Source: Akkermansiaceae bacterium
Lineage (GTDB): Bacteria; Verrucomicrobiota; Verrucomicrobiia; Verrucomicrobiales; Akkermansiaceae
Direction: 5' to 3'
DNA: 64,000 nucleotides
Assembly (NCBI GenBank): GCA_047629805.1
Contig: JBLHUR010000002.1
Location: forward strand, 13,201-77,200
Below the pieces are notes generated by a model. The model made no database searches and was not told the DNA's origin. It saw only the letters and a list, made by a program, of their open reading frames with translations. The translations under genes were made by a program, and so were the position numbers. The stretch's first letter is position 1, and each line of letters starts with the position of its first letter. Shown here piece after piece: positions 1 to 64,000 of the stretch.

Positions 1-270
1 TTTTTCGACACCCGCCGCCACCGCTTCCAAGCTAACTTCATTAAGCCGCAAACGATCAAGCATCGCGGGAGTCAATCCCTTCACCTCACCCGCCGCGATG
101 TCCTTGGCATTGCCCGCCAGAATCTCCGCAGCAGCCTCCCGAATCCCCCCCGCCATCGCGCGGAGAATCTCATTTTTCTTTTCTTCAGACAGAACCGCCA
201 GCGAAAGAGCCGCAGCCCTCGCTTTTTTGCCCATCGCATAAACTTGATCTTTAATTTCCTCGCTCGTCAT
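1..270 (-). CDS. proA: gamma-glutamyl phosphate reductase, N-terminal part (gene runs off the window start)
   Basis: My own minus-strand translation from the ATG at 270-268 gives MTSEEIKDQVYAMGKKARAAALSLAVLSEEKKNEILRAMAGGIREAAAEILAGNAKDIAAGEVKGLTPAMLDRLRLNE. This fits the ProA N-terminal pattern. It is absent from the ORF track because there is no stop in the window. Confidence 0.8.
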   Translation of the reverse strand, partial: MTSEEIKDQVYAMGKKARAAALSLAVLSEEKKNEILRAMAGGIREAAAEILAGNAKDIAAGEVKGLTPAMLDRLRLNEVSLEAVAAGVEK

Positions 271-319
271 CACTCCTTCTGAATAAACATTTTCAGAGCA
301 AGAAGAGAGCGTTAAAGTT

Positions 320-1423
320 TTACTCGCTTGGTTTCACCAGAAATTTCTTCGCCGCCCCAAGATATCGCTGCCAATCCCACGACGTGATATCGTGTCTCCC
401 TTCGCGCAGATGATAGCGAACCTTTCCTGCGCCAACCGCATTCCCCGCGGCCGGCATTTCAGCAAGCGTTTCACCCCAAGCCGGAGCCGCCATTTTCAGC
501 GCCAAAAACTCACCCTCCGGATCGGCCCAATCGTCTTTTGAAGCACTCGCCACATAAACCGAACGGGGCGCGATACAGGCAATCAACTGATGTTGATCAA
601 CCGGCAGACTTTCCTCCTTATCGTCGTATTTCCTGAAATTTTTCGCGAACCAGTGAGGAAAAACTTTGTTAATTCGTGCCACTGTTTCCCCGTGCTTTCG
701 CTTACTTAAAGCGGCTCCTCCGCAACCGGAATCGTTGGAAATGGCCATCGCGAACTTCTGATCAGTCGCCCCCGCCCAAAGCGCCGTCTTCCCAAGTCTC
801 GAATGGCCGATCACCACAACCTTCGCGGCATCGATTTCGGCAACCTTCTCCAATTGCTCCCTCACCTGGCTCAAGCCCCACGCCCATCCCGCAATCGTGC
901 CCCAACTCGTCTCATCACGCTTCTGCGGAAACAAGCCATGCACCCCATTCTTAAAGTCATCATCCTTGTCGGGATCAAAATCCGCGCAATGAATCGTCAC
1001 CAGAGCGAACCCGGCATTGGTGATCATCTCAACCGGCCAACGCGTCGCCGCCTTTCCACGGGGCTCGTCATTCGTTTTGGTGATCCACTCATCCCCTTCA
1101 AGCGTATGATTCCCTCGAAAATTCAAACCCAAAAATGCCGGGACATCCTTCTTCCCCGCAGGGAGATAGACAAGCGCCCGCGCCTTCAAAGAACCAGCCA
1201 GCGTCAGAACATACTCGCGACGATCAACTCTCCCATCCAAGATCTTGCTCTCCCGATCCAGCTTCCACTCGCTCGAAATCTCCGCGGTAGGATTAATCCC
1301 GTAAACCTCTCTCTCAAAGACTTTGATCGTCGCCAAGCGAGCCTCAGGAGACCACTTGACCGGATCAGAAACAGTTTCAGCGGACATCAGAGAAGCGGTA
1401 AGAAAGAACAACCATGGTTTCAT
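320..1423 (-). CDS. secreted CE15-type glucuronoyl esterase / acetylxylan esterase-like alpha/beta hydrolase
   Basis: The ORF is 320..1552. It contains the serine motif GHSRLGKTALWAGATDQKF, SNDSGCGGAAL and a C-terminal HLREGRHDITSWDW, as recalled for bacterial CE15 esterases. I prefer the start at ATG 1423 (MKPWLFFLTASLMSAE, a signal peptide) over the 1552 extension. Confidence 0.75.
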   Translation of the reverse strand: MKPWLFFLTASLMSAETVSDPVKWSPEARLATIKVFEREVYGINPTAEISSEWKLDRESKILDGRVDRREYVLTLAGSLKARALVYLPAGKKDVPAFLGLNFRGNHTLEGDEWITKTNDEPRGKAATRWPVEMITNAGFALVTIHCADFDPDKDDDFKNGVHGLFPQKRDETSWGTIAGWAWGLSQVREQLEKVAEIDAAKVVVIGHSRLGKTALWAGATDQKFAMAISNDSGCGGAALSKRKHGETVARINKVFPHWFAKNFRKYDDKEESLPVDQHQLIACIAPRSVYVASASKDDWADPEGEFLALKMAAPAWGETLAEMPAAGNAVGAGKVRYHLREGRHDITSWDWQRYLGAAKKFLVKPSE

Positions 1424-1472
1424 TGCCACCATTAAGCCCCATTTCACAAATGGCACAAGGAAGGACACTCTC

Positions 1473-1640
1473 TCAATCAACACCCACCTCACGGCGATCA
1501 CGAAGAAGGGAACCGCGATTTGCAATCGCGATCCGATAGACCAACCAGACAAGAAAGAGCGAAATCAGAAAAAACCCACCCAAAAACAACAAGAGCAAGA
1601 TGATCCAAGCCTCATCTGAGATGGAATCCGGCCAAAACAT
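1473..1640 (-). CDS. small single-pass membrane protein (55 aa), hypothetical
   Basis: This ORF is below the ORF-track size cut-off. It translates as MFWPDSISDEAWIILLLLFLGGFFLISLFLVWLVYRIAIANRGSLLRDRREVGVD. It has one strong hydrophobic helix and fills the pyrC-esterase gap on the same strand. Confidence 0.3.
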   Translation of the reverse strand: MFWPDSISDEAWIILLLLFLGGFFLISLFLVWLVYRIAIANRGSLLRDRREVGVD

Positions 1641-1658
1641 ACTCCTGCTGAGAGAGAC

Positions 1659-2930
1659 CTATCGCTCAAGTAATACTTGATCTCCCAGCACCACCATCTC
1701 CACGGATCCCTTCAGCGTCTTATCCAAAAACGGCGTATTGGAACTCTTTGACTTCATAAACTCCTTCGTGAAAGTCGTTTCCTTGTTCGGATCAAAAACG
1801 ATGAGATCCGCCGTTTTCCCTTCTGCAACTTCAGCAACTTCAATCTCCATCATACGTCGCGGTTCAGCGGAGTAACGCTTCACAATCAGATCCCATCCGA
1901 ATTCTCCCGTCGTAATAAAACGGTCGTGGAGTGAAACGAGAGCCGTATCGAGCCCGGTGATGCCATTCGGCGCGTCAACAAAGGCCTGCGACTTTTCAAA
2001 CTCGGTATGCGGTGCGTGGTCGGTCGCGATGATCCGAAAAACCCCATCCTTCAATCCCTGTAAAAGAGCCGCATTATCCTCGCGGGTCCGCAGCGGAGGG
2101 TTCATTTTATAGTGCGTGTCGTAGTCCCCAATATCCTCGTCCGCGAACATAAGATGGTGCGGAGAGACTTCACCCGAAACCTTGGCCCCGCGCTCATCAC
2201 GCCACCAACGAATCGTCTCCATCCCAATCGCCGAACTCACGTGCTGAATATGCAAAGTCGCTCCCGTGGCATGTGCGAGACGGATGTCGCGATCCATGCA
2301 AATTTCCTCCGCCAAAGCGGGTGTGCCTTGAATCCCAAGACGATAACTCACCGGTCCTTCATTGAGCGCACGTGGCCCGCATAGTTGCGGGTCTTCACAG
2401 TGACTCGCAAAAAACATTCCAAACTCCGTGCCATACTCCATCGCTCGCTTCAGCAAAGCGGCATTCGGAACAGCATCGCCATCGTCCGTTAGCATCAGAA
2501 TCCCCGCCTCCTTGAGCCCTGCAATCGGAGCCATCTCAAGTCCCGCCCGGTCAACCGTGATGCACGCCGAAGTGTGCACGGGAATACGACATTTCTTCCC
2601 CGCTTCGAGCACGCGCTTCACCACGGTCGGTGAATCAATCGAAGGCGAGGTATTTGGCATCATGACCACTCCCGTGATTCCCCCATTAATTGCCGCTTCC
2701 GTGCCATCGAGAATGGTCTCCTTCTTTTCCTGACCCGGCTCCCGAAAATGCACATGGGAATCAAACATTCCCGGCATGATAATTTGGCCGGAACAATCGA
2801 CCACACGGGCGTGATCCGGTGCATCCATCACGCCAACGGCTTTAATCGCGCCGTCGACAATCCAGACGTCGGCACGTTGCGGGGCTTCATTTTCTGTGGC
2901 GACTTCACCGCCTTTGAGGAAGAGATTCAT
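1659..2930 (-). CDS. pyrC: dihydroorotase
   Basis: It carries the metal-binding motif DSHVHFREPG, plus ATDHAPH and an amidohydrolase-type layout. The ATG at 2930 (MNLFLKGGEV) lies 4 nt after the pyrB stop. The longer 3050 start would overlap pyrB. Confidence 0.9.
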   Translation of the reverse strand: MNLFLKGGEVATENEAPQRADVWIVDGAIKAVGVMDAPDHARVVDCSGQIIMPGMFDSHVHFREPGQEKKETILDGTEAAINGGITGVVMMPNTSPSIDSPTVVKRVLEAGKKCRIPVHTSACITVDRAGLEMAPIAGLKEAGILMLTDDGDAVPNAALLKRAMEYGTEFGMFFASHCEDPQLCGPRALNEGPVSYRLGIQGTPALAEEICMDRDIRLAHATGATLHIQHVSSAIGMETIRWWRDERGAKVSGEVSPHHLMFADEDIGDYDTHYKMNPPLRTREDNAALLQGLKDGVFRIIATDHAPHTEFEKSQAFVDAPNGITGLDTALVSLHDRFITTGEFGWDLIVKRYSAEPRRMMEIEVAEVAEGKTADLIVFDPNKETTFTKEFMKSKSSNTPFLDKTLKGSVEMVVLGDQVLLER

Positions 2931-2934
2931 AAAA

Positions 2935-3846
2935 TTAGGAAACTTGTGGTTTGAGGCCAAAAAGGACCGCCATTCGGGCCGCGATCCCATTTTCGACTTG
3001 TTGGGAAATAAGACAGCGCTCGTAGTCGAGAACTCCGTCGCAAAGCTCAACGCCCCGATTAATCGGTCCGGGATGCATCACATAGATGCCCTCGTCGCTC
3101 ACTCGCGCCAAGCGCTCCTCGGTGATGCCAAAGACCGAGTGATACTCGCGGTCACTCGGGTAGAAAGGTGCGTCCTGCCGCTCTTTCTGAACGCGCAAAA
3201 GATAGACCGCATCCGGTCCCCACTTCATCGCTTCATCGTAGTTCGTAAATCGACGAAACCTCGTTTGCGGAACCAAACTCCCGGGCCCGCAAAAGGCCAC
3301 TTCCACCCCTAGCTTTTCGAGAATCGTGCTCGTCGAACGTGCCACGCGACTATGGAGAATATCGCCCATGATGACGACCTTGCGGCCCTCCATCTCCGGA
3401 AAAACTTCCCGTAGGGTGAAGGCATCAAGCAAAGCCTGCGTCGGATGCGCGTGCGCTCCGTCTCCCGCATTGATCACCGAGGCATTGGTCTGCCTTGCAA
3501 TCGCCGCCGGTTGCCCGGCGAGCCGATGCCGCACCACGATGTAGTCCGCGCGCATTGCTTGCAGAGTATCGATCGTATCGCGAACTGATTCCCCTTTCAT
3601 CACCGACGAATGCGGAACATCAAAGATTGTCACATCCGCCGAAAGTCGCTTCGCCGCCACTTCAAAAGACGAAAGCGTCCGCGTGCTGGGTTCGTAAAAA
3701 AGCATCAGGACCGTCTTCCCTTTCAGGGCCGGTACCTTCTTCACCGAACGAGTAAAGAGATCCTTAAAAGGAACCGCCTGATCGAGCAGATGAATGATTT
3801 CCGCGCGGTCGAGTGAGACAATATCGAGGAAATCTTTACGAGCCAT
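2935..3846 (-). CDS. pyrB: aspartate carbamoyltransferase catalytic subunit
   Basis: It contains the STRTLSSFEVAAKRL (STRTR-type) and HPTQALLD motifs. Confidence 0.93.
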   Translation of the reverse strand: MARKDFLDIVSLDRAEIIHLLDQAVPFKDLFTRSVKKVPALKGKTVLMLFYEPSTRTLSSFEVAAKRLSADVTIFDVPHSSVMKGESVRDTIDTLQAMRADYIVVRHRLAGQPAAIARQTNASVINAGDGAHAHPTQALLDAFTLREVFPEMEGRKVVIMGDILHSRVARSTSTILEKLGVEVAFCGPGSLVPQTRFRRFTNYDEAMKWGPDAVYLLRVQKERQDAPFYPSDREYHSVFGITEERLARVSDEGIYVMHPGPINRGVELCDGVLDYERCLISQQVENGIAARMAVLFGLKPQVS

Positions 3847-3857
3847 GGTGATGAAAA

Positions 3858-4379
3858 TTATTGAGAGATGATTTCGACCGACTCCTTACCGTCGGTCTTT
3901 TGTAAACTGACATCGACACGGTCCATGCGATTGGTCGGGAGAGTCTCCCCGACAAAGCGCGGCTCAATCGGGATTTCGCGATGCCCGCGGTCGATCAAAA
4001 CCGCCAAATCAACCTTGGCCGGGCGACCATAGTCAAAGAGCGCATCCAGCGCCGCACGGATCGTGCGACCGGTAAAAATGACGTCGTCAACAAGGACGAC
4101 ATGCGAGCCATCAACCGGAAAATCAATTTCACTGCTCTGAAGGGTGGGGTTGCTGCTCAGATGTTCGTAGTCGTCGCGATAAAGCGAAATATCCAGCACC
4201 CCGAGCCGAACCTTGGCCCCCTTCTTTTTCAAAACCTCAAAGACCCGCTCGGCCACTTCATCGCCCCGGCTCCGAATCCCCACGAGATCCACTTCATTCC
4301 CCTCGGCCGCGAGAAAAATCTGATCCGCCAGACGGGCGATCGCCGTCGAAATTGCGGAGGGATCTAAGGCTATGCTCAT
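3858..4379 (-). CDS. pyrR: bifunctional pyrimidine operon regulator / uracil phosphoribosyltransferase PyrR
   Basis: It has the PRPP-binding loop VVLVDDVIFTGRTIRAALDAL, is about 173 aa long, and lies directly upstream of pyrB-pyrC. Confidence 0.88.
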   Translation of the reverse strand: MSIALDPSAISTAIARLADQIFLAAEGNEVDLVGIRSRGDEVAERVFEVLKKKGAKVRLGVLDISLYRDDYEHLSSNPTLQSSEIDFPVDGSHVVLVDDVIFTGRTIRAALDALFDYGRPAKVDLAVLIDRGHREIPIEPRFVGETLPTNRMDRVDVSLQKTDGKESVEIISQ

Positions 4380-4467
4380 TTCGTTCGCTTTCGATGATAC
4401 GGAGAATGCCCGTGGTGTAAAACAGGAACAAAAGAATTACAGGGCTTAATGTCATTGGGCGATCAGA

Positions 4468-5514
4468 TTAATGCTTTGCATTTTCCTGGAGTAAGCGGAG
4501 TCGTTCCAGTGCGCTGCCGTCTTTGATCACTTCGCGGGCTTTTCCCAAACCATTCTCGATGTTATCAGCGAGTCCGGCACAGGCGATCGCCGCAGCGGCA
4601 TTCAGGATGACCATATCGCGTTTTGGACCCTCTTCTTTTCCTGAAAGAATCTCTTCGAGAATCCCGGCATTCTCACGGGCATCGCCCCCTTGCAGGTCCT
4701 CGACTTGGGCGACTTGAAGACCAAAGTCACTCGGACTGACTTCCTCGTCAACCAAGCTCTGATAGCTCCCTGACTTACAAATCCGGGTCGCTCCCATGAG
4801 GCTCATTTCATCGACCGAGCGACCATCCGCCGTCGATCCATTCACGATCCAAGCACTATCACGTCCGAGACGCTGGAGAATCTCGGCAAAGACCGGGCAG
4901 AGTTTTTGATCAAAGACCCCCACTAACTGGCACTCGGGGTTCGCAGGGTTCAAAAGAGGTCCGATGAGATTAAAGATGGTCCGTTGACCCTGCTCGGCAA
5001 GCATCTTACGAACCGGCACCACTGCTTTGAAAGCAGGATGATATTGTGGAGCAAAGAGGAATCCGACTCCGGCCTTCTCTAAACAAGTCCCTACTCGTTC
5101 CGAAGGGAGATCGATTGCAATACCCAATGCCTCCAGGACATCAGCACCACCGCTTTTTGAGGTAATCCCCCGGTTCCCGTGTTTCACGACGATTCCCCCT
5201 GCCGCCGCGACGACAAACATGCTCGTGGTCGAAACATTGAAGAGATCAAGCTTGTCCCCTCCTGTTCCACAAACATCGATTGTCGGGCCTTCGAAAGACT
5301 GACCAAGAAAGGATGGCTTCACCGCTTTCTCCAAAAAGACCGACACGAACTCCGCAATTTCAGCAGCCGTTTCGCCTTTTTCAGCGAGTGCTTTTAAAAG
5401 TCGCGCCTTCTTCTCAAGATCTCCTTTTTCATCAAGGAGAAACTCCGCCGCAGTAGCAATCTCGCGAGGTTCCAGCTCTTCCTTGTTCTCAAGATGGTGA
5501 ATTAAACTGTCCAT
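4468..5514 (-). CDS. trpD: anthranilate phosphoribosyltransferase
   Basis: It contains CGTGGDKLDLFNVSTTSMFVVAAAG and KHGNRGITSKSGGADVLEALG. Confidence 0.92.
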   Translation of the reverse strand: MDSLIHHLENKEELEPREIATAAEFLLDEKGDLEKKARLLKALAEKGETAAEIAEFVSVFLEKAVKPSFLGQSFEGPTIDVCGTGGDKLDLFNVSTTSMFVVAAAGGIVVKHGNRGITSKSGGADVLEALGIAIDLPSERVGTCLEKAGVGFLFAPQYHPAFKAVVPVRKMLAEQGQRTIFNLIGPLLNPANPECQLVGVFDQKLCPVFAEILQRLGRDSAWIVNGSTADGRSVDEMSLMGATRICKSGSYQSLVDEEVSPSDFGLQVAQVEDLQGGDARENAGILEEILSGKEEGPKRDMVILNAAAAIACAGLADNIENGLGKAREVIKDGSALERLRLLQENAKH

Positions 5515-5575
5515 AGTCTGAGACTAACACAAGGCGTCACGGCATCCAAGCAGTTCAGGAAGAATCGGCACAAGG

Positions 5576-6235
5576 TCAATCATCGGCAATGACGCCGTCC
5601 TTGATTGTGAACACACGGTCGCCGAGGCTGGCCAGACTGGTGTCGTGAGTGACAACCACGAGAGTGGCATTTTGCTCCTCCACCACTTTCATCAATATCT
5701 TCATAATCTCATCTCCGTTTGCCGAGTCGAGATTACCGGTGGGTTCATCAGCGAAGATCATCGAGGGCGAATTCACGAGCGCGCGGGCGATGGCAACGCG
5801 TTGCTGTTCTCCTCCAGAGAGTTCAGCGGGCAGGTGATCGACTCGCTCCGCCAGGCCCACTCGTTCGAGTGCCGCCTTTGCCGCAGCTTGATCCGACTTC
5901 CCTCCGATGAGACCAGGCACAAGAACATTCTCGATCGCGGTGAGTTCAGGAAGGAGGAAGTAATTCTGAAAAATGTAGCCAATCTTCTCGTTGCGAAGGC
6001 GAGCCTGATTCGCGGAGGAGAGACTGTAAAAGTCCGTCCCATCGATGAGAATCTTACCCCGATGCGGTTTTTCAAGTCCCGCCAAGGTATACATCAAAGT
6101 GGTTTTACCAGCACCGCTAGGGCCGCAGAGGAAGATTTTCTCACCCGCCTGAATGTGCAGATCGATCCCTCTGAGGACTTCGATCTCTTTCTTGGCGAGG
6201 GTGTAGGAACGGTGGACTTGCTGGGCTTCAATCAT
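5576..6235 (-). CDS. ABC transporter ATP-binding protein, LolD/MacB/FtsE-like, with no adjacent permease
   Basis: It has Walker [10 protein letters not shown], signature [15 protein letters not shown] and Walker [12 protein letters not shown]. Its ATG overlaps the gspF stop (ATGA at 6235-6232). Confidence 0.9.
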
Positions 6236-7518
6236 CTGGTGCCAATACTTTCAATGGTTTGGAAGATGGCCGTGATCATGAGGTAGGCCATGGAGCCAAT
6301 CAAGACCGCCATCACCAAAAGCACCGCCGGCATAATGAGTGCCATGATGGCTTGGAGGGAATTGTTCAACTCCTTATCAAAGCGGTTCGCCGCTTTCCGC
6401 AACGATTGCGCGATATTTCCGGTCTGCTCACCCACCGATACCATGTCGATTAAAAGGGGCGAAAAGGCCCCCGATCGACTCAGCGAAGCCGAGAGCGTTC
6501 GACCATCCCCCACCCATTCCAACATCTCCGTGAGATGCTTCTTGAGGTAGAGATTGGGTGTGGCGTCTTTGGTGAGTTCGAGCGCGCGCAGAAGCGGTAG
6601 TCCGTTCCCAACCAAGTTGGCCATGGTTTCGAGAAATTGGACGTAGAAGCGATGCTCGACGACACGTCCAAAAAGCGGGATCTTTAACTTCATCCGATCC
6701 CAAGCCGGGCGATTGGCCTCGTTGTCCTTCCAGGCTTTGAAAAGAATGAGAACGGCCGCGATCACCAACACGATCACGATCCACCACTTGGTAAAAAAAT
6801 TGGAAGCTCCCATCAGAAGCTTGGCCCCGAGAGGAACCTTTCCACCCGCACTGTTCTCGATAAGGCCGGTGAGCTGCGGGATGAGTTGGGTAATAAAAAC
6901 GATGCCTACCCCGATACCCGCAAGAACGAGGAAACAGGGATAGATCAAAGCGAGAATGACCCGACCTTGTAGCTCTTGGAGAGTCTTTAGGTAGTGAGCC
7001 TGACGTTCCAGAATGGTATCGAGAGCACCACTGGCCTCACCTGCCGCGGCGAGATTACAATAAAGAGAACCGAAACTCGGACTGACTCGGCGAAGAGCGA
7101 CCGAGAAACTATTACCGTCACGCACAAGTTGACGGATTTTGGAGGAAACCACCTTGAGATTGCCCAGCTCCTGACGATTTTCCATCGCTCGGAGAGCCGG
7201 CTCAAGTTGGAGACCTGCCGCCAACATGTCGGAAAGCTCTTCGGTAAAGAGAACGATCTCACCACGCTTCAGCTTAATGGGACCATCGGGAATGACGTCC
7301 TCTCCCACTGCCTTCGCCGCCTTTCCGGGAGCGCTTACGGCTTTTTTAGCAGCACTCTTTTTCGCAGGCGCGGCGGCATCCGCTCCCATATGAATCGAGA
7401 CCGGTTGCAGACCTTTGCGATCAAGTTGACGTAATGCTTCTCCGCGGTCTCCCGCGTCGAGCGATCCGGTTACGACCGATCCGCTCGCACTTAATGCCTT
7501 ATATGTAAAACTGGCCAC
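6232..7518 (-). CDS. gspF: type II secretion / type IV pilus platform protein GspF/PilC family
   Basis: It has the two-repeat polytopic architecture. Motifs include FTEELSDMLAAGLQLEPAL, LLRALELT and MVSVGEQTGN. It lies directly downstream of gspE. Confidence 0.9.
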   Translation of the reverse strand: MASFTYKALSASGSVVTGSLDAGDRGEALRQLDRKGLQPVSIHMGADAAAPAKKSAAKKAVSAPGKAAKAVGEDVIPDGPIKLKRGEIVLFTEELSDMLAAGLQLEPALRAMENRQELGNLKVVSSKIRQLVRDGNSFSVALRRVSPSFGSLYCNLAAAGEASGALDTILERQAHYLKTLQELQGRVILALIYPCFLVLAGIGVGIVFITQLIPQLTGLIENSAGGKVPLGAKLLMGASNFFTKWWIVIVLVIAAVLILFKAWKDNEANRPAWDRMKLKIPLFGRVVEHRFYVQFLETMANLVGNGLPLLRALELTKDATPNLYLKKHLTEMLEWVGDGRTLSASLSRSGAFSPLLIDMVSVGEQTGNIAQSLRKAANRFDKELNNSLQAIMALIMPAVLLVMAVLIGSMAYLMITAIFQTIESIGTR

Positions 7519-7539
7519 CTTACTTGTTTCGTTTTTATT

Positions 7540-9249
7540 TTAAGTGCTCGAGGCAAGGTCAGTTGCCGTGACGGAAGCGACCTCTTCGATTGTCGTGATT
7601 CCCTTCATCACCTTATGCCAACCATATTCCCGCATCGGAACAAAGCCATCCTTGATCGCTTGTGCTTTCAAGATAGGAGCTGCGGCACTCTTTGCGACCA
7701 ACTCTTCCATCTCATTTCCGATTAAAATCACCTCGTAAATCGCAAGTCGTCCCGAGAAACCAGTATTACGACACTTATCACATCCCACCGGCTCATAAAC
7801 CTGCCCTTGGACGTCATCGGGAATCCCGAGGCGGTGACGTTGTCCGATCGAAACCTCCACCGGAGTTTTACAATGCTCACAAAGTCGCCGAACCAGTCGC
7901 TGTGCGAGGAAGGCCCGCACCGATGCGGCCACGAGGAAAGGCTCCACCCCCATATCAACCAAGCGGCTAATCCCGCCGAGGGCATCGTTGGTGTGGAGGG
8001 TTGAGAAAACAAGGTGACCGGTCAGAGAAGCGCGGATCGCGATCTCGGCAGTCTCAAGATCTCGAATCTCACCCAACATCACGATGTTAGGGTCGGCACG
8101 GAGAATGGAACGCAGTCCGCTCGCGAAGGTGAGACCAATCTCACTCTTCACCGCGATTTGCATCACTCCTTCAAGCTTGTTCTCCACCGGATCCTCAATC
8201 GTCACGATGCGCGTGTCGGAAGTATTAAGCTCACTCAGGAAAGAGTAGAGGCTGGTCGATTTACCCGAACCAGTGGGTCCGGTAATCAAAATGATTCCGT
8301 TGGGAAGACTCAGGATGCTTTTGATCTTATCGAGGACCATGTCCTCCATTCCCAAGAGCTCCACATTGAACTTCTCCTGGTTCAAAAGTCGCAAACTTAC
8401 CGACTCACCCTCAACCGTAGGCACGGTTGCGACACGAACGTCGATGGAACTTCCCTCGAACTGAAGGTTAATCCGGCCATCCTGAGGGAGACGGCGCTCG
8501 GCAATATCGAGCTTCGACATGATTTTGAGACGAGCAATCACAGAGGATTGGAGCGATTTAATCTGATCTGGCACCGCGATATCAACCAAGCCACCATCGA
8601 TCCGGTAGCGGATACGGAGGTTATCAGCAAGCGGCTCGACATGAATATCGGTCGCTTTTTGATCCAGAGCTTCCCGGATAATTTGATTCACAAACTTCAC
8701 CACGCTGGCCTCTTCGTCCTCGATCTCATCAATGACACTGGCCTCATCCTTATCGAGATTATCGAGATCGAGATCACGGCCTTCTAAGAGCTTCTCAAAA
8801 GTATCAGCACCCACCCCATAGAGCTTGCGGAGGGACTCATGAACCCGACGGCGCGAAGCCATGTGCCACACGATTGGCAGATCAATCGCCTGGGCCGCCG
8901 CTTGACGGGCCATAAGATTGAGCGGATCATACGTGACCATATGCAAGCGAGCATGCTCGCCCTCTCCCTCGATCTCGATCGGCAAAACGCGGTGCTTCAA
9001 AGCAATCTGCGGACCACAAGCGGTGCGCAGCGGTAAGGGGCTTTCGACAGGAGGAATCTCCGCCAGCCACTCCATGTGGAGGTCGCCGGAAAGATGCTGC
9101 ATGTAGGGCTCCTCATCGACGAGCCCGCTATCTAGAATATCATCGACAGGAGAGCCCTGACGCTGGCTGGCATCTTCGACCGCTTCCTGTAGGGCGGTAA
9201 GATCGGTGCAGCCGGTTTCGCGGGCAGGCTTAATGAGAAGCTCGGTCAT
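7540..9249 (-). CDS. gspE: type II secretion ATPase GspE/PilB family
   Basis: It has Walker A GPTGSGKST, Asp box, Walker B, His box and a tetracysteine CEHCK...CDKCRNTG. I prefer the start at ATG 9249 (MTELLIKPA) over the extended 9390 start. Confidence 0.93.
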   Translation of the reverse strand: MTELLIKPARETGCTDLTALQEAVEDASQRQGSPVDDILDSGLVDEEPYMQHLSGDLHMEWLAEIPPVESPLPLRTACGPQIALKHRVLPIEIEGEGEHARLHMVTYDPLNLMARQAAAQAIDLPIVWHMASRRRVHESLRKLYGVGADTFEKLLEGRDLDLDNLDKDEASVIDEIEDEEASVVKFVNQIIREALDQKATDIHVEPLADNLRIRYRIDGGLVDIAVPDQIKSLQSSVIARLKIMSKLDIAERRLPQDGRINLQFEGSSIDVRVATVPTVEGESVSLRLLNQEKFNVELLGMEDMVLDKIKSILSLPNGIILITGPTGSGKSTSLYSFLSELNTSDTRIVTIEDPVENKLEGVMQIAVKSEIGLTFASGLRSILRADPNIVMLGEIRDLETAEIAIRASLTGHLVFSTLHTNDALGGISRLVDMGVEPFLVAASVRAFLAQRLVRRLCEHCKTPVEVSIGQRHRLGIPDDVQGQVYEPVGCDKCRNTGFSGRLAIYEVILIGNEMEELVAKSAAAPILKAQAIKDGFVPMREYGWHKVMKGITTIEEVASVTATDLASST

Positions 9250-9432
9250 AAGTTGGGTGAGTATTGATAAAACGAGCGAGGTGGGAAGATCTGTCTGCGG
9301 GAATGTTGGGTATTTGAAACTTTTCGCAAGCCGAGATGATTTCCGTTGCGAAATGATCACCTCGCGCCTACTCTCCCGCGTCTGCCTCATGCGCCAGATG
9401 TGGTTAATTGGCCGACCCGATATTATTAATAA

Positions 9433-9587
9433 TGGGGGTGGCCCCGGAGGACTAATGTCGCGCCTTTACTGGAAGGCAGCGGTCCGATGGATACCCCCAA
9501 CCTCGAGCTTCGGGAAAGCGGCTCATGTGCCACGGACGGTGAGGCAGATTCTAAAAACCCCGCTCTTAAACAGAGCGGGGTTTTTTT
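9433..9587 (+). ncRNA. candidate structured small RNA or leader of unknown family
   Basis: The region lies in the divergent gap between gspE and the sulfatase gene. It has a composite hairpin at 9433-9499 closed by TGGGGGT/ACCCCCA, a hairpin at 9505-9524 and a hairpin at 9528-9546. A strong intrinsic terminator follows. An AT-rich palindrome ATTATTAATAAT at 9422-9433 lies just upstream. Confidence 0.3.
9558..9587 (+). terminator. rho-independent terminator
   Basis: A 9-bp GC-rich stem CCCCGCTCT/AGAGCGGGG with a 5-nt loop is followed by T7 (9581-9587). It is preceded by A5, so it could act in both directions. Confidence 0.7.
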
Positions 9588-9709
9588 GGGTTCATGTGAC
9601 TTTCTCCTCTTCCCCATCCTGGAACTCCCTTTTGAAAGTGAGTAAACTTCGATTTTCGTGGCCCCCTTTTCAGGGGTGTGGAATTCTCTCCTCCAACCCA
9701 AAGATCGTC

Positions 9710-11116
9710 ATGCCCCGTCTCGTTACCTTACCCCTCCTTCTCCTCCTTCAAGCCGTATGCCCTTTACTTGCCCAACAAACTCCTAAAAAACCCAACATCA
9801 TTTACATCCTCGCCGATGATCTCGGCTACGGTGACTTGGGTTGCTACGGGCAAGAAATCATCAAGACCCCCAATCTCGACCGCATGGCCGCCGAGGGCCT
9901 GCGCTTCACCCAGCACTATTCCGGCAGCACGGTTTGCGCCCCTTCACGCAGTTGCCTTCTCGAAGGAAAACACACCGGCCACACCTACGTCAGAGGAAAC
10001 GGACAGCTTCAAATGCGTCGTGATCCCCATGATCCCATCTTCCCAGCCGCTCTCCAAAAAGTGGGCTATCATACCGCCCTCATCGGTAAGTCCGGGCTCG
10101 GTTGTAATACCGATGACTCCGCCCTCGTCCTCGACAAAGGCTTTGACTCCTTCTTTGGCTACACCTCACACACCAACGCCCACTTCTACTACCCGAAGTA
10201 TCTCTGGCGAAATACCGAGAAGGTGGCTTACCCAAATAACACCCTCCACGAGGGCGACCATTACTCTTCCTCCGTCGTGACCGCAGAGGCCCTCACCTAC
10301 ATCGAAAAACAAAAGGACGGTCCATTCTTTCTCCACCTCGCGCTTCAAGTCCCCCACGCCAGCCTCCGGGCCAAGGAGGAATGGAAAGAGAAATACCGCC
10401 CCATTCTCAAAGAGAAACTTCTCCCCGAGCGTGAAAAACATCCCCACTACTCCTACGAGCGCGAGCCCAAGACAACCTTCGCGGCCATGATCTCCTACAT
10501 GGATCACAACGTCGGCCTCCTCCTTAAAAAGCTCAACGAACTCGGCATCGCCGAAAACACTCTCGTCATCTTCTCCAGCGACAATGGCGCGATGGCCGAA
10601 GGTGGACATCAGCGGGGCAGTTTCAACTCCAGCGGCCCCTTGCGTGGAGGAAAACGCGACCTTTACGAAGGCGGGGTTCGCGTTCCCACGATCGCCTGGT
10701 GGCCGGGTCAGATCAAATCGGGCCGCAGCACCGACCATCCATCCGCCTTCTGGGATATCTCACCGACCGTCCGGGAGCTTTCCGGTGCTGAAGTTCAGGC
10801 CGACACCGATGGCCTTTCCCTCGTTCCCACCCTCCTCGGCAAGGGCGAACAAAAGAAGCACGACTACCTTTACTGGGAATTTTTTGAAGGGGGCGGGAAG
10901 CGTTCCATTCTTAAAGGTGATTGGAAGCTCATTCTCTACAATACCAACAAAGACGCCAACCCACGGGCTGAGCTCTACAATATCAAGGAAGACCTCGCTG
11001 AGAAAAAGAATCTCGCTGAAAAGAACTCCGGCAAAGTTGCGGAACTCATCACCCTCATGGATACAGCACGCACACCATCTGAGAATCGTTCCTTCAAACT
11101 GAAATCCGAGAAGTAA
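9710..11116 (+). CDS. secreted arylsulfatase A-family sulfatase
   Basis: It has a signal peptide MPRLVTLPLLLLLQAVCPLLAQQ. It then has NIIYILADDLGYGDLGCYG and the formylglycine motif CAPSRSCLLEGK. The ATG at 9710 is in frame within the longer 9206 ORF. Confidence 0.9.
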   Translation: MPRLVTLPLLLLLQAVCPLLAQQTPKKPNIIYILADDLGYGDLGCYGQEIIKTPNLDRMAAEGLRFTQHYSGSTVCAPSRSCLLEGKHTGHTYVRGNGQLQMRRDPHDPIFPAALQKVGYHTALIGKSGLGCNTDDSALVLDKGFDSFFGYTSHTNAHFYYPKYLWRNTEKVAYPNNTLHEGDHYSSSVVTAEALTYIEKQKDGPFFLHLALQVPHASLRAKEEWKEKYRPILKEKLLPEREKHPHYSYEREPKTTFAAMISYMDHNVGLLLKKLNELGIAENTLVIFSSDNGAMAEGGHQRGSFNSSGPLRGGKRDLYEGGVRVPTIAWWPGQIKSGRSTDHPSAFWDISPTVRELSGAEVQADTDGLSLVPTLLGKGEQKKHDYLYWEFFEGGGKRSILKGDWKLILYNTNKDANPRAELYNIKEDLAEKKNLAEKNSGKVAELITLMDTARTPSENRSFKLKSEK

Positions 11117-11131
11117 CCGAAGCCATTTGGT

Positions 11132-13744
11132 CTATCTTACCGGAAACCCGCCGGACTTAAATCGGCGGTGTTGCTCCTGTAATTCCCAACGATTCCCCGA
11201 ATTACCGAGCACGTCGTTCTTGATCGAAAGCGTGCTCCACCTAAGAGCTTCAGGCCGATTTTGACGGGCGAAGTAAATCTCCCCCATCGTATCGAGGTAG
11301 GCCGCGGAATGTGGATTCATTTCCAAGGCAGTCTTGAGATAAGCCTCAGCCTCGTCGAGCTGGCGGTTCGCACGGGAGGCGAGCCAAGCGAAGTTGTTGT
11401 AAACGTTATCGTCCTTGGGATAGAGCTCGATGTTCTTTCGGCAATGACGGGCTGTCTCCGCAAAGAGTTGGTTATGGAGCTCGCTCAGGCCCACTTCACG
11501 GAGGAGGGGGAAGAGTTCATTTGCAAGGTAGCCATCGCGGGGCAGGATTTGATGCGCACGGGAGAAAGCCGCAACCGCTCCGACAATGTCCCCTTTTTGC
11601 ATCGCCACGGCACCACGGGCCACGAGGATCTGGAATCTGGAGCGCATCGCATAGACGCCCGAGCTGACACTACGATAAATGGCATCGAGAGCGATGACTT
11701 CGCGATAGGCCAAAGTCTCCTGCCATTTCCCAAGGACGACGCTGATGGAGCCGAGTTCGTCGATCAGCCCCTCTCGCACCCCGTATTGTGAGGATCTTGT
11801 CGGGTTCTCTGTTCGCAAAAGTGCTTTACTCAGAAATTGGTAGGCCTTCGCCGTATCGCCGAATTGTAGGTGATGCTCAGCAAATTGTCTTAAGGATTCA
11901 CTTCCGCCATTCGATAAAAGAAGTCCCTTTTCCATGAGTTCGTCGCCACCGGAAATTCCGACCTTCTTGAGAATAAGCCCTCTTTGATAGAGGAACTCAG
12001 CGCTCGCAGATTCCTCTTTAAATTCGATTTTCTGGAAGGCCTCGGCCCCGTCCCTGATGCGACCTCCATCGATCGCCACAATTGCTTCAAGATAATGATT
12101 GGGACTACCAGCCTTCTCCAAAGCAGCGGTGAATTTCAAGAGATCCTTTTCCCGGTTTCGGGAATACAAGAGAATGTAAAGATTGGAGAGACTCCCCACC
12201 CACTCATCTTCGTTCTTCATGATGTGTTCGAAAACCTGATCACGCGCTCTCGTATATTCCGCCGGATCCACCAGGAGTCGACGAGCGGAAAAAGAAAGCG
12301 TGAGAAGAAGACGCTCGCGCGTTCCCATTCCTTCATTGAGTTCTTGGAGGATGTTGTCGAGCCAGATGCACTTGTCGCCGTATATCCTCATCAGCCCGAA
12401 AAAATCCTCGAGAGAAGCTTCATATTCGTCGATCTCATGAGCGATCGCCGTGATGGTGCTCACAGGAGCAGAGTTAAAAGTTCGCCCCGCAATGGATGCG
12501 GGATCCAGCTCGGATGACTCACGCACAAGGCCAAACAGATCCAACACACATCGCGTCGCCTTTTCAGTCTCTCCGCGACCTTCCAAAAAGTTCGCAGCAC
12601 TGACTAATCGATCAAGTTCGAGACTGTTTCCGGTATTTCCTATATCCTCTCTACCTTTGCTTGTCGTCTCCTTGAGCCATACCGAAAAGCTCTCCTCCTT
12701 CCCGTCCGGAAGCCCAAGCAATTCCTGAGCTTGCACATAGTCTTCATGAGCAAGCCGGTAATCCACCTTCCCCGTGAGTTCAGTCGGCTTCAAACTTTTG
12801 AAAACCACCTCGCCATAGCCCATGCGAAAGAGGCCCATCCGCGCCGCATTTCTCTCTGTTTTCTCGTCACTGAGATAAACGAGTGCGTCGTAAGCTTCCT
12901 TCTGAGCCGCGGAATCACCGCGATGGTTCGCGAGAGTCCAATTGACATAATGACGATTAGCGAGCGTGGGATTACTGTTCTCCAAAAGTGATTCGAGATA
13001 AGGAACATGATCACCCATGACGAGAGCCGCGAGAGTATTAGCATCATTCGAACCCAGTCGGATGGCGGCCCTTCGCAAGGGCGCAGGGTCCCCTTTCACC
13101 CGCAGACAGGCAAGGTAGCGTGCCTCTTCCTCTGGGTCCTCGGAGTTCGCCAGTCGCCTGATTTCCGCATCCAACCCTCCCGTCTGATCGAGGAGGTGCG
13201 CGTAATGAATGAGATGGGAGAACTGCTGACTCAACAGGAGGTATTCCATCGCTAGATCCACCTTATCTTCATTCAAATAATCGCGAACAATCTTAGGAAG
13301 AATTCTAGAAATGATGGCATCGACCCGGATTAGAACATCTGGATTATCCTCCAGCTTTCGAAGACGAATCAGGATGTCATACTCCTCGGCTGCCAGGAGT
13401 TTCTCGATCGCGCTGATCTTTTTGAGAGTAGTGGAGCCAAAATATCGATCGATGAGCTTCGCGATCTCCGCCGGAGTCTCGGGCGTGACGCCGAGCTTCA
13501 CCTTCCGGATAATGGCAGTGGCTCGCGCCGCCAGTTCTGGGTCTTCACCATCGATTAATTTCTCCAGAAAGTTGAGTCCCTCTTTCCCCTTTTCCCAAAT
13601 CTCGAACGTCGCCTTCTCACGGACCCCAAATTCTGGGGAGCCGAGGGATTTACGCCACGCCTGATGCTGCTGCGACTCATCTTGGGCGGGTGCCAGAAGA
13701 GAAAGAAAGACCGTAAAAAGGAGGGTGAGTCTTTTGATCATCAT
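11132..13744 (-). CDS. large secreted TPR/HEAT-like repeat protein, hypothetical
   Basis: It is 870 aa with an N-terminal signal peptide MMIKRLTLLFTVFLSLLAPAQD. The C-terminus has TPR-like repeats (YNNFAWLASRANRQLDEAEAYLKTALEMNPHSAAYLDTMGEIYF). Confidence 0.8.
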   Translation of the reverse strand: MMIKRLTLLFTVFLSLLAPAQDESQQHQAWRKSLGSPEFGVREKATFEIWEKGKEGLNFLEKLIDGEDPELAARATAIIRKVKLGVTPETPAEIAKLIDRYFGSTTLKKISAIEKLLAAEEYDILIRLRKLEDNPDVLIRVDAIISRILPKIVRDYLNEDKVDLAMEYLLLSQQFSHLIHYAHLLDQTGGLDAEIRRLANSEDPEEEARYLACLRVKGDPAPLRRAAIRLGSNDANTLAALVMGDHVPYLESLLENSNPTLANRHYVNWTLANHRGDSAAQKEAYDALVYLSDEKTERNAARMGLFRMGYGEVVFKSLKPTELTGKVDYRLAHEDYVQAQELLGLPDGKEESFSVWLKETTSKGREDIGNTGNSLELDRLVSAANFLEGRGETEKATRCVLDLFGLVRESSELDPASIAGRTFNSAPVSTITAIAHEIDEYEASLEDFFGLMRIYGDKCIWLDNILQELNEGMGTRERLLLTLSFSARRLLVDPAEYTRARDQVFEHIMKNEDEWVGSLSNLYILLYSRNREKDLLKFTAALEKAGSPNHYLEAIVAIDGGRIRDGAEAFQKIEFKEESASAEFLYQRGLILKKVGISGGDELMEKGLLLSNGGSESLRQFAEHHLQFGDTAKAYQFLSKALLRTENPTRSSQYGVREGLIDELGSISVVLGKWQETLAYREVIALDAIYRSVSSGVYAMRSRFQILVARGAVAMQKGDIVGAVAAFSRAHQILPRDGYLANELFPLLREVGLSELHNQLFAETARHCRKNIELYPKDDNVYNNFAWLASRANRQLDEAEAYLKTALEMNPHSAAYLDTMGEIYFARQNRPEALRWSTLSIKNDVLGNSGNRWELQEQHRRFKSGGFPVR

Positions 13745-13786
13745 AAGATTATTAAGGGTCGCTGATTTTGATCCTCGTTCAAGGAT

Positions 13787-14485
13787 TCATGCTAGAAGTT
13801 CATCGACAAGATCCGGCAGACACTCGCCTGCCTTCCCTCGCACTGTCCGAGCGAAACTACTGCTCCCCGCTGTCTCCGCAAGGTTGACTTCGATGGTCTT
13901 CGCACCTGCGGATCGGGCCATCTCCACGAAACCAGCAGCGGGATAGACCTGGCTGGAGGTGCCAATAGAGAGAAAGACGTCCGCCGATTGCAGCGCCTTT
14001 TCGATCTCTGGCATGAAGAAAGGCATCTCGCCAAACCAAACGATATCGGGCCTCAGCCGTCCCTTTGAATGACAGCACGAACAGCGGGATTTATGATCAA
14101 GGTCGATCAAAATTTCTTGCGTTTCCTCGCAGTCCAAGCAACGGGCTTTCAAGAGCTCGCCGTGCATGTGAAGAACTTGCTCGGAACCGCCTCGCTCATG
14201 GAGATTGTCAATATTCTGCGTCACGAGAACGACCTCACCATTGAACGCCTTCTCCAGTCTCGCCAAAGCCAAATGGCCCCGATTTGGTTCGACGCCAGCG
14301 AGAAGCCCCTGCCGACGCTCATTATAAAACCGCTGCACCAGGACAGGGTCACGGGCAAAGCCCTCGGGCGTAGCGACATCTTCGATTCGATGCCCTTCCC
14401 ACAGACCATCAACCCCACGAAAGGTCTGAATCCCGGACTCCGCCGAGATACCTGCTCCGGTGAGGATGACGATGGACCGACTCAT
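13787..14485 (-). CDS. cobB: NAD-dependent protein deacylase, Sir2 family
   Basis: It contains VILTGAGISAESGIQTFRG, QNIDNLHERGG, a zinc ribbon CxxC...CxxC and GTSSQVYPAA. Confidence 0.92.
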   Translation of the reverse strand: MSRSIVILTGAGISAESGIQTFRGVDGLWEGHRIEDVATPEGFARDPVLVQRFYNERRQGLLAGVEPNRGHLALARLEKAFNGEVVLVTQNIDNLHERGGSEQVLHMHGELLKARCLDCEETQEILIDLDHKSRCSCCHSKGRLRPDIVWFGEMPFFMPEIEKALQSADVFLSIGTSSQVYPAAGFVEMARSAGAKTIEVNLAETAGSSSFARTVRGKAGECLPDLVDELLA

Positions 14486-14709
14486 TTCTTAGCCCGGTTC
14501 TTCCACCGATAAATCCACCGCCCCACGAGACAAAGGAAAAGAAGTGCACTGACAACGAGACAGTATTTGGAAATAGGAGTCACCTCTTCCACCACCCCGG
14601 AAGTGAGCAACATGCTCTCGTAGCGAGGCGAGATAAACTTCCCAAAGATAAAAAAAATCACGCTGGTCGCGAAAAACAGCCAGTCGAAAGAGTATTTACG
14701 TGATTTCAT
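14482..14709 (-). CDS. small two-helix membrane protein, hypothetical
   Basis: It translates as MKSRKYSFDWLFFATSVIFFIFGK...LVVSALLFLCLVGRWIY. It shares ATGA overlaps with the mnmE stop (14709-14706) and the cobB start (14485-14482). Confidence 0.5.
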   Translation of the reverse strand: MKSRKYSFDWLFFATSVIFFIFGKFISPRYESMLLTSGVVEEVTPISKYCLVVSALLFLCLVGRWIYRWKNRAKK

Positions 14710-16031
14710 TTCCCAATGCAAAAGCGGCTAAAAATCTCCCCCAAAATCTCCTCTGTATCCACCACCCCGGCAATCTCACCGACAGCCATCAGTGAGGCAC
14801 GGAGATCAAGAGCCGTCAGCTCTGGTTCTTCGCTCGCTTTGAGAGAAGTGATGGCTCGATCGAGGGCCGTGCGGGCCCGAACGAGACAAGCTTGGTGACG
14901 GGCATTCACCGCGACTGAATGGTCGCCCCAGTGAGCTTCGTCGAGAGAGAGCAGTTGCGCGATCGCCTCCTCCATCTCAGGGAACCCCGCACCAGTCTCA
15001 CACGAAATCTTAAGACCTTCTTGATCCCTCCAAGAATCATGGATGAGGTCGGATTTATTGAAAATCACTAAGCGTTTTGTCCCTTCGGGAAGACTCAGTG
15101 TCGAGGGCTCGAAGGCTTCGCTGAGGTCCCTAACCTCCAGAACCAAATCAGCCTTAGCCACCTGCCCGTGGGTCATGGCGATCCCCTCCTTCTCAATCTC
15201 ATCATCCGATTCCCGCACCCCGGCGGTATCGATAAGTCGCAGCGGGATGCCGCGGAGATTCACGACCTCTTCGATGGTGTCACGTGTCGTACCCTCGCGT
15301 GAACTCACGATGGCCCGTTGATACCCCAGGAGTCGGTTGAGGAGGCTGGACTTTCCCACATTAGGTTTCCCATAAATCACCGTCCTCACACCTTCGCGGA
15401 GGATGCGTCCTTGATCGGCCGTGGCGAGGAGATCGTTCATGCGCGCCCGCTGTTTCTCGAGAATCTCGCAGAGAGCCTCCCCAACCGCATCGATATCTTC
15501 CTCAGGGAAGTCAATGTAAGCCTCCAAGTGAGCAGTCGCTCCTAGTAATTCGCTACGAATTTCTTCACTGGAAATGCCCAGCCGCCCTTCCAGTTGCTCA
15601 GTGGCCGAACGTAAGGCCAAGGAGGTCTGTGCGGAGATCAAATCCATCACGGCCTCGGCTTGGGTTAAATCCATCCGGCCATTCATGAAAGCCCGCTGGG
15701 TAAATTCTCCGGGTTCAGCCGGGTGCGCACCCAACTCGATGAATCTCTCCAATATTTTGCGCGTCACCACAACTCCCCCGTGGCCTGTAAATTCCACAAC
15801 ATCTTCGCCAGTGTAACTCTTAGGACCGTGAAAAGAAACCATCACGCCCTCATCAAGTGCCCGCCCCTGGGCGTCTCGCACTTTGCGCAGCCCTACCATC
15901 CGGCAGCTTGGTAAATTGCCCTTGGCCAAGGCAGCGCTTGCAATGCCAAAAGCATCCGGCCCTGAGAGTCGAATCAACGAAACCGCCCCGGTGCCAACCG
16001 GGCTGGCGATGGCCACAATGGTCTTTTCCAT
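14706..16031 (-). CDS. mnmE: tRNA modification GTPase MnmE
   Basis: It has the G-domain motif GKPNVGKSSLLN, DTAG and the diagnostic C-terminal CIGK. Confidence 0.93.
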   Translation of the reverse strand: MEKTIVAIASPVGTGAVSLIRLSGPDAFGIASAALAKGNLPSCRMVGLRKVRDAQGRALDEGVMVSFHGPKSYTGEDVVEFTGHGGVVVTRKILERFIELGAHPAEPGEFTQRAFMNGRMDLTQAEAVMDLISAQTSLALRSATEQLEGRLGISSEEIRSELLGATAHLEAYIDFPEEDIDAVGEALCEILEKQRARMNDLLATADQGRILREGVRTVIYGKPNVGKSSLLNRLLGYQRAIVSSREGTTRDTIEEVVNLRGIPLRLIDTAGVRESDDEIEKEGIAMTHGQVAKADLVLEVRDLSEAFEPSTLSLPEGTKRLVIFNKSDLIHDSWRDQEGLKISCETGAGFPEMEEAIAQLLSLDEAHWGDHSVAVNARHQACLVRARTALDRAITSLKASEEPELTALDLRASLMAVGEIAGVVDTEEILGEIFSRFCIGK

Positions 16032-16043
16032 CTTTACTTCGAG

Positions 16044-17234
16044 CTAGAGGTTGGAGGGATCCCCCCCAACCCCGAGAAATTCCCAGCAGATCACTTTTGA
16101 CACCACCAAAACAGGAGTGGCATCACTGGACCATTGTAGAACAACCGTCACGCCCAGACTTGTAAGCCTCCCACCAACGATATCGGTCCAAGCAAGCTTC
16201 TCTAAGACCTTGCCAACCTGAGAGTCGCGCTTGACAGGCACGATGGCTATGTCCTCTTCGATGTGAGCTGGATCGGTAAGACGGTAAGACCGTGAACCGG
16301 GATCACCTTTTAAAATCGTGCTCACATCTTCACTGATACCCAAACGGAAAGTCCCTTTGCGACCAGCTACGGGATATTCGATGAAGTCGCGAAACAAGCG
16401 GTCCTTGGTTTGCACATATGTGTGCCAGTCAATGAGAAGCTCATTCCCCGTTTTCTTTAGAAAAACCCGAGCCCTGCTTGCTTCCATCTCAAAGTTCTGG
16501 CGAAAGGCCCGCGACCTGGTTTGCAAATCGGGGTCCTTAAGGGTGAGATGCGTTTTGAGATCAGTTATTGGGCTGAAAAGCTCTCCAAGCCTAAATTGCT
16601 TTGGTCGATCAAACTCGATGAGGAAAATTCCTCGGCCGGTATCCGAGTCATCCATGGGCCATTCGGAAAAGAAATCAGCACGCAGGTCCTCCTTAGGCAG
16701 GCTTCCGCTCCCGTAAAAAACCTTCATGTCAGGAATCGTTGCTTCCTTCCCAATCACATATTTCGCTTTCTCCTCAATCGTGCGCGCCATTAAAAAATTC
16801 TTCAAAACAGCGAGCGCCTGATCTTCAACACCCGTAAAAGAGGGGTCTCCGCCCGGAGTTGACGGCGAAATATTTTCTTCGGTATTACCATTCTTACTGG
16901 ATTCGACACCCTTAGATTTTTGGAAGATTACCACCCCCCCCACAAGAAGTCCCAAAAAAGTAAGCGCCGCTAAACTCCAAAGAAGCCCAGCCCCTCCCTT
17001 TTTCTCCTCGTAGGAGGCATAATTCAGATCACCTGAATTCCGCTCCGACACATTCTTAGCAGGATCTGAAGCACCGCCTTGATTTCGGGGAATCGGCTGG
17101 TCAAGAGACGGAGACGTGGTGACTTGCTGGCAAACCGGGCAAGGCGCTGAAGTCGGAGGGAGATCGATGGGCACCACGATGGCCGCCTGGCAATGCTCGC
17201 ACTCGAATTGTTTCTGTCCTTGGGGGCTATCCAT
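16044..17234 (-). CDS. membrane-anchored protein with N-terminal zinc ribbon, hypothetical
   Basis: It has CEHC...CPVC near the N-terminus, one TM segment (LLWSLAALTFLGLLVGGVVIF) and a C-terminal domain of about 270 aa of unknown family. Confidence 0.7.
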   Translation of the reverse strand: MDSPQGQKQFECEHCQAAIVVPIDLPPTSAPCPVCQQVTTSPSLDQPIPRNQGGASDPAKNVSERNSGDLNYASYEEKKGGAGLLWSLAALTFLGLLVGGVVIFQKSKGVESSKNGNTEENISPSTPGGDPSFTGVEDQALAVLKNFLMARTIEEKAKYVIGKEATIPDMKVFYGSGSLPKEDLRADFFSEWPMDDSDTGRGIFLIEFDRPKQFRLGELFSPITDLKTHLTLKDPDLQTRSRAFRQNFEMEASRARVFLKKTGNELLIDWHTYVQTKDRLFRDFIEYPVAGRKGTFRLGISEDVSTILKGDPGSRSYRLTDPAHIEEDIAIVPVKRDSQVGKVLEKLAWTDIVGGRLTSLGVTVVLQWSSDATPVLVVSKVICWEFLGVGGDPSNL

Positions 17235-17268
17235 GTCTGGGGAAGTAGAATGAAGATGCTCTTGAAAG

Positions 17269-18363
17269 TCAACTGGCGAGAAGTTTGCTTAATTCGTCCA
17301 AACATCGCTGGTTCTGCTCCGGAGTTCCAATCGAAATACGAACCCACTCCGGCAGTTTGTAGCCGCGCATCGCGCGCACGATGATTCCCTTCTTCAAAAG
17401 CGCCCCGAAAACAGCGTCGCCATCGCCCACCTTCACCAGCACAAAGTTCGCGTGGCTAGGAACAAACTCCCAACCATGATCTGCAAACGTCTCCTCAAAA
17501 AGGCGTAATCCAACCGCGTTATTCTTAACCGTTGCGGCAATATGCTCTTCATCCTGAATCGCCGCCAAAGCGCCCGCTTGCGCAATCGCGTTCGCATTGA
17601 ATGGCTGACGGGATCGATTTAAAAGACCCGCAACCTCCGCCGAAGTGATCCCATAACCAATTCGTAAGGCAGAGAGTCCCTGCGCTTTCGAAAACGTCCG
17701 CATCACGCAGACGTCGCGCCCCTCTCGAACGTAGCGAATGACATCCGGAGCGTCGGTCAAAAATTCATGATAGGCCTCATCAAAAACCGCCACAACATGA
17801 TCGGGCAGCTTTGACATAAAACGATCAATCTCCTCCTGCCCCACCAGCGTCCCCGTCGGGTTATTCGGATTGGCAATAAAAACCAAACGCGTCTCGGGAG
17901 TAATCGCTTCCAGCATCGCATCGAGATCATGCGCGAACCCCGGGTCAGGGACCTCCGTGTAATCCGCTCCAAAAAGACTCGCCATCAACTTATAAACGAC
18001 AAAGGCATGCTCCGCCGCAATCAAGCCCGCTCCCGGCTTGAGAAACGAATGACAAAGCAGCTCAATAATTTCATTCGAACCATTCCCCAGGACGATATTC
18101 TCAAAGGCTACCCCATGTTTCTCGGCCAATGCCGATCTCAAACGATACCCCCCACCATCAGGATAAAGATGCGCTTTCTCGATCTCCTTCACCATCGCCT
18201 CCTTCGCTTTCGGCGACGGTCCAAGCGGGTTTTCATTACTCGCTAACTTGATGATATCCTCCGGGTTTAATCCCAGCTCGCGTGCCGTTTCCTCAATTGG
18301 TTTACCCGGTTCATAAGGAACCAGATCCGACACCCATTGATTGCCATGTCCTGTAATGCTCAT
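17269..18363 (-). CDS. hisC: histidinol-phosphate aminotransferase
   Basis: It contains LASNENPLGPSP and a PLP lysine region TFSKAQGLSALRIGYG. Confidence 0.9.
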   Translation of the reverse strand: MSITGHGNQWVSDLVPYEPGKPIEETARELGLNPEDIIKLASNENPLGPSPKAKEAMVKEIEKAHLYPDGGGYRLRSALAEKHGVAFENIVLGNGSNEIIELLCHSFLKPGAGLIAAEHAFVVYKLMASLFGADYTEVPDPGFAHDLDAMLEAITPETRLVFIANPNNPTGTLVGQEEIDRFMSKLPDHVVAVFDEAYHEFLTDAPDVIRYVREGRDVCVMRTFSKAQGLSALRIGYGITSAEVAGLLNRSRQPFNANAIAQAGALAAIQDEEHIAATVKNNAVGLRLFEETFADHGWEFVPSHANFVLVKVGDGDAVFGALLKKGIIVRAMRGYKLPEWVRISIGTPEQNQRCLDELSKLLAS

Positions 18364-18403
18364 AGCGCGAACCTAGCGAACTTCCCCGCCCCCGCAAGTC
18401 CGT

Positions 18404-19102
18404 TCAGATGGACAATTCCGACTCATCGAATCTCCCGGTATAGATCGAAGCAATTCCCCCGCTCAAGGGGTCACATTTACTTTCTGAAAAACCAGCCTTT
18501 CTAAAAAGCTCCAACATCGCCTCTCCGTAGGGAAACTCCCCGATCGATCCCGCCAGGTATTGATAAGCTTCACCCTGTCCGGTCAATAATCCCGCGATCT
18601 TCGGCAGGATTCTGTTGAGATAAAATCCATAGGGCTTCTTTAAAATTCCGCCCGGTGTCGAAAAATCCAGCACCAGCAAATGTCCTCCCGGCTTGATCAC
18701 CCGGCCCATCTCCCGCAGTGCCTCCTGCCAATTCTCCATATTCCGCAGCCCAAAAGCCACCGTCACGACATCAAACTCCCCGTCCTCAAAGGGCAAATTC
18801 ATGGCATCCGCCACCTGCGTTTCCTGCACCCCACTCTTCGTCGCGTGAGCCAGCATCTCAGGACAAAAATCCGTCCCCAATACCTTCGCCTCAGGGCATT
18901 TCCGCTGAATCTCCAAGGCCAAATCTCCCGTCCCCGTCGCGACATCCAGAACCCGCTCCGGATTCCAATCCCGCACAATCCGCCCGACCTTCTTACGCCA
19001 CAAAATATCCGTCCCCATGCTCAAAACATGGTTCGTCAACACGTAGCGGTCCGCGATTTTCGCGAAGGCTCCTTTCACAAATTTAGGATCCTGCCCGCTC
19101 AT
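18404..19102 (-). CDS. ubiE: demethylmenaquinone/ubiquinone C-methyltransferase
   Basis: It contains IADRYVLTNHVLSMGTDILWRKK, the SAM motif VLDVATGTGDLA and FGLRNM. Confidence 0.88.
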   Translation of the reverse strand: MSGQDPKFVKGAFAKIADRYVLTNHVLSMGTDILWRKKVGRIVRDWNPERVLDVATGTGDLALEIQRKCPEAKVLGTDFCPEMLAHATKSGVQETQVADAMNLPFEDGEFDVVTVAFGLRNMENWQEALREMGRVIKPGGHLLVLDFSTPGGILKKPYGFYLNRILPKIAGLLTGQGEAYQYLAGSIGEFPYGEAMLELFRKAGFSESKCDPLSGGIASIYTGRFDESELSI

Positions 19103-19617
19103 TCTGCACTCGGAGGTTCAGGAAGAATATCGAGATAAACTCCCGGATCACTACCAGGAATCTCAACTGCTCCTACCACTTTCGCGTAAAATTCCTTCGG
19201 CCCCACTCCGCCAATAAACCCATAAGCATATCCCGCCTCCCTCTGCGCCTCCAAGGCTTTTAAGAGCAGCGCCTTCCCCAATCCCAAACCTCTCGCCGCT
19301 TCCGCCACCCCCGTCGGTCCAAAGTATCCCTTCGCCGTCGTCTCGTAACAGGCAAAGCCCAAGATCTCCTTATCTTTCGTCGCAATAAAACAAGAAATCG
19401 GCTGCCGCGAAAATGCCACCTGCACTTCGCTCACCCACTTCGGCGAAAAATGCTCACGCACAAAGTTCTCCACCAAATGTTTCTCATAAGCCCCAGGCCG
19501 CCGCAGGATCACCCCCGACTCCGCAACCCGCCCGTAAAGGTCCTGACTTTCCGGCAAGTCATACAGCCGCACCAACATGTCGATCATCTTGAAATCAGAT
19601 TCACCCCGATCCCCCAA
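19099..19617 (-). CDS. GNAT family N-acetyltransferase
   Basis: It has the acetyl-CoA motif RGLGLGKALLLKALE. It overlaps the ubiE start by 4 nt. The start could instead be ATG 19587 (MIDMLVRLYDLP). Confidence 0.8.
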   Translation of the reverse strand: MGDRGESDFKMIDMLVRLYDLPESQDLYGRVAESGVILRRPGAYEKHLVENFVREHFSPKWVSEVQVAFSRQPISCFIATKDKEILGFACYETTAKGYFGPTGVAEAARGLGLGKALLLKALEAQREAGYAYGFIGGVGPKEFYAKVVGAVEIPGSDPGVYLDILPEPPSAE

Positions 19618-19633
19618 AAATCCAATCCCAATA

Positions 19634-20221
19634 TCAGGAACTTATTTCAGCGAACGCAGCCACTCTTCCGCCATCCCGCCATCCCGCCATCCCGCCATCC
19701 CGTGATTCCGTGATTCCGTGATTCCGTGATTCCGTGATTCCGAAAGTTGTGATGGGAAAGAGCCTCCTGCCATTAAAAAATTCACGATAGCTCTCGTGCT
19801 CCAGCCCCTTCAAACTCACAAATCGATAAGTCCCGCTTTTCGACATCCTTTCCGACTCCTCCCTCAGCAAAGGATAACGAAATTCCCGCGCAAATTCTGC
19901 CGCACCCTTCCCATCCCCAATGATTCGCAAATGCGGATTCACCACATCTCCCCTCACCCGATATTCCCCACTTTGAATATCCCAAGTAAAGACCACCTGA
20001 TCCAACTCACTTCCATCCGGCCCGAACCCCACCTCCACAAATCCGTCCCCCTCCTCGTCAAAGCACCGGTAGCCCCACGAGTTTGCCTCCGAATCTTTCG
20101 AGGGATGACAATTATAAATCACCTCCAACAAACATCGTGGGGAACGCTCAATTGTATCCAACAAAAACACCTGAGCTCCCCCCCCGCCACTCCAACTCGT
20201 TGCGGTGCGCGAAACACCCAC
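19634..20221 (-). CDS. hypothetical protein, the body of a probably frameshifted secreted-protein gene whose 5' part lies at 20186-20400 in another frame
   Basis: This 195-aa ORF has only a GTG start and no signal peptide. The upstream ORF 20119..20400 supplies an SD-like GAGGGG, a TTG start and the signal peptide RKARFRRVLLTFLFSLSFLYG. The two frames meet at a G8 tract (C8 on the plus strand, 20178-20185). The C-terminus reads through the octamer repeats. Confidence 0.5.
   Translation of the reverse strand: MGVSRTATSWSGGGGAQVFLLDTIERSPRCLLEVIYNCHPSKDSEANSWGYRCFDEEGDGFVEVGFGPDGSELDQVVFTWDIQSGEYRVRGDVVNPHLRIIGDGKGAAEFAREFRYPLLREESERMSKSGTYRFVSLKGLEHESYREFFNGRRLFPITTFGITESRNHGITESRDGGMAGWRDGGRVAAFAEISS
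19671..19742. repeat. two abutting tandem octanucleotide repeats: (CCATCCCG)x4 then (TGATTCCG)x5
   Basis: Read directly: 19671-19702 is four perfect CCATCCCG units and 19703-19742 is five perfect TGATTCCG units. On the minus strand the block reads (CGGAATCA)5(CGGGATGG)4, about 54 nt upstream of the GNAT start. Confidence 0.97.
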
Positions 20222-20413
20222 GCACGATTCACCGTGACATCCATATCATCAGCTCTAAAGAGCCTCTCAACCTCTTGAAATGCCGTTTCTCCATCCCGAA
20301 GCCTCGTCAGATCAGCATCCAACTTCTCCTTCTCACCATACAAAAAAGACAACGAAAAAAGGAAAGTGAGCAAAACCCGCCTAAAGCGAGCTTTACGCAA
20401 ATCCCCTCACGCT

Positions 20414-22192
20414 TCAAGTCAGCAACTGCGTCTGCGCCAAGAGCCGATAAGTCCCCTCTTTCTCCATCAATTCAGCATGGTTCCCGCTCTCAACAATCTT
20501 CCCGTCCTTCAGAACCAAAATCTTATCTGCGCTCTTCACCGTCGCCAAGCGATGCGCAATGATCAGGCTCGTCCGACCTTTCATCAGCTTATCCAACGCT
20601 TCCTGCACCAAACGTTCACTCTCCGAATCCAGCGCACTCGTCGCCTCATCCAAAAGCAAAATCTTTGGATCCGCCAAGACCGCCCGCGCAATTGCAACCC
20701 GCTGACGTTGGCCACCACTCAGCTTCACCCCGCGAGGCCCCACCTTGGCATCATATCCTTCTGGAAAGGCATCGATAAAGTCATGCGCATTCGCCTTTTT
20801 GGCCGCTTCGATAATCTCCGCCTCACTCGCACCCGGGCGTCCGTACTCGATATTCTCCCGAATCGTTCCACCAAACAAAAGAACCTCCTGCGGCACCACC
20901 GCCATCGCGGCCCGACGTGTCGCCACCGGAATCTCTCCCGCAGGCTTCCCATCAAAAAACACCCCGCCTTGATTCCCCTCATAAAAGCCCAGCAACAGAG
21001 AAAACATCGTCGATTTCCCCGCTCCACTTGGCCCCACCACCGCAACTCTTTCACCAGCCTTCACTTCAAAATCGACCCCGTTTAAGACCTTCGTTTCCTT
21101 CCGCGAAGGATAGGTAAAGACGAGATCCTTGGCCGACATCGCCCCCGTGATCGCTTCCCCTGACTCCTCCCGATTATCTTCAATTTCGTGATTCAAAATC
21201 TCCCGAATCCGCTCCGTCGCACCCTGCGTTTTCTGCAACTGACTCATAATATCCGGCAACGAACCCAACGAAGCTCCCACAAAAATACTGAAGAGAATAA
21301 AGTGCGTGAATTGCTCACTCGTGATTTGGCCCTTCGCCAACATTCCAGCTCCAAACCATACCACCACCGAGATCGTCCCAAAGAGGATGAAGATAATAAA
21401 GCTCACGAACATCGCCCGCGCTTTCGATCCCTTGATCACCGTTCCCAAAAACTCATCGAGCGCACTGCGATACCGCTCCTCCTCAAATCCCTCGTTCGAG
21501 TAAGCTTTCACATCGGCAATCCCTTGCACCGCCTCCTCCGCCACGATGTTACTCTGCGCAAGCTGGTCCTGCGCATCCCGCGACCACTTTCGAATCTTAC
21601 GACCCACAATCGCCACCACCAGAACGACCACGGGAATCATCGCCAGCATGAAAAGCGACAGCTTCACCGAGGCTATAAAGATGAAAATCAAGCCGCCAAT
21701 AAAGGTCACCGACTGGCGCACCATCTGCGGAACGGTCGTGATAAGCGTTTCCTGCAAAATTGCGAGATCCGCCGAAAAACGCGATCCCACCTCACCGGTC
21801 CGCCGCTCCATAAACCAAGGCATCGGCAAACGCACCAAACGCGCAAAAACATCCTGCCGCAAATCACAAAGGGCACTCTCGCCCGCTTTAATAAATCCCC
21901 TCACCCGCCAGTACGCCACAAAAGCCTGAATACTCAAAATAATCAGTAAGGTCGCCACGACCCGATTGATCTGCTCGCTCACCTTCCCGGCATCCACCCC
22001 CTTCTGCATCGCCTCCTGCGGCGATCCAATTAAGCTGCCTAGGTAATAGGGAAACGCCAGCGACAAAGCCCCCGTGAAAAACAAGGCAATCACCGAAGGA
22101 ATAAAGATCTTCCGATATTTCCCGAGGTAGCTGTAGAGACCGAAGGTTTTCTTCCAGTCGATTCGGCGGGATTTCTTTTCCGTAGTTGGCAC
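20414..22192 (-). CDS. ABC exporter, fused permease/ATPase (MsbA/multidrug type)
   Basis: A six-TM N-terminal domain is followed by Walker [24 protein letters not shown] and LLLDEATSALD. Confidence 0.92.
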   Translation of the reverse strand: MPTTEKKSRRIDWKKTFGLYSYLGKYRKIFIPSVIALFFTGALSLAFPYYLGSLIGSPQEAMQKGVDAGKVSEQINRVVATLLIILSIQAFVAYWRVRGFIKAGESALCDLRQDVFARLVRLPMPWFMERRTGEVGSRFSADLAILQETLITTVPQMVRQSVTFIGGLIFIFIASVKLSLFMLAMIPVVVLVVAIVGRKIRKWSRDAQDQLAQSNIVAEEAVQGIADVKAYSNEGFEEERYRSALDEFLGTVIKGSKARAMFVSFIIFILFGTISVVVWFGAGMLAKGQITSEQFTHFILFSIFVGASLGSLPDIMSQLQKTQGATERIREILNHEIEDNREESGEAITGAMSAKDLVFTYPSRKETKVLNGVDFEVKAGERVAVVGPSGAGKSTMFSLLLGFYEGNQGGVFFDGKPAGEIPVATRRAAMAVVPQEVLLFGGTIRENIEYGRPGASEAEIIEAAKKANAHDFIDAFPEGYDAKVGPRGVKLSGGQRQRVAIARAVLADPKILLLDEATSALDSESERLVQEALDKLMKGRTSLIIAHRLATVKSADKILVLKDGKIVESGNHAELMEKEGTYRLLAQTQLLT

Positions 22193-22334
22193 GCCCGTAG
22201 TGAAGCCGCCCCCGACCGTTCCGTCAAATCAGGAGCGACGTCGGACAAGGAAAAAGACTAATAACATCACCAGAACGTAAGGGAGTCTTCAAGATCATTG
22301 ACTTACCCTTACCAAAAGACCTTAAACTCCGTTC

Positions 22335-23096
22335 GTGCAAAAAGGCCGGAGCTTATTCGTAATCATTTTGGCTCTTGGTGCCGGATCGCTTAGCGTTAAG
22401 CGCATCAGCACCTCAGGAAATGCCCAAGGACTCGACCTCCCCGTCGACGACTACGCCAGCGGACCCAAGCGCTTCTCCGCCGTCAAAGCCAAGGTGACCC
22501 CACATCTCAAAAAGTCCTTCCAAGAAAAGGGCCTCACTTGGGGATCCCCCATCTTCATTCGCGCTTTTAAGGAAGAAAAGACCCTCGAACTCTGGGTCAA
22601 GAAAGGGCAAGAATTCACCCTCTTCCGGACCTACCCCATCGCAGCCGCATCAGGAAAACTGGGCCCAAAGCAAAGCGAGGGCGACCGCCAGGTTCCCGAG
22701 GGCTTCTACTTCGTCAAGCCCCACCAGATGAACCCACAAAGCAACTTCCACCTCTCCTTCAACATCGGCTATCCAAATGCCTTCGACAAAGCCCACAACC
22801 GCAGCGGCAGTTTCATCATGATTCATGGGTCCAATGTCTCCCTCGGCTGCCTCGCGATGACTAACGCCAGGATCGAAGAAATCTACACTCTCGCCAAGGC
22901 CGCCTTCAAGAGCGGTCAACCCTTCTTCCGCGTCCACTTCTTCCCCTTCCACATGACCGCGGAAAAGCTCGCTCGTCACACCACAAATTCCTGGCTCCCT
23001 TTCTGGAAAAATCTGAAAACCGGCTACCAATGGTTCGAGGAAAAAAAGAGCCCGCCCAATGTCACCCTCAAAATTCAAAAATATCATTTTGAGTGA
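22335..23096 (+). CDS. L,D-transpeptidase family protein (YafK-like)
   Basis: It has a GTG start and a signal-anchor. The YkuD-type catalytic region is IMIHGSNVSLGCLAMTN. Confidence 0.8.
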   Translation: MQKGRSLFVIILALGAGSLSVKRISTSGNAQGLDLPVDDYASGPKRFSAVKAKVTPHLKKSFQEKGLTWGSPIFIRAFKEEKTLELWVKKGQEFTLFRTYPIAAASGKLGPKQSEGDRQVPEGFYFVKPHQMNPQSNFHLSFNIGYPNAFDKAHNRSGSFIMIHGSNVSLGCLAMTNARIEEIYTLAKAAFKSGQPFFRVHFFPFHMTAEKLARHTTNSWLPFWKNLKTGYQWFEEKKSPPNVTLKIQKYHFE

Positions 23097-23162
23097 TTTT
23101 TTTGAAGCTCGCCTTGTGCGATCCCTTCGTTAGTTTCCTGCCGTTCATTCACCCTATCGAAC

Positions 23163-25508
23163 ATGAAAATTGCACTCGTCCTACTCGGGCTCGCTTCAGC
23201 GTGCCTCGCTCATCCCATCGAATTTCACAACGACCCCTTCCGCCAGCTGGAAGAGGTCTGGCCCACGCCAACGGAATCTCGCATCGCCTCAGGGGCTCCC
23301 GGTCCAAAATACTGGCAGCAACGTGCCGACTACGATCTCAAGGTCACCCTTGACGAAAAAAAGGACCTCCTGACCGGCGACGGTCACATCGTCTACCACA
23401 ACCACTCCCCGCATACCCTAAAGTATGTCTGGATGCAGCTCGACCGGAATAAGTACACCCCCGGCTCGATGGGTCACCAGTCTTCCGAGGCACCCTCTCT
23501 CGGAAAAATGCAGTTCGACTCCTTCGAAGCCCTCCTCCTTAGAGAAAAATTCGACGGTGGCTTCAAAATCGACAGCCTCACCGATGACAAAGGCGGCGCA
23601 CTCAAACATCGTATCGTCGACACCATGATGCGCGTCGATCTCCCCCAAGCTCTCAAGCCCGGCCAAAAATTCTCCTACCGCGTCAAGTGGCACTACACCA
23701 TCACCGACTCCCGCACCTCTTCGGGCCGGAGTAATATGGAGAAATTCGAAAAAGGCGGAAAGCTCTTCGAAATCGCACAATGGTTTCCCCGCGTCTGTGC
23801 CTACACCGATGTCCGCGGCTGGCAAAACAAGGCCTTCCTCGGCCGTGGAGAATTTGCCCTCGAGTTCGGCAACTACAAAGTCGCCATCACGGTTCCTGAC
23901 AACCACATCGTCGCCTCAACCGGTGAATTAAAGAACGCTAAAAACGTCCTCAAACCGGAATGGCAAAAACGTTTAAAGGAAGCAGAGTCCGTCAAGGAAC
24001 CCATGTTCGTCATCACTCCTGCCGAAGCCAAGAAGAACGAAACCACCAAGCCCACCGGCACAAAAACTTGGGTCTTCGAAGCTCAAAACGTCCGCGATTT
24101 CGCCTGGGCCTCATCTAAGAAATTCATCTGGGACGCCGTTCGTCATAAACTCACCACCAATCAAAAACCCGTCTGGGCCATGTCCTTCTACCCGAATGAA
24201 GCAGAGCCACTTTGGAGCAAGTATTCCACCCACTCCATCATCCACACTCTCAATGTGTATTCCAAGTTCACCTTCGATTACCCCTACCCGGTCGCGATCT
24301 CGGTCAACGGCCCCGTCTTCGGCATGGAGTATCCCATGATCTGCTTCAACGGACCTCGGCCCGAAAAAGATGGCACCTACTCCGAGGGCACCAAAAACGC
24401 CCTCATCTCCGTCGTCATTCACGAAGTCGGACACAACTGGTTCCCCATGATCGTCAACTCTGACGAGCGCCAGTGGAGCTGGATGGACGAAGGCCTCAAT
24501 ACCTTTCTCCAACTACTTACCGAGCAAGAATGGCGGGAAAATTACCCCTCCCGCGCCACCCCCCGCAATATTATCTCATACATGATCAGCGAAAACCAAC
24601 GCCCCATCATGACCAATTCCGAATCCATTCTCCAATTCGGCGCCAACGCCTACAGCAAGCCCGCCACGGGGCTCTCCATCCTTCGCGAAACCATTCTGGG
24701 TCGCGAAATCTTCGACGACGCCTTCAAAGAATTCAGCACCCGCTGGATGTTCAAAAGCCCCGAACCCGCCGACTTCTTCCGCACCATGGAAGATGCCGCC
24801 GGGGTCGATCTTGACTGGTTCTGGCACTCTTGGTTCTACACCACCAACCACGTCGACCTCGCCGTCACCTCTTTCATCCGCCACAAACTCGACCTTGGTG
24901 ATCCCGACGAAAAGGCCAAGAAAGCCAAAGATGAGAAGAAAGAATCCGCCGATAAAAACATCGTCGCCGAGGGCAACAAAGACATCCCCAAATACGTCGA
25001 CCAAAACAAGAAGCTCAAGGATTTCTACGACAAGAAAAAGGATCCCAAAGTCACCGACAAACAACGCGATGACTTCAAAAAAATGATCCGCGAACTCAAG
25101 CCGCGTGAACGGAAGCTCCTGAAGACCAAGAAACACCTCACCATCGCCACTTTCGAAAACAAAGGCGGTGTCATCATGCCCCTCCTCGTCGAACTCCACC
25201 TCGAAAATGGCAAGAAAATCACCCAAACCATCCCCGCCGAAATTTGGAAAAAGAACCAGAAAACGGTCAGGAAACTCTTTGTCACGGGAAAGCCCGTCGT
25301 GAAAATTGTCCTCGATCCCCGCGAACAAACTGCCGATGCCGAAAAGGCCAACAACACCTGGCCACCGCAGATCGACGAAGCCCCCTTCAGCCTCAAACCG
25401 AGCAATGATTCATTTAATAACGAAATGAAAAAGGACCGCTCCAAAAAAGCCGCCGAAGCCAAGAAAAAGGCCGAGGAAAAGGAAAAGAAAGAGGCCGCCA
25501 AGAAGTAG
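23163..25508 (+). CDS. secreted M1-family zinc metallopeptidase with lysine-rich C-terminal tail
   Basis: It has a signal peptide MKIALVLLGLASACLA, the zinc motif HEVGHNWF followed by WMDEGLNTF (HExxH-18-E), and a tail KKDRSKKAAEAKKKAEEKEKKEAAKK. Confidence 0.88.
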   Translation: MKIALVLLGLASACLAHPIEFHNDPFRQLEEVWPTPTESRIASGAPGPKYWQQRADYDLKVTLDEKKDLLTGDGHIVYHNHSPHTLKYVWMQLDRNKYTPGSMGHQSSEAPSLGKMQFDSFEALLLREKFDGGFKIDSLTDDKGGALKHRIVDTMMRVDLPQALKPGQKFSYRVKWHYTITDSRTSSGRSNMEKFEKGGKLFEIAQWFPRVCAYTDVRGWQNKAFLGRGEFALEFGNYKVAITVPDNHIVASTGELKNAKNVLKPEWQKRLKEAESVKEPMFVITPAEAKKNETTKPTGTKTWVFEAQNVRDFAWASSKKFIWDAVRHKLTTNQKPVWAMSFYPNEAEPLWSKYSTHSIIHTLNVYSKFTFDYPYPVAISVNGPVFGMEYPMICFNGPRPEKDGTYSEGTKNALISVVIHEVGHNWFPMIVNSDERQWSWMDEGLNTFLQLLTEQEWRENYPSRATPRNIISYMISENQRPIMTNSESILQFGANAYSKPATGLSILRETILGREIFDDAFKEFSTRWMFKSPEPADFFRTMEDAAGVDLDWFWHSWFYTTNHVDLAVTSFIRHKLDLGDPDEKAKKAKDEKKESADKNIVAEGNKDIPKYVDQNKKLKDFYDKKKDPKVTDKQRDDFKKMIRELKPRERKLLKTKKHLTIATFENKGGVIMPLLVELHLENGKKITQTIPAEIWKKNQKTVRKLFVTGKPVVKIVLDPREQTADAEKANNTWPPQIDEAPFSLKPSNDSFNNEMKKDRSKKAAEAKKKAEEKEKKEAAKK

Positions 25509-25524
25509 CGGTCCCTTCCCTACG

Positions 25525-25549
25525 GAGGAGAGGCTCTTAGCCTCTCCTC
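25525..25549. terminator. hairpin between convergent genes (possible bidirectional terminator, no T-tract)
   Basis: A perfect 10-bp stem GAGGAGAGGC/GCCTCTCCTC has a 5-nt loop. It lies 17 nt after the peptidase stop. Confidence 0.45.
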
Positions 25550-25632
25550 ATCACCCTCAAAGGTATGACCTGATCTCACCACAGGCATGACAAAATACCA
25601 GCTGGATCTCCCTCAACCCGAACAACCCGAAT

Positions 25633-27327
25633 CTACTCGTTCCGTAAACGAATCGCCTCGCACACTGCCGGAAAAAGCTGCTTCTTCCGCGACACCACTC
25701 CCGGTGTCGCAAATTCATTAGTCCCGGTCCGCTTGAAGGGTAATTTACTCAGAAGCGACTCCTTCCCCACTGCCAGCAAAATACTGTCATGACGACGAAT
25801 GTCCGTCACCAGAATCGCACAGAGCGCATAGCTCTGTTCATGGCAAAGCCGCTCCAGCTCAGCAAGCAACTCCGCTTTCCGCTCGACCAGCCCTTTGAAG
25901 CTCGTCTCCTCAACCTGTGACAAACTCAAGAAAAGGCCATCTTCATTAAAGTCCTTCCGATCCGTCCCCACAATAGCCTCGGCATCCCCATGTAGAAGCA
26001 AAGAACCCGAAGCAAAAAAGGCTTCCGCAAATTGATCCGCATCCACTCCCGCCAAACCGGAAAGCCAGATCAGCATTTCACCATCCACCTCAGTCGTCGT
26101 CGGCGAGGTCAAATTGAGCGTATCGGAAACCAAGCCGGCACAGAGACACAGGGCCACCGCCGGACTAGGCGCAAGATTCTTCTCCCGAAACCTCCGCGCC
26201 ACAATCGTCGAAGAACTCCCGACAGGCTCGTTAATAAACCTGACCGGATCCCGCGTCACCAAATCACCGGAAAGACGATGGTGATCTAAAATCTCAACCA
26301 CCTTTGCTTCCTCCACGCCCTTCACCGCCTGGGAAAACTCATTGTGATCCACCAGCGACAACCTCGTCCGCGGGGGATCCACCAGATCGGACTTAGAAAA
26401 CACCCCCATCAAACGACGCGTCCCAGCCTCCACCACCGGAAACAAATCCTGCCCCGATGCCGCCACCCGACGACTAAACCGGCTCACCACCTGATTCGAA
26501 GCCAGAGCAATAAAATCATCACTGATAATGTTGCGAACCTTACGTGCACAAAGAGCCAGCTTCACCGTCGTCGCCGTATCGTGGGGACTACGCAGAATAA
26601 TGATTCCCGCCTCCTTCGCTTGTGCCGCAATCTTAGCATCCAGCTCATATCCACCAGTCACCAACAACGCTCTCACCCCATATTCCACCGCTTGCTGATG
26701 CACAAAGGGACGATCACCGCAGATCACAAAATACTTCCCCACCGTCCCCTCTTCCCGGGCCGCTTCCAAACGACGCCCCACCGTATCCTGGCTCGATGCT
26801 CCCACCATCATGATAAGATCCTCTTCCTCCGTGGGTGGAACCACTCCATCCTCATCTCTTGCCCCCAAAGTCGCCCCGATGTTCTCCAGACTCGCGTGCA
26901 GCAACTTCACGTTTCGCCCATCTGTCGCCGGCGGCAAAAGAAGCTGCAAAAGGTCAAGAAAGTGAAGTAACCCTCGGACTTCTCCGCCATTGTTTAAAAC
27001 CGGAACCGCTCGCACCCCGTGATCTACCATCAAACGGTAGGCCATCAAAAAGGTGTCGTCCTGGCGGACTGCAACCACGCTCTTCCGGCAAATCGATCCT
27101 GCCGTCGGACGCACATCATCCACCAGTCGTGGAGCCGGAAGCCCCGCTTTCTCTAGCACAATCTTAACCCGCGGTGGAACCTCGCCACACCGGGCCGCTT
27201 CCACTTCATTCTCGCCAAGAGCCCGCAAATACTCCGCATGACCGATCGCTGCACAAATCGCATCAGCGTCGGGATTTCGGTGCCCCATCACATACCAAGG
27301 CGGGGTCATGACCCGATCAATATTCAC
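25633..27327 (-). CDS. CBS-domain family II (DHH/DHHA2) inorganic pyrophosphatase-like protein
   Basis: It has the DHH N-terminus GHRNPDADAICAAIGHAEYL, CBS and DRTGG-like inserts, VDHNEFSQAV, ILDHHRL and a DHHA2-like C-terminus. The start may be ATG 27309. Confidence 0.82.
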   Translation of the reverse strand: MNIDRVMTPPWYVMGHRNPDADAICAAIGHAEYLRALGENEVEAARCGEVPPRVKIVLEKAGLPAPRLVDDVRPTAGSICRKSVVAVRQDDTFLMAYRLMVDHGVRAVPVLNNGGEVRGLLHFLDLLQLLLPPATDGRNVKLLHASLENIGATLGARDEDGVVPPTEEEDLIMMVGASSQDTVGRRLEAAREEGTVGKYFVICGDRPFVHQQAVEYGVRALLVTGGYELDAKIAAQAKEAGIIILRSPHDTATTVKLALCARKVRNIISDDFIALASNQVVSRFSRRVAASGQDLFPVVEAGTRRLMGVFSKSDLVDPPRTRLSLVDHNEFSQAVKGVEEAKVVEILDHHRLSGDLVTRDPVRFINEPVGSSSTIVARRFREKNLAPSPAVALCLCAGLVSDTLNLTSPTTTEVDGEMLIWLSGLAGVDADQFAEAFFASGSLLLHGDAEAIVGTDRKDFNEDGLFLSLSQVEETSFKGLVERKAELLAELERLCHEQSYALCAILVTDIRRHDSILLAVGKESLLSKLPFKRTGTNEFATPGVVSRKKQLFPAVCEAIRLRNE

Positions 27328-27955
27328 GCCAAAGAGTCAGGCTAAGCGCAACGAAAACCAAGCCTACAATCAAGCCTCCGAATGAAATCCCACGCCAACG
27401 CGCAGGACTCGCTGTCGCCCAACTCACTCCATCCCTGAAAAGGTAGGGCATTCCCACAAAATAGAGCCCCTTGATAATCATCAGGTAACAGAAAAGCGGC
27501 ATGACCCATTGCAGTGGAGCCATCTCCAAATCCGAAGCATAAAGCAAAGGTGCTGCCGCCATCAGCAAACACAATCCCAGCGCGCGCACGAAGAGGAACT
27601 CCCGCACATACATGATCATTCCGATGCAGAAAAGCGGCACCCCAATCATCAAAAACTTCTTTGCCTTGTTAAACTCACCAAGATCCATCGAAAGACTCGA
27701 AAAAATCCCCTTCCCCGGTGGAGCCACTAAAAGCCAGAACCACACCATCCCAAACCCAATCAAATAAGTGCCAACCTGCGAGTTTCGGGGCAACTTGATC
27801 GCGATCTCCTTCGAACGCTCAGGCTTCAAAATCATCAAGCCGTAAAGAACAACCAAGAATAGTCCAAGAACGAGTCCTGCGGTGCTCAGCAAAATTTCCT
27901 GATACGGATGGGGGCCGGGTTTCATGAGCCGCCAAGCTAAGTTCCCCACCTTCAC
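27317..27955 (-). CDS. polytopic membrane protein, hypothetical
   Basis: It is 212 aa with about 6 hydrophobic segments. It is co-directional with the pyrophosphatase gene and overlaps it by 11 nt. Confidence 0.7.
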   Translation of the reverse strand: MKVGNLAWRLMKPGPHPYQEILLSTAGLVLGLFLVVLYGLMILKPERSKEIAIKLPRNSQVGTYLIGFGMVWFWLLVAPPGKGIFSSLSMDLGEFNKAKKFLMIGVPLFCIGMIMYVREFLFVRALGLCLLMAAAPLLYASDLEMAPLQWVMPLFCYLMIIKGLYFVGMPYLFRDGVSWATASPARWRGISFGGLIVGLVFVALSLTLWREY

Positions 27956-28215
27956 GGTAAAGGCTTAAATCATCCCAAAACCGCCATATGAATGCTTTCA
28001 GATTACCGAGAGCTTGGCGGATGGATTTCAAACCACCAATCTCCACCAATCTTCACAAATCCGAAGAGGACGAGAGCATTAAGCCCCCACAACCAAGCTA
28101 ACCAAGTCAAGCTGCGTGAAAATGGGTGATGACGGCGTCCCCCGAATGGGTATTCGTGGTTTCATTCCCCGAACCCGCAAAGCCCTGCCAAAGCCTCCCC
28201 AAAGCACCTCATACC

Positions 28216-29646
28216 TCAATGAATCTCCGGCGTCCCGTAGAGAGTATACCCCGTCGAATCCTCAATTTTAATATCTAACAACTGACCCGTCATCCGCTCA
28301 GCATCGCCATTGAAAATCACAATCTTATTCTGACTCGTCCGCCCACAAAGAGTCTCCTTATTCGACTTACTAGGCCCCTCACACAAAACCTGCTGCACCG
28401 TCCCAATAAACTTGGCATTCTTCGCCGTCGTCATCTCATTTTGCAGAGCCAGCAGAGTCTGATTGCGCTCCTCCTTCGTCTTCTCATCCAGCTGCCCCTC
28501 CATCTCCGCCGCCGGGGTATCCTTCCGCTTCGAGTATCGGAAGATGAAGCTATTATCAAAGCCCACCTTCTTCATGCATTCGTAAGTCTCCTGAAAATCC
28601 TCCTCAGTCTCCCCCGGAAACCCCACAATCACATCCGTCGTGATCGCCAAATCAGGCCGCGCCGCCTGCATCTTCTCGCAGATCGCCAAAAACTTCTCGT
28701 TCTTATAAGGCCGCTGCATCTTCTTCAAAATCCGATCACTCCCACTCTGCATCGGAAAGTGAATGTGCGAGCAAAGCTTTGGTAAATACCTAAACGCCGC
28801 CACCAAATCATCGCGATACCCAATCGGGTGAGGACTCGTAAAACGAATCCGCGCCAGCCCCTCAATCTCATGCACCGCCTCCAGCAGTTGCACAAATGGA
28901 GACTTCCCATCCACCTTCGGAAACTCCGTCCGACCATACAAATTCACAATCTGCCCTAGCAAAGTCACCTCCCGAACTCCTTTGCTCACCAAAGCAGTCA
29001 CCTCCGCGACAATATCAGCAATCGGCCTCCCCCGCTCTTTTCCACGAGTATCCGGCACAATACAAAAAGAGCACCGCATATTACACCCCTGCATAATACT
29101 CACAAAGGCCTTCGCCTGCTGCGTCTCCTTCGGAATGTGATCCTTGATCGTATTCTGACTCCCCAACTCTTCACCGGTATCCACGACCCGGGCCGAAATG
29201 ACCCGATCCAGATTCACCTTCACAATCTCATCCTCCACCCGCCCCGTCTCCATCTCCGCCCCCACCTCATCCATCCGCGTTTCCAGCCGACGGCTCAAGA
29301 TCGAATCCACATAATCAAAAACCCGGTGATACTTCTGCGTCCCCACCACCAAATCCAAATGCGGCACCCGCTTAAAAAGCTCCGCCCCCCGACTCTGCGC
29401 CATGCACCCCATAAAACCAAAGACGACATGCTCACGCTGGTCCCGGTATTTCCCCATAATCCCCATCTTCCCTAGAGCCTTCTGCTCCGCCTGATCGCGC
29501 ACACTACACGTGTTAATCAGGATCGCATCAGCGTCCCGCTCTTCGAGGGTGAGAGTGTAACCTCTTTCAGAAAACGTCTGAGCAACCTGCTCAGAATCAC
29601 GTTCATTCATCTGTCACCCGTAGGTTTTAATAAAGACCTTTGGCAT
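28216..29646 (-). CDS. miaB: tRNA-i6A37 methylthiotransferase MiaB with an in-frame TGA (29616-29614) at the first conserved cysteine
   Basis: The track ORF 28216..29610 has the radical-SAM motif CNMRCSFCIVP plus NTCSVRD, MGCMAQS and a TRAM C-terminus. Reading upstream in the same frame gives ATG(29646) MPKVFIKTYG-TGA-QMNERDSE, the MiaB N-terminus with TGA in place of Cys. Confidence 0.85.
29572..29604 (-). other. SECIS-like bipartite stem-loop downstream of the miaB in-frame TGA
   Basis: On the minus strand it reads 5' GAACG-UGAU-UCUGAGC-AGGUU-GCUCAGA-CGUUU 3'. The upper stem is 7 bp and perfect. The lower stem is 4 bp plus one G-U pair, with a 4-nt 5' bulge. The structure starts 9 nt after UGA, and the apical loop contains GGU about 25 nt from UGA. 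Confidence 0.4.
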
Positions 29647-29760
29647 CGCGCCATCGACTTAGCCCCCAATCCCTCCCTTGCCAATCCCGAAGTGAAAGCC
29701 CTTCACTCCTTTTCGTCCCTCTCCTTCCTCTGTGGTCAAACTCCCCCAAGCAAGTCCTCA

Positions 29761-29863
29761 AAATTCGTGACCATTGGTGAAGATTCGTGGTTCACAAATC
29801 CCCCAACCAAGCCCCAAAACCTTCTCGTTCCTTTCGTGAATTTCGTGGTTGCTCAATCCCCCC
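29761..29863. repeat. cluster of TTCGTG(A/G) cores (reverse complement AACCACGAA / TCACGAA) with AATCCCCC tails
   Basis: Two sub-repeats are readable. One is aaATTCGTGAccattggtgaagATTCGTGGTTcacAAATCCCCCaaccaag at 29761-29812. The other is cTTTCGTGAatTTCGTGGTTgctcAATCCCCCC at 29831-29863. Related copies lie at 28152-28170, 9654-9667, 35351-35362, 35466-35478 and 57157-57170. Confidence 0.75.
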
Positions 29864-29965
29864 TCCACCAATCCTCTGCCTCCCTCTTCCCGGCATCAAA
29901 AACCCTCAACCCACCCCAAAGTTTAAAATTCCCTAAAAATCAACCTGCCTATACATTCCCCCACT

Positions 29966-30868
29966 GTGAGCACCCTATCCGACCTCGAACTCGACGCCTT
30001 CATCGAGTTCATGACCACCGAAAAGAACTCTTCCCCCAAAACCCTCGAAAACTACACCCTCGCCCTCCGCCTCCTCCCCGAATTCCTCGGCGAAAAATTC
30101 AGCAAATGGCGTGACCTCACCCCCGACCACTTCCGAGCCTACCTCTTCCAGCTCCAAAAAGACGGCCTCGCCCGCTCCACCATCCGCCTCCGCTTCGCCG
30201 CCTACCGCTCCTTTTACAAATTCCTCGTCCACCGTCGCGGCTATCCCAAAAGCCCCCTCGCCGAAGTCGAACTCCCCAAAGCCGACAAGCCCCTCCCCGT
30301 CGTCCTCACTCTCCCCCAGATCGAAGAACTCCTCGAACTCCCCATGAAGTCCGAGCTCCAGGGCCAAGCCCCCCTCTGGATGCGCGAGCGCGACGCCGCC
30401 ATCCTCGAACTCTTCTACTCGACCGGCCTCCGCCTCGCCGAACTCGCCTCCCTCGATGTCCACAGCATCGACACCGCAAACGAAACCGTCCGCGTCATCG
30501 GAAAAGGCTCCAAAGAACGCCTCGTCCCCATCGGCTCCCTCGCCCTGCTCGCCATGCAAAAATACCGCAGCGCCGCCGAAGTCTGCGAAGGCCCCCTCTT
30601 CCTCTCAAAACTCCGCAAACGCCTCTCCACCCGCTCCCTCAACTCCGTCCTAAAAAAATACCTCGCCCTCTCCACCATCCCCTTCAACGTCACCCCCCAC
30701 AAACTCCGCCACTCCTTCGCGACCCACCTCCTCGACCACGGGGCCGACCTCCGTTCCGTCCAAGCCCTCCTCGGCCACGCCTCCCTCTCCACCACCCAAA
30801 TCTACACCCACGTCACAAAAGAACGCCTCCGCGACGCTTACAACAACGCCCACCCCCGCGCCAAATAA
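29966..30868 (+). CDS. xerC: tyrosine recombinase, XerC-like
   Basis: It has a GTG start and the catalytic C-terminus HKLRHSFATHLLDHGADLRSVQALLGHASLSTTQIYTHV, ending in AHPRAK. The XerC versus XerD assignment is tentative. Confidence 0.85.
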   Translation: MSTLSDLELDAFIEFMTTEKNSSPKTLENYTLALRLLPEFLGEKFSKWRDLTPDHFRAYLFQLQKDGLARSTIRLRFAAYRSFYKFLVHRRGYPKSPLAEVELPKADKPLPVVLTLPQIEELLELPMKSELQGQAPLWMRERDAAILELFYSTGLRLAELASLDVHSIDTANETVRVIGKGSKERLVPIGSLALLAMQKYRSAAEVCEGPLFLSKLRKRLSTRSLNSVLKKYLALSTIPFNVTPHKLRHSFATHLLDHGADLRSVQALLGHASLSTTQIYTHVTKERLRDAYNNAHPRAK

Positions 30869-30956
30869 CACTCAACCCTGCGGAGCTTTGACTTTAGTCT
30901 GAGCAGCAAATGACCAACCCTAGACAAAAACACGTCCACCCCACGTTTCCCCAAAC

Positions 30957-31277
30957 GTGCGCTCATACGTATCCGCCCCCAAACTTTCATCCCTACTCCT
31001 CTTCCAATTCGTAATCGGCGGAGCGAGCACATGCATGTGTGGATACTTCAGCTCAGAGTCACTCTGGCTCTTTCTCCCTCTTTGGCTGATCGGCTCCATC
31101 ATCTTTCTGTTCAGCGGTAAAAAACTTCACCGTTCTTCAATTTTCACCGTCGATTGGATCCTCTCATTCATTCTCCTCTCCACAATGACCTTCCTCCTTG
31201 GCCATGCCATTTCAGACATTCTCTGGGCTGGTCACGCACCAATCTTTAAGCATCTCACATTCACTCCGCTCCCATAA
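30957..31277 (+). CDS. small membrane protein, hypothetical
   Basis: It has three hydrophobic segments (LWLFLPLWLIGSIIFLF, WILSFILLSTMTFLLG). The region has lower GC and the start is uncertain (GTG 30957 or an internal ATG). Confidence 0.3.
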   Translation: MRSYVSAPKLSSLLLFQFVIGGASTCMCGYFSSESLWLFLPLWLIGSIIFLFSGKKLHRSSIFTVDWILSFILLSTMTFLLGHAISDILWAGHAPIFKHLTFTPLP

Positions 31278-31364
31278 ATCCCAATTCAGCAACCAACCAT
31301 AGCCCCCCTAAAATCCCATCCCAAAAAACGTTGGATTTCTCTCCAGCTCAGATCATCCTCAGGC

Positions 31365-31904
31365 ATGGGTGACATTCCTCCATTTTTCCACTCTCTTGAG
31401 CACGACGAACCATTCAAAAAGTGCCTCACTTGCGAACAGACCTTTCAAGAAATAGCAGACCCTTTCACCATCACGAAAGTCTTCAAGGGAACCGAATGCG
31501 TCTTCGAATACGCGATGTGCCTCCCTTGCCGCCGTAAAATGGCCGCCAGCTTCTCCGAAGATTCCCGCAAACGCATCAACGCCTTCTTCGAAAACAACAA
31601 AAACCTCGCTAACCGCACCGAGCAGCTCGGGGAATCGCGCGATCACACCGAGTGGACCCGCCAATGCGCCACCTGCCAAATCCCCCTCACCGAACTCGTC
31701 AACTACTCCGTCGCCTGCATGGGCTTCGGCGAAAGCATGGTTTACGATCCCTTCCCCATGATGATCTGCTCCGACTGCGAGCAAAAAGTCCAGGAACGCC
31801 TCTCCAAATCCACCCGCGATCAATGGGATAAGTTCATCCTCGATAACTTCGAAGGGCCACCCGCCGATGCCCTGAAACCCGACGGCGTCCCCTTCCTCGT
31901 TTGA
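31365..31904 (+). CDS. cysteine-rich (multiple CxxC) hypothetical protein
   Basis: It is 179 aa with CLTC, CLPC, CATC and CSDC pairs, which suggest zinc binding. I do not recognise the family. Confidence 0.65.
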   Translation: MGDIPPFFHSLEHDEPFKKCLTCEQTFQEIADPFTITKVFKGTECVFEYAMCLPCRRKMAASFSEDSRKRINAFFENNKNLANRTEQLGESRDHTEWTRQCATCQIPLTELVNYSVACMGFGESMVYDPFPMMICSDCEQKVQERLSKSTRDQWDKFILDNFEGPPADALKPDGVPFLV

Positions 31905-32003
31905 ACGGGCATCATCCATCTCAGTCTGGCCTTTCCTTTTCCCCTCCAACAATCCAATACCCCTCCCTGCCCCCAAAGCAGGCACTCAATAACCTGGTCA
32001 CTT

Positions 32004-32024
32004 AATCACCGAATCACCGAATCC
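32004..32024 (+). repeat. tandem octamer AATCACCG x2 plus partial AATCC, abutting the der start codon
   Basis: Read directly: ttAATCACCGAATCACCGAATCC followed by ATG at 32025. The unit differs by one base from the minus-strand reading (AATCACGG) of the 19703-19742 repeat. Confidence 0.85.
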
Positions 32025-33419
32025 ATGCCTACTAGTCCATTCCAGGTCGCCATCGTCGGTCGCCCCAATGTCGGGAAATCCGCCCTTTTTAACCGTCTGG
32101 CCGGTCGACGCATCGCCATCGTGCTCGATCAACCGGGCGTCACCCGTGACCGCATCGCGGCACCTTGCACCCTCACCGAGAACCCCTGTGAACTCATCGA
32201 CACCGGTGGTATTTGCGCCTTCGATCGGGACGGCTTCTCCGACCAAGTCACCCTCGAGGCCCGCATCGCGATGGACTCCGCCGACCTGATCGTCTTCGTG
32301 GTCGATGCCCGCGCCGGCATCAATCCGATCGACGAGGAAGTGGCCCAACTCCTCCGCAAATCCAATCCCAACGTCGTCCTCGTCATGAACAAGGCCGACA
32401 GCGCGGACCACGATAATACCGCGGCCGACTTCGCCCGCCTCGGCTTCGGCGACGGCATCCCCACCTCCGCCGAACACGGCCGTGGCATGCACGATCTCCT
32501 CGACCGCGTCGATTTGGAACTCTCGCAACTCGAAGCCAAAGAACAAGCCGAGGTCGATCACGATGACCTTAAGACCGGCCTAAAAATTGCGGTCGTCGGA
32601 AAACCCAACGCCGGCAAGTCCTCCCTCATCAACGCCATCCTCAAAGACGAACGCACCATGGTCTCCGAGATCGCCGGAACCACGCGTGATGCCGTCGATA
32701 TCCCCTACGTCTGGGGCGACGAACGCCACAACATCATCGACACCGCCGGTCTCCGGAAACGCTCCAGCATGGAGGACTCCATCGAGGTCTTCTCCGCGAT
32801 GCGCAGCGAGCGCTCGATCCGCCGGGCCGACATCTGCCTCCTCGTCGTCGACCTCGCCGCCGGAGTGGCCGCCCAGGATCGTAAGATCGCCCGCATGATC
32901 CAGGATGAGAAAAAGCCCTGCCTCATCATCGCCAACAAGTTCGACCTCTTCCACCCCGAGGGCCAGAAATCAGCCCGCCTCGAAGCAGCCGAAGAACACA
33001 TCCGCAAGGAACTCTTCTTCCTCAGCTACGCCCCCTTCGTTTGCGTTTCCGCCTTGAAGGGCGTCGCGATCCAGCACGTTTTCAAAACCATCACCCGCAT
33101 CCGCGACAACGCCCAGGCCGTCATCGGCACCGGCCCGCTCAACCGACTTCTCCAGAACGCCTTCATCAAAAACCCTCCGCCCGAGCACAAGCGCCACCGC
33201 AAACGCCTCAAGCTTTTCTACGGCACCACCGCCGTCAACGACCGCTACCAAGCGATCCCGGTTCCCGAGTATGTTCTCTTCGTGAACGACAAGCACCTCA
33301 TTGTCGAATCCTACCAGAACTACCTCATCAACCAGATCCAGGACAAGCACCCCACCGACGGTCTCCCCATCCCCATCTCCTTCCGCTCCCGCAGTAAAAA
33401 GGACCGCCGTGACCGCTAA
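32025..33419 (+). CDS. der: ribosome-associated GTPase Der (EngA)
   Basis: It has two tandem G domains (GRPNVGKSALFNRL and GKPNAGKSSLINAI) and a KH-like C-terminus. Confidence 0.93.
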   Translation: MPTSPFQVAIVGRPNVGKSALFNRLAGRRIAIVLDQPGVTRDRIAAPCTLTENPCELIDTGGICAFDRDGFSDQVTLEARIAMDSADLIVFVVDARAGINPIDEEVAQLLRKSNPNVVLVMNKADSADHDNTAADFARLGFGDGIPTSAEHGRGMHDLLDRVDLELSQLEAKEQAEVDHDDLKTGLKIAVVGKPNAGKSSLINAILKDERTMVSEIAGTTRDAVDIPYVWGDERHNIIDTAGLRKRSSMEDSIEVFSAMRSERSIRRADICLLVVDLAAGVAAQDRKIARMIQDEKKPCLIIANKFDLFHPEGQKSARLEAAEEHIRKELFFLSYAPFVCVSALKGVAIQHVFKTITRIRDNAQAVIGTGPLNRLLQNAFIKNPPPEHKRHRKRLKLFYGTTAVNDRYQAIPVPEYVLFVNDKHLIVESYQNYLINQIQDKHPTDGLPIPISFRSRSKKDRRDR

Positions 33420-33431
33420 CTCGTTTCACCC

Positions 33432-33983
33432 ATGGGCAAGTTGGAAACAAAAATCAGTCGCACCTTGAGCCTCGTGCTCCGGCATGACCCCGCCTCGGTC
33501 GGCCTCACTCTCGATGGCAACGGCTGGGCCAAAGTCGACGACCTCCTCGCCTCTCTCAAAAAGAAAAGCAAAGGGCTCGACCGCGCCCTCCTCGAAAAAG
33601 TCGTCACCGAAAGTGCGCAACAACGCTTCAGCTTTTCCGAAGACGGCCAAAGCATCCGCGCCAACGAAGGCCACTCAGTCCAAATCGACGTCAAGTCCAC
33701 CGAGCAGCCCCCGCCCGAATATCTCTATCACGGCACCGACAAGCTACACATGGATGAGATCGAGATCTCCGGCTTGCTCAAAGGAAAGCGGCAACACGTC
33801 CATCTTTACGAAGACCCGCGCGACGCCCACGCCAACTCACAGCGCCATAAACACCCTGTCATTCTCGAAGTCGCTTCCCGCCTCATGGTAAGCCACGACT
33901 TCAAACTCTACCGCACCGAAAACGGAGATTGGCTCACCGACGAAGTCCCGCCCGACTACCTCAACCGCCAGTTCAAAATCTAA
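33432..33983 (+). CDS. kptA: RNA 2'-phosphotransferase Tpt1/KptA family
   Basis: It contains SRTLSLVLRHDPASVGLTLDGNGWAKVDDLL, YLYHGT and RQHVHL. Confidence 0.85.
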   Translation: MGKLETKISRTLSLVLRHDPASVGLTLDGNGWAKVDDLLASLKKKSKGLDRALLEKVVTESAQQRFSFSEDGQSIRANEGHSVQIDVKSTEQPPPEYLYHGTDKLHMDEIEISGLLKGKRQHVHLYEDPRDAHANSQRHKHPVILEVASRLMVSHDFKLYRTENGDWLTDEVPPDYLNRQFKI

Positions 33984-34639
33984 TGGACGAAGCCCACTGG
34001 ACCTCGATCTTCTGCGCCTGCCTCGACACTCAAGAAAAAGGCGATCCCGCCCACGATCTCCAGCACATTGAGCGGGTTGTTTTAAACACCCGCCGACTCG
34101 CAAAGGTCGAAAACCTTGGTCTCGAAGTTCTCCTCCCCGCCGCTTGGCTACATGATTGCGTTCATGTTGCCAAAGACTCCCCGCAACGCTCCCAGGCATC
34201 TCTCCTCGCCGCCGACCACGCTATCCAGTTCCTCCGCGAAAACGCCTACCCCGCAGAGAACCTCGACGCCATCCACCACGCCATTGAGGCCCACAGTTTC
34301 TCAGCGCAAATCCCCCCACGAACCCTCGAAGCAAAGGTCCTCCAAGACGCCGATCGTATCGATGCCCTCGGCGCCGTCGGCCTGAGCCGTTGTCTCATGC
34401 TCGGCGGCCACATGGGCTCCTCGCTCATGAACCCCAACGATCCCTTCTGCCAATCCCGCACGCCCGATGACGCCAACTACTGCGTCGATCATTTCTTCGC
34501 CAAACTCCTCACTCTGCAAAGCACAATGCAGACGGAAGCAGGGCGCGCCCTGGCCAAAGAACGGACTGACTTTCTCCGCCACTTTCTGGATCAGCTCAAA
34601 AAGGAGACCTGCCTCGACTCCGTCGCCGGATCGGCTTAG
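33983..34639 (+). CDS. HD-domain phosphohydrolase
   Basis: HDLQHIERV ... WLHDCVH ... DADRIDALGAVG is typical of an HD superfamily protein. Its ATG overlaps the kptA stop (TAATG at 33981-33985). The longer 33929 start would overlap kptA. Confidence 0.8.
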   Translation: MDEAHWTSIFCACLDTQEKGDPAHDLQHIERVVLNTRRLAKVENLGLEVLLPAAWLHDCVHVAKDSPQRSQASLLAADHAIQFLRENAYPAENLDAIHHAIEAHSFSAQIPPRTLEAKVLQDADRIDALGAVGLSRCLMLGGHMGSSLMNPNDPFCQSRTPDDANYCVDHFFAKLLTLQSTMQTEAGRALAKERTDFLRHFLDQLKKETCLDSVAGSA

Positions 34640-34652
34640 TGTCAGCCCAGAC

Positions 34653-35270
34653 ATGGCCGCCTCCTTGCAATCGATTTACGAAGTCTTTGATCATCAAAAG
34701 ACCGACCTTCTACTTCATCTCCTCTCGCACGATGACCATTATGGAAAATCCCTCGTCTTCGTGCGCAGTCGTGAAAGCCTCCAAGCTCTTACGACCGCTT
34801 TAATTCACGCTGACCTCGCCGCCGACTCCATCTCCGGAAATAAAAAGATCGAACTCCGCGATCGCGCCCTCCGCGAACTCCTCGCCGGAGACCTCCGCGT
34901 CATCGTCGCCACCGAGGCCATCCTCCGCGAAACCGATCTCACCGGCATCGCAGAGATCATCCACTTTGATCTCCACGAACTCGATCAGGACTACCTCTCA
35001 CGTGTCCAATCAGCGACCAAGGAAGTCACTACCTTCGTTTCCCAAAACGACCAACAAGCCTTGAAGGCTCTCGAAGAACTCCTCGGCTCCCCCCTTGAAC
35101 GGAGGCAAGCCCCCGGCTTCGACTACGATTCCCAACCCCGCAAAATCAGGGGCCCGATCAAAAAGACGCACGCCTCCAACAAGACCAAGTCAAAGCCGCT
35201 CCAAAACAAGAAGCCTAAGCTCAAAAACAAAGGCCCCCGCCGCAAAACCGGCCGGACGAGGAAGCGGTAA
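34653..35270 (+). CDS. stand-alone helicase C-terminal (RecA2-like) domain protein with basic tail, motifs degenerate
   Basis: The layout KSLVFVRSRESLQALTTAL...SGNKKIELRDRAL...LRVIVATEAILRETDL...IIHFDL follows the DEAD-box C-domain order. However, HRIGRTGR is replaced by LSRVQSATKE. There is no N-terminal DEAD domain. The C-terminus is KKTHASNKTKSKPLQNKKPKLKNKGPRRKTGRTRKR. The start is ATG 34653. Confidence 0.6.
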   Translation: MAASLQSIYEVFDHQKTDLLLHLLSHDDHYGKSLVFVRSRESLQALTTALIHADLAADSISGNKKIELRDRALRELLAGDLRVIVATEAILRETDLTGIAEIIHFDLHELDQDYLSRVQSATKEVTTFVSQNDQQALKALEELLGSPLERRQAPGFDYDSQPRKIRGPIKKTHASNKTKSKPLQNKKPKLKNKGPRRKTGRTRKR

Positions 35271-35350
35271 TTCCACGGAGCTACCCTCCGGAGCTTGGAT
35301 GGCATGCCCCTTGGGTCTTTGGTCTGAATGCCCTCAACCAAGCCCCTCAA

Positions 35351-35496
35351 CCTTTTCGTGGCTGGAATCATCCAATCACGGAGAATTTTAACACAGATTC
35401 ATGAAGATTGAGATCGGGATCCTTGAAGATTACCAGACTCCCCCTCAAGCTTCTGCTCCTTCCGCTTTTTCTGTGGTTGAAAAACATCGCCCACCC
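35351..35496. repeat. composite intergenic repeat of four module types
   Basis: The modules are TTTTCGTGG, the AATCATCC/AATCACGG octamer pair (35366-35381), ACACAGATT, and a module of about 50 nt shared with 57121-57170. Segment 35391-35420 resembles 57236-57265. Segment 35431-35480 is roughly three-quarters identical by eye to 57121-57170. Confidence 0.7.
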
Positions 35497-35515
35497 ACCA
35501 AACTGCTCCTGTTCC

Positions 35516-36493
35516 ATGGCCATTCTCGACGTTCAAAATCTCACCACCCGTTTCCACACCCGCAATGGCATCGTCCATGCCGTGGAGGATGTTTCCTTTG
35601 CTCTCGAAAGAGGCGAAACACTTGGTATCGTTGGCGAATCCGGCTCTGGAAAATCCGTGACCTGCTACTCCCTTCTCGGACTCATCCCCCAGCCTCCGGG
35701 ACGCATCCACGCAGGCTCGGCAATGTATGAAGGAACGGACCTTCTCAAGGCGAACGAAAAAACACTCCGCGGCATCCGGGGAAAAAAGATCTCCATGATC
35801 TTCCAGGATCCCATGACTTCGCTCAATCCTTCCATGCGTATCTCCGCCCAGCTCACTGAGCCTCTAGAGATCCACGAAGGCATGAGAGGGAAACCAGCCC
35901 TCCACCGCGCCATCGAAGCACTCGAAGAAGTCGGCATTCCTGATGCCGCAAAACGGATTCAATCCTACCCGCACGAATTCTCCGGCGGCATGCGCCAGCG
36001 CGTCATGATCGCGATGGCCCTCATCACCCGGCCCGATATCCTCATCGCCGATGAGCCTACCACCGCGCTCGATGTCACGGTCCAAAAACAAGTCCTCGAC
36101 CTGATCAAAGACCGCCAAAATGAACTCGGCACCGCTGTCGTCCTGGTCACACACGACCTGGGCGTCGTCTCGCAAGTCTGTGATAAAGTGAACGTCATGT
36201 ATGCCGGACGGATCGTCGAATCAGCAAGCGCCACCGACCTCTTCGCGGAGCCTCGCCACGCCTACACCCGCGCCCTCCTCAAGAGCATCCCGGCAATGCA
36301 CAAAAAGGGCGAAAGACTCTACACCATCCCCGGACTCCCACCCAACCTCAACGAGGCCCCTTCTTCTTGCTCCTTTCACCCGCGCAATACTCTCGGAAAC
36401 GCTTCGCTTTGTCTCACTGCCGCAGCTCCCCAACTGACCGAAATCGTCCCCGGCCACTCGGTGCAAAACTGTCCGGGCTGCCTCGCCTCATAG
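35516..36493 (+). CDS. oligopeptide/dipeptide-type ABC transporter ATP-binding protein (OppD/DppD-like), no neighbouring permease or binding protein
   Basis: It has Walker A GESGSGKSV, FSGGMRQRVMIAMAL, LIADEPTTALD and a C-terminal oligopeptide-type Cys/His tail CSFHPRN...CPGC. The start is ATG 35516 (MAILDVQNLT). Confidence 0.88.
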   Translation: MAILDVQNLTTRFHTRNGIVHAVEDVSFALERGETLGIVGESGSGKSVTCYSLLGLIPQPPGRIHAGSAMYEGTDLLKANEKTLRGIRGKKISMIFQDPMTSLNPSMRISAQLTEPLEIHEGMRGKPALHRAIEALEEVGIPDAAKRIQSYPHEFSGGMRQRVMIAMALITRPDILIADEPTTALDVTVQKQVLDLIKDRQNELGTAVVLVTHDLGVVSQVCDKVNVMYAGRIVESASATDLFAEPRHAYTRALLKSIPAMHKKGERLYTIPGLPPNLNEAPSSCSFHPRNTLGNASLCLTAAAPQLTEIVPGHSVQNCPGCLAS

Positions 36494-36498
36494 TTCTC

Positions 36499-37386
36499 AT
36501 GGAGTATCAGGTCGATAGCTTCATCCTCTATCTCGCAACCGAGCGAGGGCTTTCGACCGCTTACCAACTCTCCGTCCGACAGACGCTCGACAAGCTCCTC
36601 CCCTGGTGTGAAAAAAATGGGCACAAGGAATGGCGAGACCTCGGCACCGACGAACTCGCCTCCTTTCTGGGCCATCTTCGAAAAGGTCACATCGATGCCT
36701 CATCCCTGCGTATCGCCCTCGTTCATCTCAAGATCTTCTTCCGCTTCCTCCAGAAGCGACAGCACATCGAGATCGATCCTGCCGAACCTCTCCTCTCGCC
36801 CAAAACCGCGGCCAAGCTTCCCGAAACTCTCAACGCACAGACGGTCGCAAAGCTCCTCGCTTCCATCGACCCTGAAAAGAAGCTCGGCAAACGCGACCTC
36901 GCCTTACTGGAGCTTTTCTACGCCTCGGGCCTTCGCCTTTCCGAAATCTGTGGCGCCCGGCTCGAGTATCTTGACCAGGAAGACCATTTCCTCCGCATCA
37001 CCGGAAAGGGTAATAAAACACGTCTCGTTCCCGTCGGAGGAAAAGCCCTTGAAGCGATCGACCGCTACCTCACCGTCGAACGGCCCACTTTGGTTTCCAA
37101 GAAAACCTCTTCCTTTATTTTCCTCTCGATCCGAGGCGGTCCATTGTCACCGGATCGCGTGCGACAGATCGTCAAAGAACGCGCGAAGCAGGCCGGTATT
37201 GAGCAAAACATCTACCCTCACCTCCTGCGGCATTCCTTCGCGACCCACCTCCTGGAAAACGGGGCCGACCTCCGCGTCATTCAGGAACTCCTGGGTCATG
37301 CCGACATCGCCACTACCCAAATCTACACCCACCTCGATCAGAAGCGGCTCAAGGCGGTGCACAAAAACTTCCACCCTCGCGGGTGA
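36499..37386 (+). CDS. xerD: tyrosine recombinase, XerD-like
   Basis: It contains RDLALLELFYASGLRLSE and HLLRHSFATHLLENGADLRVIQELLGHADIATTQIYTHL. The start at ATG 36499 lies 5 nt after the ABC ATPase stop. Confidence 0.85.
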   Translation: MEYQVDSFILYLATERGLSTAYQLSVRQTLDKLLPWCEKNGHKEWRDLGTDELASFLGHLRKGHIDASSLRIALVHLKIFFRFLQKRQHIEIDPAEPLLSPKTAAKLPETLNAQTVAKLLASIDPEKKLGKRDLALLELFYASGLRLSEICGARLEYLDQEDHFLRITGKGNKTRLVPVGGKALEAIDRYLTVERPTLVSKKTSSFIFLSIRGGPLSPDRVRQIVKERAKQAGIEQNIYPHLLRHSFATHLLENGADLRVIQELLGHADIATTQIYTHLDQKRLKAVHKNFHPRG

Positions 37387-37534
37387 AGAGAGGGAGAACA
37401 AGGAGGGACATCTCTCTGAGTGTCCAACTGTGCGGGCTCCCCCCTTTTTGGTCCTCGCAGCTGGGGGCTCTGGAGAGCCACCTTCCTTGGTTGCACCGCT
37501 CCTCGGAAAACACAGAGACGGACGCGTGCTCCGA

Positions 37535-38242
37535 CTAGTCTTTCCCCTTCGTGAGCTTGCTCAGCTCCATGACTTGATGGATGAGGCGCTTACTTGCGGA
37601 GTAGTAGGTTTTTTCCTCCTTCACGAAGCCCTTTCCTTTCGTAAACCAGATCGTGCGCTTGATTTCTATTGGCCCGGATTGGCCGGTCATGACGATACGG
37701 ATCGCCTTAAAAGTGCCGGCAGGAACGCGGACTTCCTCTTCACCAAAGATCCTGAACTTTCGCGTGAACAAGGCCGTCTCTACTCCGTCGCCCGCTTTAA
37801 TTTCCCATTGGTCGCCAGGCTTGTTCGCCGCAGTGTAGATGAGCAAGGGCTTGCTTAGAAGAATGAGCTTACTGTCTTTCTTGGTCGCATCCTTGGAACC
37901 AAGAGCGTAGATCGCGTCTTTCTTAAAGTCACTGAATTCAAATTCCATCACTCTCCCGGAGCGGACAATTTGAAAGGTATCAAGATCCGCACCGCCGGTT
38001 TTGGCCTTCGTTTTCCCCATGTAAATCCGGGTCTTTTTAAAGGAGGCCTTTACGCCATCGGCGGTTTTCTTGACAACGACATCGTCACCACTTGGCATGG
38101 TGGCTCCGCGTGGAGCATCCACCGTAACCTGATATTCCCAGCTGTCTCCCTTGGTTAGCAGAAGCAAAGGGGCCTCGTCTGCAAAGGCAGACGAGGCGAT
38201 TGAAAAAGCCGAGGCAAGAGCGATGAAGGGGCAAACGTTCAT
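37535..38242 (-). CDS. secreted hypothetical protein encoded immediately downstream of the secretin
   Basis: It has a signal peptide MNVCPFIALASAFSIASSAFA. It is 235 aa and beta-rich in composition. I do not recognise the family. Confidence 0.7.
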   Translation of the reverse strand: MNVCPFIALASAFSIASSAFADEAPLLLLTKGDSWEYQVTVDAPRGATMPSGDDVVVKKTADGVKASFKKTRIYMGKTKAKTGGADLDTFQIVRSGRVMEFEFSDFKKDAIYALGSKDATKKDSKLILLSKPLLIYTAANKPGDQWEIKAGDGVETALFTRKFRIFGEEEVRVPAGTFKAIRIVMTGQSGPIEIKRTIWFTKGKGFVKEEKTYYSASKRLIHQVMELSKLTKGKD

Positions 38243-38287
38243 ATTTGAAAGATGCCACGTCCCGCCCCTTAACGAAAGCGAAACTTA

Positions 38288-40699
38288 TTAGCGGCGTCCG
38301 GGACGTCCGGTTCTACCGCGAATCTTTGATTGCGTGCTGCTCGAATCGGTCCCAGGGGCAACTTTCCTTACTGGGATAACTCCACCTCTGGAATCGGGCT
38401 CTTGATACCGGGGCATCGTTCCCGGAGCTGGCAAAACACCGCTGTTCTGTGGGAAAGACTGGGCGACCTCATTGGTATGCTGTGAACTCTGCGAGTAGTC
38501 GTCACGGAAGCCATTCAGCTCCGTCTGCGTCTTGAGAATACGCGGCTGGATCATGATGATCAGTTCAGCTTGGTTTTTAGTATTATCAGTGCTTCCAAAG
38601 AGTTTTCCAATTCCAGGGATCTTACTCAGAATAGGGATGCCACTGTTGGTTTCATTTTCAGAGGTTGTGATGATACCACCGAGGATGACGGCAGAACCAT
38701 CTTCGACCGTGACGGAGGTCGTGAGCGACTCCGTGTTAATGTCCGGCACAATCAATTCACCGATTGTGCGGTTGGCCCCGACAGAGTCACGCACCACCGA
38801 GATCTCCAAGGTGATTTGGTTGTCAGAGTTGATGAGAGGCTGGATCTCAAGTCCCAGCGTGACATTCAGGTATTCGACATTCGTGGTGGAGGTACCATTG
38901 TTGTTAAAACCTTGAGAAGTGCTCGAAGGAACCGCAATTCTTTTTCCGGAAGAAAGCGAGGCGACGCGGTTATTACGAGTCGTCAAGGTGGTTCGCTCAA
39001 GAGTCTTAAACCTCGTCTGTGTTTCCAAGGCATTCACGAAGAAGCCAAAGTCGTCATTAATGGCTCCATAGACTGAGACCCCGTTACCGGCACCGCCATT
39101 GGCAGAGAGAATATTTCCGAGGTCTCCCAGGTCAGTGGGGTTCAAAACTCCATTACCAAAGCGAGCGAGGCCACCAGCGGCAAAACTGCTTCCAGTCTCA
39201 CGAATCGCCCGGGCCAGATCGACTCCAAAGTTCAAGCCATCTCCGATGGTATAACTCCCAACGACTGACGAGAGAACCACCTGCTGGGACTCGGTATCGA
39301 GGTCCTTAATAAGGTCGCGGACGATCTCGATGTGGTGAGGCGGGCCGTTCACGATGATGGTGTTGGCCACATTGTCTCCCACGAGGAGGGTCCGACCCAC
39401 AAGCATAGACTCAGGAGCGGTGGGAATGTCCTGCGCCTGAATGCTGGCCTGAGTGCCCCCACCTTGTTGCCCCTGCTGGCCGGTGCTCCGAGTACTGTTG
39501 TTGTTATTGTTATTATTATTTTGGGTGTTCCGGCTGTTATTATTTTGGCCGGCAAGTTGACGGCTGCTTCCGCCTTGTCCGCCGCCGCCCTCGGCGTCAC
39601 CCAGTTGGACCGAGATCGCGCTTTCCGCAATTCCCAGGAAGTCACCGACCCGGAGATAGCGAAGACGGAAAGTCTGGCGGGTATTCTCACTACTGGGCTG
39701 GTCGAAGGTTAGCACCATGGCCTCGGCCGCAATGAGATCGGCAGGCCGGCCTACGAGAAGAATCCGACTGGTGCGGCGCACTCCGATGATCTTGATTGGG
39801 ATTTCCTCGCCAGAAGTAGCGGCACCTGGAACGGATCCAGGAGTGGGAGGAGCATTGGTCCGAGTGGTCCGGGTCGTTTGACGATTGGAGGCCTGCTCGT
39901 TGTAAATTTCATTCATGCGCTCGGCAATCTCATCGACGTCACCATAAGTGACATCGACCCACCTCTCGCCAATTGGAGTAGGAACATCGATCAGGTCCTT
40001 GATCTCGATCATCTGTCGGATGAGCGAGGAGTTCTCGGTGATGATCAACGAGGAAGCATTGGGAACTGCGGTGATGTTTCCGGAGGCACTGAGCTGGCCC
40101 ATCGCGGCTTGGAGAACTTTGAGCGCGTCCTCAGGCTTGAGGTAGCGGAGAGTCATCTGGTAGGTGACAATCTCATCATCGGCGGGAAGATCGAAGGGGT
40201 CTGTGAAGACACCGTTCGGAACCTGACTAATCGCGGTGATGGGGCCTGAAGGGACAAGTCGAACGATGTCCGGCTCACCGGGGATGGGGATCATGGCAAG
40301 CCCTTCACCCAGGAGGATCAATTTGAGAAACTTGGCGACCTCGGCATTGGTCAAAGGACCACGGATGACAAAGGAGACCTCGGATTGAGCCACCGCGTTG
40401 GTCATAATGATCCTCTTGTCGCAATGATCTTCATACAAGACCGCTGCTTCGAGAGCGGTAAGATTAGCCCTCGTGATGTCACCATCGGCAGCAATCGCAA
40501 GTTGATTAGGATCAACTTTCCCAGCACGGAATCCACCCACCTTGGCAGGTCCTACGGGCTGGATGCCGGGTGCTACAGGCTGGATGGCGGGAACAGGAGT
40601 CGGCACACCTGGCTGTGAGCCGGGCGTTCCCGGAGTGGGAGGCTCTTGAGCCCATGCTCCAAGAGAGAGGCCGAAAAGTAATGTGAGAGAGCGGTTCAT
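38288..40699 (-). CDS. gspD: secretin, GspD/PilQ family outer-membrane channel
   Basis: It has a signal peptide and N-domain repeats. The C-terminal secretin domain ends in NSGIPILSKIPGIGKLFGSTDNTKNQAELIIMIQPRIL. There is an internal N/Q/G-rich low-complexity insert. Confidence 0.9.
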   Translation of the reverse strand: MNRSLTLLFGLSLGAWAQEPPTPGTPGSQPGVPTPVPAIQPVAPGIQPVGPAKVGGFRAGKVDPNQLAIAADGDITRANLTALEAAVLYEDHCDKRIIMTNAVAQSEVSFVIRGPLTNAEVAKFLKLILLGEGLAMIPIPGEPDIVRLVPSGPITAISQVPNGVFTDPFDLPADDEIVTYQMTLRYLKPEDALKVLQAAMGQLSASGNITAVPNASSLIITENSSLIRQMIEIKDLIDVPTPIGERWVDVTYGDVDEIAERMNEIYNEQASNRQTTRTTRTNAPPTPGSVPGAATSGEEIPIKIIGVRRTSRILLVGRPADLIAAEAMVLTFDQPSSENTRQTFRLRYLRVGDFLGIAESAISVQLGDAEGGGGQGGSSRQLAGQNNNSRNTQNNNNNNNNSTRSTGQQGQQGGGTQASIQAQDIPTAPESMLVGRTLLVGDNVANTIIVNGPPHHIEIVRDLIKDLDTESQQVVLSSVVGSYTIGDGLNFGVDLARAIRETGSSFAAGGLARFGNGVLNPTDLGDLGNILSANGGAGNGVSVYGAINDDFGFFVNALETQTRFKTLERTTLTTRNNRVASLSSGKRIAVPSSTSQGFNNNGTSTTNVEYLNVTLGLEIQPLINSDNQITLEISVVRDSVGANRTIGELIVPDINTESLTTSVTVEDGSAVILGGIITTSENETNSGIPILSKIPGIGKLFGSTDNTKNQAELIIMIQPRILKTQTELNGFRDDYSQSSQHTNEVAQSFPQNSGVLPAPGTMPRYQEPDSRGGVIPVRKVAPGTDSSSTQSKIRGRTGRPGRR

Positions 40700-40726
40700 A
40701 TAGAAAAAAGGAAGAGGTGAGAAAAG

Positions 40727-41374
40727 TTATTTGGTCTTCGAGGGACGGGGAACGTAGCGCGTGCGTTTGGATTTCGAACTGGTGCTCGCAGCTCTGGTGG
40801 TAGTACTGGTCTTAGCGGCAGAGGGCTGGGGAACCACACCTGGCTTCGCGGGAGTCGCACCTTTCGAAGAACGGACACCTGGAGGAGTGGGAGGCTGAGC
40901 CCCGGTCCTGCCATTACTGCGGGTCCCGGTTTTACCCGCGACTGCTGGACGTTGCGCCGTGGGTCCGGCAACCTTCTTGAGGACGAGATATTTTGCATCA
41001 AATCTCACTTCGCCGGTGTCATTGCCTTTTTGGAGAGTGACGACGCTGTCCTTCAGGTAGTTCCGATTATGATCGACCTTCTTAATCGAGAATCCCAATT
41101 CCGTGGCATCCTTGCTGGGGATCGTGACACGGGAGCGGTCCTTGATATTCATGATCTGGACCACGGTCTTGCCGATATACTTGGAGACTCCGACGAGGAC
41201 CCAGTCAGGGAGATCGCTGGGAATTTCATCTGGCTTTTCCACAATCGGCGGGTCCGTGAGGGCAGATTTCAGATAAAGATCCTTATAGCGATCTGCACGA
41301 TGATTTTCAGGAGGCGCAGCGAGGGCAAGGCCGCTCGCGAAGACGGTGATGAGGAGAGTATTTAAAACTTTCAT
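40727..41374 (-). CDS. periplasmic protein upstream of the secretin (PilP/GspC-position), basic low-complexity C-terminus
   Basis: It has a signal peptide MKVLNTLLITVFASGLALA and a small globular domain, then a Pro/Thr/Lys/Arg-rich tail. The functional call is by gene position only. Confidence 0.65.
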   Translation of the reverse strand: MKVLNTLLITVFASGLALAAPPENHRADRYKDLYLKSALTDPPIVEKPDEIPSDLPDWVLVGVSKYIGKTVVQIMNIKDRSRVTIPSKDATELGFSIKKVDHNRNYLKDSVVTLQKGNDTGEVRFDAKYLVLKKVAGPTAQRPAVAGKTGTRSNGRTGAQPPTPPGVRSSKGATPAKPGVVPQPSAAKTSTTTRAASTSSKSKRTRYVPRPSKTK

Positions 41375-41394
41375 AAGCTTACAAGGTGTGGGGA

Positions 41395-41925
41395 TTAAAC
41401 ATCGTCAGGGGTGATAATCCATTTCTCGACTTCGATCTCGCATTCCACGCGAGTGGGGTCGTTATTCTGGGGTTTCATTTCCATCTTGGTCACCACCTGA
41501 CGTTGGGTGGGTTGATGGATGCTGGTGAGCCAGGAGAAGACATCGCGCTCCATGCCAGTCACTTTAAAAAGAACCCGCACACGGTCGTAGTGTAGGCCGG
41601 GCTGATAGGGGAGAATACGGGAGTCACGGATATCGAGACTCCGTGCGCTGGCCTGCTTGCGGAGAAGAGTTTGCAGCTTCGACTGGGCAACCGGTGGGTT
41701 GGTTGCGATGGTACCGGTTCTCTCCAACCACTGAATCTCGGGCTCGAGTTCCGCGCTTTGAGAAAGGACCCGCTCAGCCTCTTCGAGCTTTCCTTCGGCA
41801 ATCGTTTTTTCACCTCTGGCTTTGTTGATGGCAGGGCTGTAAAAGGAATTGAAGCCGACCAGATTCAGAATGATAAAGAGAGCGACTCCCAGGAAGATGA
41901 GGAGATTTTTTTCACGTGGTGTCAT
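41395..41925 (-). CDS. bitopic inner-membrane assembly protein, GspM/PilO-like
   Basis: It has an N-terminal TM (LLIFLGVALFIILNLVGF), then a coiled-coil and a small periplasmic domain. It sits between the GspL-like and PilP-like genes. Confidence 0.6.
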   Translation of the reverse strand: MTPREKNLLIFLGVALFIILNLVGFNSFYSPAINKARGEKTIAEGKLEEAERVLSQSAELEPEIQWLERTGTIATNPPVAQSKLQTLLRKQASARSLDIRDSRILPYQPGLHYDRVRVLFKVTGMERDVFSWLTSIHQPTQRQVVTKMEMKPQNNDPTRVECEIEVEKWIITPDDV

Positions 41926-41931
41926 GTTGGC

Positions 41932-43233
41932 TTACTGGGTTGCGTTTCCGGTAAAGATAAAAGTCAGTTTCCCGCTTCTTCTGTCTATAGTTTCTGGAGG
42001 AATATCCCATCGGAACGCTTCAAGGTCTTTGCTGTCGCTTAAATTCCCGGAAAAAATGGGTATTTTTGGCTGATCTGTCTGATCTGCCTGTCCTTCCAGC
42101 ACCACCTCACGGGCGACCCGGAGATCGCCGTCAATCTCGCGGAACTGATTGATCAAGCTCACCTTTTTTAGGCGGATGAAGCGCTCGGTATTCGTATTAG
42201 GGAGCGCCCGATAGGAGCCCAAGAAGACTTCGAAGGGATGGAATTTGTCTTCCACCACGGGCTGAAGTTCAAACCACTTTGACTGGTGAGCTAGGAGGAA
42301 GTCAGCCTCTTCTGAAATCCCGCTGGAGTCCCGCTTGGCTTGCACCGCTTCTTTTTTGGCCTTTTGAAGGTCAAGAAAGAGGTAAGCAGCCAAGCCGATG
42401 TATGCGAGGATGAGGGCTGCGATGAGGAGATTGCGGTTACGCATCCCTTTTTTGGCGAGGCGCTCGGCCCGCACATCCGCCGGGAGAAGGCGGCTGGGTG
42501 GCGATGGCCAGGTCGGCGCGGGTTTCGGTGAGGTTTGCACCGCCAGTCCGAGGCCTCGTCCGAAGGCTTCGATTTCCTCCGGGCGCACGTCGCTCGCAGA
42601 CCCATGAGTCCAGATGATCGCCTCATCCGGAACTTGTGGAAGAAGGCCTTGCATCTGGAGTTGGGTGAGAGCCAGACGGACCTCATTGCCCGCGCGGTCG
42701 TCGAGTTGCACCCCGGAGAGAACCTGAAAGTAGAGAGCCTGACCGGGTTTCCCGACTCCGAAGATCCAACGTCCCAATTCACGCCAAACCACCACTTTGC
42801 CCGTGGGGAGAGGGAGACAGCGAGGTGAGATATCAAAGGCCTGCGGGCTTTTGCGAGGAAGTTGCCCTTCGGAGGAAGGATTCATCACGATCGCCGTGAG
42901 ATGGGTCTCCTCGGGTGAAGTGCCAAAGACAAAGTGATCGGTCAATTGTCCCCCATCAAGGGCGGGACGAATGCCGTTTTTCTCAAGCTGCATCGCGGCA
43001 AGGTCACCGAGAAGCGCGAGATCACCCGTCTGCGCCCGAAAAGGAACGGCTGATACCTGGCGGACCGGAATCGCCATCTCAATCGGTCCAGACGGGTAGC
43101 CGGTGACATCGAGCGCGAGAAGGTGCCCGGTCGCGGCGTGTTGGCTGAAGCCGGCAGCATTAGAGCCGGTCCAAATCTCCCAGCCATCGGCCCCAGGCAT
43201 TAGTATATTAAGGTCTCCTTTTTTAGCACTCAT
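41932..43233 (-). CDS. bitopic assembly protein, GspL-like (cytoplasmic domain, one TM, periplasmic domain)
   Basis: It is 433 aa with a central TM (LLIAALILAYIGLAAYLFL). It overlaps gspK by 4 nt. The call rests on architecture and position. Confidence 0.6.
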   Translation of the reverse strand: MSAKKGDLNILMPGADGWEIWTGSNAAGFSQHAATGHLLALDVTGYPSGPIEMAIPVRQVSAVPFRAQTGDLALLGDLAAMQLEKNGIRPALDGGQLTDHFVFGTSPEETHLTAIVMNPSSEGQLPRKSPQAFDISPRCLPLPTGKVVVWRELGRWIFGVGKPGQALYFQVLSGVQLDDRAGNEVRLALTQLQMQGLLPQVPDEAIIWTHGSASDVRPEEIEAFGRGLGLAVQTSPKPAPTWPSPPSRLLPADVRAERLAKKGMRNRNLLIAALILAYIGLAAYLFLDLQKAKKEAVQAKRDSSGISEEADFLLAHQSKWFELQPVVEDKFHPFEVFLGSYRALPNTNTERFIRLKKVSLINQFREIDGDLRVAREVVLEGQADQTDQPKIPIFSGNLSDSKDLEAFRWDIPPETIDRRSGKLTFIFTGNATQ

Positions 43234-44156
43234 TGTATTACGACTTCTTTTCGATCAAGGATCTGGGGGTTCTGCGTCCGTCCGCTGATGATGAGGACGA
43301 CCTTACGCCGAATCGAGCCCGCAAAGCCAACGCTTTCGATTCGTTTCACGGGATCCTCTGAAGCGAGTCTCCCGGGAATCACTCCGCTGGGATCTTCGAT
43401 CCCGAGATTGGCGAGCGCATCCTGCACCGAGAGAGGTTGATCATCCTCGGTATTCCTAATGCCATCGGCTCCATCGGTGATGTCGATGAGCGGCTGGACC
43501 TGCTGGATATCGGTCTCGGTGGCCATCGCAAGGAATTCAGCCGGGGCCTCGACGACGTCGAGTCCCCCACTACTCCAAACGGTAAACCAGTCCCGCCAGC
43601 GTGGGTTGAGGGCTTCCACCAAATCCATCCCGCGAACGAGGCGGACTTCATCGAGTTCGTAGAAAGGACGGTTGAAGGGACGGTTAAAGTGACCTTGGCC
43701 TTCGTAGTAATCGAATTCTGCACCGTTCAGTTGAGTGTCGTCATCGGAGTCGATCCAGTCGATCAAAGCGTCGGCGATCTCCGAGGCCACATCGAAATCA
43801 ACCCCCCACTTTTGGAAGATATCGCGCAGGAGCTTCTTATCTTCCTGAAAGAGGATGTAGTTAATGTTAAAGCGACCACCTTCAGAAAGGATTTTGGCTT
43901 GAAAGCCAGCATCGTTTTCAAAATTCTGTCTCAGAATCGGATCCCATTCCTCGACGGAAGGATTGGCAGCGAGATTAATCCCCATTTCCGCGTATTGGCG
44001 GGCTTCGATGCCGTTGATTTGCGAGGACGCGACATCGGACTGGTAACGCGAAATCTTCACCGTCGCAACAAGGGCGAGCCCCATGACGGCCATGATCCAA
44101 AAGACCGCAATGAGCGTCGCTCCGCGTTTCAGGGATGGATGATTTGAAACTTTCAT
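43230..44156 (-). CDS. gspK: type II secretion minor pseudopilin GspK
   Basis: The N-terminus KRGATLIAVFWIMAVMGLALV lacks Glu+5, as in GspK. The protein is about 300 aa and lies after gspJ. Confidence 0.8.
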   Translation of the reverse strand: MKVSNHPSLKRGATLIAVFWIMAVMGLALVATVKISRYQSDVASSQINGIEARQYAEMGINLAANPSVEEWDPILRQNFENDAGFQAKILSEGGRFNINYILFQEDKKLLRDIFQKWGVDFDVASEIADALIDWIDSDDDTQLNGAEFDYYEGQGHFNRPFNRPFYELDEVRLVRGMDLVEALNPRWRDWFTVWSSGGLDVVEAPAEFLAMATETDIQQVQPLIDITDGADGIRNTEDDQPLSVQDALANLGIEDPSGVIPGRLASEDPVKRIESVGFAGSIRRKVVLIISGRTQNPQILDRKEVVIQ

Positions 44157-45022
44157 CGTCCTGCTGGTGGAGTTGTTCCAGGGTTTCCGCCACTCTGAGG
44201 GCGCCCGCCGCCTTCGGGTCGGGCGCCGGTTGGTCGCCCGCCGCCTCCCGTCCCGTTGCCTCCTTGAGGCCGTCCAGGCTCAGTTTGCCCGCCATTACCA
44301 GTGGACCCTTGCTCAATGGGGCTGCCCGCCTTGTTCTTGAGCGCGTTCATGGTCGTTTGAGGATTCGCTTTTGTCGGAATCCAGAAGAGGCGGGTGATCG
44401 CGGGATCGTCGTTCTCGAAGATGACTTTCAATTCGACATAGGTGGGACGTCGGTTGTTCTCCTCCCAGATGTAGGGCCAGTCATCACGTTCAAAATTATT
44501 ATACTTCCGGCCGTCCATCACGCTCCATTCAAAGAGGCGGACGTCATTGAGAAGGACGATCGAAGCAATGGGGTCGATCCCCCGCTCGGCCGGCCCCTCG
44601 TCGCTGTCGAGAATGGGTTCGTCGTAATACTCCAGAACGATGTCGATCCCGTTGGTAATGGTGGGCACGGTGATGAGACGAGTGGCTTCCGCTGAAATCG
44701 GAACTCCGCCCCAGTTGAAGGAGACGGGAGTGTTTTGAAAAGTCATCTCCGAAAGAAAGGGCTCGGCACTGCTGGTGTTTTGCAGATTAATGACAGCATT
44801 TCCGGGAAGGCTGTCGAAGTGGTTGCGGAGGAAGGAGAAAAAGGCATCGCGCGAGATGTCTTCATTCTGCATATCAACCATCTTCGTCGTGGACCGGACT
44901 GCTCCGTCGGCGATGCGGAAGATAGAGGTGAGAACCAATCCCGCGATCCCCAGCGCGAGGACTAACTCAAACAGGGTAAAACCCTTTTTGGTGGGAGATG
45001 AATGAGGGGTATTTTGCTTCAT
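44153..45022 (-). CDS. gspJ: minor pseudopilin, GspJ-like, with Gly/Pro-rich C-terminal tail
   Basis: It has the prepilin motif KKGFTLFELVLALGIAGL. It shares 4-nt overlaps with both neighbouring genes. Confidence 0.75.
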   Translation of the reverse strand: MKQNTPHSSPTKKGFTLFELVLALGIAGLVLTSIFRIADGAVRSTTKMVDMQNEDISRDAFFSFLRNHFDSLPGNAVINLQNTSSAEPFLSEMTFQNTPVSFNWGGVPISAEATRLITVPTITNGIDIVLEYYDEPILDSDEGPAERGIDPIASIVLLNDVRLFEWSVMDGRKYNNFERDDWPYIWEENNRRPTYVELKVIFENDDPAITRLFWIPTKANPQTTMNALKNKAGSPIEQGSTGNGGQTEPGRPQGGNGTGGGGRPTGARPEGGGRPQSGGNPGTTPPAGR

Positions 45023-45429
45023 GGCTTATAAAGTGGGAGGTAACGCCAGCCCCGCACGGTGCGTTCTTGCTCGAAGCCGTCTTGTTTGAAGCGGGCGATG
45101 ACTCGGATCTCCCACATTTGTTGGAGGAGATTTCCCTCTTGGGTTTCAAGTTCCAGCGGGATGACCTGGGTCTCCAAGTCGATATCCCGCTCGGCAATAT
45201 AGATTTCGGTGGATCCTTCCTCAAGCTGCTGGAGATAAAGGGTCTCTTGCAGTGCGCTATCGATGATTTGCGTAATGACCAGCTCCTCCTTCACGAAGGA
45301 GGTATTTCGCCACATGCTGTTGATACCCCTGGTAAAAGAGGTCGCGACAATCGCAAAAATCATGAGAGCCAGAAGCACCTCCATCATCATGAAGCCGGAT
45401 CTGTTTTTTCCTGACGAGTGGGTCTTCAT
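45019..45429 (-). CDS. gspI: minor pseudopilin, GspI-like
   Basis: It has the prepilin motif RSGFMMMEVLLALMIFAIV and is 136 aa. Confidence 0.75.
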   Translation of the reverse strand: MKTHSSGKNRSGFMMMEVLLALMIFAIVATSFTRGINSMWRNTSFVKEELVITQIIDSALQETLYLQQLEEGSTEIYIAERDIDLETQVIPLELETQEGNLLQQMWEIRVIARFKQDGFEQERTVRGWRYLPLYKP

Positions 45430-46016
45430 TCTGTATTATTGATCGTCATTTCCTCATCGGTCGCCTTGGCGGTGAGAGGGTGAAAAGCGCGAGAGAGGAT
45501 AGCGTCGCCATTTTCCGAGATCAACTGGATCGCAAGAGGTTCACAAGGACTGTTGGGTTGGTGAATCCAGCGCTCCACTGTATTCTCTCCGACTAGCTTG
45601 AAGTCATTGCTGTTCCAACGTCGCACCCAAAGTGCGTATTTCGGATCAATTTTATAGACCCGGGGCCAGGACATGCTGTCGAGCGGTTTCAGCGACGGGG
45701 GCGTGCCGAGGTTTTCTGACAACTCCTCCGCAACTTTATCTTCAGGCTGAGCCAAGGGCATCATGCGCGCCTCCCCCTCCCGCAACTCGATTACGAACGG
45801 CTGCTGGTAGGAATAAGACATCGCGCGGGCTTGCTGGGCAAGATCCTCGATTCCGTGATGGGCTTCTCGAATCTCCTTCTCGATCTTGGGAGAGGAGATC
45901 ATGAAAGCCGCCGCGCCAAAGACGATGGCCACGATGCCCATCACCACAATCAGCTCAATCAAGGTGAAGCCAGCACGGCTCCCGATGAGGGTCTTTTGTT
46001 TTGATGATAAGCGCAT
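45426..46016 (-). CDS. gspH: minor pseudopilin, GspH-like
   Basis: It has the prepilin motif RAGFTLIELIVVMGIVAIV and is 196 aa. Confidence 0.75.
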   Translation of the reverse strand: MRLSSKQKTLIGSRAGFTLIELIVVMGIVAIVFGAAAFMISSPKIEKEIREAHHGIEDLAQQARAMSYSYQQPFVIELREGEARMMPLAQPEDKVAEELSENLGTPPSLKPLDSMSWPRVYKIDPKYALWVRRWNSNDFKLVGENTVERWIHQPNSPCEPLAIQLISENGDAILSRAFHPLTAKATDEEMTINNTE

Positions 46017-46058
46017 GGCAGTAGGATTACGGGTGAACGAGAGGCACCTTGGTGCTGA

Positions 46059-46517
46059 TTACCTTGGATCCTGATTACTTTGGTCATCATCTGACCCAAA
46101 AGCCTTGTCGGGACCGGCCGAAATGATCTCAGGTCGGCTGGCATCCTGCGTCCCGGGATACTGATACTTATACTTGGTGTCCCAAGGATCTAAGAGGGCC
46201 GCTTCGTCTTTCAGCGTTTTAATCCAGCGTCGCGGCCGGGGAGAATCGGCAGGCTTTTTCAAGAGAGCTTCAAGACCCTGCGAAGTCGAGGGATACACGC
46301 CCCCGATGTTTTTGTATTGCTCCAAATTGGACTCAAAACTTGTCATATCCTGATCGGTCGTCCCCACTTTGGCCGACTCACTAATCTTACCCATGCTGTA
46401 AATAGCACCGCCCAGAATGAGGCCGATGATTCCCATAACGATCACCATTTCGAAGAGGCTGAAGCCGCGAGCCATGCGCGGACTGACTTGGTTATTTTCC
46501 TTGGATTGAATTTTCAT
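46059..46517 (-). CDS. gspG: major pseudopilin GspG
   Basis: It has the motif ARGFSLFEMVIVMGIIGLILG. The GspG body motifs are YPSTSQGLEALL and DPWDTKYKYQYPG. Confidence 0.9.
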   Translation of the reverse strand: MKIQSKENNQVSPRMARGFSLFEMVIVMGIIGLILGGAIYSMGKISESAKVGTTDQDMTSFESNLEQYKNIGGVYPSTSQGLEALLKKPADSPRPRRWIKTLKDEAALLDPWDTKYKYQYPGTQDASRPEIISAGPDKAFGSDDDQSNQDPR

Positions 46518-46560
46518 GATTCCCTTGAGTTGAGGTTACATTGATAGAAACGCCTTCCGA

Positions 46561-46585
46561 CTGAAAAGTTGTCAGTTCTTTTCAG
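46561..46585. promoter_or_regulatory. inverted repeat in the divergent gspG / arginase-fold gene control region
   Basis: CTGAAAAG-ttgtcagtt-CTTTTCAG is a perfect 8-bp arm pair. It lies 44 nt upstream of the gspG start codon on the minus strand. Confidence 0.3.
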
Positions 46586-46662
46586 AAAAACCGACGGGAA
46601 TTTTCTTCCGAAAGGGGAGAGGCACGAACTAAATTCGCCCCAGCCCCCCAAATAACAACTTA

Positions 46663-47496
46663 ATGTCTCTGCAAGTGACCCCCGCGCCGACGCCCTTTGT
46701 CGGAGCTTCTCAACAAACTTACGCCTCCGTCCCCGCCCTTCTTGGCCTTCCCGGGACCGCAAGAGTTCCCGATTTGATCCGCGAGGCCGCGCAGCGTCTT
46801 GAAACCTACTCGCCTGAGATCGACGCCGATCTGGAAGAGGTCATTTTTACCGATTACGGAAATTTGACTCTCCATGCGGATGGCCTTGAAGAAAACGCCC
46901 GCCTTGTCGGAGATGCCTGCCGAGCGATCGGAAATACCGAAGCCATTCCCTTCTTTCTCGCCCGGGATTCCCGTTTCACGGCCTCCGCGATCAGAGCCAC
47001 GATGGACCGCTACCCCGAACTTGAGGTCGTAAATCTAGGCGCTCGACCCAATGTCCTGGAGGAATTTGAAGGCTCAAAATGGCATGCTCGCACTTCAATG
47101 AAGCGCGTGCTCGACCGACTCCCGGCAAGCCGCCTAAAACACCTCGGGGTCCGCTGCGGGACGAAGGAGGAATTTGCGCTCATGGCCGACGAGGGCTCCG
47201 TCATTTCAGCCGAAGATCTCCCCGGAGTCGCAAAAAACGGCCTCTATCTCAGCCTACACCTCAGTCTCTTTGATCCCTGCTCCGTTCCCGGGGTCGCCCA
47301 TCCAGAGCCCGGTGGGATCAACTGGGACGAATTCGCAGAAATCATTGCGCTCATCCCTTGGGACCGGGTCAAGGCCTGCGACTTAGTCGGGCTGGAGCCC
47401 TCCGGCGATCATACCGGGTTCTCCAATCTCGTCGCCGCGAAGGTTGCGCGGGAGGTCATTCTCTCGCTCGCTAAAAAGCCTGCTCCACAAGATTGA
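46663..47496 (+). CDS. arginase/agmatinase-fold (ureohydrolase-like) protein with degenerate metal-binding motifs
   Basis: The C-terminal block YLSLHLSLFDPCSVPGVAHPEPGGI aligns by eye with the ureohydrolase S-x-D-x-D-x-x-D-P...PG...EPGG motif, but both Asp ligands are replaced. The GGDHS-like region is LARDSRF and the DAHxD-like region is LGARPN. Confidence 0.65.
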   Translation: MSLQVTPAPTPFVGASQQTYASVPALLGLPGTARVPDLIREAAQRLETYSPEIDADLEEVIFTDYGNLTLHADGLEENARLVGDACRAIGNTEAIPFFLARDSRFTASAIRATMDRYPELEVVNLGARPNVLEEFEGSKWHARTSMKRVLDRLPASRLKHLGVRCGTKEEFALMADEGSVISAEDLPGVAKNGLYLSLHLSLFDPCSVPGVAHPEPGGINWDEFAEIIALIPWDRVKACDLVGLEPSGDHTGFSNLVAAKVAREVILSLAKKPAPQD

Positions 47497-47974
47497 TAGC
47501 GGGCTTCTTTCCCTCCTCTAAAATAATCTCCACGACGTCATACCGCCAAGAAATCTCACGGCGGGCATCTTGGTTGGTCTTGGGATCGACTTCCCGGCCC
47601 AGGAGACGAAGCCATTCCGTGGCCCCGCGTGAGATAAGCGCTTTTTTCTCGGTATTCACCGCTCGCATCGGACGTCCAAAATCCCGACGGGTCCGCGTCT
47701 TAACCTCGGCAAAAATGAGAAGCTTTCGCGACTCGCCGCCCCGAAAAACGAGATCAACCTCTCCTCCTTTTGGAGCACGGAAATTTCGATAGAGGAGCTT
47801 CCAGCCGATCGACTGGAGATACTTCGCCGCAATTTTTTCTCCAAGGTCTCCGATTTGTTGACTACTAAGATTCGTCAGGCGGGAGGATGAGCTGAGCAAC
47901 CGGCTGGAACGAGCGACGGTGGATCGGACACGGACCCAAAATCCGAAGCGCTTCGAGATGTCTTTTGGTTCCAT
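47471..47974 (-). CDS. yraN: YraN-family (UPF0102) endonuclease-like protein
   Basis: It contains GDLGEKIAAKYLQSIGWKLLYRNF, GGEVDLVF, LIFAEVKTR and YDVVEI. The start is uncertain. Candidates between 48040 and 47899 all overlap the rnhB 3' end. Confidence 0.75.
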   Translation of the reverse strand: MEPKDISKRFGFWVRVRSTVARSSRLLSSSSRLTNLSSQQIGDLGEKIAAKYLQSIGWKLLYRNFRAPKGGEVDLVFRGGESRKLLIFAEVKTRTRRDFGRPMRAVNTEKKALISRGATEWLRLLGREVDPKTNQDARREISWRYDVVEIILEEGKKPAINLVEQAF

Positions 47975-48482
47975 AGCCTTTATGTTTTTCGAATCCATAA
48001 CCGGGATAGCGAACCGCCGCCTCCCGCATGATGCGATCACGGGTCACTTTCGCAAATATACTGGCGGTGGCAATGGAAAGACTCTTCGAATCGCCTTTTA
48101 CAATCCCAACATGCGAAAAAGGGAAGTTTGGAACCGGTAAGCCATCGATCAAGCACATCCCGGGATCTAGGCCCAAGGCTCTCACCGCCCTTTCCATTCC
48201 GAGATGGGTTGCTCGGAGGACATTCACTTCATCCACTTCGTCCGCTTCCACCAAACTCACGGCCCACTGAATGTCCTCCCGTAAGACCAGTTCATCATAC
48301 AAAGCTTCCCGCTTCTTTTCGCTGAGCTTCTTGGAATCATCAATCACCGGATGCGAAAACCCAGCTGGAATAATGGCCGCCCCCACCGAGACCGGTCCCG
48401 CAAGCGGACCTCGCCCCGCTTCATCCACTCCGATGACAATTCCTAACTCGGCGTAACGTTTTTCAAATTCAAGGTCGGGCAT
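47865..48482 (-). CDS. rnhB: ribonuclease HII
   Basis: It contains GVDEAGRGPLAGPVSVGAAI and DSKKLS. I prefer the start at ATG 48482 (MPDLEFEKRY) over 48605. Confidence 0.9.
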   Translation of the reverse strand: MPDLEFEKRYAELGIVIGVDEAGRGPLAGPVSVGAAIIPAGFSHPVIDDSKKLSEKKREALYDELVLREDIQWAVSLVEADEVDEVNVLRATHLGMERAVRALGLDPGMCLIDGLPVPNFPFSHVGIVKGDSKSLSIATASIFAKVTRDRIMREAAVRYPGYGFEKHKGYGTKRHLEALRILGPCPIHRRSFQPVAQLILPPDES

Positions 48483-48608
48483 AGGGGAAAGAGTAATTTC
48501 CCCTGATTTGCGCAACGCAGCCCCCTTTTGCAAGCCTCCCTTCATCCTCTCCTCCTCCACCATCGCTGAAAAAATTGCACTCCCGGCAAGACCCGCTACC
48601 ATCACAGG

Positions 48609-49925
48609 ATGGAAACCCGCTTTCTAAAAGTTCATGGCCTCTGGGCTGCCGGTCTGGTCGGAGCGTTCCTTCTGGGCTCAAAGTCACAGACCCAGAAATC
48701 GACTTTAGTTCAAGACCGCGGTTCGAATTCATCATCCCGCTCCGAAAGAGCCACCGGAGCCCGCAGCGCTTCCGTGGAAGGAGGTATTTCCGCCAGAACT
48801 TCCTCGCGCAACGGTCACTCCGCACCGGAAACCGAGGACCTCCTCTCGCAACTTTTTAACGCCTCCTCCTTTTCAGTCAACGGTATCGAGACTCTTTCCA
48901 AGGAAGCTTTCAGCGACCCCAACCCCGTCAAACGACGTCTCGCTTTTAGCAAGCTCCTCGCAGGAATGACTCCTGAAAATGCCGCCGCGATGCGTGATCA
49001 ACTTACGGCACTCGGGGCCGGTGGATCGGAGTGGCGTGACTTCAATTACGCTTGGGGAGCCCTCGCCGGGGAGGACGCTTTCACCAACGCCCTGAGCTCA
49101 GATAAGCGGGATCTTGAGTCCCTGATCAGTGGCTGGGCTGCCGTAGATCCATCCGGTGCCATCGCCATGATCTCCAATCTCCCTGAAAATCTTGCCGACC
49201 AAAAAGGCCGCCTTGAAAACGGCATCGTGGCCGGCCTTGCTGATCGCGATCGCGATGAAGCCTTCAATTACGTCAGCACCCTTGCCGCCGAAGGTCGTAA
49301 GGACGCCCCCAGACTTATGGAAATCGTTGCGAACGAGGTCATTCGCAAAGGTGGACCAGAGGAAGCTTCAGTCTGGGTTGCGGGCCTTGCCGACGGCCCA
49401 CTCAAAGGGTCGGCCATGAATGAAGTGGCTGAACGATACGTCCGCAATGACCCCGAAGCCGCTTCCCAGTGGATCGAGAAGTTCGCCACTGAAGATTACG
49501 CCGCTCGTGCCGTCCGCGAAGTTGGTAAAGAGTGGGCCGAAAAAGAGCCACTCGCCGCGGTCACTTGGCTCGACAAACTTCCCGAAGGTGAAGGGCAAAA
49601 AGCCGGCCTCAATTCTGCCTTTGGTGACTGGGAGGACAAAGACCCTGTCGCTGCCGGTGAGTATCTCATGTCGATGCCTAGTTCATCGAAACGCGACTCC
49701 GCCATTGCCGGCTTCGCCGCTGGATACGCTTATCAAGATCCCGAAACCGCCATCGCGTGGGCCCGCGACATCTCCGATCCCAATCTCCGCAACCAATCTC
49801 TCACTCGCGTCGGAGAAGCCTTCTTCCGCCGCAGTCCCGAGGAGGCCAAAGCCTGGCTTCCCGAAAGCGGTCTCTCGCCTGAAGCTCAAACCGCTATCCA
49901 ACAACCCCGCCGCCGCCGCCGTTAG
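48609..49925 (+). CDS. secreted or anchored alpha-solenoid repeat protein, hypothetical
   Basis: It has an N-terminal hydrophobic segment LWAAGLVGAFLLG. At least 8 repeats of about 35-40 aa carry a DPxxAxxW(L/I) signature (NDPEAASQWIEKF, KEPLAAVTWLDKL, QDPETAIAWARDI, RSPEEAKAWLPES). Confidence 0.7.
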   Translation: METRFLKVHGLWAAGLVGAFLLGSKSQTQKSTLVQDRGSNSSSRSERATGARSASVEGGISARTSSRNGHSAPETEDLLSQLFNASSFSVNGIETLSKEAFSDPNPVKRRLAFSKLLAGMTPENAAAMRDQLTALGAGGSEWRDFNYAWGALAGEDAFTNALSSDKRDLESLISGWAAVDPSGAIAMISNLPENLADQKGRLENGIVAGLADRDRDEAFNYVSTLAAEGRKDAPRLMEIVANEVIRKGGPEEASVWVAGLADGPLKGSAMNEVAERYVRNDPEAASQWIEKFATEDYAARAVREVGKEWAEKEPLAAVTWLDKLPEGEGQKAGLNSAFGDWEDKDPVAAGEYLMSMPSSSKRDSAIAGFAAGYAYQDPETAIAWARDISDPNLRNQSLTRVGEAFFRRSPEEAKAWLPESGLSPEAQTAIQQPRRRRR

Positions 49926-50095
49926 GCTAATAAAATCAGTTCGATTTTCTTGAAAAATGGCGATCGCTTTTCCCGATTGCGGCAGTGGTTGGGTATCAAA
50001 CATTTTCTTCTCAACCTTTTCCGATGAAATCTATCTTCCTTTCCTTTCTCCTAATCGGGACCACCACCGCCCAAGTTATTCACCAGCGTAACGAC

Positions 50096-50278
50096 TCAGG
50101 ACCCTTGTGCAAGGGAGATGCCAAGTTTGCTGGGGCGGTTGATTAGGTCACTCAAGGTTGCCAGCATCGCGCGGCCTTGCTTGCGGGCACTTGAGATGAT
50201 GCTGCGGATATCACAAAATCCTTTGGCGTGGTCCTGCCATCTGCGGCACGCACTCGAAATACAAGCGGTCGCTTGCAG
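50096..50278 (-). pseudogene. remnant of an IS66-family transposase C-terminus
   Basis: The minus-strand open frame has no start codon. It reads LQATACISSACRRWQDHAKGFCDIRSIISSARKQGRAMLATLSDLINRPSKLGISLAQGS-stop. FCxIRSxISxxRKQGxxxLxxL matches my recollection of the IS66 TnpC C-terminal domain. No upstream transposase body is present. Confidence 0.45.
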
Positions 50279-50516
50279 TCATCCTGGAAAGTCGATTTGA
50301 ATCCGCCGGCCATTGGGACGATCTTTGGCAAAAAATAGCAGCGTGAAACCACCGAAAAAAATCCCCCCCCTTGCCAAAGGAAGTCAGGACTGCCATCTTC
50401 ACCGAAATGAATGATCGGTGGTTTAATTCTTCACTTTGGCGAAGGAAACTCCGCCTCCCAAACGTTTCACATTACGAATCATCCTTACTTAGTCTTTGCT
50501 CACCCACGACGACCAC

Positions 50517-51773
50517 ATGTCCAACGATCCTCAGTCCCAGCCCTTCGCCGAGTCCCCTTTGCCGACAACTTCTATTCCAGAATATCCCCTTCCTGAAAAA
50601 TACGTCCCGCCCACTCCGCGAAAGATCAATGTCAATCTCATCCACTACATCGATAGCCTCCCACCCATGGTCCAGCCTGCGGCTACTGCCGCAGAGACTC
50701 CCGCGTCTCCCTCTCCATCTTCTTCTCCCAGCGCGCCAGAGCCTTCCGCGCCTGCTCCTGCACCCAGCAATAATGGCTCCCTTCCCGCCGACGACGTCGC
50801 CGCGGTCGACCAACTCGGCAAAAAATACCAAGCCCTTAAAACCGAGCTCGCCAAGGTCATCATCGGCCAAGAACAAGTCATCGAAGAACTCGCAATCTGC
50901 CTCTTCGCCCGAGGCCACGGACTCCTCATGGGTGTTCCCGGCCTCGCCAAAACCCTTCTTGTCTCCTGCATCGCCGAAACCCTGGACCTCGGTTTCAACC
51001 GTATCCAGTTCACCCCCGACCTCATGCCAGCCGATATCTCCGGCACCGACATCATTCAGGAGTCAGACACCGGCCGCCGCGAATTCCAATTCGTAAAAGG
51101 CCCCATCTTTGCGAACATCGTCCTCGCAGACGAGATCAACCGTGCTCCCGCCAAAACCCAGTCTGCCATGCTCGAGGCCATGCAGGAACGCCACGTCACC
51201 GTGCTGGGTCGGACCTATCCGCTCGCCCCTCCCTTTTTCGTCCTCGCCACCCAAAACCCAGTCGAGCAAGAAGGCACCTATCCCCTTCCCGAAGCCCAAC
51301 TTGACCGCTTCATGTTCCTCATCGAGGTCGACTACCCAAGTGCCGAAGAAGAAAAGCGCATCGCCCGCGAAACCACCGGAGTGGACAAGGCCAGTCTCAA
51401 TCCTCTCCTCACCGGTGAGGAAGTCATTCAATACCAAAGCCTCGTCCGCCGCGTCCCGGTCCCCGATCATATCTACGACTACGCCGTCGAAATCGTCCGC
51501 CGCACCCGCCCCGATACTCCCGATGCTCCCGAGTGGATCAAGGAATACGTCGGTTGGGGTGCCGGTCCTCGTGCTGTCCAATATCTCATTCTCGGCTGCA
51601 AAGCCCGTGCCGCCCTCCGCGGAACCTACATGGCCTCGCTCGAAGACATCGAAGCCGTCGCCGGCCCCGTCCTCGGCCACCGTGTCCTCACCAACTTCGC
51701 TGCCGAATCCCAAGGCATGACCTCCAAAAAGATCGTCGCCCGCCTCGTCGAAGAGATGCGCGATCATGTTTAA
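50517..51773 (+). CDS. MoxR-family AAA+ ATPase with Pro/Ser-rich N-terminal extension of about 100 aa
   Basis: It contains VIIGQEQVIEELAICLFARGHGLLMGVPGLAKT, ADEINRAPAKTQSAMLEAMQE and LATQNPVEQEGTYPLPEAQLDRF. Confidence 0.9.
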   Translation: MSNDPQSQPFAESPLPTTSIPEYPLPEKYVPPTPRKINVNLIHYIDSLPPMVQPAATAAETPASPSPSSSPSAPEPSAPAPAPSNNGSLPADDVAAVDQLGKKYQALKTELAKVIIGQEQVIEELAICLFARGHGLLMGVPGLAKTLLVSCIAETLDLGFNRIQFTPDLMPADISGTDIIQESDTGRREFQFVKGPIFANIVLADEINRAPAKTQSAMLEAMQERHVTVLGRTYPLAPPFFVLATQNPVEQEGTYPLPEAQLDRFMFLIEVDYPSAEEEKRIARETTGVDKASLNPLLTGEEVIQYQSLVRRVPVPDHIYDYAVEIVRRTRPDTPDAPEWIKEYVGWGAGPRAVQYLILGCKARAALRGTYMASLEDIEAVAGPVLGHRVLTNFAAESQGMTSKKIVARLVEEMRDHV

Positions 51774-51836
51774 ATGTCCAGCCCGGCGAGCTCAATAGGT
51801 CCCATAAGCCCTAGATGACCTATTCCTTCAGCTAGC

Positions 51837-52730
51837 ATGAAATACGACTTCCTAGACACAGACGTGCTCGCCCGACTCGGCGCGATCCCCTTGGAGTCAC
51901 GCACTCCCATGATCGGGAGCGTTGCCGGACGCCACCGTTCCCCGCACCGGGGCTCATCTGTCGAGTTCGCGGAATACCGCAAATATGTCCCGGGCGATGA
52001 CACCCGCCGCCTCGACTGGAAAGCCTACGCCCGCTCCGACCGTTACTACATCAAGGAGTTCGAGGCCGATACTAATCTCCGAGCCTACTTTGTCGTCGAT
52101 ACCTCGGCGTCCATGAACTTTGCCTCCGCCGATCATCCGACCAAGATCGACTTCGCCCGCCGCATCGCCGCCACACTTTCCTATCTCATCGTCAACCAAG
52201 GCGATTCCGCCGGACTGAGCTGCTGCAACGAAAAGCTCCACCTCGAAATTCCGCCCAGCCGACGCGCAGCCCAGCTTCAGGCCATCTTTGATTCTCTCCA
52301 AAATCTCGAGCCCAAAGGCGGAACTGGTCTCATCCCGGCTCTTCACCAGATTGCCGAAAAAGTCCAGCAACGCGCCCTTGTCATCATCCTTTCCGATCTC
52401 TTCGTCGATACCAACGAACTCGGCGAGGCCCTCCAACACCTCCGCTTTCGCAAGCACGATGTCGCGGTATTTCATCTCCTCGACCCGCAAGAGGTCGAAT
52501 TCCATTTCGAACGTCCCCACCGCTTTGTCGATCTCGAGGACGGCACCACCATCGTCGCCGAGCCACATCTCATCGCCGATGAATACCACGCCGCCCTTCG
52601 CGAATTTCTCGAGAACGTCGAAAAGAAGTGCCACGACATTCACGCCGATTATCACCTTTTCCAGACGAGTGCCAATTACGAGGAGATTGTCTCCAACTTC
52701 ATCACCGCTCGTCTCACCAAAAAACGCTAA
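51837..52730 (+). CDS. DUF58 / vWA-like protein (MoxR partner)
   Basis: It contains HRSPHRGSSVEFAEYRKYVPGDDTRRLDWKAYARSDRYYIKEFE, and VVDTSASM. Confidence 0.85.
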   Translation: MKYDFLDTDVLARLGAIPLESRTPMIGSVAGRHRSPHRGSSVEFAEYRKYVPGDDTRRLDWKAYARSDRYYIKEFEADTNLRAYFVVDTSASMNFASADHPTKIDFARRIAATLSYLIVNQGDSAGLSCCNEKLHLEIPPSRRAAQLQAIFDSLQNLEPKGGTGLIPALHQIAEKVQQRALVIILSDLFVDTNELGEALQHLRFRKHDVAVFHLLDPQEVEFHFERPHRFVDLEDGTTIVAEPHLIADEYHAALREFLENVEKKCHDIHADYHLFQTSANYEEIVSNFITARLTKKR

Positions 52731-52739
52731 ACTTCACCC

Positions 52740-54734
52740 TTGAGCTTTTTATCACAACCGATCCTTTGGGGTCTCTTCGCAGCCGCCATTCCGGTGATTA
52801 TTCACCTGCTTAACCGGCGTCGCTTTCGCACCGTCAAATGGGCCGCGACTTCTTTTCTTCTCAAAGCCTCCCGCGAATCGCGAGGGAAGAAGAAGCTCAA
52901 ACACATACTCATTCTGGCCTGCCGGGCCCTCGCCATTGCGGCCCTCATCTTCGCGGTCGCCCGCCCGCTCATGAGTGGGCTCCTCGGCTCCGGCAGCGGT
53001 TCCGTCGGCACCGTCGTCCTCGTTCTCGACCGCTCCGCCAGCATGGAAACGAAGGCTGCCAGTGGGGAGCCAAGTCACCGACAATCGGTTCTCAATAAGA
53101 TCTCCGAAGCGATCGAGAGCATGGGTTCGCCCCGCCTCGTCCTCATCGACAGCGCCTCCGGCGAGATCCAGGAAGTCCCCTCGCCCGAGGCTCTCACCGA
53201 GCTTTCCACAACCTACGCCACCGACACCCAAGCGGACATTCCCACTCTTCTCACCAAGGCCATCGACTACCTCGAAGAAACCAATCCCGGCCAGTCCGCG
53301 ATCTGGCTCGCCTCCGATCTTCAGCGCGGTGACTGGAATCCCAGTGATTCCCGCTGGGGAACGATCCGCCCCGGAATCGAATCCCTACCCACCAAAACCA
53401 ACCTCACCATCCTCACTGCGGGCGATGAAGTGGTGGAAAACTTCGCGCTCGAACTCCTGGCCTCCCGCCGTATCGAGGACGACCTTTTCCTCGACCTCAA
53501 GCTCACCCGCGCCGAAGGCGAAGGAAGCAGCACCATCCCCCTTACCTATTCTCTCAAAGGAGCCCGCTCCTCCGAGCGCGTCACCATCGTTGGGCAGGAA
53601 CTTCGTTTCCAAAAACGCATCCCGCTCACTCCCGCCGACACCCAGGGTTACGGCTGGGTCGGTCTTCCAGCCGATAACAACCCACGCGACAACAGCGTCT
53701 ATTACGCCTTCGGTGGCAAGGAGCCAATGAAGACCTGGATCGTCTCGGATGAGCCCTCCGGGGACGCTGCAGCATTCCTCAACAAGGCCGCCGCACCCCA
53801 AGGCTTCGCCCGATACAGTTGCGAAGTGGTCGCCCCGACCCAAACCACTCAAATCGATTGGTCCACGGCCTCCCTCATCATCTGGCAGGCCCCCATCCCC
53901 GTCGGTGCCGTAGCGGCCCAACTTAAAGAATTTGTCACTTCCGGCGGCTCCGCTCTTTTCTTCCCACCAAACAGCGAATCCACCGAAGCAATTTTCGGAA
54001 CGGCTTGGGGAGAACTTCAGGAGGCCCCCAATGACCAGTTTTTCATCAACGGCTCTTGGATTAAAGACGACGGCCCTTGGAAAAACGGCATGGGAAACAC
54101 CGCCATGCCCGTCGACCAGCTCCGCGCCGTGAAACGCCGTTCGATTCAGGGAGATGGTTCCTCGCTCGCCGAATGGGATGACGGTTCTCCTCTCCTCTAC
54201 CGTCAACTCGAAGGGCAAGGCACCGTCATTTTCATCAATACCTTGCCCGATGATCGCTGGTCCAATCTCGAATTCATCGCCCTTCACCTCGTCGCGGTGC
54301 AACGCCTCATCGAAAAAGGCTCCGACCGCCTCCACGCTGGATACCGCGCCACCGCCGGACTTAAAAAAGCAATGACCCGCAATGACGAAGTCCGGGAGCG
54401 GCTCGATACTTTTGAAGACTACGATCCCTCACTTGGCGGCTACCGCGCCGGGGTTTACCGACTCGGCGAACGCACCGTCGCGGTGAACCGCCCCGCCGGA
54501 GAAAATTCGCCCGACCGACTCGACGTGGAAGCTCTCGACCAACTAGACATCCCCTACACTCTCTTCGTCAATGACAACGCCAAGAGCGATCTCGTCGCCG
54601 AAGCCTGGCGCGCCTTCCTCATTGCCGTCCTCCTCTTCCTGCTCGCCGAGGCCCTTCTCTGCTTGCAACCCAAACCGACCGGACCTCCTATCAAGGTCGG
54701 CACGGTCGCCCCTAAAACTTCCTCTCCCTCGTGA
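52740..54734 (+). CDS. BatA-type N-terminal double-TM domain protein (aerotolerance-operon-like), large periplasmic or extracytoplasmic body
   Basis: It has a TTG start. The N-terminus is MSFLSQPILWGLFAAAIPVIIHLLNRRR and there is a C-terminal TM. Confidence 0.8.
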   Translation: MSFLSQPILWGLFAAAIPVIIHLLNRRRFRTVKWAATSFLLKASRESRGKKKLKHILILACRALAIAALIFAVARPLMSGLLGSGSGSVGTVVLVLDRSASMETKAASGEPSHRQSVLNKISEAIESMGSPRLVLIDSASGEIQEVPSPEALTELSTTYATDTQADIPTLLTKAIDYLEETNPGQSAIWLASDLQRGDWNPSDSRWGTIRPGIESLPTKTNLTILTAGDEVVENFALELLASRRIEDDLFLDLKLTRAEGEGSSTIPLTYSLKGARSSERVTIVGQELRFQKRIPLTPADTQGYGWVGLPADNNPRDNSVYYAFGGKEPMKTWIVSDEPSGDAAAFLNKAAAPQGFARYSCEVVAPTQTTQIDWSTASLIIWQAPIPVGAVAAQLKEFVTSGGSALFFPPNSESTEAIFGTAWGELQEAPNDQFFINGSWIKDDGPWKNGMGNTAMPVDQLRAVKRRSIQGDGSSLAEWDDGSPLLYRQLEGQGTVIFINTLPDDRWSNLEFIALHLVAVQRLIEKGSDRLHAGYRATAGLKKAMTRNDEVRERLDTFEDYDPSLGGYRAGVYRLGERTVAVNRPAGENSPDRLDVEALDQLDIPYTLFVNDNAKSDLVAEAWRAFLIAVLLFLLAEALLCLQPKPTGPPIKVGTVAPKTSSPS

Positions 54735-57007
54735 AGCATTTCAACCTCGGACCACTGCACTTTCAGGCGAGCACTCTCACGCTCATCTTCATCCTGCTCG
54801 TCCTCACCGCCACCATCACCCTCGGCGTCATGGCGGTTCGTCGCTCTGCCCGCCCAAAGCGCACCGGCATGCTGGAGGCGCTCCGCTTCACTTGCGTGGC
54901 CTTCGTCTGCGCCATGCTTCTCGGCCCCGAATGGCGCACCGTTCAAGAATCCGACCTGCAACCAGAGATCGCCATCATCTGGGATGAATCCCTCTCGATG
55001 TCCACCGAGGACGCCCGCCGCCCCGACACGATCCCCGGAACCGAGACCATCCTGAAGCGGGAGGAATTGGTAAAACGCCTCCTTAAAACCGAGTTCTGGA
55101 AAACCTTCGAAGCCGACGAACGCAACCGCGTGACCCAATCCTCCTTCGGCGCTCCTGCGGAAAATGCCGATACCTTAGAACGGGCCATGACCGGCACCAA
55201 CATCAATGAGGCTCTCGCAAACACCCTCGAAAACGGACAGAACCTCCGCGCCGCCATCTTCATCGGTGACGGCGATTGGAACCTCGGCACCTCACCCATC
55301 GCGGCCGCCCAGCAATACCGCCTCAAAGGAGTCCCGCTTTATACCCTCGCCACCGGTTCCGACAAACGCGTTCCCGATCTCGAACTCGCCGCCGTCAATG
55401 CTCCCACCTATGGCATCGTCGGTGAGAATGTCCAAATTCCCTTCACCATCGAGTCCTCCCTCGGACGAGATGTCCGCACCCAGATCCGCATTCGCAGTGA
55501 CAGCGGGAAAGAGCGCTATAAAGAAATCACCCTCCGCGCCAACAGCACCCACTACGATTCCCTCCTCTGGCGTATTGAAAAAAAAGGCGTATCGAAGCTC
55601 AGCATTTCCATCCCCGTCACGAACGGCGAACTGATCCAGAGTAACAATTCCAAGGACTTCGTCATGAGCGGGAAACCCGAATCGATTCGCGTCCTCGTCA
55701 TCGAGACCCTCCCGCGTTGGGAATATCGCTTCATCCGTAATGCCCTCTCACGCGACCCTGGAGTCGAGGTCGATTGCCTCCTCCTCCACCCCGACCTCGG
55801 CAAGGGCGACGGGCCGGACTACATTCAAGCGTTCCCCGAAAAACTCGAAGACCTCCAAAAATATGACGTCGTCTTCGTTGGTGACGTCGGGGTGGGCGAA
55901 GGTCAGCTCACGCCTGAGCAAGCCGATTTGATTCAGGGCTTGGTCAAAAATCAGGCCAGTGGAGTCGTCTTCATCCCCGGCTCACAGGGCAACCAATTTT
56001 CCCTCGATTATCATGCCGCCGACGCCAAGAACGAGGATGGCAGCCCGAAATTTGACCTCGCTGACCTCATCCCCGTCGAGCTCGATTCTGATAAAAAAGC
56101 GGGTCTACCCGAATCGGTCGAAACGCCCATGCGCCTTACGCCCGAAGGTGAGAAGTCTCTCCTCACGATGCTCGGAGATGACGAGAACCAGAATCAAATG
56201 ATCTGGCGTGGCCTCCCCGGCTTCTACTGGCAGGCCCCCGTCATCAAAGCCAAACCCGGTTCTACCATTCTCGCCGTCAATGAAGCCCGCCGCAACACCT
56301 CGGGCCGCCTTCCCATCCTTGTCACTTCGACAGCAGGATCCGGCAAAGTCCTCTACATGGCCATCGACTCCGCCTGGCGCTGGCGTCGTGGGGTGGAGGA
56401 TCTTTACCACTACCGCTTCTGGGGCCAAGTTGCCCGCTGGATGTCCTATCAACGGAACATGGCTGCCGGAGAACGCGTGCGCCTTTTCTACACCCCCGAG
56501 CGTCCCAAGCCCGGCGAATTTGTGTCACTCGCTGCCAATGCCTTCGATGCCAACGGTGCCCCGCTTTCCGAGGGAGTCTTGCAAGTCGAACTCACTGCGC
56601 CCAATGGAGAACTCACCCAGATCGAGCTTGCCAAAGAAGCTGGAGCCTGGGGCCGCTTCGCGGGACGTTTCAGAGTGTCGCAACCCGGCGAGTGGAAACT
56701 CAAAGCCTTCATCCCGAACGAGCCTGCGGCCTTCATCGAAGCCAAGATCATTTCCCAAACTGATGCCATCGAGAAAACCGGGCGCCCCGCTCGCTTCGAA
56801 GTCCTCGAGGAAATGGCCAAGGTCTCACGCGGCCGCCTCGTGACCCCGGAAAAACTCGACGCCCTCGTCAAGGAAATCAACGCCCTCCCCGAACCCCAAC
56901 CGCTCGTCGACTCTGTTAAACTCTGGGCCCACTGGATCGCCCCTGCCATCCTCATCACCCTCCTCGCCTGCTTCTGGATTGGACGGAAGTTCAACGGCAC
57001 GTTTTAG
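54731..57007 (+). CDS. large membrane protein of the MoxR/Bat-like operon (vWA-like and amidotransferase-like regions), hypothetical
   Basis: Its GTG start overlaps the previous stop (GTGA). It has N-terminal and C-terminal TM segments. Internal segments include AIFIGDGDWN and VLVIETLPRWEYRFIRNAL. Confidence 0.75.
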   Translation: MKHFNLGPLHFQASTLTLIFILLVLTATITLGVMAVRRSARPKRTGMLEALRFTCVAFVCAMLLGPEWRTVQESDLQPEIAIIWDESLSMSTEDARRPDTIPGTETILKREELVKRLLKTEFWKTFEADERNRVTQSSFGAPAENADTLERAMTGTNINEALANTLENGQNLRAAIFIGDGDWNLGTSPIAAAQQYRLKGVPLYTLATGSDKRVPDLELAAVNAPTYGIVGENVQIPFTIESSLGRDVRTQIRIRSDSGKERYKEITLRANSTHYDSLLWRIEKKGVSKLSISIPVTNGELIQSNNSKDFVMSGKPESIRVLVIETLPRWEYRFIRNALSRDPGVEVDCLLLHPDLGKGDGPDYIQAFPEKLEDLQKYDVVFVGDVGVGEGQLTPEQADLIQGLVKNQASGVVFIPGSQGNQFSLDYHAADAKNEDGSPKFDLADLIPVELDSDKKAGLPESVETPMRLTPEGEKSLLTMLGDDENQNQMIWRGLPGFYWQAPVIKAKPGSTILAVNEARRNTSGRLPILVTSTAGSGKVLYMAIDSAWRWRRGVEDLYHYRFWGQVARWMSYQRNMAAGERVRLFYTPERPKPGEFVSLAANAFDANGAPLSEGVLQVELTAPNGELTQIELAKEAGAWGRFAGRFRVSQPGEWKLKAFIPNEPAAFIEAKIISQTDAIEKTGRPARFEVLEEMAKVSRGRLVTPEKLDALVKEINALPEPQPLVDSVKLWAHWIAPAILITLLACFWIGRKFNGTF

Positions 57008-57120
57008 AGAAACGCCGTGGGCATTGATTGCGGATGGTTTTGAGGAGATGTGTGAGTGTGCAACTGGTGCTTGCTGCCACTTCATAAGCTTGGCGACAAA
57101 ACGGATACCTCTCCCTCGGC

Positions 57121-57282
57121 TACCAAATCCCCCCAACCAAGTTCTGCTTCCTCTGCTTTTTCGGTGGTCAATTCTCAACCCCGTTCCGACCATCAGAATT
57201 CCCTTTGCTCACTTGAAAAAGAGACGGGGAATTCTACACAGATTAAAGAAAGATTGGGGCCGGATTTACACAGATTTCTTCC
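57121..57282. repeat. composite intergenic repeat (AAATCCCCCCAACCAAG / CTTTTTCGGTGGTC module and two ACACAGATT modules) in a convergent gene gap
   Basis: Segment 57121-57170 resembles 35431-35480 and 29795-29852. ACACAGATT occurs at 57236-57244 and 57268-57276, and the first resembles 35391-35399. Confidence 0.7.
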
Positions 57283-57303
57283 AAGCGGTGGCGGAGCCTT
57301 CGA

Positions 57304-58641
57304 TTAGAAACTCTGCTTATTCTCGAGGACCTTCTCACCTTCGCTCTTCGCAATCACGAGGGCGCAGCAGCTATCTCCGAAGACGTTGACGGCAGTACGA
57401 CTCATGTCGAGGAGACGGTCAACTGCAAGGAGCGCAATGACGGCCGTCTCGGCTCCGGGAATATTGGAGCTGGTGAGAATGATCATGATCGCCACAAGCG
57501 AAGCCGAGGGAATTCCGGCCACCCCCACACTCGTCAGAAGAGCACTGATCACGACCATAAACTGTGCCGCCAGCGGCAGATCGAAGCCCATGACCTGGGC
57601 CACGAAAATCACCGCCACACATTCGTAAAGCGCAGTCCCATCCATGTTCACTGTCGCCCCAAGTGGCAGGGTGAAGCTTGAAGTCGATTTAGAAACACCC
57701 GCGTTCTCTTGAATGCAGCGCATCGTCACCGGAAGAGTGGCTGATGAGGATGCGGTCGAAAAGGCCGTAAGCAAAGCAGTTCGCATTGCCTTAAAATGAT
57801 CGAGCGGATTCACCCCTGCTAAAACACGAATCACGATAGGCATGACGACAAACATATGGATTCCGAGAGCGAGCAAGACCGTCACGAAGTAACTCGCCAA
57901 GCTTTTGAAGAGTCCCCCACCCGTCTCATAAACCACTGGAAGAATGAGCGCGTAAACACCAATCGGAGCAAGAGCCATGATGGCCTGAGTCAGCTTAATC
58001 ATGACATCATTGAGCGAGACAAAGAGGTCTCGAAGCGGGGTGACTTGCGGAAGCGAAAGCCGCGTCATCGTAATCGCGAAGAGCAGGCTGAAGAAAATGA
58101 GCCCCAGCATTTGGCCATTGTTGGCGGCTGCCGAAACCACATTGGTGGGAACCATGCGGATGAAAAATCCTGAGAGTTGATCAAAGAACCCTGCTTGCTC
58201 CGTCCCGGTCACTTTGGCACCAGCGACCTTGGCCTTTTCGGCCTCAGTCGGTTCGTGACTATCGAAGGCCGCGCGGATGTCCTCATTGGGAGCGCCATCG
58301 ACGAGGCCTGGTTGAATGACATTGACGAGAACGAGGCCGAGGCAAATCGCAAGCAAACTGGTAAGCGCATAAAAACCAGCCGTTTTAGTCAAGAGACGCC
58401 CAAATCCCTTCACGCCATGAAGGCTCGTAATCCCGGCGATGACCGAAGAGACCACGAGCGGGACGATGATCATCTTGAGCAGATTCAGGAACAACTCGCC
58501 GACCACTTCACAAGTCGCAACGGCTCCGTTGACAAAGTCCGTCGTGGCACCGGGCTCTTTTCCAAAGCTTCTAAAAAGGAGCCCCATTGCGGTGGCGAGT
58601 GCCAAAGAAAGGAGAATTTGCCAATGTGGTTTGATTTTCAC
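57304..58641 (-). CDS. dicarboxylate/amino acid:cation symporter (DAACS family)
   Basis: It is polytopic, with the motifs TASSSATLPVTM and NMDGTALYE. Confidence 0.9.
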   Translation of the reverse strand: MKIKPHWQILLSLALATAMGLLFRSFGKEPGATTDFVNGAVATCEVVGELFLNLLKMIIVPLVVSSVIAGITSLHGVKGFGRLLTKTAGFYALTSLLAICLGLVLVNVIQPGLVDGAPNEDIRAAFDSHEPTEAEKAKVAGAKVTGTEQAGFFDQLSGFFIRMVPTNVVSAAANNGQMLGLIFFSLLFAITMTRLSLPQVTPLRDLFVSLNDVMIKLTQAIMALAPIGVYALILPVVYETGGGLFKSLASYFVTVLLALGIHMFVVMPIVIRVLAGVNPLDHFKAMRTALLTAFSTASSSATLPVTMRCIQENAGVSKSTSSFTLPLGATVNMDGTALYECVAVIFVAQVMGFDLPLAAQFMVVISALLTSVGVAGIPSASLVAIMIILTSSNIPGAETAVIALLAVDRLLDMSRTAVNVFGDSCCALVIAKSEGEKVLENKQSF

Positions 58642-58728
58642 GACGTCAAGGTATCAGGTGCCGAAACTTGTCCAATCCAGAAAACCACCTTGTGAGTAAC
58701 TTTCACATGCTCGATATTTTAGATTGCC

Positions 58729-60153
58729 GTGTTTGCTTCTCTTGACGATCAAGCTAGGGTCTGTCTCTTGCAATCCTCCCCTCTTCTTCGTCGATTCTTT
58801 CCAGCCATTCTTCTGACCGTTTGCGGCTTGGGTTTGGCGACCTTTCTGGCACCCCGGGAAGTGAGAGAAGTCCAGGATCATTTGACTGGGTTTCCCGACT
58901 CAGATGCCACCGCTCATTTGCTCCGCCCGACGGTGCTCAGCGCCTTATGTCTCATTCCCGCTTTGGCTGCTCTTTATTACGGGATGGTGCGGGCCTTGGA
59001 CCGCTACCTCATCCGCCAATTCCTCGGAGCTTTCCTTCTTTGCTTCACCGCTCTCTATGCGATCTGGTTCATTTCTGATCTCACGAACCACCTCTCCAAT
59101 TTTCGCGATAGCGGTGACACCTTTGGATTTATGGGGAGATATTATCTCGCGGCCTTCCCCCGATTTTTTGTGGAATACGCGCCCTACGGTTTGTTACTGG
59201 GGATGCTTTACTCCCTCGGCAAACTTTCACGCGGACAAGAGATTGTCTCCATGATCCAAACCGGACGTGGAGTGTGTCGACTGATCCTCCCCTTGGTGGT
59301 GATGGGCGGAATGATGAGCTTGGTCTGCTTGGGATTTAATTATCGATGGGCCCCAGCGGCGGCAGGTTATCAAGAAGCCCTGCTGGAGCAAGCGAAGGAC
59401 GGCTCCTTGAGCAAGGCTCGCAACGTGGTTTACCTCGCCAAAGAGAACCGCAAGAAACGGCTCTGGTTGGTAGGCAGCTTTCCCTACGACTACCACCGGG
59501 GAGAGCCTTTGAAGAATGTCATCGTCCGTTCATTTTCGCCCGATGGAAAACCAAAGTGGCGGCTTGACGCGAAGGAAGCGCAGTGGGATCGGGAGACCAA
59601 CAATTGGACTTTTTATGGGGCCGAGCGGTGGGATTTAACTCATCGCCCGGTGGGACCGGAAGGACCGATGTCTCCGAAGTTTGAGCGAAATCTCCCCGAT
59701 CCCTTCGTGATGAAACGCTGGTCGGAAACGCCCTGGCAGTTGATCAAGCCAGGCCTTCGCGCGGAGCAACTCGGCATCCCCGGACTCTATAGTTGGTTGT
59801 TACAAAACCGAACTTCGGAGTGGGGCAACAAGCGACGCTTTCTCACGCAATGGCACTATCGCTGGGCCCAGCCGGGGATTTGTTTGTCGATCGTTATGCT
59901 GGCCGCTCCGCTGGGAATCGTTTTCAGCCGCAGAGGTACGGCGGGAGGAATTGCGCTGGCAGTCTTCTTGTGCATCGGGATGCTTTTTTCATCGACCGTC
60001 TTTTTGGCGCTTGGTGAGTCAGGCTACCTCCCACCCGTTTGGGCCGCTTGGGGAACCAACGTGCTTGCCACAGCGGTTGCTTTGGTTCTGATTCAACGCC
60101 GTCTGGTAGGACGACCGATTTACCAGACCTTGAGAAAACTTTTCCCTTCCTGA
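58729..60153 (+). CDS. LptF/LptG-family permease (YjgP/YjgQ)
   Basis: It contains LDRYLIRQFLGAFLLCFTALYAIWFISDL, plus a periplasmic beta-jellyroll region and C-terminal TMs. The GTG at 58729 gives an 85-aa extension. An alternative start is ATG 58984 (MVRALDRYL). Confidence 0.82.
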   Translation: MFASLDDQARVCLLQSSPLLRRFFPAILLTVCGLGLATFLAPREVREVQDHLTGFPDSDATAHLLRPTVLSALCLIPALAALYYGMVRALDRYLIRQFLGAFLLCFTALYAIWFISDLTNHLSNFRDSGDTFGFMGRYYLAAFPRFFVEYAPYGLLLGMLYSLGKLSRGQEIVSMIQTGRGVCRLILPLVVMGGMMSLVCLGFNYRWAPAAAGYQEALLEQAKDGSLSKARNVVYLAKENRKKRLWLVGSFPYDYHRGEPLKNVIVRSFSPDGKPKWRLDAKEAQWDRETNNWTFYGAERWDLTHRPVGPEGPMSPKFERNLPDPFVMKRWSETPWQLIKPGLRAEQLGIPGLYSWLLQNRTSEWGNKRRFLTQWHYRWAQPGICLSIVMLAAPLGIVFSRRGTAGGIALAVFLCIGMLFSSTVFLALGESGYLPPVWAAWGTNVLATAVALVLIQRRLVGRPIYQTLRKLFPS

Positions 60154-60163
60154 TTTCCCACCC

Positions 60164-60778
60164 ATGAAAGAACCTTGGAGCATCAAATCCCGCGCCCGCG
60201 TGTGCGCCGCCACCGAGGTCGCCTTCGTGTCCGGCCAAAAAGTCCGCGCCGCTATTTTTCCCGACCCCGATTCGTCGGGCTACCTTCGGAAGGATTTCAC
60301 GCTGGATGCCTGGGCCGCACGTGAGGAGGAAGAGCTTCCTTTTTCGACCTGGATCACCACTTTTGAGCCTCCCGTTTTGGAAGGAAAACCAGAGGATGTC
60401 GTCGACCAAGATCCCGAGTCCCTCCTCCGCAAGATGGTAGCAGACGATGAGGAGCATACCGAAAATGCGCGCTACATTTTGGCGGTGATGTTGGAGCGGA
60501 AGAAGCTCCTGCGCGAGACCGATACCCAGGAAGTTCCTTCGGGGATTTTGCGAGTTTACGAACATCGCAAGACAGGCGACGTCTTTCTTATAAAAGATCC
60601 TCAAATCCCTCTCTCGGATGTCGACCGAGTGCAGGAGGAAGTGAGGGCACTCCTCGATCCCGAGCCTATTCCAGAACTCGAACCAGAGGTTGAGGAAGCG
60701 GAAGCGGAAGAATCAGCCAAGCCAGTGGAGAACGAATCGGAGGAAACTCCACAAGAAACGACAGAAGAGGAGGAGTGA
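60164..60778 (+). CDS. hypothetical protein with strongly acidic C-terminal tail
   Basis: It is 204 aa with the tail EPEVEEAEAEESAKPVENESEETPQETTEEEE. It overlaps the dus start by 4 nt (GTGA). Confidence 0.65.
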   Translation: MKEPWSIKSRARVCAATEVAFVSGQKVRAAIFPDPDSSGYLRKDFTLDAWAAREEEELPFSTWITTFEPPVLEGKPEDVVDQDPESLLRKMVADDEEHTENARYILAVMLERKKLLRETDTQEVPSGILRVYEHRKTGDVFLIKDPQIPLSDVDRVQEEVRALLDPEPIPELEPEVEEAEAEESAKPVENESEETPQETTEEEE

Positions 60779-61770
60779 TGTTACCTTGGTTCCAAAATCG
60801 CTTTCCGATCTATCTAGCCCCGATGGCGGGCGTGACAGATGTGACCTTCCGAACTCTTTGCAAAGAGCTCGGAGCCGATGTCATGGTCACCGAGTTCGTC
60901 TCGGCAGAAGGCATCATGCAGGCCGATCACCGCACGCGAAAGTACACCACCTTTACCGATGAGCAGCGTCCGGTGGGCGTGCAACTCTTTGGAGCCGATG
61001 GCGACCGCATGGGCGAGGCTGCCAAGAAGATCATCGATTGGAAGCAGCCCGATTTTATCGATCTCAATTTCGGCTGCCCGGTCAATAAGGTGGTTTCGAA
61101 AAACGGAGGCTCTTCACTTCTAAAAAACTGCCCTCTGCTCACCGAAACGGCGTCGAAGATTGTCAAAGCAGTCGGCGACCAAGTCCCGGTGACTGGAAAA
61201 ATTCGCATCGGTTGGGATCAGCAAACGGTGAATGCCCCTCACGTGTGTCACCTCTTAGAAGACTGCGGAATCCAAGCAGTGGCCATTCACGGGCGGACCC
61301 GCTCGCAAGGGTATCGAGGAGAGGCCGACTGGGAGATCATCGATGAAAGCGCACAGTCCGTGAAAATCCCCGTCATCGGAAACGGTGACATTGATTCGGC
61401 TCAAGTTTTGAAGCATCGAAAAGAAACGACCGCAGTTTCCGGAGTGATGATCGGACGGGCCGCGATGCAAAATCCGTGGATTTTTTCGGAAACAAAGACC
61501 TTCCTCGAAACCGGAGAACTTCCCCCCCGCCCCACCATCACGGAACGATGGCGTTTTGTCATTCGGCATTGCCGACTTGCGGTGGAGTCTGACCGATATG
61601 GCGAAGAGAAGCACACCTTGATGGCGATGCGGTCGCGTTTGATGACTTATTGCAAGGGCTTCCCCGGCGCGAAGCCCCTGCGCCAGCAGCTTTCGCAAGT
61701 GACCTCGATCGCCGACGTCGAAGAGATTGCCGAACGGAGTCAGACTTTGCGCGAGGAAGAAGCTGGCTAG
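60775..61770 (+). CDS. dus: tRNA-dihydrouridine synthase
   Basis: It contains LAPMAGVTDVTFRTLCKELGADVMVTEFVSAEG, DLNFGCPVNKV and AIHGRTR. Confidence 0.9.
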   Translation: MMLPWFQNRFPIYLAPMAGVTDVTFRTLCKELGADVMVTEFVSAEGIMQADHRTRKYTTFTDEQRPVGVQLFGADGDRMGEAAKKIIDWKQPDFIDLNFGCPVNKVVSKNGGSSLLKNCPLLTETASKIVKAVGDQVPVTGKIRIGWDQQTVNAPHVCHLLEDCGIQAVAIHGRTRSQGYRGEADWEIIDESAQSVKIPVIGNGDIDSAQVLKHRKETTAVSGVMIGRAAMQNPWIFSETKTFLETGELPPRPTITERWRFVIRHCRLAVESDRYGEEKHTLMAMRSRLMTYCKGFPGAKPLRQQLSQVTSIADVEEIAERSQTLREEEAG

Positions 61771-61841
61771 AATTAGTTAGAAATTTTTTAAAATAAAGAT
61801 GATTGAACTAAATTCGATTTAGAATTAAGGTCTCTCTCATC

Positions 61842-62693
61842 ATGAAAGTGCCTCCGTTTGCCCTGATCCTTTTAACCTCGCTGACCCCGGTTTTTGGAGC
61901 CTCGGTGACCAACCGTCTCGATCGCTTGGAGAACCAGGTTTCAGAAATTCAGCTGCTTCTCAATCAGCTGAACAAACGGACCTTGCAGCAGCGCGAGGCT
62001 CTCCATACCCAGTCGACCATGGGGAGCAGACACTATCTTGTTCGCTCCGGTGACTCATATTGGTCGATTGCTCGCAGCCACAACGTCTCTGTTGCATCCT
62101 TGGAGTATGCCAACCCGGGGATCAATCCGCTCCGCCTCAGAATTGGCAAGGCCATCAATATTCCGGGATCTACGGCAAGAGTCACGCATTCAAACAACGC
62201 GGCCCAAACCGGCACCGGAACTTATCGGGTAAAAAAAGGGGACATCTTGGGAAGAATCTCCGAGGCCCACGGCATTCGGCTGCATCAGCTCCTGAGCGCA
62301 AATCCTGGCCTCAATCCAAAACGCCTAAAGGTGGGCGCAGTCCTCACCATTCCCGGGCAGCCCAGAAATGAAGTCATTCCACCTCTTCCCCGTAAGGAGA
62401 GAAGAGAGGCAACACCACCTGCCCCACGAAGCGAATCGGTAAAGGCCGTTGAAACAAGGAGGAACCCCTACGGCTCCCAGAAGACTCCGCAAATCCAGCG
62501 AGTCTCCCGCGACCTCTCCGGGATGGCACCGGAAAAGCAAAGGTTAGTTTCGGTATCGCGCGACAGTCGCCTCAGCGAGATTGCCCGGCTCCACAACACG
62601 ACGGTTGCTGAGATTAACCACTTGAATGATGTCGAATTGAGCCCTGATCAAATGATCCGAAGTGGCTCGCAATTGTATGTGCCGGCCCGTTAG
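61842..62693 (+). CDS. secreted protein with three LysM domains
   Basis: It has a signal peptide. The three LysM units are YLVRSGDSYWSIARSHNVSVASLEYAN, YRVKKGDILGRISEAHGIRLHQLLSAN and a C-terminal unit. Confidence 0.85.
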   Translation: MKVPPFALILLTSLTPVFGASVTNRLDRLENQVSEIQLLLNQLNKRTLQQREALHTQSTMGSRHYLVRSGDSYWSIARSHNVSVASLEYANPGINPLRLRIGKAINIPGSTARVTHSNNAAQTGTGTYRVKKGDILGRISEAHGIRLHQLLSANPGLNPKRLKVGAVLTIPGQPRNEVIPPLPRKERREATPPAPRSESVKAVETRRNPYGSQKTPQIQRVSRDLSGMAPEKQRLVSVSRDSRLSEIARLHNTTVAEINHLNDVELSPDQMIRSGSQLYVPAR

Positions 62694-62734
62694 ACTTCTT
62701 GCACTCTCTCAGAGGTCTCCCTAGTATTTTGTTA

Positions 62735-63238
62735 ATGGAGAGTTACGAAGTTTTTAAAGAGGCCTTCAAAAATTGTAGTCCTAAAGCAATCGCGAGCGAA
62801 TTAGGAGTTTCTCTTTCGCTGGTTTACAAGTGGGCTCAAGAGCAATCGGAAAGTGGGAGCGGTTCACGCAACCCGCTTGACCGGATCTTGGAAATCATCC
62901 GACTGACTGAGGAGGAACGCATCGTGGAGTGGCTCTGCGAGCGATGTAATGGTTACTTTGTCAGGAACCCGGAGAGTCGTTGTGAGAAGGGATTTGAAGT
63001 CCTGCCCGCTACCAATGAGATCGTGGCTCAGTTCTCGGGGCTACTTTCGCGGATTTCGCAAGCCGCATTAGATAGTTCGATCACCGAGGATGAAGCAGAG
63101 AGTATCCGAGAGCAATGGGATCGCTTGAAGTGTTACGGCGAAGGCTTCGTCCGATGCTGTGAAGAAGGTGACTTTGAAAAAATGGAAGTTGAAAAAGAAA
63201 AAGAGAAGGCGCCTGAGCCTCGTCGGACTCTTTATTAA
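62735..63238 (+). CDS. small HTH-containing regulatory protein, possibly phage CII-like
   Basis: AIASELGVSLSLVYKWAQ looks like a helix-turn-helix. Cys pairs follow, and the C-terminus is acidic/basic. The family assignment is weak. The start is ATG 62735. Confidence 0.55.
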   Translation: MESYEVFKEAFKNCSPKAIASELGVSLSLVYKWAQEQSESGSGSRNPLDRILEIIRLTEEERIVEWLCERCNGYFVRNPESRCEKGFEVLPATNEIVAQFSGLLSRISQAALDSSITEDEAESIREQWDRLKCYGEGFVRCCEEGDFEKMEVEKEKEKAPEPRRTLY

Positions 63239-63300
63239 ACCGGGATTTATTTTTTGATCCCGATTGCCCGGCCAAGGTTGGCGGGGTATATCTGGAACAG

Positions 63301-64000
63301 ATGACACACCCTGTCCGCACCCGCTTTGCTCCCTCCCCTACCGGCTATCTCCACGTGGGCGGAGCCCGAACCGCACTTTTCAACTGGCTCTTTGCCAAAC
63401 ATCACGGTGGAACTTTTGTCCTGCGAGTGGAGGACACCGACGCCGCACGAAATACCGAGGAAGCCCGCGCCGCAATTTTCGAAGGCCTGGAATGGCTGGG
63501 GCTGGACTGGGAAGGTCCGGGAAACGAGGGAAACTGCGGCCCCTACTACCAGTCACAACGCAGCGCCATTTATGAGGAGTGGTTCCAAAAGCTGGTGGCT
63601 GCCGATCGAGTTTACGAGGACGCCGGAGCTTGGCGGTTTCGCTTTGAGCGCAAGCCGGTGACCATGCACGACCTCGTCTGCGGCGAAGTCGTCATCGACT
63701 ACACCGATGAGTCCAACACTCCCGATATGGTCGTACGCCGGTCGGATGGCTCTTTCATGTTCCACTTTGTGAACGTGGTCGATGATTTGACGATGGGAAT
63801 TACCCACGCCATTCGCGGTGAGGATCACCTCATGAACACGCCCAAGCACTTGCAACTCATCGAGGCCTTTGGCAAAACTCCGCCAGCCTATGCCCACGTT
63901 CCGCTCATTTTAAATGGCGACGGCTCGAAGATGTCGAAGCGGGATGAAGGGGCAGCATTGGGAGACTACCCCAAACAAGGGTTCACTTCTGCCGCGGTCG
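63301..64000 (+). CDS. gltX: glutamate--tRNA ligase, N-terminal part (gene runs off the window end)
   Basis: My own translation from ATG 63301 gives MTHPVRTRFAPSPTGYLHVGGARTALFNWLFAKHHGGTFVLRVEDTDAARN. It contains the HIGH-type motif and a later KMSKR (gatgtcgaagcgg near 63930). There is no stop before the window end. Confidence 0.9.
   Translation, partial: MTHPVRTRFAPSPTGYLHVGGARTALFNWLFAKHHGGTFVLRVEDTDAARNTEEARAAIFEGLEWLGLDWEGPGNEGNCGPYYQSQRSAIYEEWFQKLVAADRVYEDAGAWRFRFERKPVTMHDLVCGEVVIDYTDESNTPDMVVRRSDGSFMFHFVNVVDDLTMGITHAIRGEDHLMNTPKHLQLIEAFGKTPPAYAHVPLILNGDGSKMSKRDEGAALGDYPKQGFTSAAV

Follow-up and report, generated by a model that had tools for sequence, protein, structure and literature searches.

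MiaB belongs to the radical-SAM enzymes and turns i6A37 of tRNA into ms2i6A37. The role of its auxiliary cluster is debated, with mechanisms proposed in which the cluster is a sacrificial sulfur donor or a carrier of exogenous sulfide. This auxiliary [4Fe-4S] cluster is held by the motif Cys-X35-36-Cys-X32-33-Cys, participates directly in sulfur transfer and depends on all three ligands, each of which is essential (PMC5352715). Predicted selenocysteine (Sec) has been described in two radical SAM selenoproteins, TIGR04167 ("Radical SAM domain protein", with the motif GxxU) and TrsS (NF045646), and at metal or Fe-S ligand sites of FdhA, [NiFeSe] hydrogenase, NF005503 (an Fe-S cluster domain protein), 2Fe-2S-binding proteins and HgcB (PMC13188914). 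The original prediction for the locus studied here, a candidate selenocysteine MiaB, noted that MiaB is not known as an established selenoprotein family; it is missing from an inventory of 119 selenoprotein families and subfamilies dated May 2026, which contains no methylthiotransferase, and no selenoprotein of either description was found in the literature, reviews, databases and text supplements searched.

Here we analysed a 64 kb stretch of Akkermansiaceae DNA (hereafter the window) encoding a MiaB homolog. The protein has the three domains, the CxxxCxxC motif and the auxiliary ligand spacing of Cys-type MiaB (TIGR01574; B. uniformis structures 7MJV-7MJZ), but its gene encodes the first auxiliary ligand by UGA plus a hairpin rather than by TGY. 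With bacterial genes containing an intragenic SECIS element, of which E. coli fdhF is the prototype, it shares an in-frame UGA aligned with a Cys of homologs, a stem-loop directly downstream whose small apical loop carries G-G-U at 16-37 nt from the UGA, and exchange of Sec for Cys among relatives. It differs from them in its host family and in the predicted role of Sec, which would be a [4Fe-4S] ligand and not a redox-active or Mo/W/Ni-bound residue. TIGR04167 and TrsS belong to the same radical SAM superfamily as MiaB but to different families: neither model was among the NCBIfam matches of the window protein at E <= 1e-10, and the proposed Sec lies in the N-terminal UPF0004 domain, outside the motifs of those families. 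In FdhA, [NiFeSe] hydrogenase, NF005503, the 2Fe-2S-binding proteins and HgcB, as proposed for MiaB, Sec is predicted where homologs have a Cys cluster ligand; unlike MiaB, they include no tRNA-modifying enzyme and no methylthiotransferase.

Reading frame and family of the gene

On the minus strand of the window, an ATG (29646-29644) is followed by nine sense codons (PKVFIKTYG), a TGA (29616-29614) and the sequence QMNERDSEQ, and past this TGA the frame stays open for 465 more codons until the gene's own terminator, another TGA (28218-28216). An in-frame TAA is located five codons 5' of the ATG, so there is no alternative start. Gene callers annotate 28216-29610 alone (464 aa), and the corresponding MNER[D/Y]SEQ, starting with Met13, is the N-terminus in 117 of the closest 120 clusters in the database. 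The features of the gene are as follows.

28216..29646, minus strand: full miaB coding sequence, 476 codons including the proposed recoded UGA at codon 11 (translation, TIGR01574 and Pfam)
29617..29646, minus strand: start ATG and the nine codons P-K-V-F-I-K-T-Y-G, first UPF0004 beta-strand (codon-position conservation in 50 TGA-type species)
29614..29616, minus strand: in-frame TGA at codon 11, proposed Sec codon (TGA or TGC/TGT only in aligned genes)
29506..29508, minus strand: Cys47 (TGT) in N-T-C-S-V-R-D, second auxiliary-cluster ligand (aligns with Cys63 of 7MJV)
29404..29406, minus strand: Cys81 (TGC) in M-G-C-M-A-Q-S, third auxiliary-cluster ligand (aligns with Cys97 of 7MJV)
29062..29085, minus strand: radical SAM cluster motif C188-x3-C192-x2-C195 in G-C-N-M-R-C-S-F-C (translation; Pfam Radical_SAM from residue 182)

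The protein scored 469.8 bits against the MiaB equivalog model TIGR01574, above its cut-off of 355.3, and missed the cut-offs of the sister families MtaB (TIGR01579; 319.8 versus 357.05) and RimO (TIGR01125; 297.7 versus 356.95). Its Pfam architecture consists of UPF0004 (residues 3-102), Radical_SAM (182-356) and TRAM (413-472). Judged by these models, the window gene encodes MiaB within the MiaB/RimO methylthiotransferases, and it is predicted to catalyse formation of ms2i6A37. Codon 11 aligns with Cys27 of the Bacteroides uniformis enzyme (PDB 7MJV), and the spacing U11-X35-C47-X33-C81 fits the auxiliary-cluster motif, which is complete only with Sec or Cys inserted at the UGA. Translation and alignment thus agree with the original prediction that a TGA occupies the first conserved Cys position of MiaB with coding sequence on both sides, and that the two other ligand motifs are intact downstream.

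Sequence conservation was used to examine translation across the TGA. Among the 50 TGA-type species, the nine codons preceding it have pairwise identities of 0.996, 0.983 and 0.515 at the three codon positions (pS 0.72, pN 0.009, pN/pS 0.013), with synonymous change nearly saturated; codons +1 to +20 after the TGA have a pN/pS of 0.116, and purifying selection extends over the whole gene. The 60 nt 5' of the start codon are only 31-35% identical, this non-coding DNA being unconserved. The leader MPKVFIKTYG is moreover identical to the N-terminus of Cys-type orthologs. The pN/pS of 0.013 in the codons before the TGA implies that ribosomes read through it, and the conservation pattern indicates that one protein is translated across both sides of UGA-11.

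Codon 11 across relatives

We compared codon 11 in 81 Akkermansiaceae-type miaB genes, comprising the window gene and those of 80 species-representative genomes. It is TGA in 51 (the window gene and 50 of the 80 genomes), TGC or TGT in the remaining 30, and no other codon was found; protein identity among the compared TGA and TGC/TGT genes is 72-91%. Relatives therefore carry TGA or Cys, and not the uniform Cys without a hairpin that had been named beforehand as evidence against a selenoprotein. The same TGA was present in 10 independent metagenome contigs encoding the identical protein, and the TGA-type genomes represent ~50 species across deep branches of the marine Akkermansiaceae, obtained by many laboratories.

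Several Cys forms are nested within Sec clades. Strain 227 and two further genomes (L061 and L064) have TGT at codon 11 together with an intact hairpin, two (L042 and L047) retain the stem with a loop that now reads AAGUG, and two more (L028 and L040) are additional Cys forms inside such clades. This distribution indicates that the UGA state is old in marine Akkermansiaceae and has gone back to Cys on four or more occasions, each through a single-base change from TGA to TGT or TGC. The nested Sec-to-Cys conversions are recent, with some Cys forms still carrying a fossil hairpin.

To look for Sec-MiaB elsewhere, metagenomes were scanned for T-F-G-TGA-Q-M-N, yielding nine matches, among which no second Sec-MiaB lineage was found. 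One (L099) belongs to the same lineage, with Phe replacing Tyr, and three are not miaB. In a Terracidiphilus miaB contig (L098) codon 11 is likewise TGA, but Cys occupies the position in 119 of the 120 homologs closest to it; this singleton has the look of an error or nonsense mutation and serves as a negative control. The others are decayed miaB 5' duplicates beside an intact Cys-type miaB (L093 and L096), a short fragment with an early stop (L097) and a short low-GC contig (L095).

These comparisons bear on two explanations that would deprive codon 11 of special meaning. One is that the TGA stems from faulty sequencing or assembly, or from a nonsense mutation in a gene undergoing decay; the original prediction had listed a base-call error and a nonsense mutation as alternatives, and the singleton TGAs at this codon in L098, L093 and L096 demonstrate that such cases arise. 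Against this, the TGA recurs in the 10 independent contigs and 50 species-level genomes, in a gene under purifying selection throughout, and its recurrence together with coding constraint on both sides effectively refutes error or pseudogenisation, to which we assign a negligible probability. The other explanation is that UGA has been reassigned genome-wide (genetic codes 4 or 25), for which there is a precedent in that UGA-to-Trp reassignment is reported for some Verrucomicrobiota (PMC13462651). However, relatives have Cys at codon 11, not Trp or Gly, and in the window TGA closes 26 of 59 ORFs, among them mnmE, genes for a YkuD-domain protein and an integrase, and miaB itself, so recoding must be position-specific. 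The three stop codons that had been cited against global recoding (mnmE 14706-14708, 23094-23096 and 37384-37386) are all TGA, and with these terminators in the window we regard reassignment as refuted and its likelihood as vanishingly small.

The hairpin downstream of codon 11

The bipartite stem-loop described in the original prediction was recovered in every element. It begins 9 nt after the UGA, and its loop lies 25 nt from the UGA.

29572..29604, minus strand: SECIS-like hairpin within the coding sequence (computed fold and cross-species constraint)
29604-29600 with 29576-29572, minus strand: lower stem GAACG/CGUUU (fold)
29599-29596, minus strand: bulge UGAU (fold)
29595-29589 with 29583-29577, minus strand: upper stem UCUGAGC/GCUCAGA (fold)
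29588-29584, minus strand: apical loop AGGUU (fold)

A published model of bacterial SECIS elements (bSECIS) specifies a loop of 3-9 nt, a G in the first two loop positions, an upper stem of 4-16 bp, a spacing of 16-37 nt and an MFE <= -7.5 kcal/mol (PMC13188914). The window hairpin passes these constraints (loop AGGUU, upper stem 7 bp, 25 nt, MFE about -16 to -18 kcal/mol), in keeping with the SECIS-like geometry proposed for it. When a contiguous stem was required, 35 of the 50 TGA forms passed and none of the 30 Cys forms. Among the 15 failing TGA forms, 12 have one A-C stem mismatch, five of these also being short on energy (-6.2 kcal/mol), and the remaining three, whose stems are 4 bp long, have MFEs between -6.5 and -7.2 kcal/mol. 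The C28-G34 closing pair and an AGGUN loop appear in the MFE fold of all 50 TGA forms and of 5/30 Cys forms.

Stability by itself did not distinguish the hairpin. The computed fold has an energy of -17.9 kcal/mol (z-score only -1.5; 21 of 200 shuffles fold equally well), and Cys-type relatives are about equally stable in other shapes (TGA versus Cys, Mann-Whitney p = 0.08), forming CGCGAC...GTCGCG stems that their R-D...V-A codons impose; stability was therefore dropped as evidence. Rather than from the window alone, it is by cross-species comparison that the hairpin stands above chance: across 44 distinct TGA-type sequences pairing holds in 89% of cells, versus 31-48% when the partners are slid.

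Constraint was examined at synonymous sites, a test that we adopted in place of covariation. Among 294 amino-acid-conserved codon columns of the TGA-type genes, only codons +8 (GAG) and +9 (CAG) have zero synonymous variation, and these two make up the hairpin apex, GAGC-AGGUU-GCUC. The lowest four-codon window of the gene is +8 to +11, at 0.35 bits, the next independent window having 0.82. In Cys forms the same codons vary freely (GAG/GAA 18/11, CAG/CAA 19/11, GTC/GTG/GTT 15/10/5). This contrast shows an RNA-level constraint on the hairpin apex, beyond the needs of the protein, that acts in UGA forms only.

Covariation was weak because the hairpin core is invariant: among the 44 distinct sequences a compensatory change occurred in one pair only, shuffle controls were not exceeded, and RNAalifold recovered the apical 4 bp and no more. 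It should be noted that the S-E-Q-V-A codons force part of the hairpin sequence (compare the Terracidiphilus contig, in which E-K-V yields AAGGUU), and that a search of the hairpin region against Rfam returned no family match (best E-value 0.75).

Proposed selenocysteine and rival decodings

Because a conserved in-frame UGA and a conserved hairpin occur together at the position of a ligand Cys, the window miaB very probably represents a selenoprotein family not described before, with Sec inserted by the mechanism already known. By analogy with the established bacterial pathway, the hairpin with its AGGUU loop would act as a SECIS element and recruit SelB-GTP-Sec-tRNA(Sec) to the ribosome with UGA-11 in the A site, such that this codon would be decoded as Sec, rather than Cys, within full-length MiaB; the terminal UGA of miaB, which has no such element, would direct termination. 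Sec11 would then join Cys47 and Cys81 in ligating the UPF0004-domain auxiliary [4Fe-4S] cluster through a predicted Se-Fe bond, and the sulfur that becomes methylated and passes to tRNA would be carried by this cluster.

The pathway predicts that SelA, SelB, SelD and tRNA-Sec are present in TGA-type genomes. Scanning the window and 60 related loci for tRNAs revealed no tRNA-Sec (the window contains no tRNA at all), a motif scan for SelA, SelB and SelD in the window and 100 related loci gave no match, and Pfam searches of ~55 window ORFs identified none of the three. No second selenoprotein gene emerged, in the window or in the flanks of related loci, from a split-ORF scan or from a UxxC/CxxU scan of intergenic gaps, and in an all-against-all U/C alignment of ORFs from the window and 100 loci the miaB site alone survived, the rest being off-frame artefacts. 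Four reference genomes of the type genus, Akkermansia, are without selenium-utilisation markers (PMC12341817), hence the Sec trait is not family-wide.

Two other decodings of UGA-11 were weighed against Sec. SECIS-dependent Cys recoding systems exist, and the codon could be read as Cys or another standard amino acid, either because a SelB-like factor brings in a Cys-tRNA that reads UGA or through efficient near-cognate read-through promoted by the hairpin and a weak UGA-C termination context. The evidence for read-through and for the hairpin fits this explanation equally well, and the failure to find selD, selA, selB or tRNA-Sec in the window and related loci, along with the marker-free Akkermansia species, is in its favour. 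We nevertheless consider it improbable: the hairpin matches the bSECIS model in its G-G-U loop and canonical distance, and a TGY codon would serve for Cys equally well at no cost, yet TGA has been kept in ~50 species across deep branches. Near-cognate read-through of UGA, for its part, would mostly insert Trp, which is unable to ligate the cluster. Alternatively, UGA-11 could be a true stop that ends a conserved 10-residue leader peptide, MPKVFIKTYG, with translation re-initiated at AUG 29610 to yield MiaB without its first cluster ligand. A plausible UGA-CAG-AUG spacing and the Met13 starts of the closest database clusters speak for such a restart, but Met13 corresponds to the M that every MiaB has in its G-C-Q-M-N motif and is therefore not a lineage-specific start. 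The supposed leader is the first UPF0004 strand, identical in Cys-type orthologs, and its pN/pS is sensible only for part of an enzyme; the truncated protein would be short of one of three essential ligands (PMC5352715), and the alternation with Cys only and a hairpin apex frozen in TGA forms only would go unexplained. Termination and restart is thus very improbable.

The TGA/Cys split among relatives and the UGA-specific constraint on the hairpin instead support the selenocysteine MiaB first proposed for this locus. On balance, we also favour the joint reading that Sec is a genuine ligand of the sulfur-donating auxiliary [4Fe-4S] cluster, long kept in uncultured marine Akkermansiaceae, that ms2i6A37 is selenium-dependent in these bacteria, and that the Se-Fe bond tunes the cluster.

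If Sec-MiaB is real, a housekeeping tRNA-modification enzyme would join the prokaryotic selenoproteins, and a natural exchange of sulfur for selenium would be available at a ligand of an Fe-S cluster directly involved in sulfur insertion. Marine metagenome selenoprotein scans have overlooked the family, and the database entries cut at Met13 would be without this catalytic ligand. The level of ms2i6A37, and hence decoding of UNN codons, would hinge on selenium supply, so that in abundant marine Verrucomicrobiota the fidelity of translation would be tied to how much selenium is available. Through the Se-Fe bond, the cluster, which is consumed in catalysis, would be tuned in its redox potential, oxygen tolerance or turnover; more remotely, the product might be a methylseleno, not a methylthio, nucleoside. 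Cultured relatives are all Cys-type, and in that case selenium may have biased which members were brought into culture. Closely related pairs of Sec and Cys enzymes are 87-91% identical and well suited to testing these ideas; they include the closest cultured relative, strain 227, whose MiaB is 87% identical and one base away from the Sec form.

The miaB gene and its in-frame TGA

Translation of the minus strand bears out the original prediction of a miaB gene that starts at ATG 29646, meets a TGA at 29616-29614 and remains coding beyond it. The gene spans 28216-29646, and its features are:

29646, minus strand: ATG start, followed by P-K-V-F-I-K-T-Y-G (sequence reading)
29616-29614, minus strand: in-frame TGA at codon 11, followed by Q-M-N-E-R-D-S-E-Q
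28218-28216, minus strand: TGA terminator, after 465 further open codons

For profile searches the 476-residue product was built with Cys set at position 11. It scores 469.8 bits with the MiaB equivalog model TIGR01574 (cut-off 355.3) and falls below the cut-offs of the MtaB and RimO models. Pfam places UPF0004 at residues 3-102, Radical_SAM at 182-356 and TRAM at 413-472, so the UPF0004 domain begins upstream of TGA-11. Judged by these matches, the TGA-bearing gene encodes a MiaB.

The Met13-start version of the protein occurs on 15 metagenome contigs; ten were retrieved, and all ten have the TGA. A scan of species-representative genomes gave 80 Akkermansiaceae and Verrucomicrobiales miaB loci (proteins 72-91% identical). 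At codon 11, 50 of these have TGA, like the window, and the remaining 30 have TGC or TGT; no other codon occurs there across the 80 loci and the window. This recurrence led us to reject a sequencing error or a decaying gene as the source of TGA-11, either of which is now exceedingly improbable.

An accidental TGA looks different. As a control, TGA also replaces this Cys codon in a Terracidiphilus-like (Acidobacteria) miaB (locus L098:3994-5313, minus strand of the locus, contig Ga0326727_10028479); because 119 of its 120 closest homologues encode Cys, one of them being 99% identical, we read this TGA as a singleton error or nonsense mutation. Its hairpin, UCCGA-AAAGGUUA-UCGGA, sits at the same distance from the TGA. 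Two further loci, L093 (~570-2000) and L096 (reverse strand, first ~700 nt), hold a decayed miaB 5' copy (..TFG-TGA-QMNEADSR.., stopping after 29-48 codons) upstream of an intact Cys-type miaB. A segment is inserted between the two, in L093 with an ORF that by eye resembles Bro-N/anti-repressor, and the arrangement looks like a mobile element inserted in the miaB 5' end with target duplication. A low-GC groundwater contig (L095, reverse strand, TGA at 2151 of the reverse complement) reads K-T-F-G-TGA-Q-M-N-V-A-D-S and continues in the MiaB frame for 38 codons to the contig end; its source may be an organism in which UGA is reassigned (code 4 or 25), or the TGA may be an error.

Read-through of UGA-11 and the predicted role of residue 11

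Codon-position identity, pS and pN were computed on 50 TGA-type sequences, with downstream codons counted from the TGA:

Nine codons from start to TGA: identity at positions 1/2/3 of 0.996/0.983/0.515; pS 0.72, pN 0.009, pN/pS 0.013
Codons +1 to +20: pS 0.589, pN 0.068, pN/pS 0.116

The 60 nt 5' of the start codon are a mere 31-35% identical among TGA-type sequences, and members of the window's clade have a TAA in frame five codons before the ATG. Together with the nine-codon pN/pS, these observations show that UGA-11 is read through: the decapeptide before UGA-11 is translated in the miaB frame and selected as protein; it forms the same N-terminal strand as in Cys-type orthologues. The TAA derives from a TAAGCG motif (TAAGTC in the window) conserved in this clade ~15 nt before the miaB start codon (29647-29665; homologous positions in loci L011-L030, L037, L038, L050 and L072). 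The motif is surrounded by otherwise unconserved DNA and could belong to a signal for translation initiation or regulation.

The original prediction had also taken TGA to be a genuine stop elsewhere in the window, and indeed TGA terminates 26 of the 59 window ORFs, miaB included. Reassignment of UGA throughout the genome was rejected on this ground and is scarcely credible; with UGA still a stop in this organism, the recoding is confined to one position, codon 11.

In an alignment with Bacteroides uniformis MiaB (7MJV), position 11 falls on Cys27, C47 on C63 and C81 on C97. The U11-X35-C47-X33-C81 spacing matches the Cys-X35-36-Cys-X32-33-Cys motif, through which all methylthiotransferases hold the [4Fe-4S] cluster of UPF0004 (PMC5352715). 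This cluster, in which a coordination site is free, bears the sulfur that is to be methylated and transferred, and Sec11 is predicted to supply one of its three protein ligands.

A hairpin downstream of UGA-11

The hairpin proposed at the outset, with its AGGUU loop about 25 nt from the UGA, was recovered as the same structure:

Lower stem: GAACG with CGUUU
Bulge: UGAU
Upper stem: UCUGAGC with GCUCAGA
29588-29584, minus strand: apical loop AGGUU, 25 nt from the UGA

On the window sequence alone this hairpin is not remarkable (-17.9 kcal/mol, z-score -1.5, with 21 of 200 shuffles folding as well). It satisfies all four constraints of the model for the bacterial selenocysteine insertion sequence (bSECIS), namely a loop of 3-9 nt with G in the first two loop positions, an upper stem of 4-16 bp, a spacing of 16-37 nt and an MFE of -7.5 kcal/mol or lower (PMC13188914). 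A typical bSECIS loop is N1-G-[G/U]-N-N2 (PMC13188914).

Using a codon alignment of 78 complete coding sequences, synonymous diversity was scored in 48 TGA-type genes at each of 294 amino-acid-conserved columns (Met and Trp left out). Only two columns have zero diversity, +8 (GAG in all) and +9 (CAG in all). Codons +8 to +11, which make the upper stem and loop (GAGC-AGGUU-GC), score 0.35 bits, less than any other four-codon window of the gene; the next-lowest independent one has 0.82 bits. The same codons vary in the 30 Cys-type genes (GAG/GAA 18/11; CAG/CAA 19/11; GTC/GTG/GTT 15/10/5). Across 44 distinct sequences, 89% of cells are paired in the proposed structure, versus 31-48% with partners slid by 1-3 columns. 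The closing pair and AGGUN loop appear in the MFE fold of 50/50 TGA forms versus 5/30 Cys forms, the outcome of a comparison among close relatives that the original prediction had suggested. When a strictly contiguous stem was demanded, 35/50 TGA forms and 0/30 Cys forms passed all four bSECIS constraints; of the 15 failing TGA forms, 12 have one A-C stem mismatch (five of them also just short on energy, at -6.2 kcal/mol) and three have a 4 bp stem with an MFE of -6.5 to -7.2 kcal/mol.

Compensatory covariation among the 44 distinct TGA-type sequences was weak (one pair with UA, CG and UG; shuffle controls not exceeded), and RNAalifold recovered the apical pairs alone. Fold stability does not separate TGA-type from Cys-type genes, since Cys forms adopt other stems imposed by their codons, and the S-E-Q-V-A codons force part of the hairpin sequence. 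The case therefore rests on the synonymous-site test and the TGA/Cys contrast, which point to an RNA element peculiar to the UGA forms of miaB. L098 likewise shows that E-(Q/K)-V codons yield AGGUU of their own accord.

Decoding, evolution and genomic setting

The alternation of TGA with Cys codons, the read-through constraint and the hairpin apex kept in TGA forms support the proposed selenocysteine MiaB. We consider it highly probable that about fifty marine Akkermansiaceae species have a Sec-containing MiaB that is mis-annotated as truncated everywhere, UGA-11 being decoded, we propose, through the ordinary bacterial Sec-insertion mechanism. Among the closest 120 protein-database clusters, 117 start at MNER[D/Y]SEQ, the shortened call from Met13, and the three full-length entries all have Cys; a true stop at UGA-11 followed by re-initiation at Met13 is nevertheless very unlikely. 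Insertion of Cys at UGA-11, whether SECIS-dependent or near-cognate, is somewhat less improbable, though still unlikely. The 64-kb window contains no tRNA, hence no tRNA-Sec, and neither selA, selB or selD nor a second selenoprotein gene was found in the window or related loci; Akkermansia is reported to be without selenium-utilisation markers (PMC12341817).

In a neighbour-joining tree of MiaB proteins (N-terminal columns left out), TGA forms fall in three or four clades. Most of their carriers appear from record titles to be marine or saline-water MAGs. Cys forms nested within these clades (L061 and L064, with TGT and an intact hairpin; L028; L040; Roseibacillus) imply a minimum of four replacements of Sec by Cys. 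In the cultured species Roseibacillus persicicus and R. ishigakijimensis the stem persists, but the loop has become AAGUG. The cultured 'Verrucomicrobiaceae bacterium 227' (CP144259.1, 6.34 Mb complete genome; L100:1001-2431), whose MiaB is 87% identical to that of the window, has TGT at codon 11, then GAGCAGGTTGCTCAG, with the SECIS-like hairpin sequence intact, so that a single base separates it from the Sec form. All members of the large clade formed by Luteolibacter and Haloferula are Cys-type. Those relatives in the set that are in culture all have Cys; TGA forms are all MAGs or metagenome contigs.

The 119 prokaryotic selenoprotein families/subfamilies inventoried in May 2026 include no MiaB or methylthiotransferase (PMC13188914), and none was found in the literature full text and supplements searched. 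Radical-SAM selenoproteins are represented in that inventory by two others, TIGR04167 and TrsS (PMC13188914), neither matched by the window MiaB in an NCBIfam search; the matches of the window MiaB in the June 2026 release include no selenoprotein-specific MiaB model. Several predicted Fe-S-binding selenoproteins are in the inventory as well (PMC13188914). The proposed mechanism is ordinary bacterial Sec insertion; the protein family is new.

Elsewhere, the window encodes a type II secretion/pseudopilin cluster (38288-46517 and 6232-9390) with a secretin, a T2SS-K-like gene, GspG-type pseudopilins and N-methylation-motif proteins, the GspE ATPase and GspF platform gene lying ~30 kb from the pseudopilin genes. 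At 50496-57007, an operon for a MoxR AAA+ ATPase, a DUF58/VWA protein and a BatA-like aerotolerance protein is followed by a 758-residue ORF without Pfam match. Two XerC/D-type tyrosine recombinase genes lie <7 kb apart; that at 29966-30868, the divergent neighbour of miaB, is split or differently called in some metagenome variants (L002, L006, L007), while that at 36367-37386 is overlapped in another frame by a probably spurious 416-codon ORF without Pfam match (36608-37858, plus strand).
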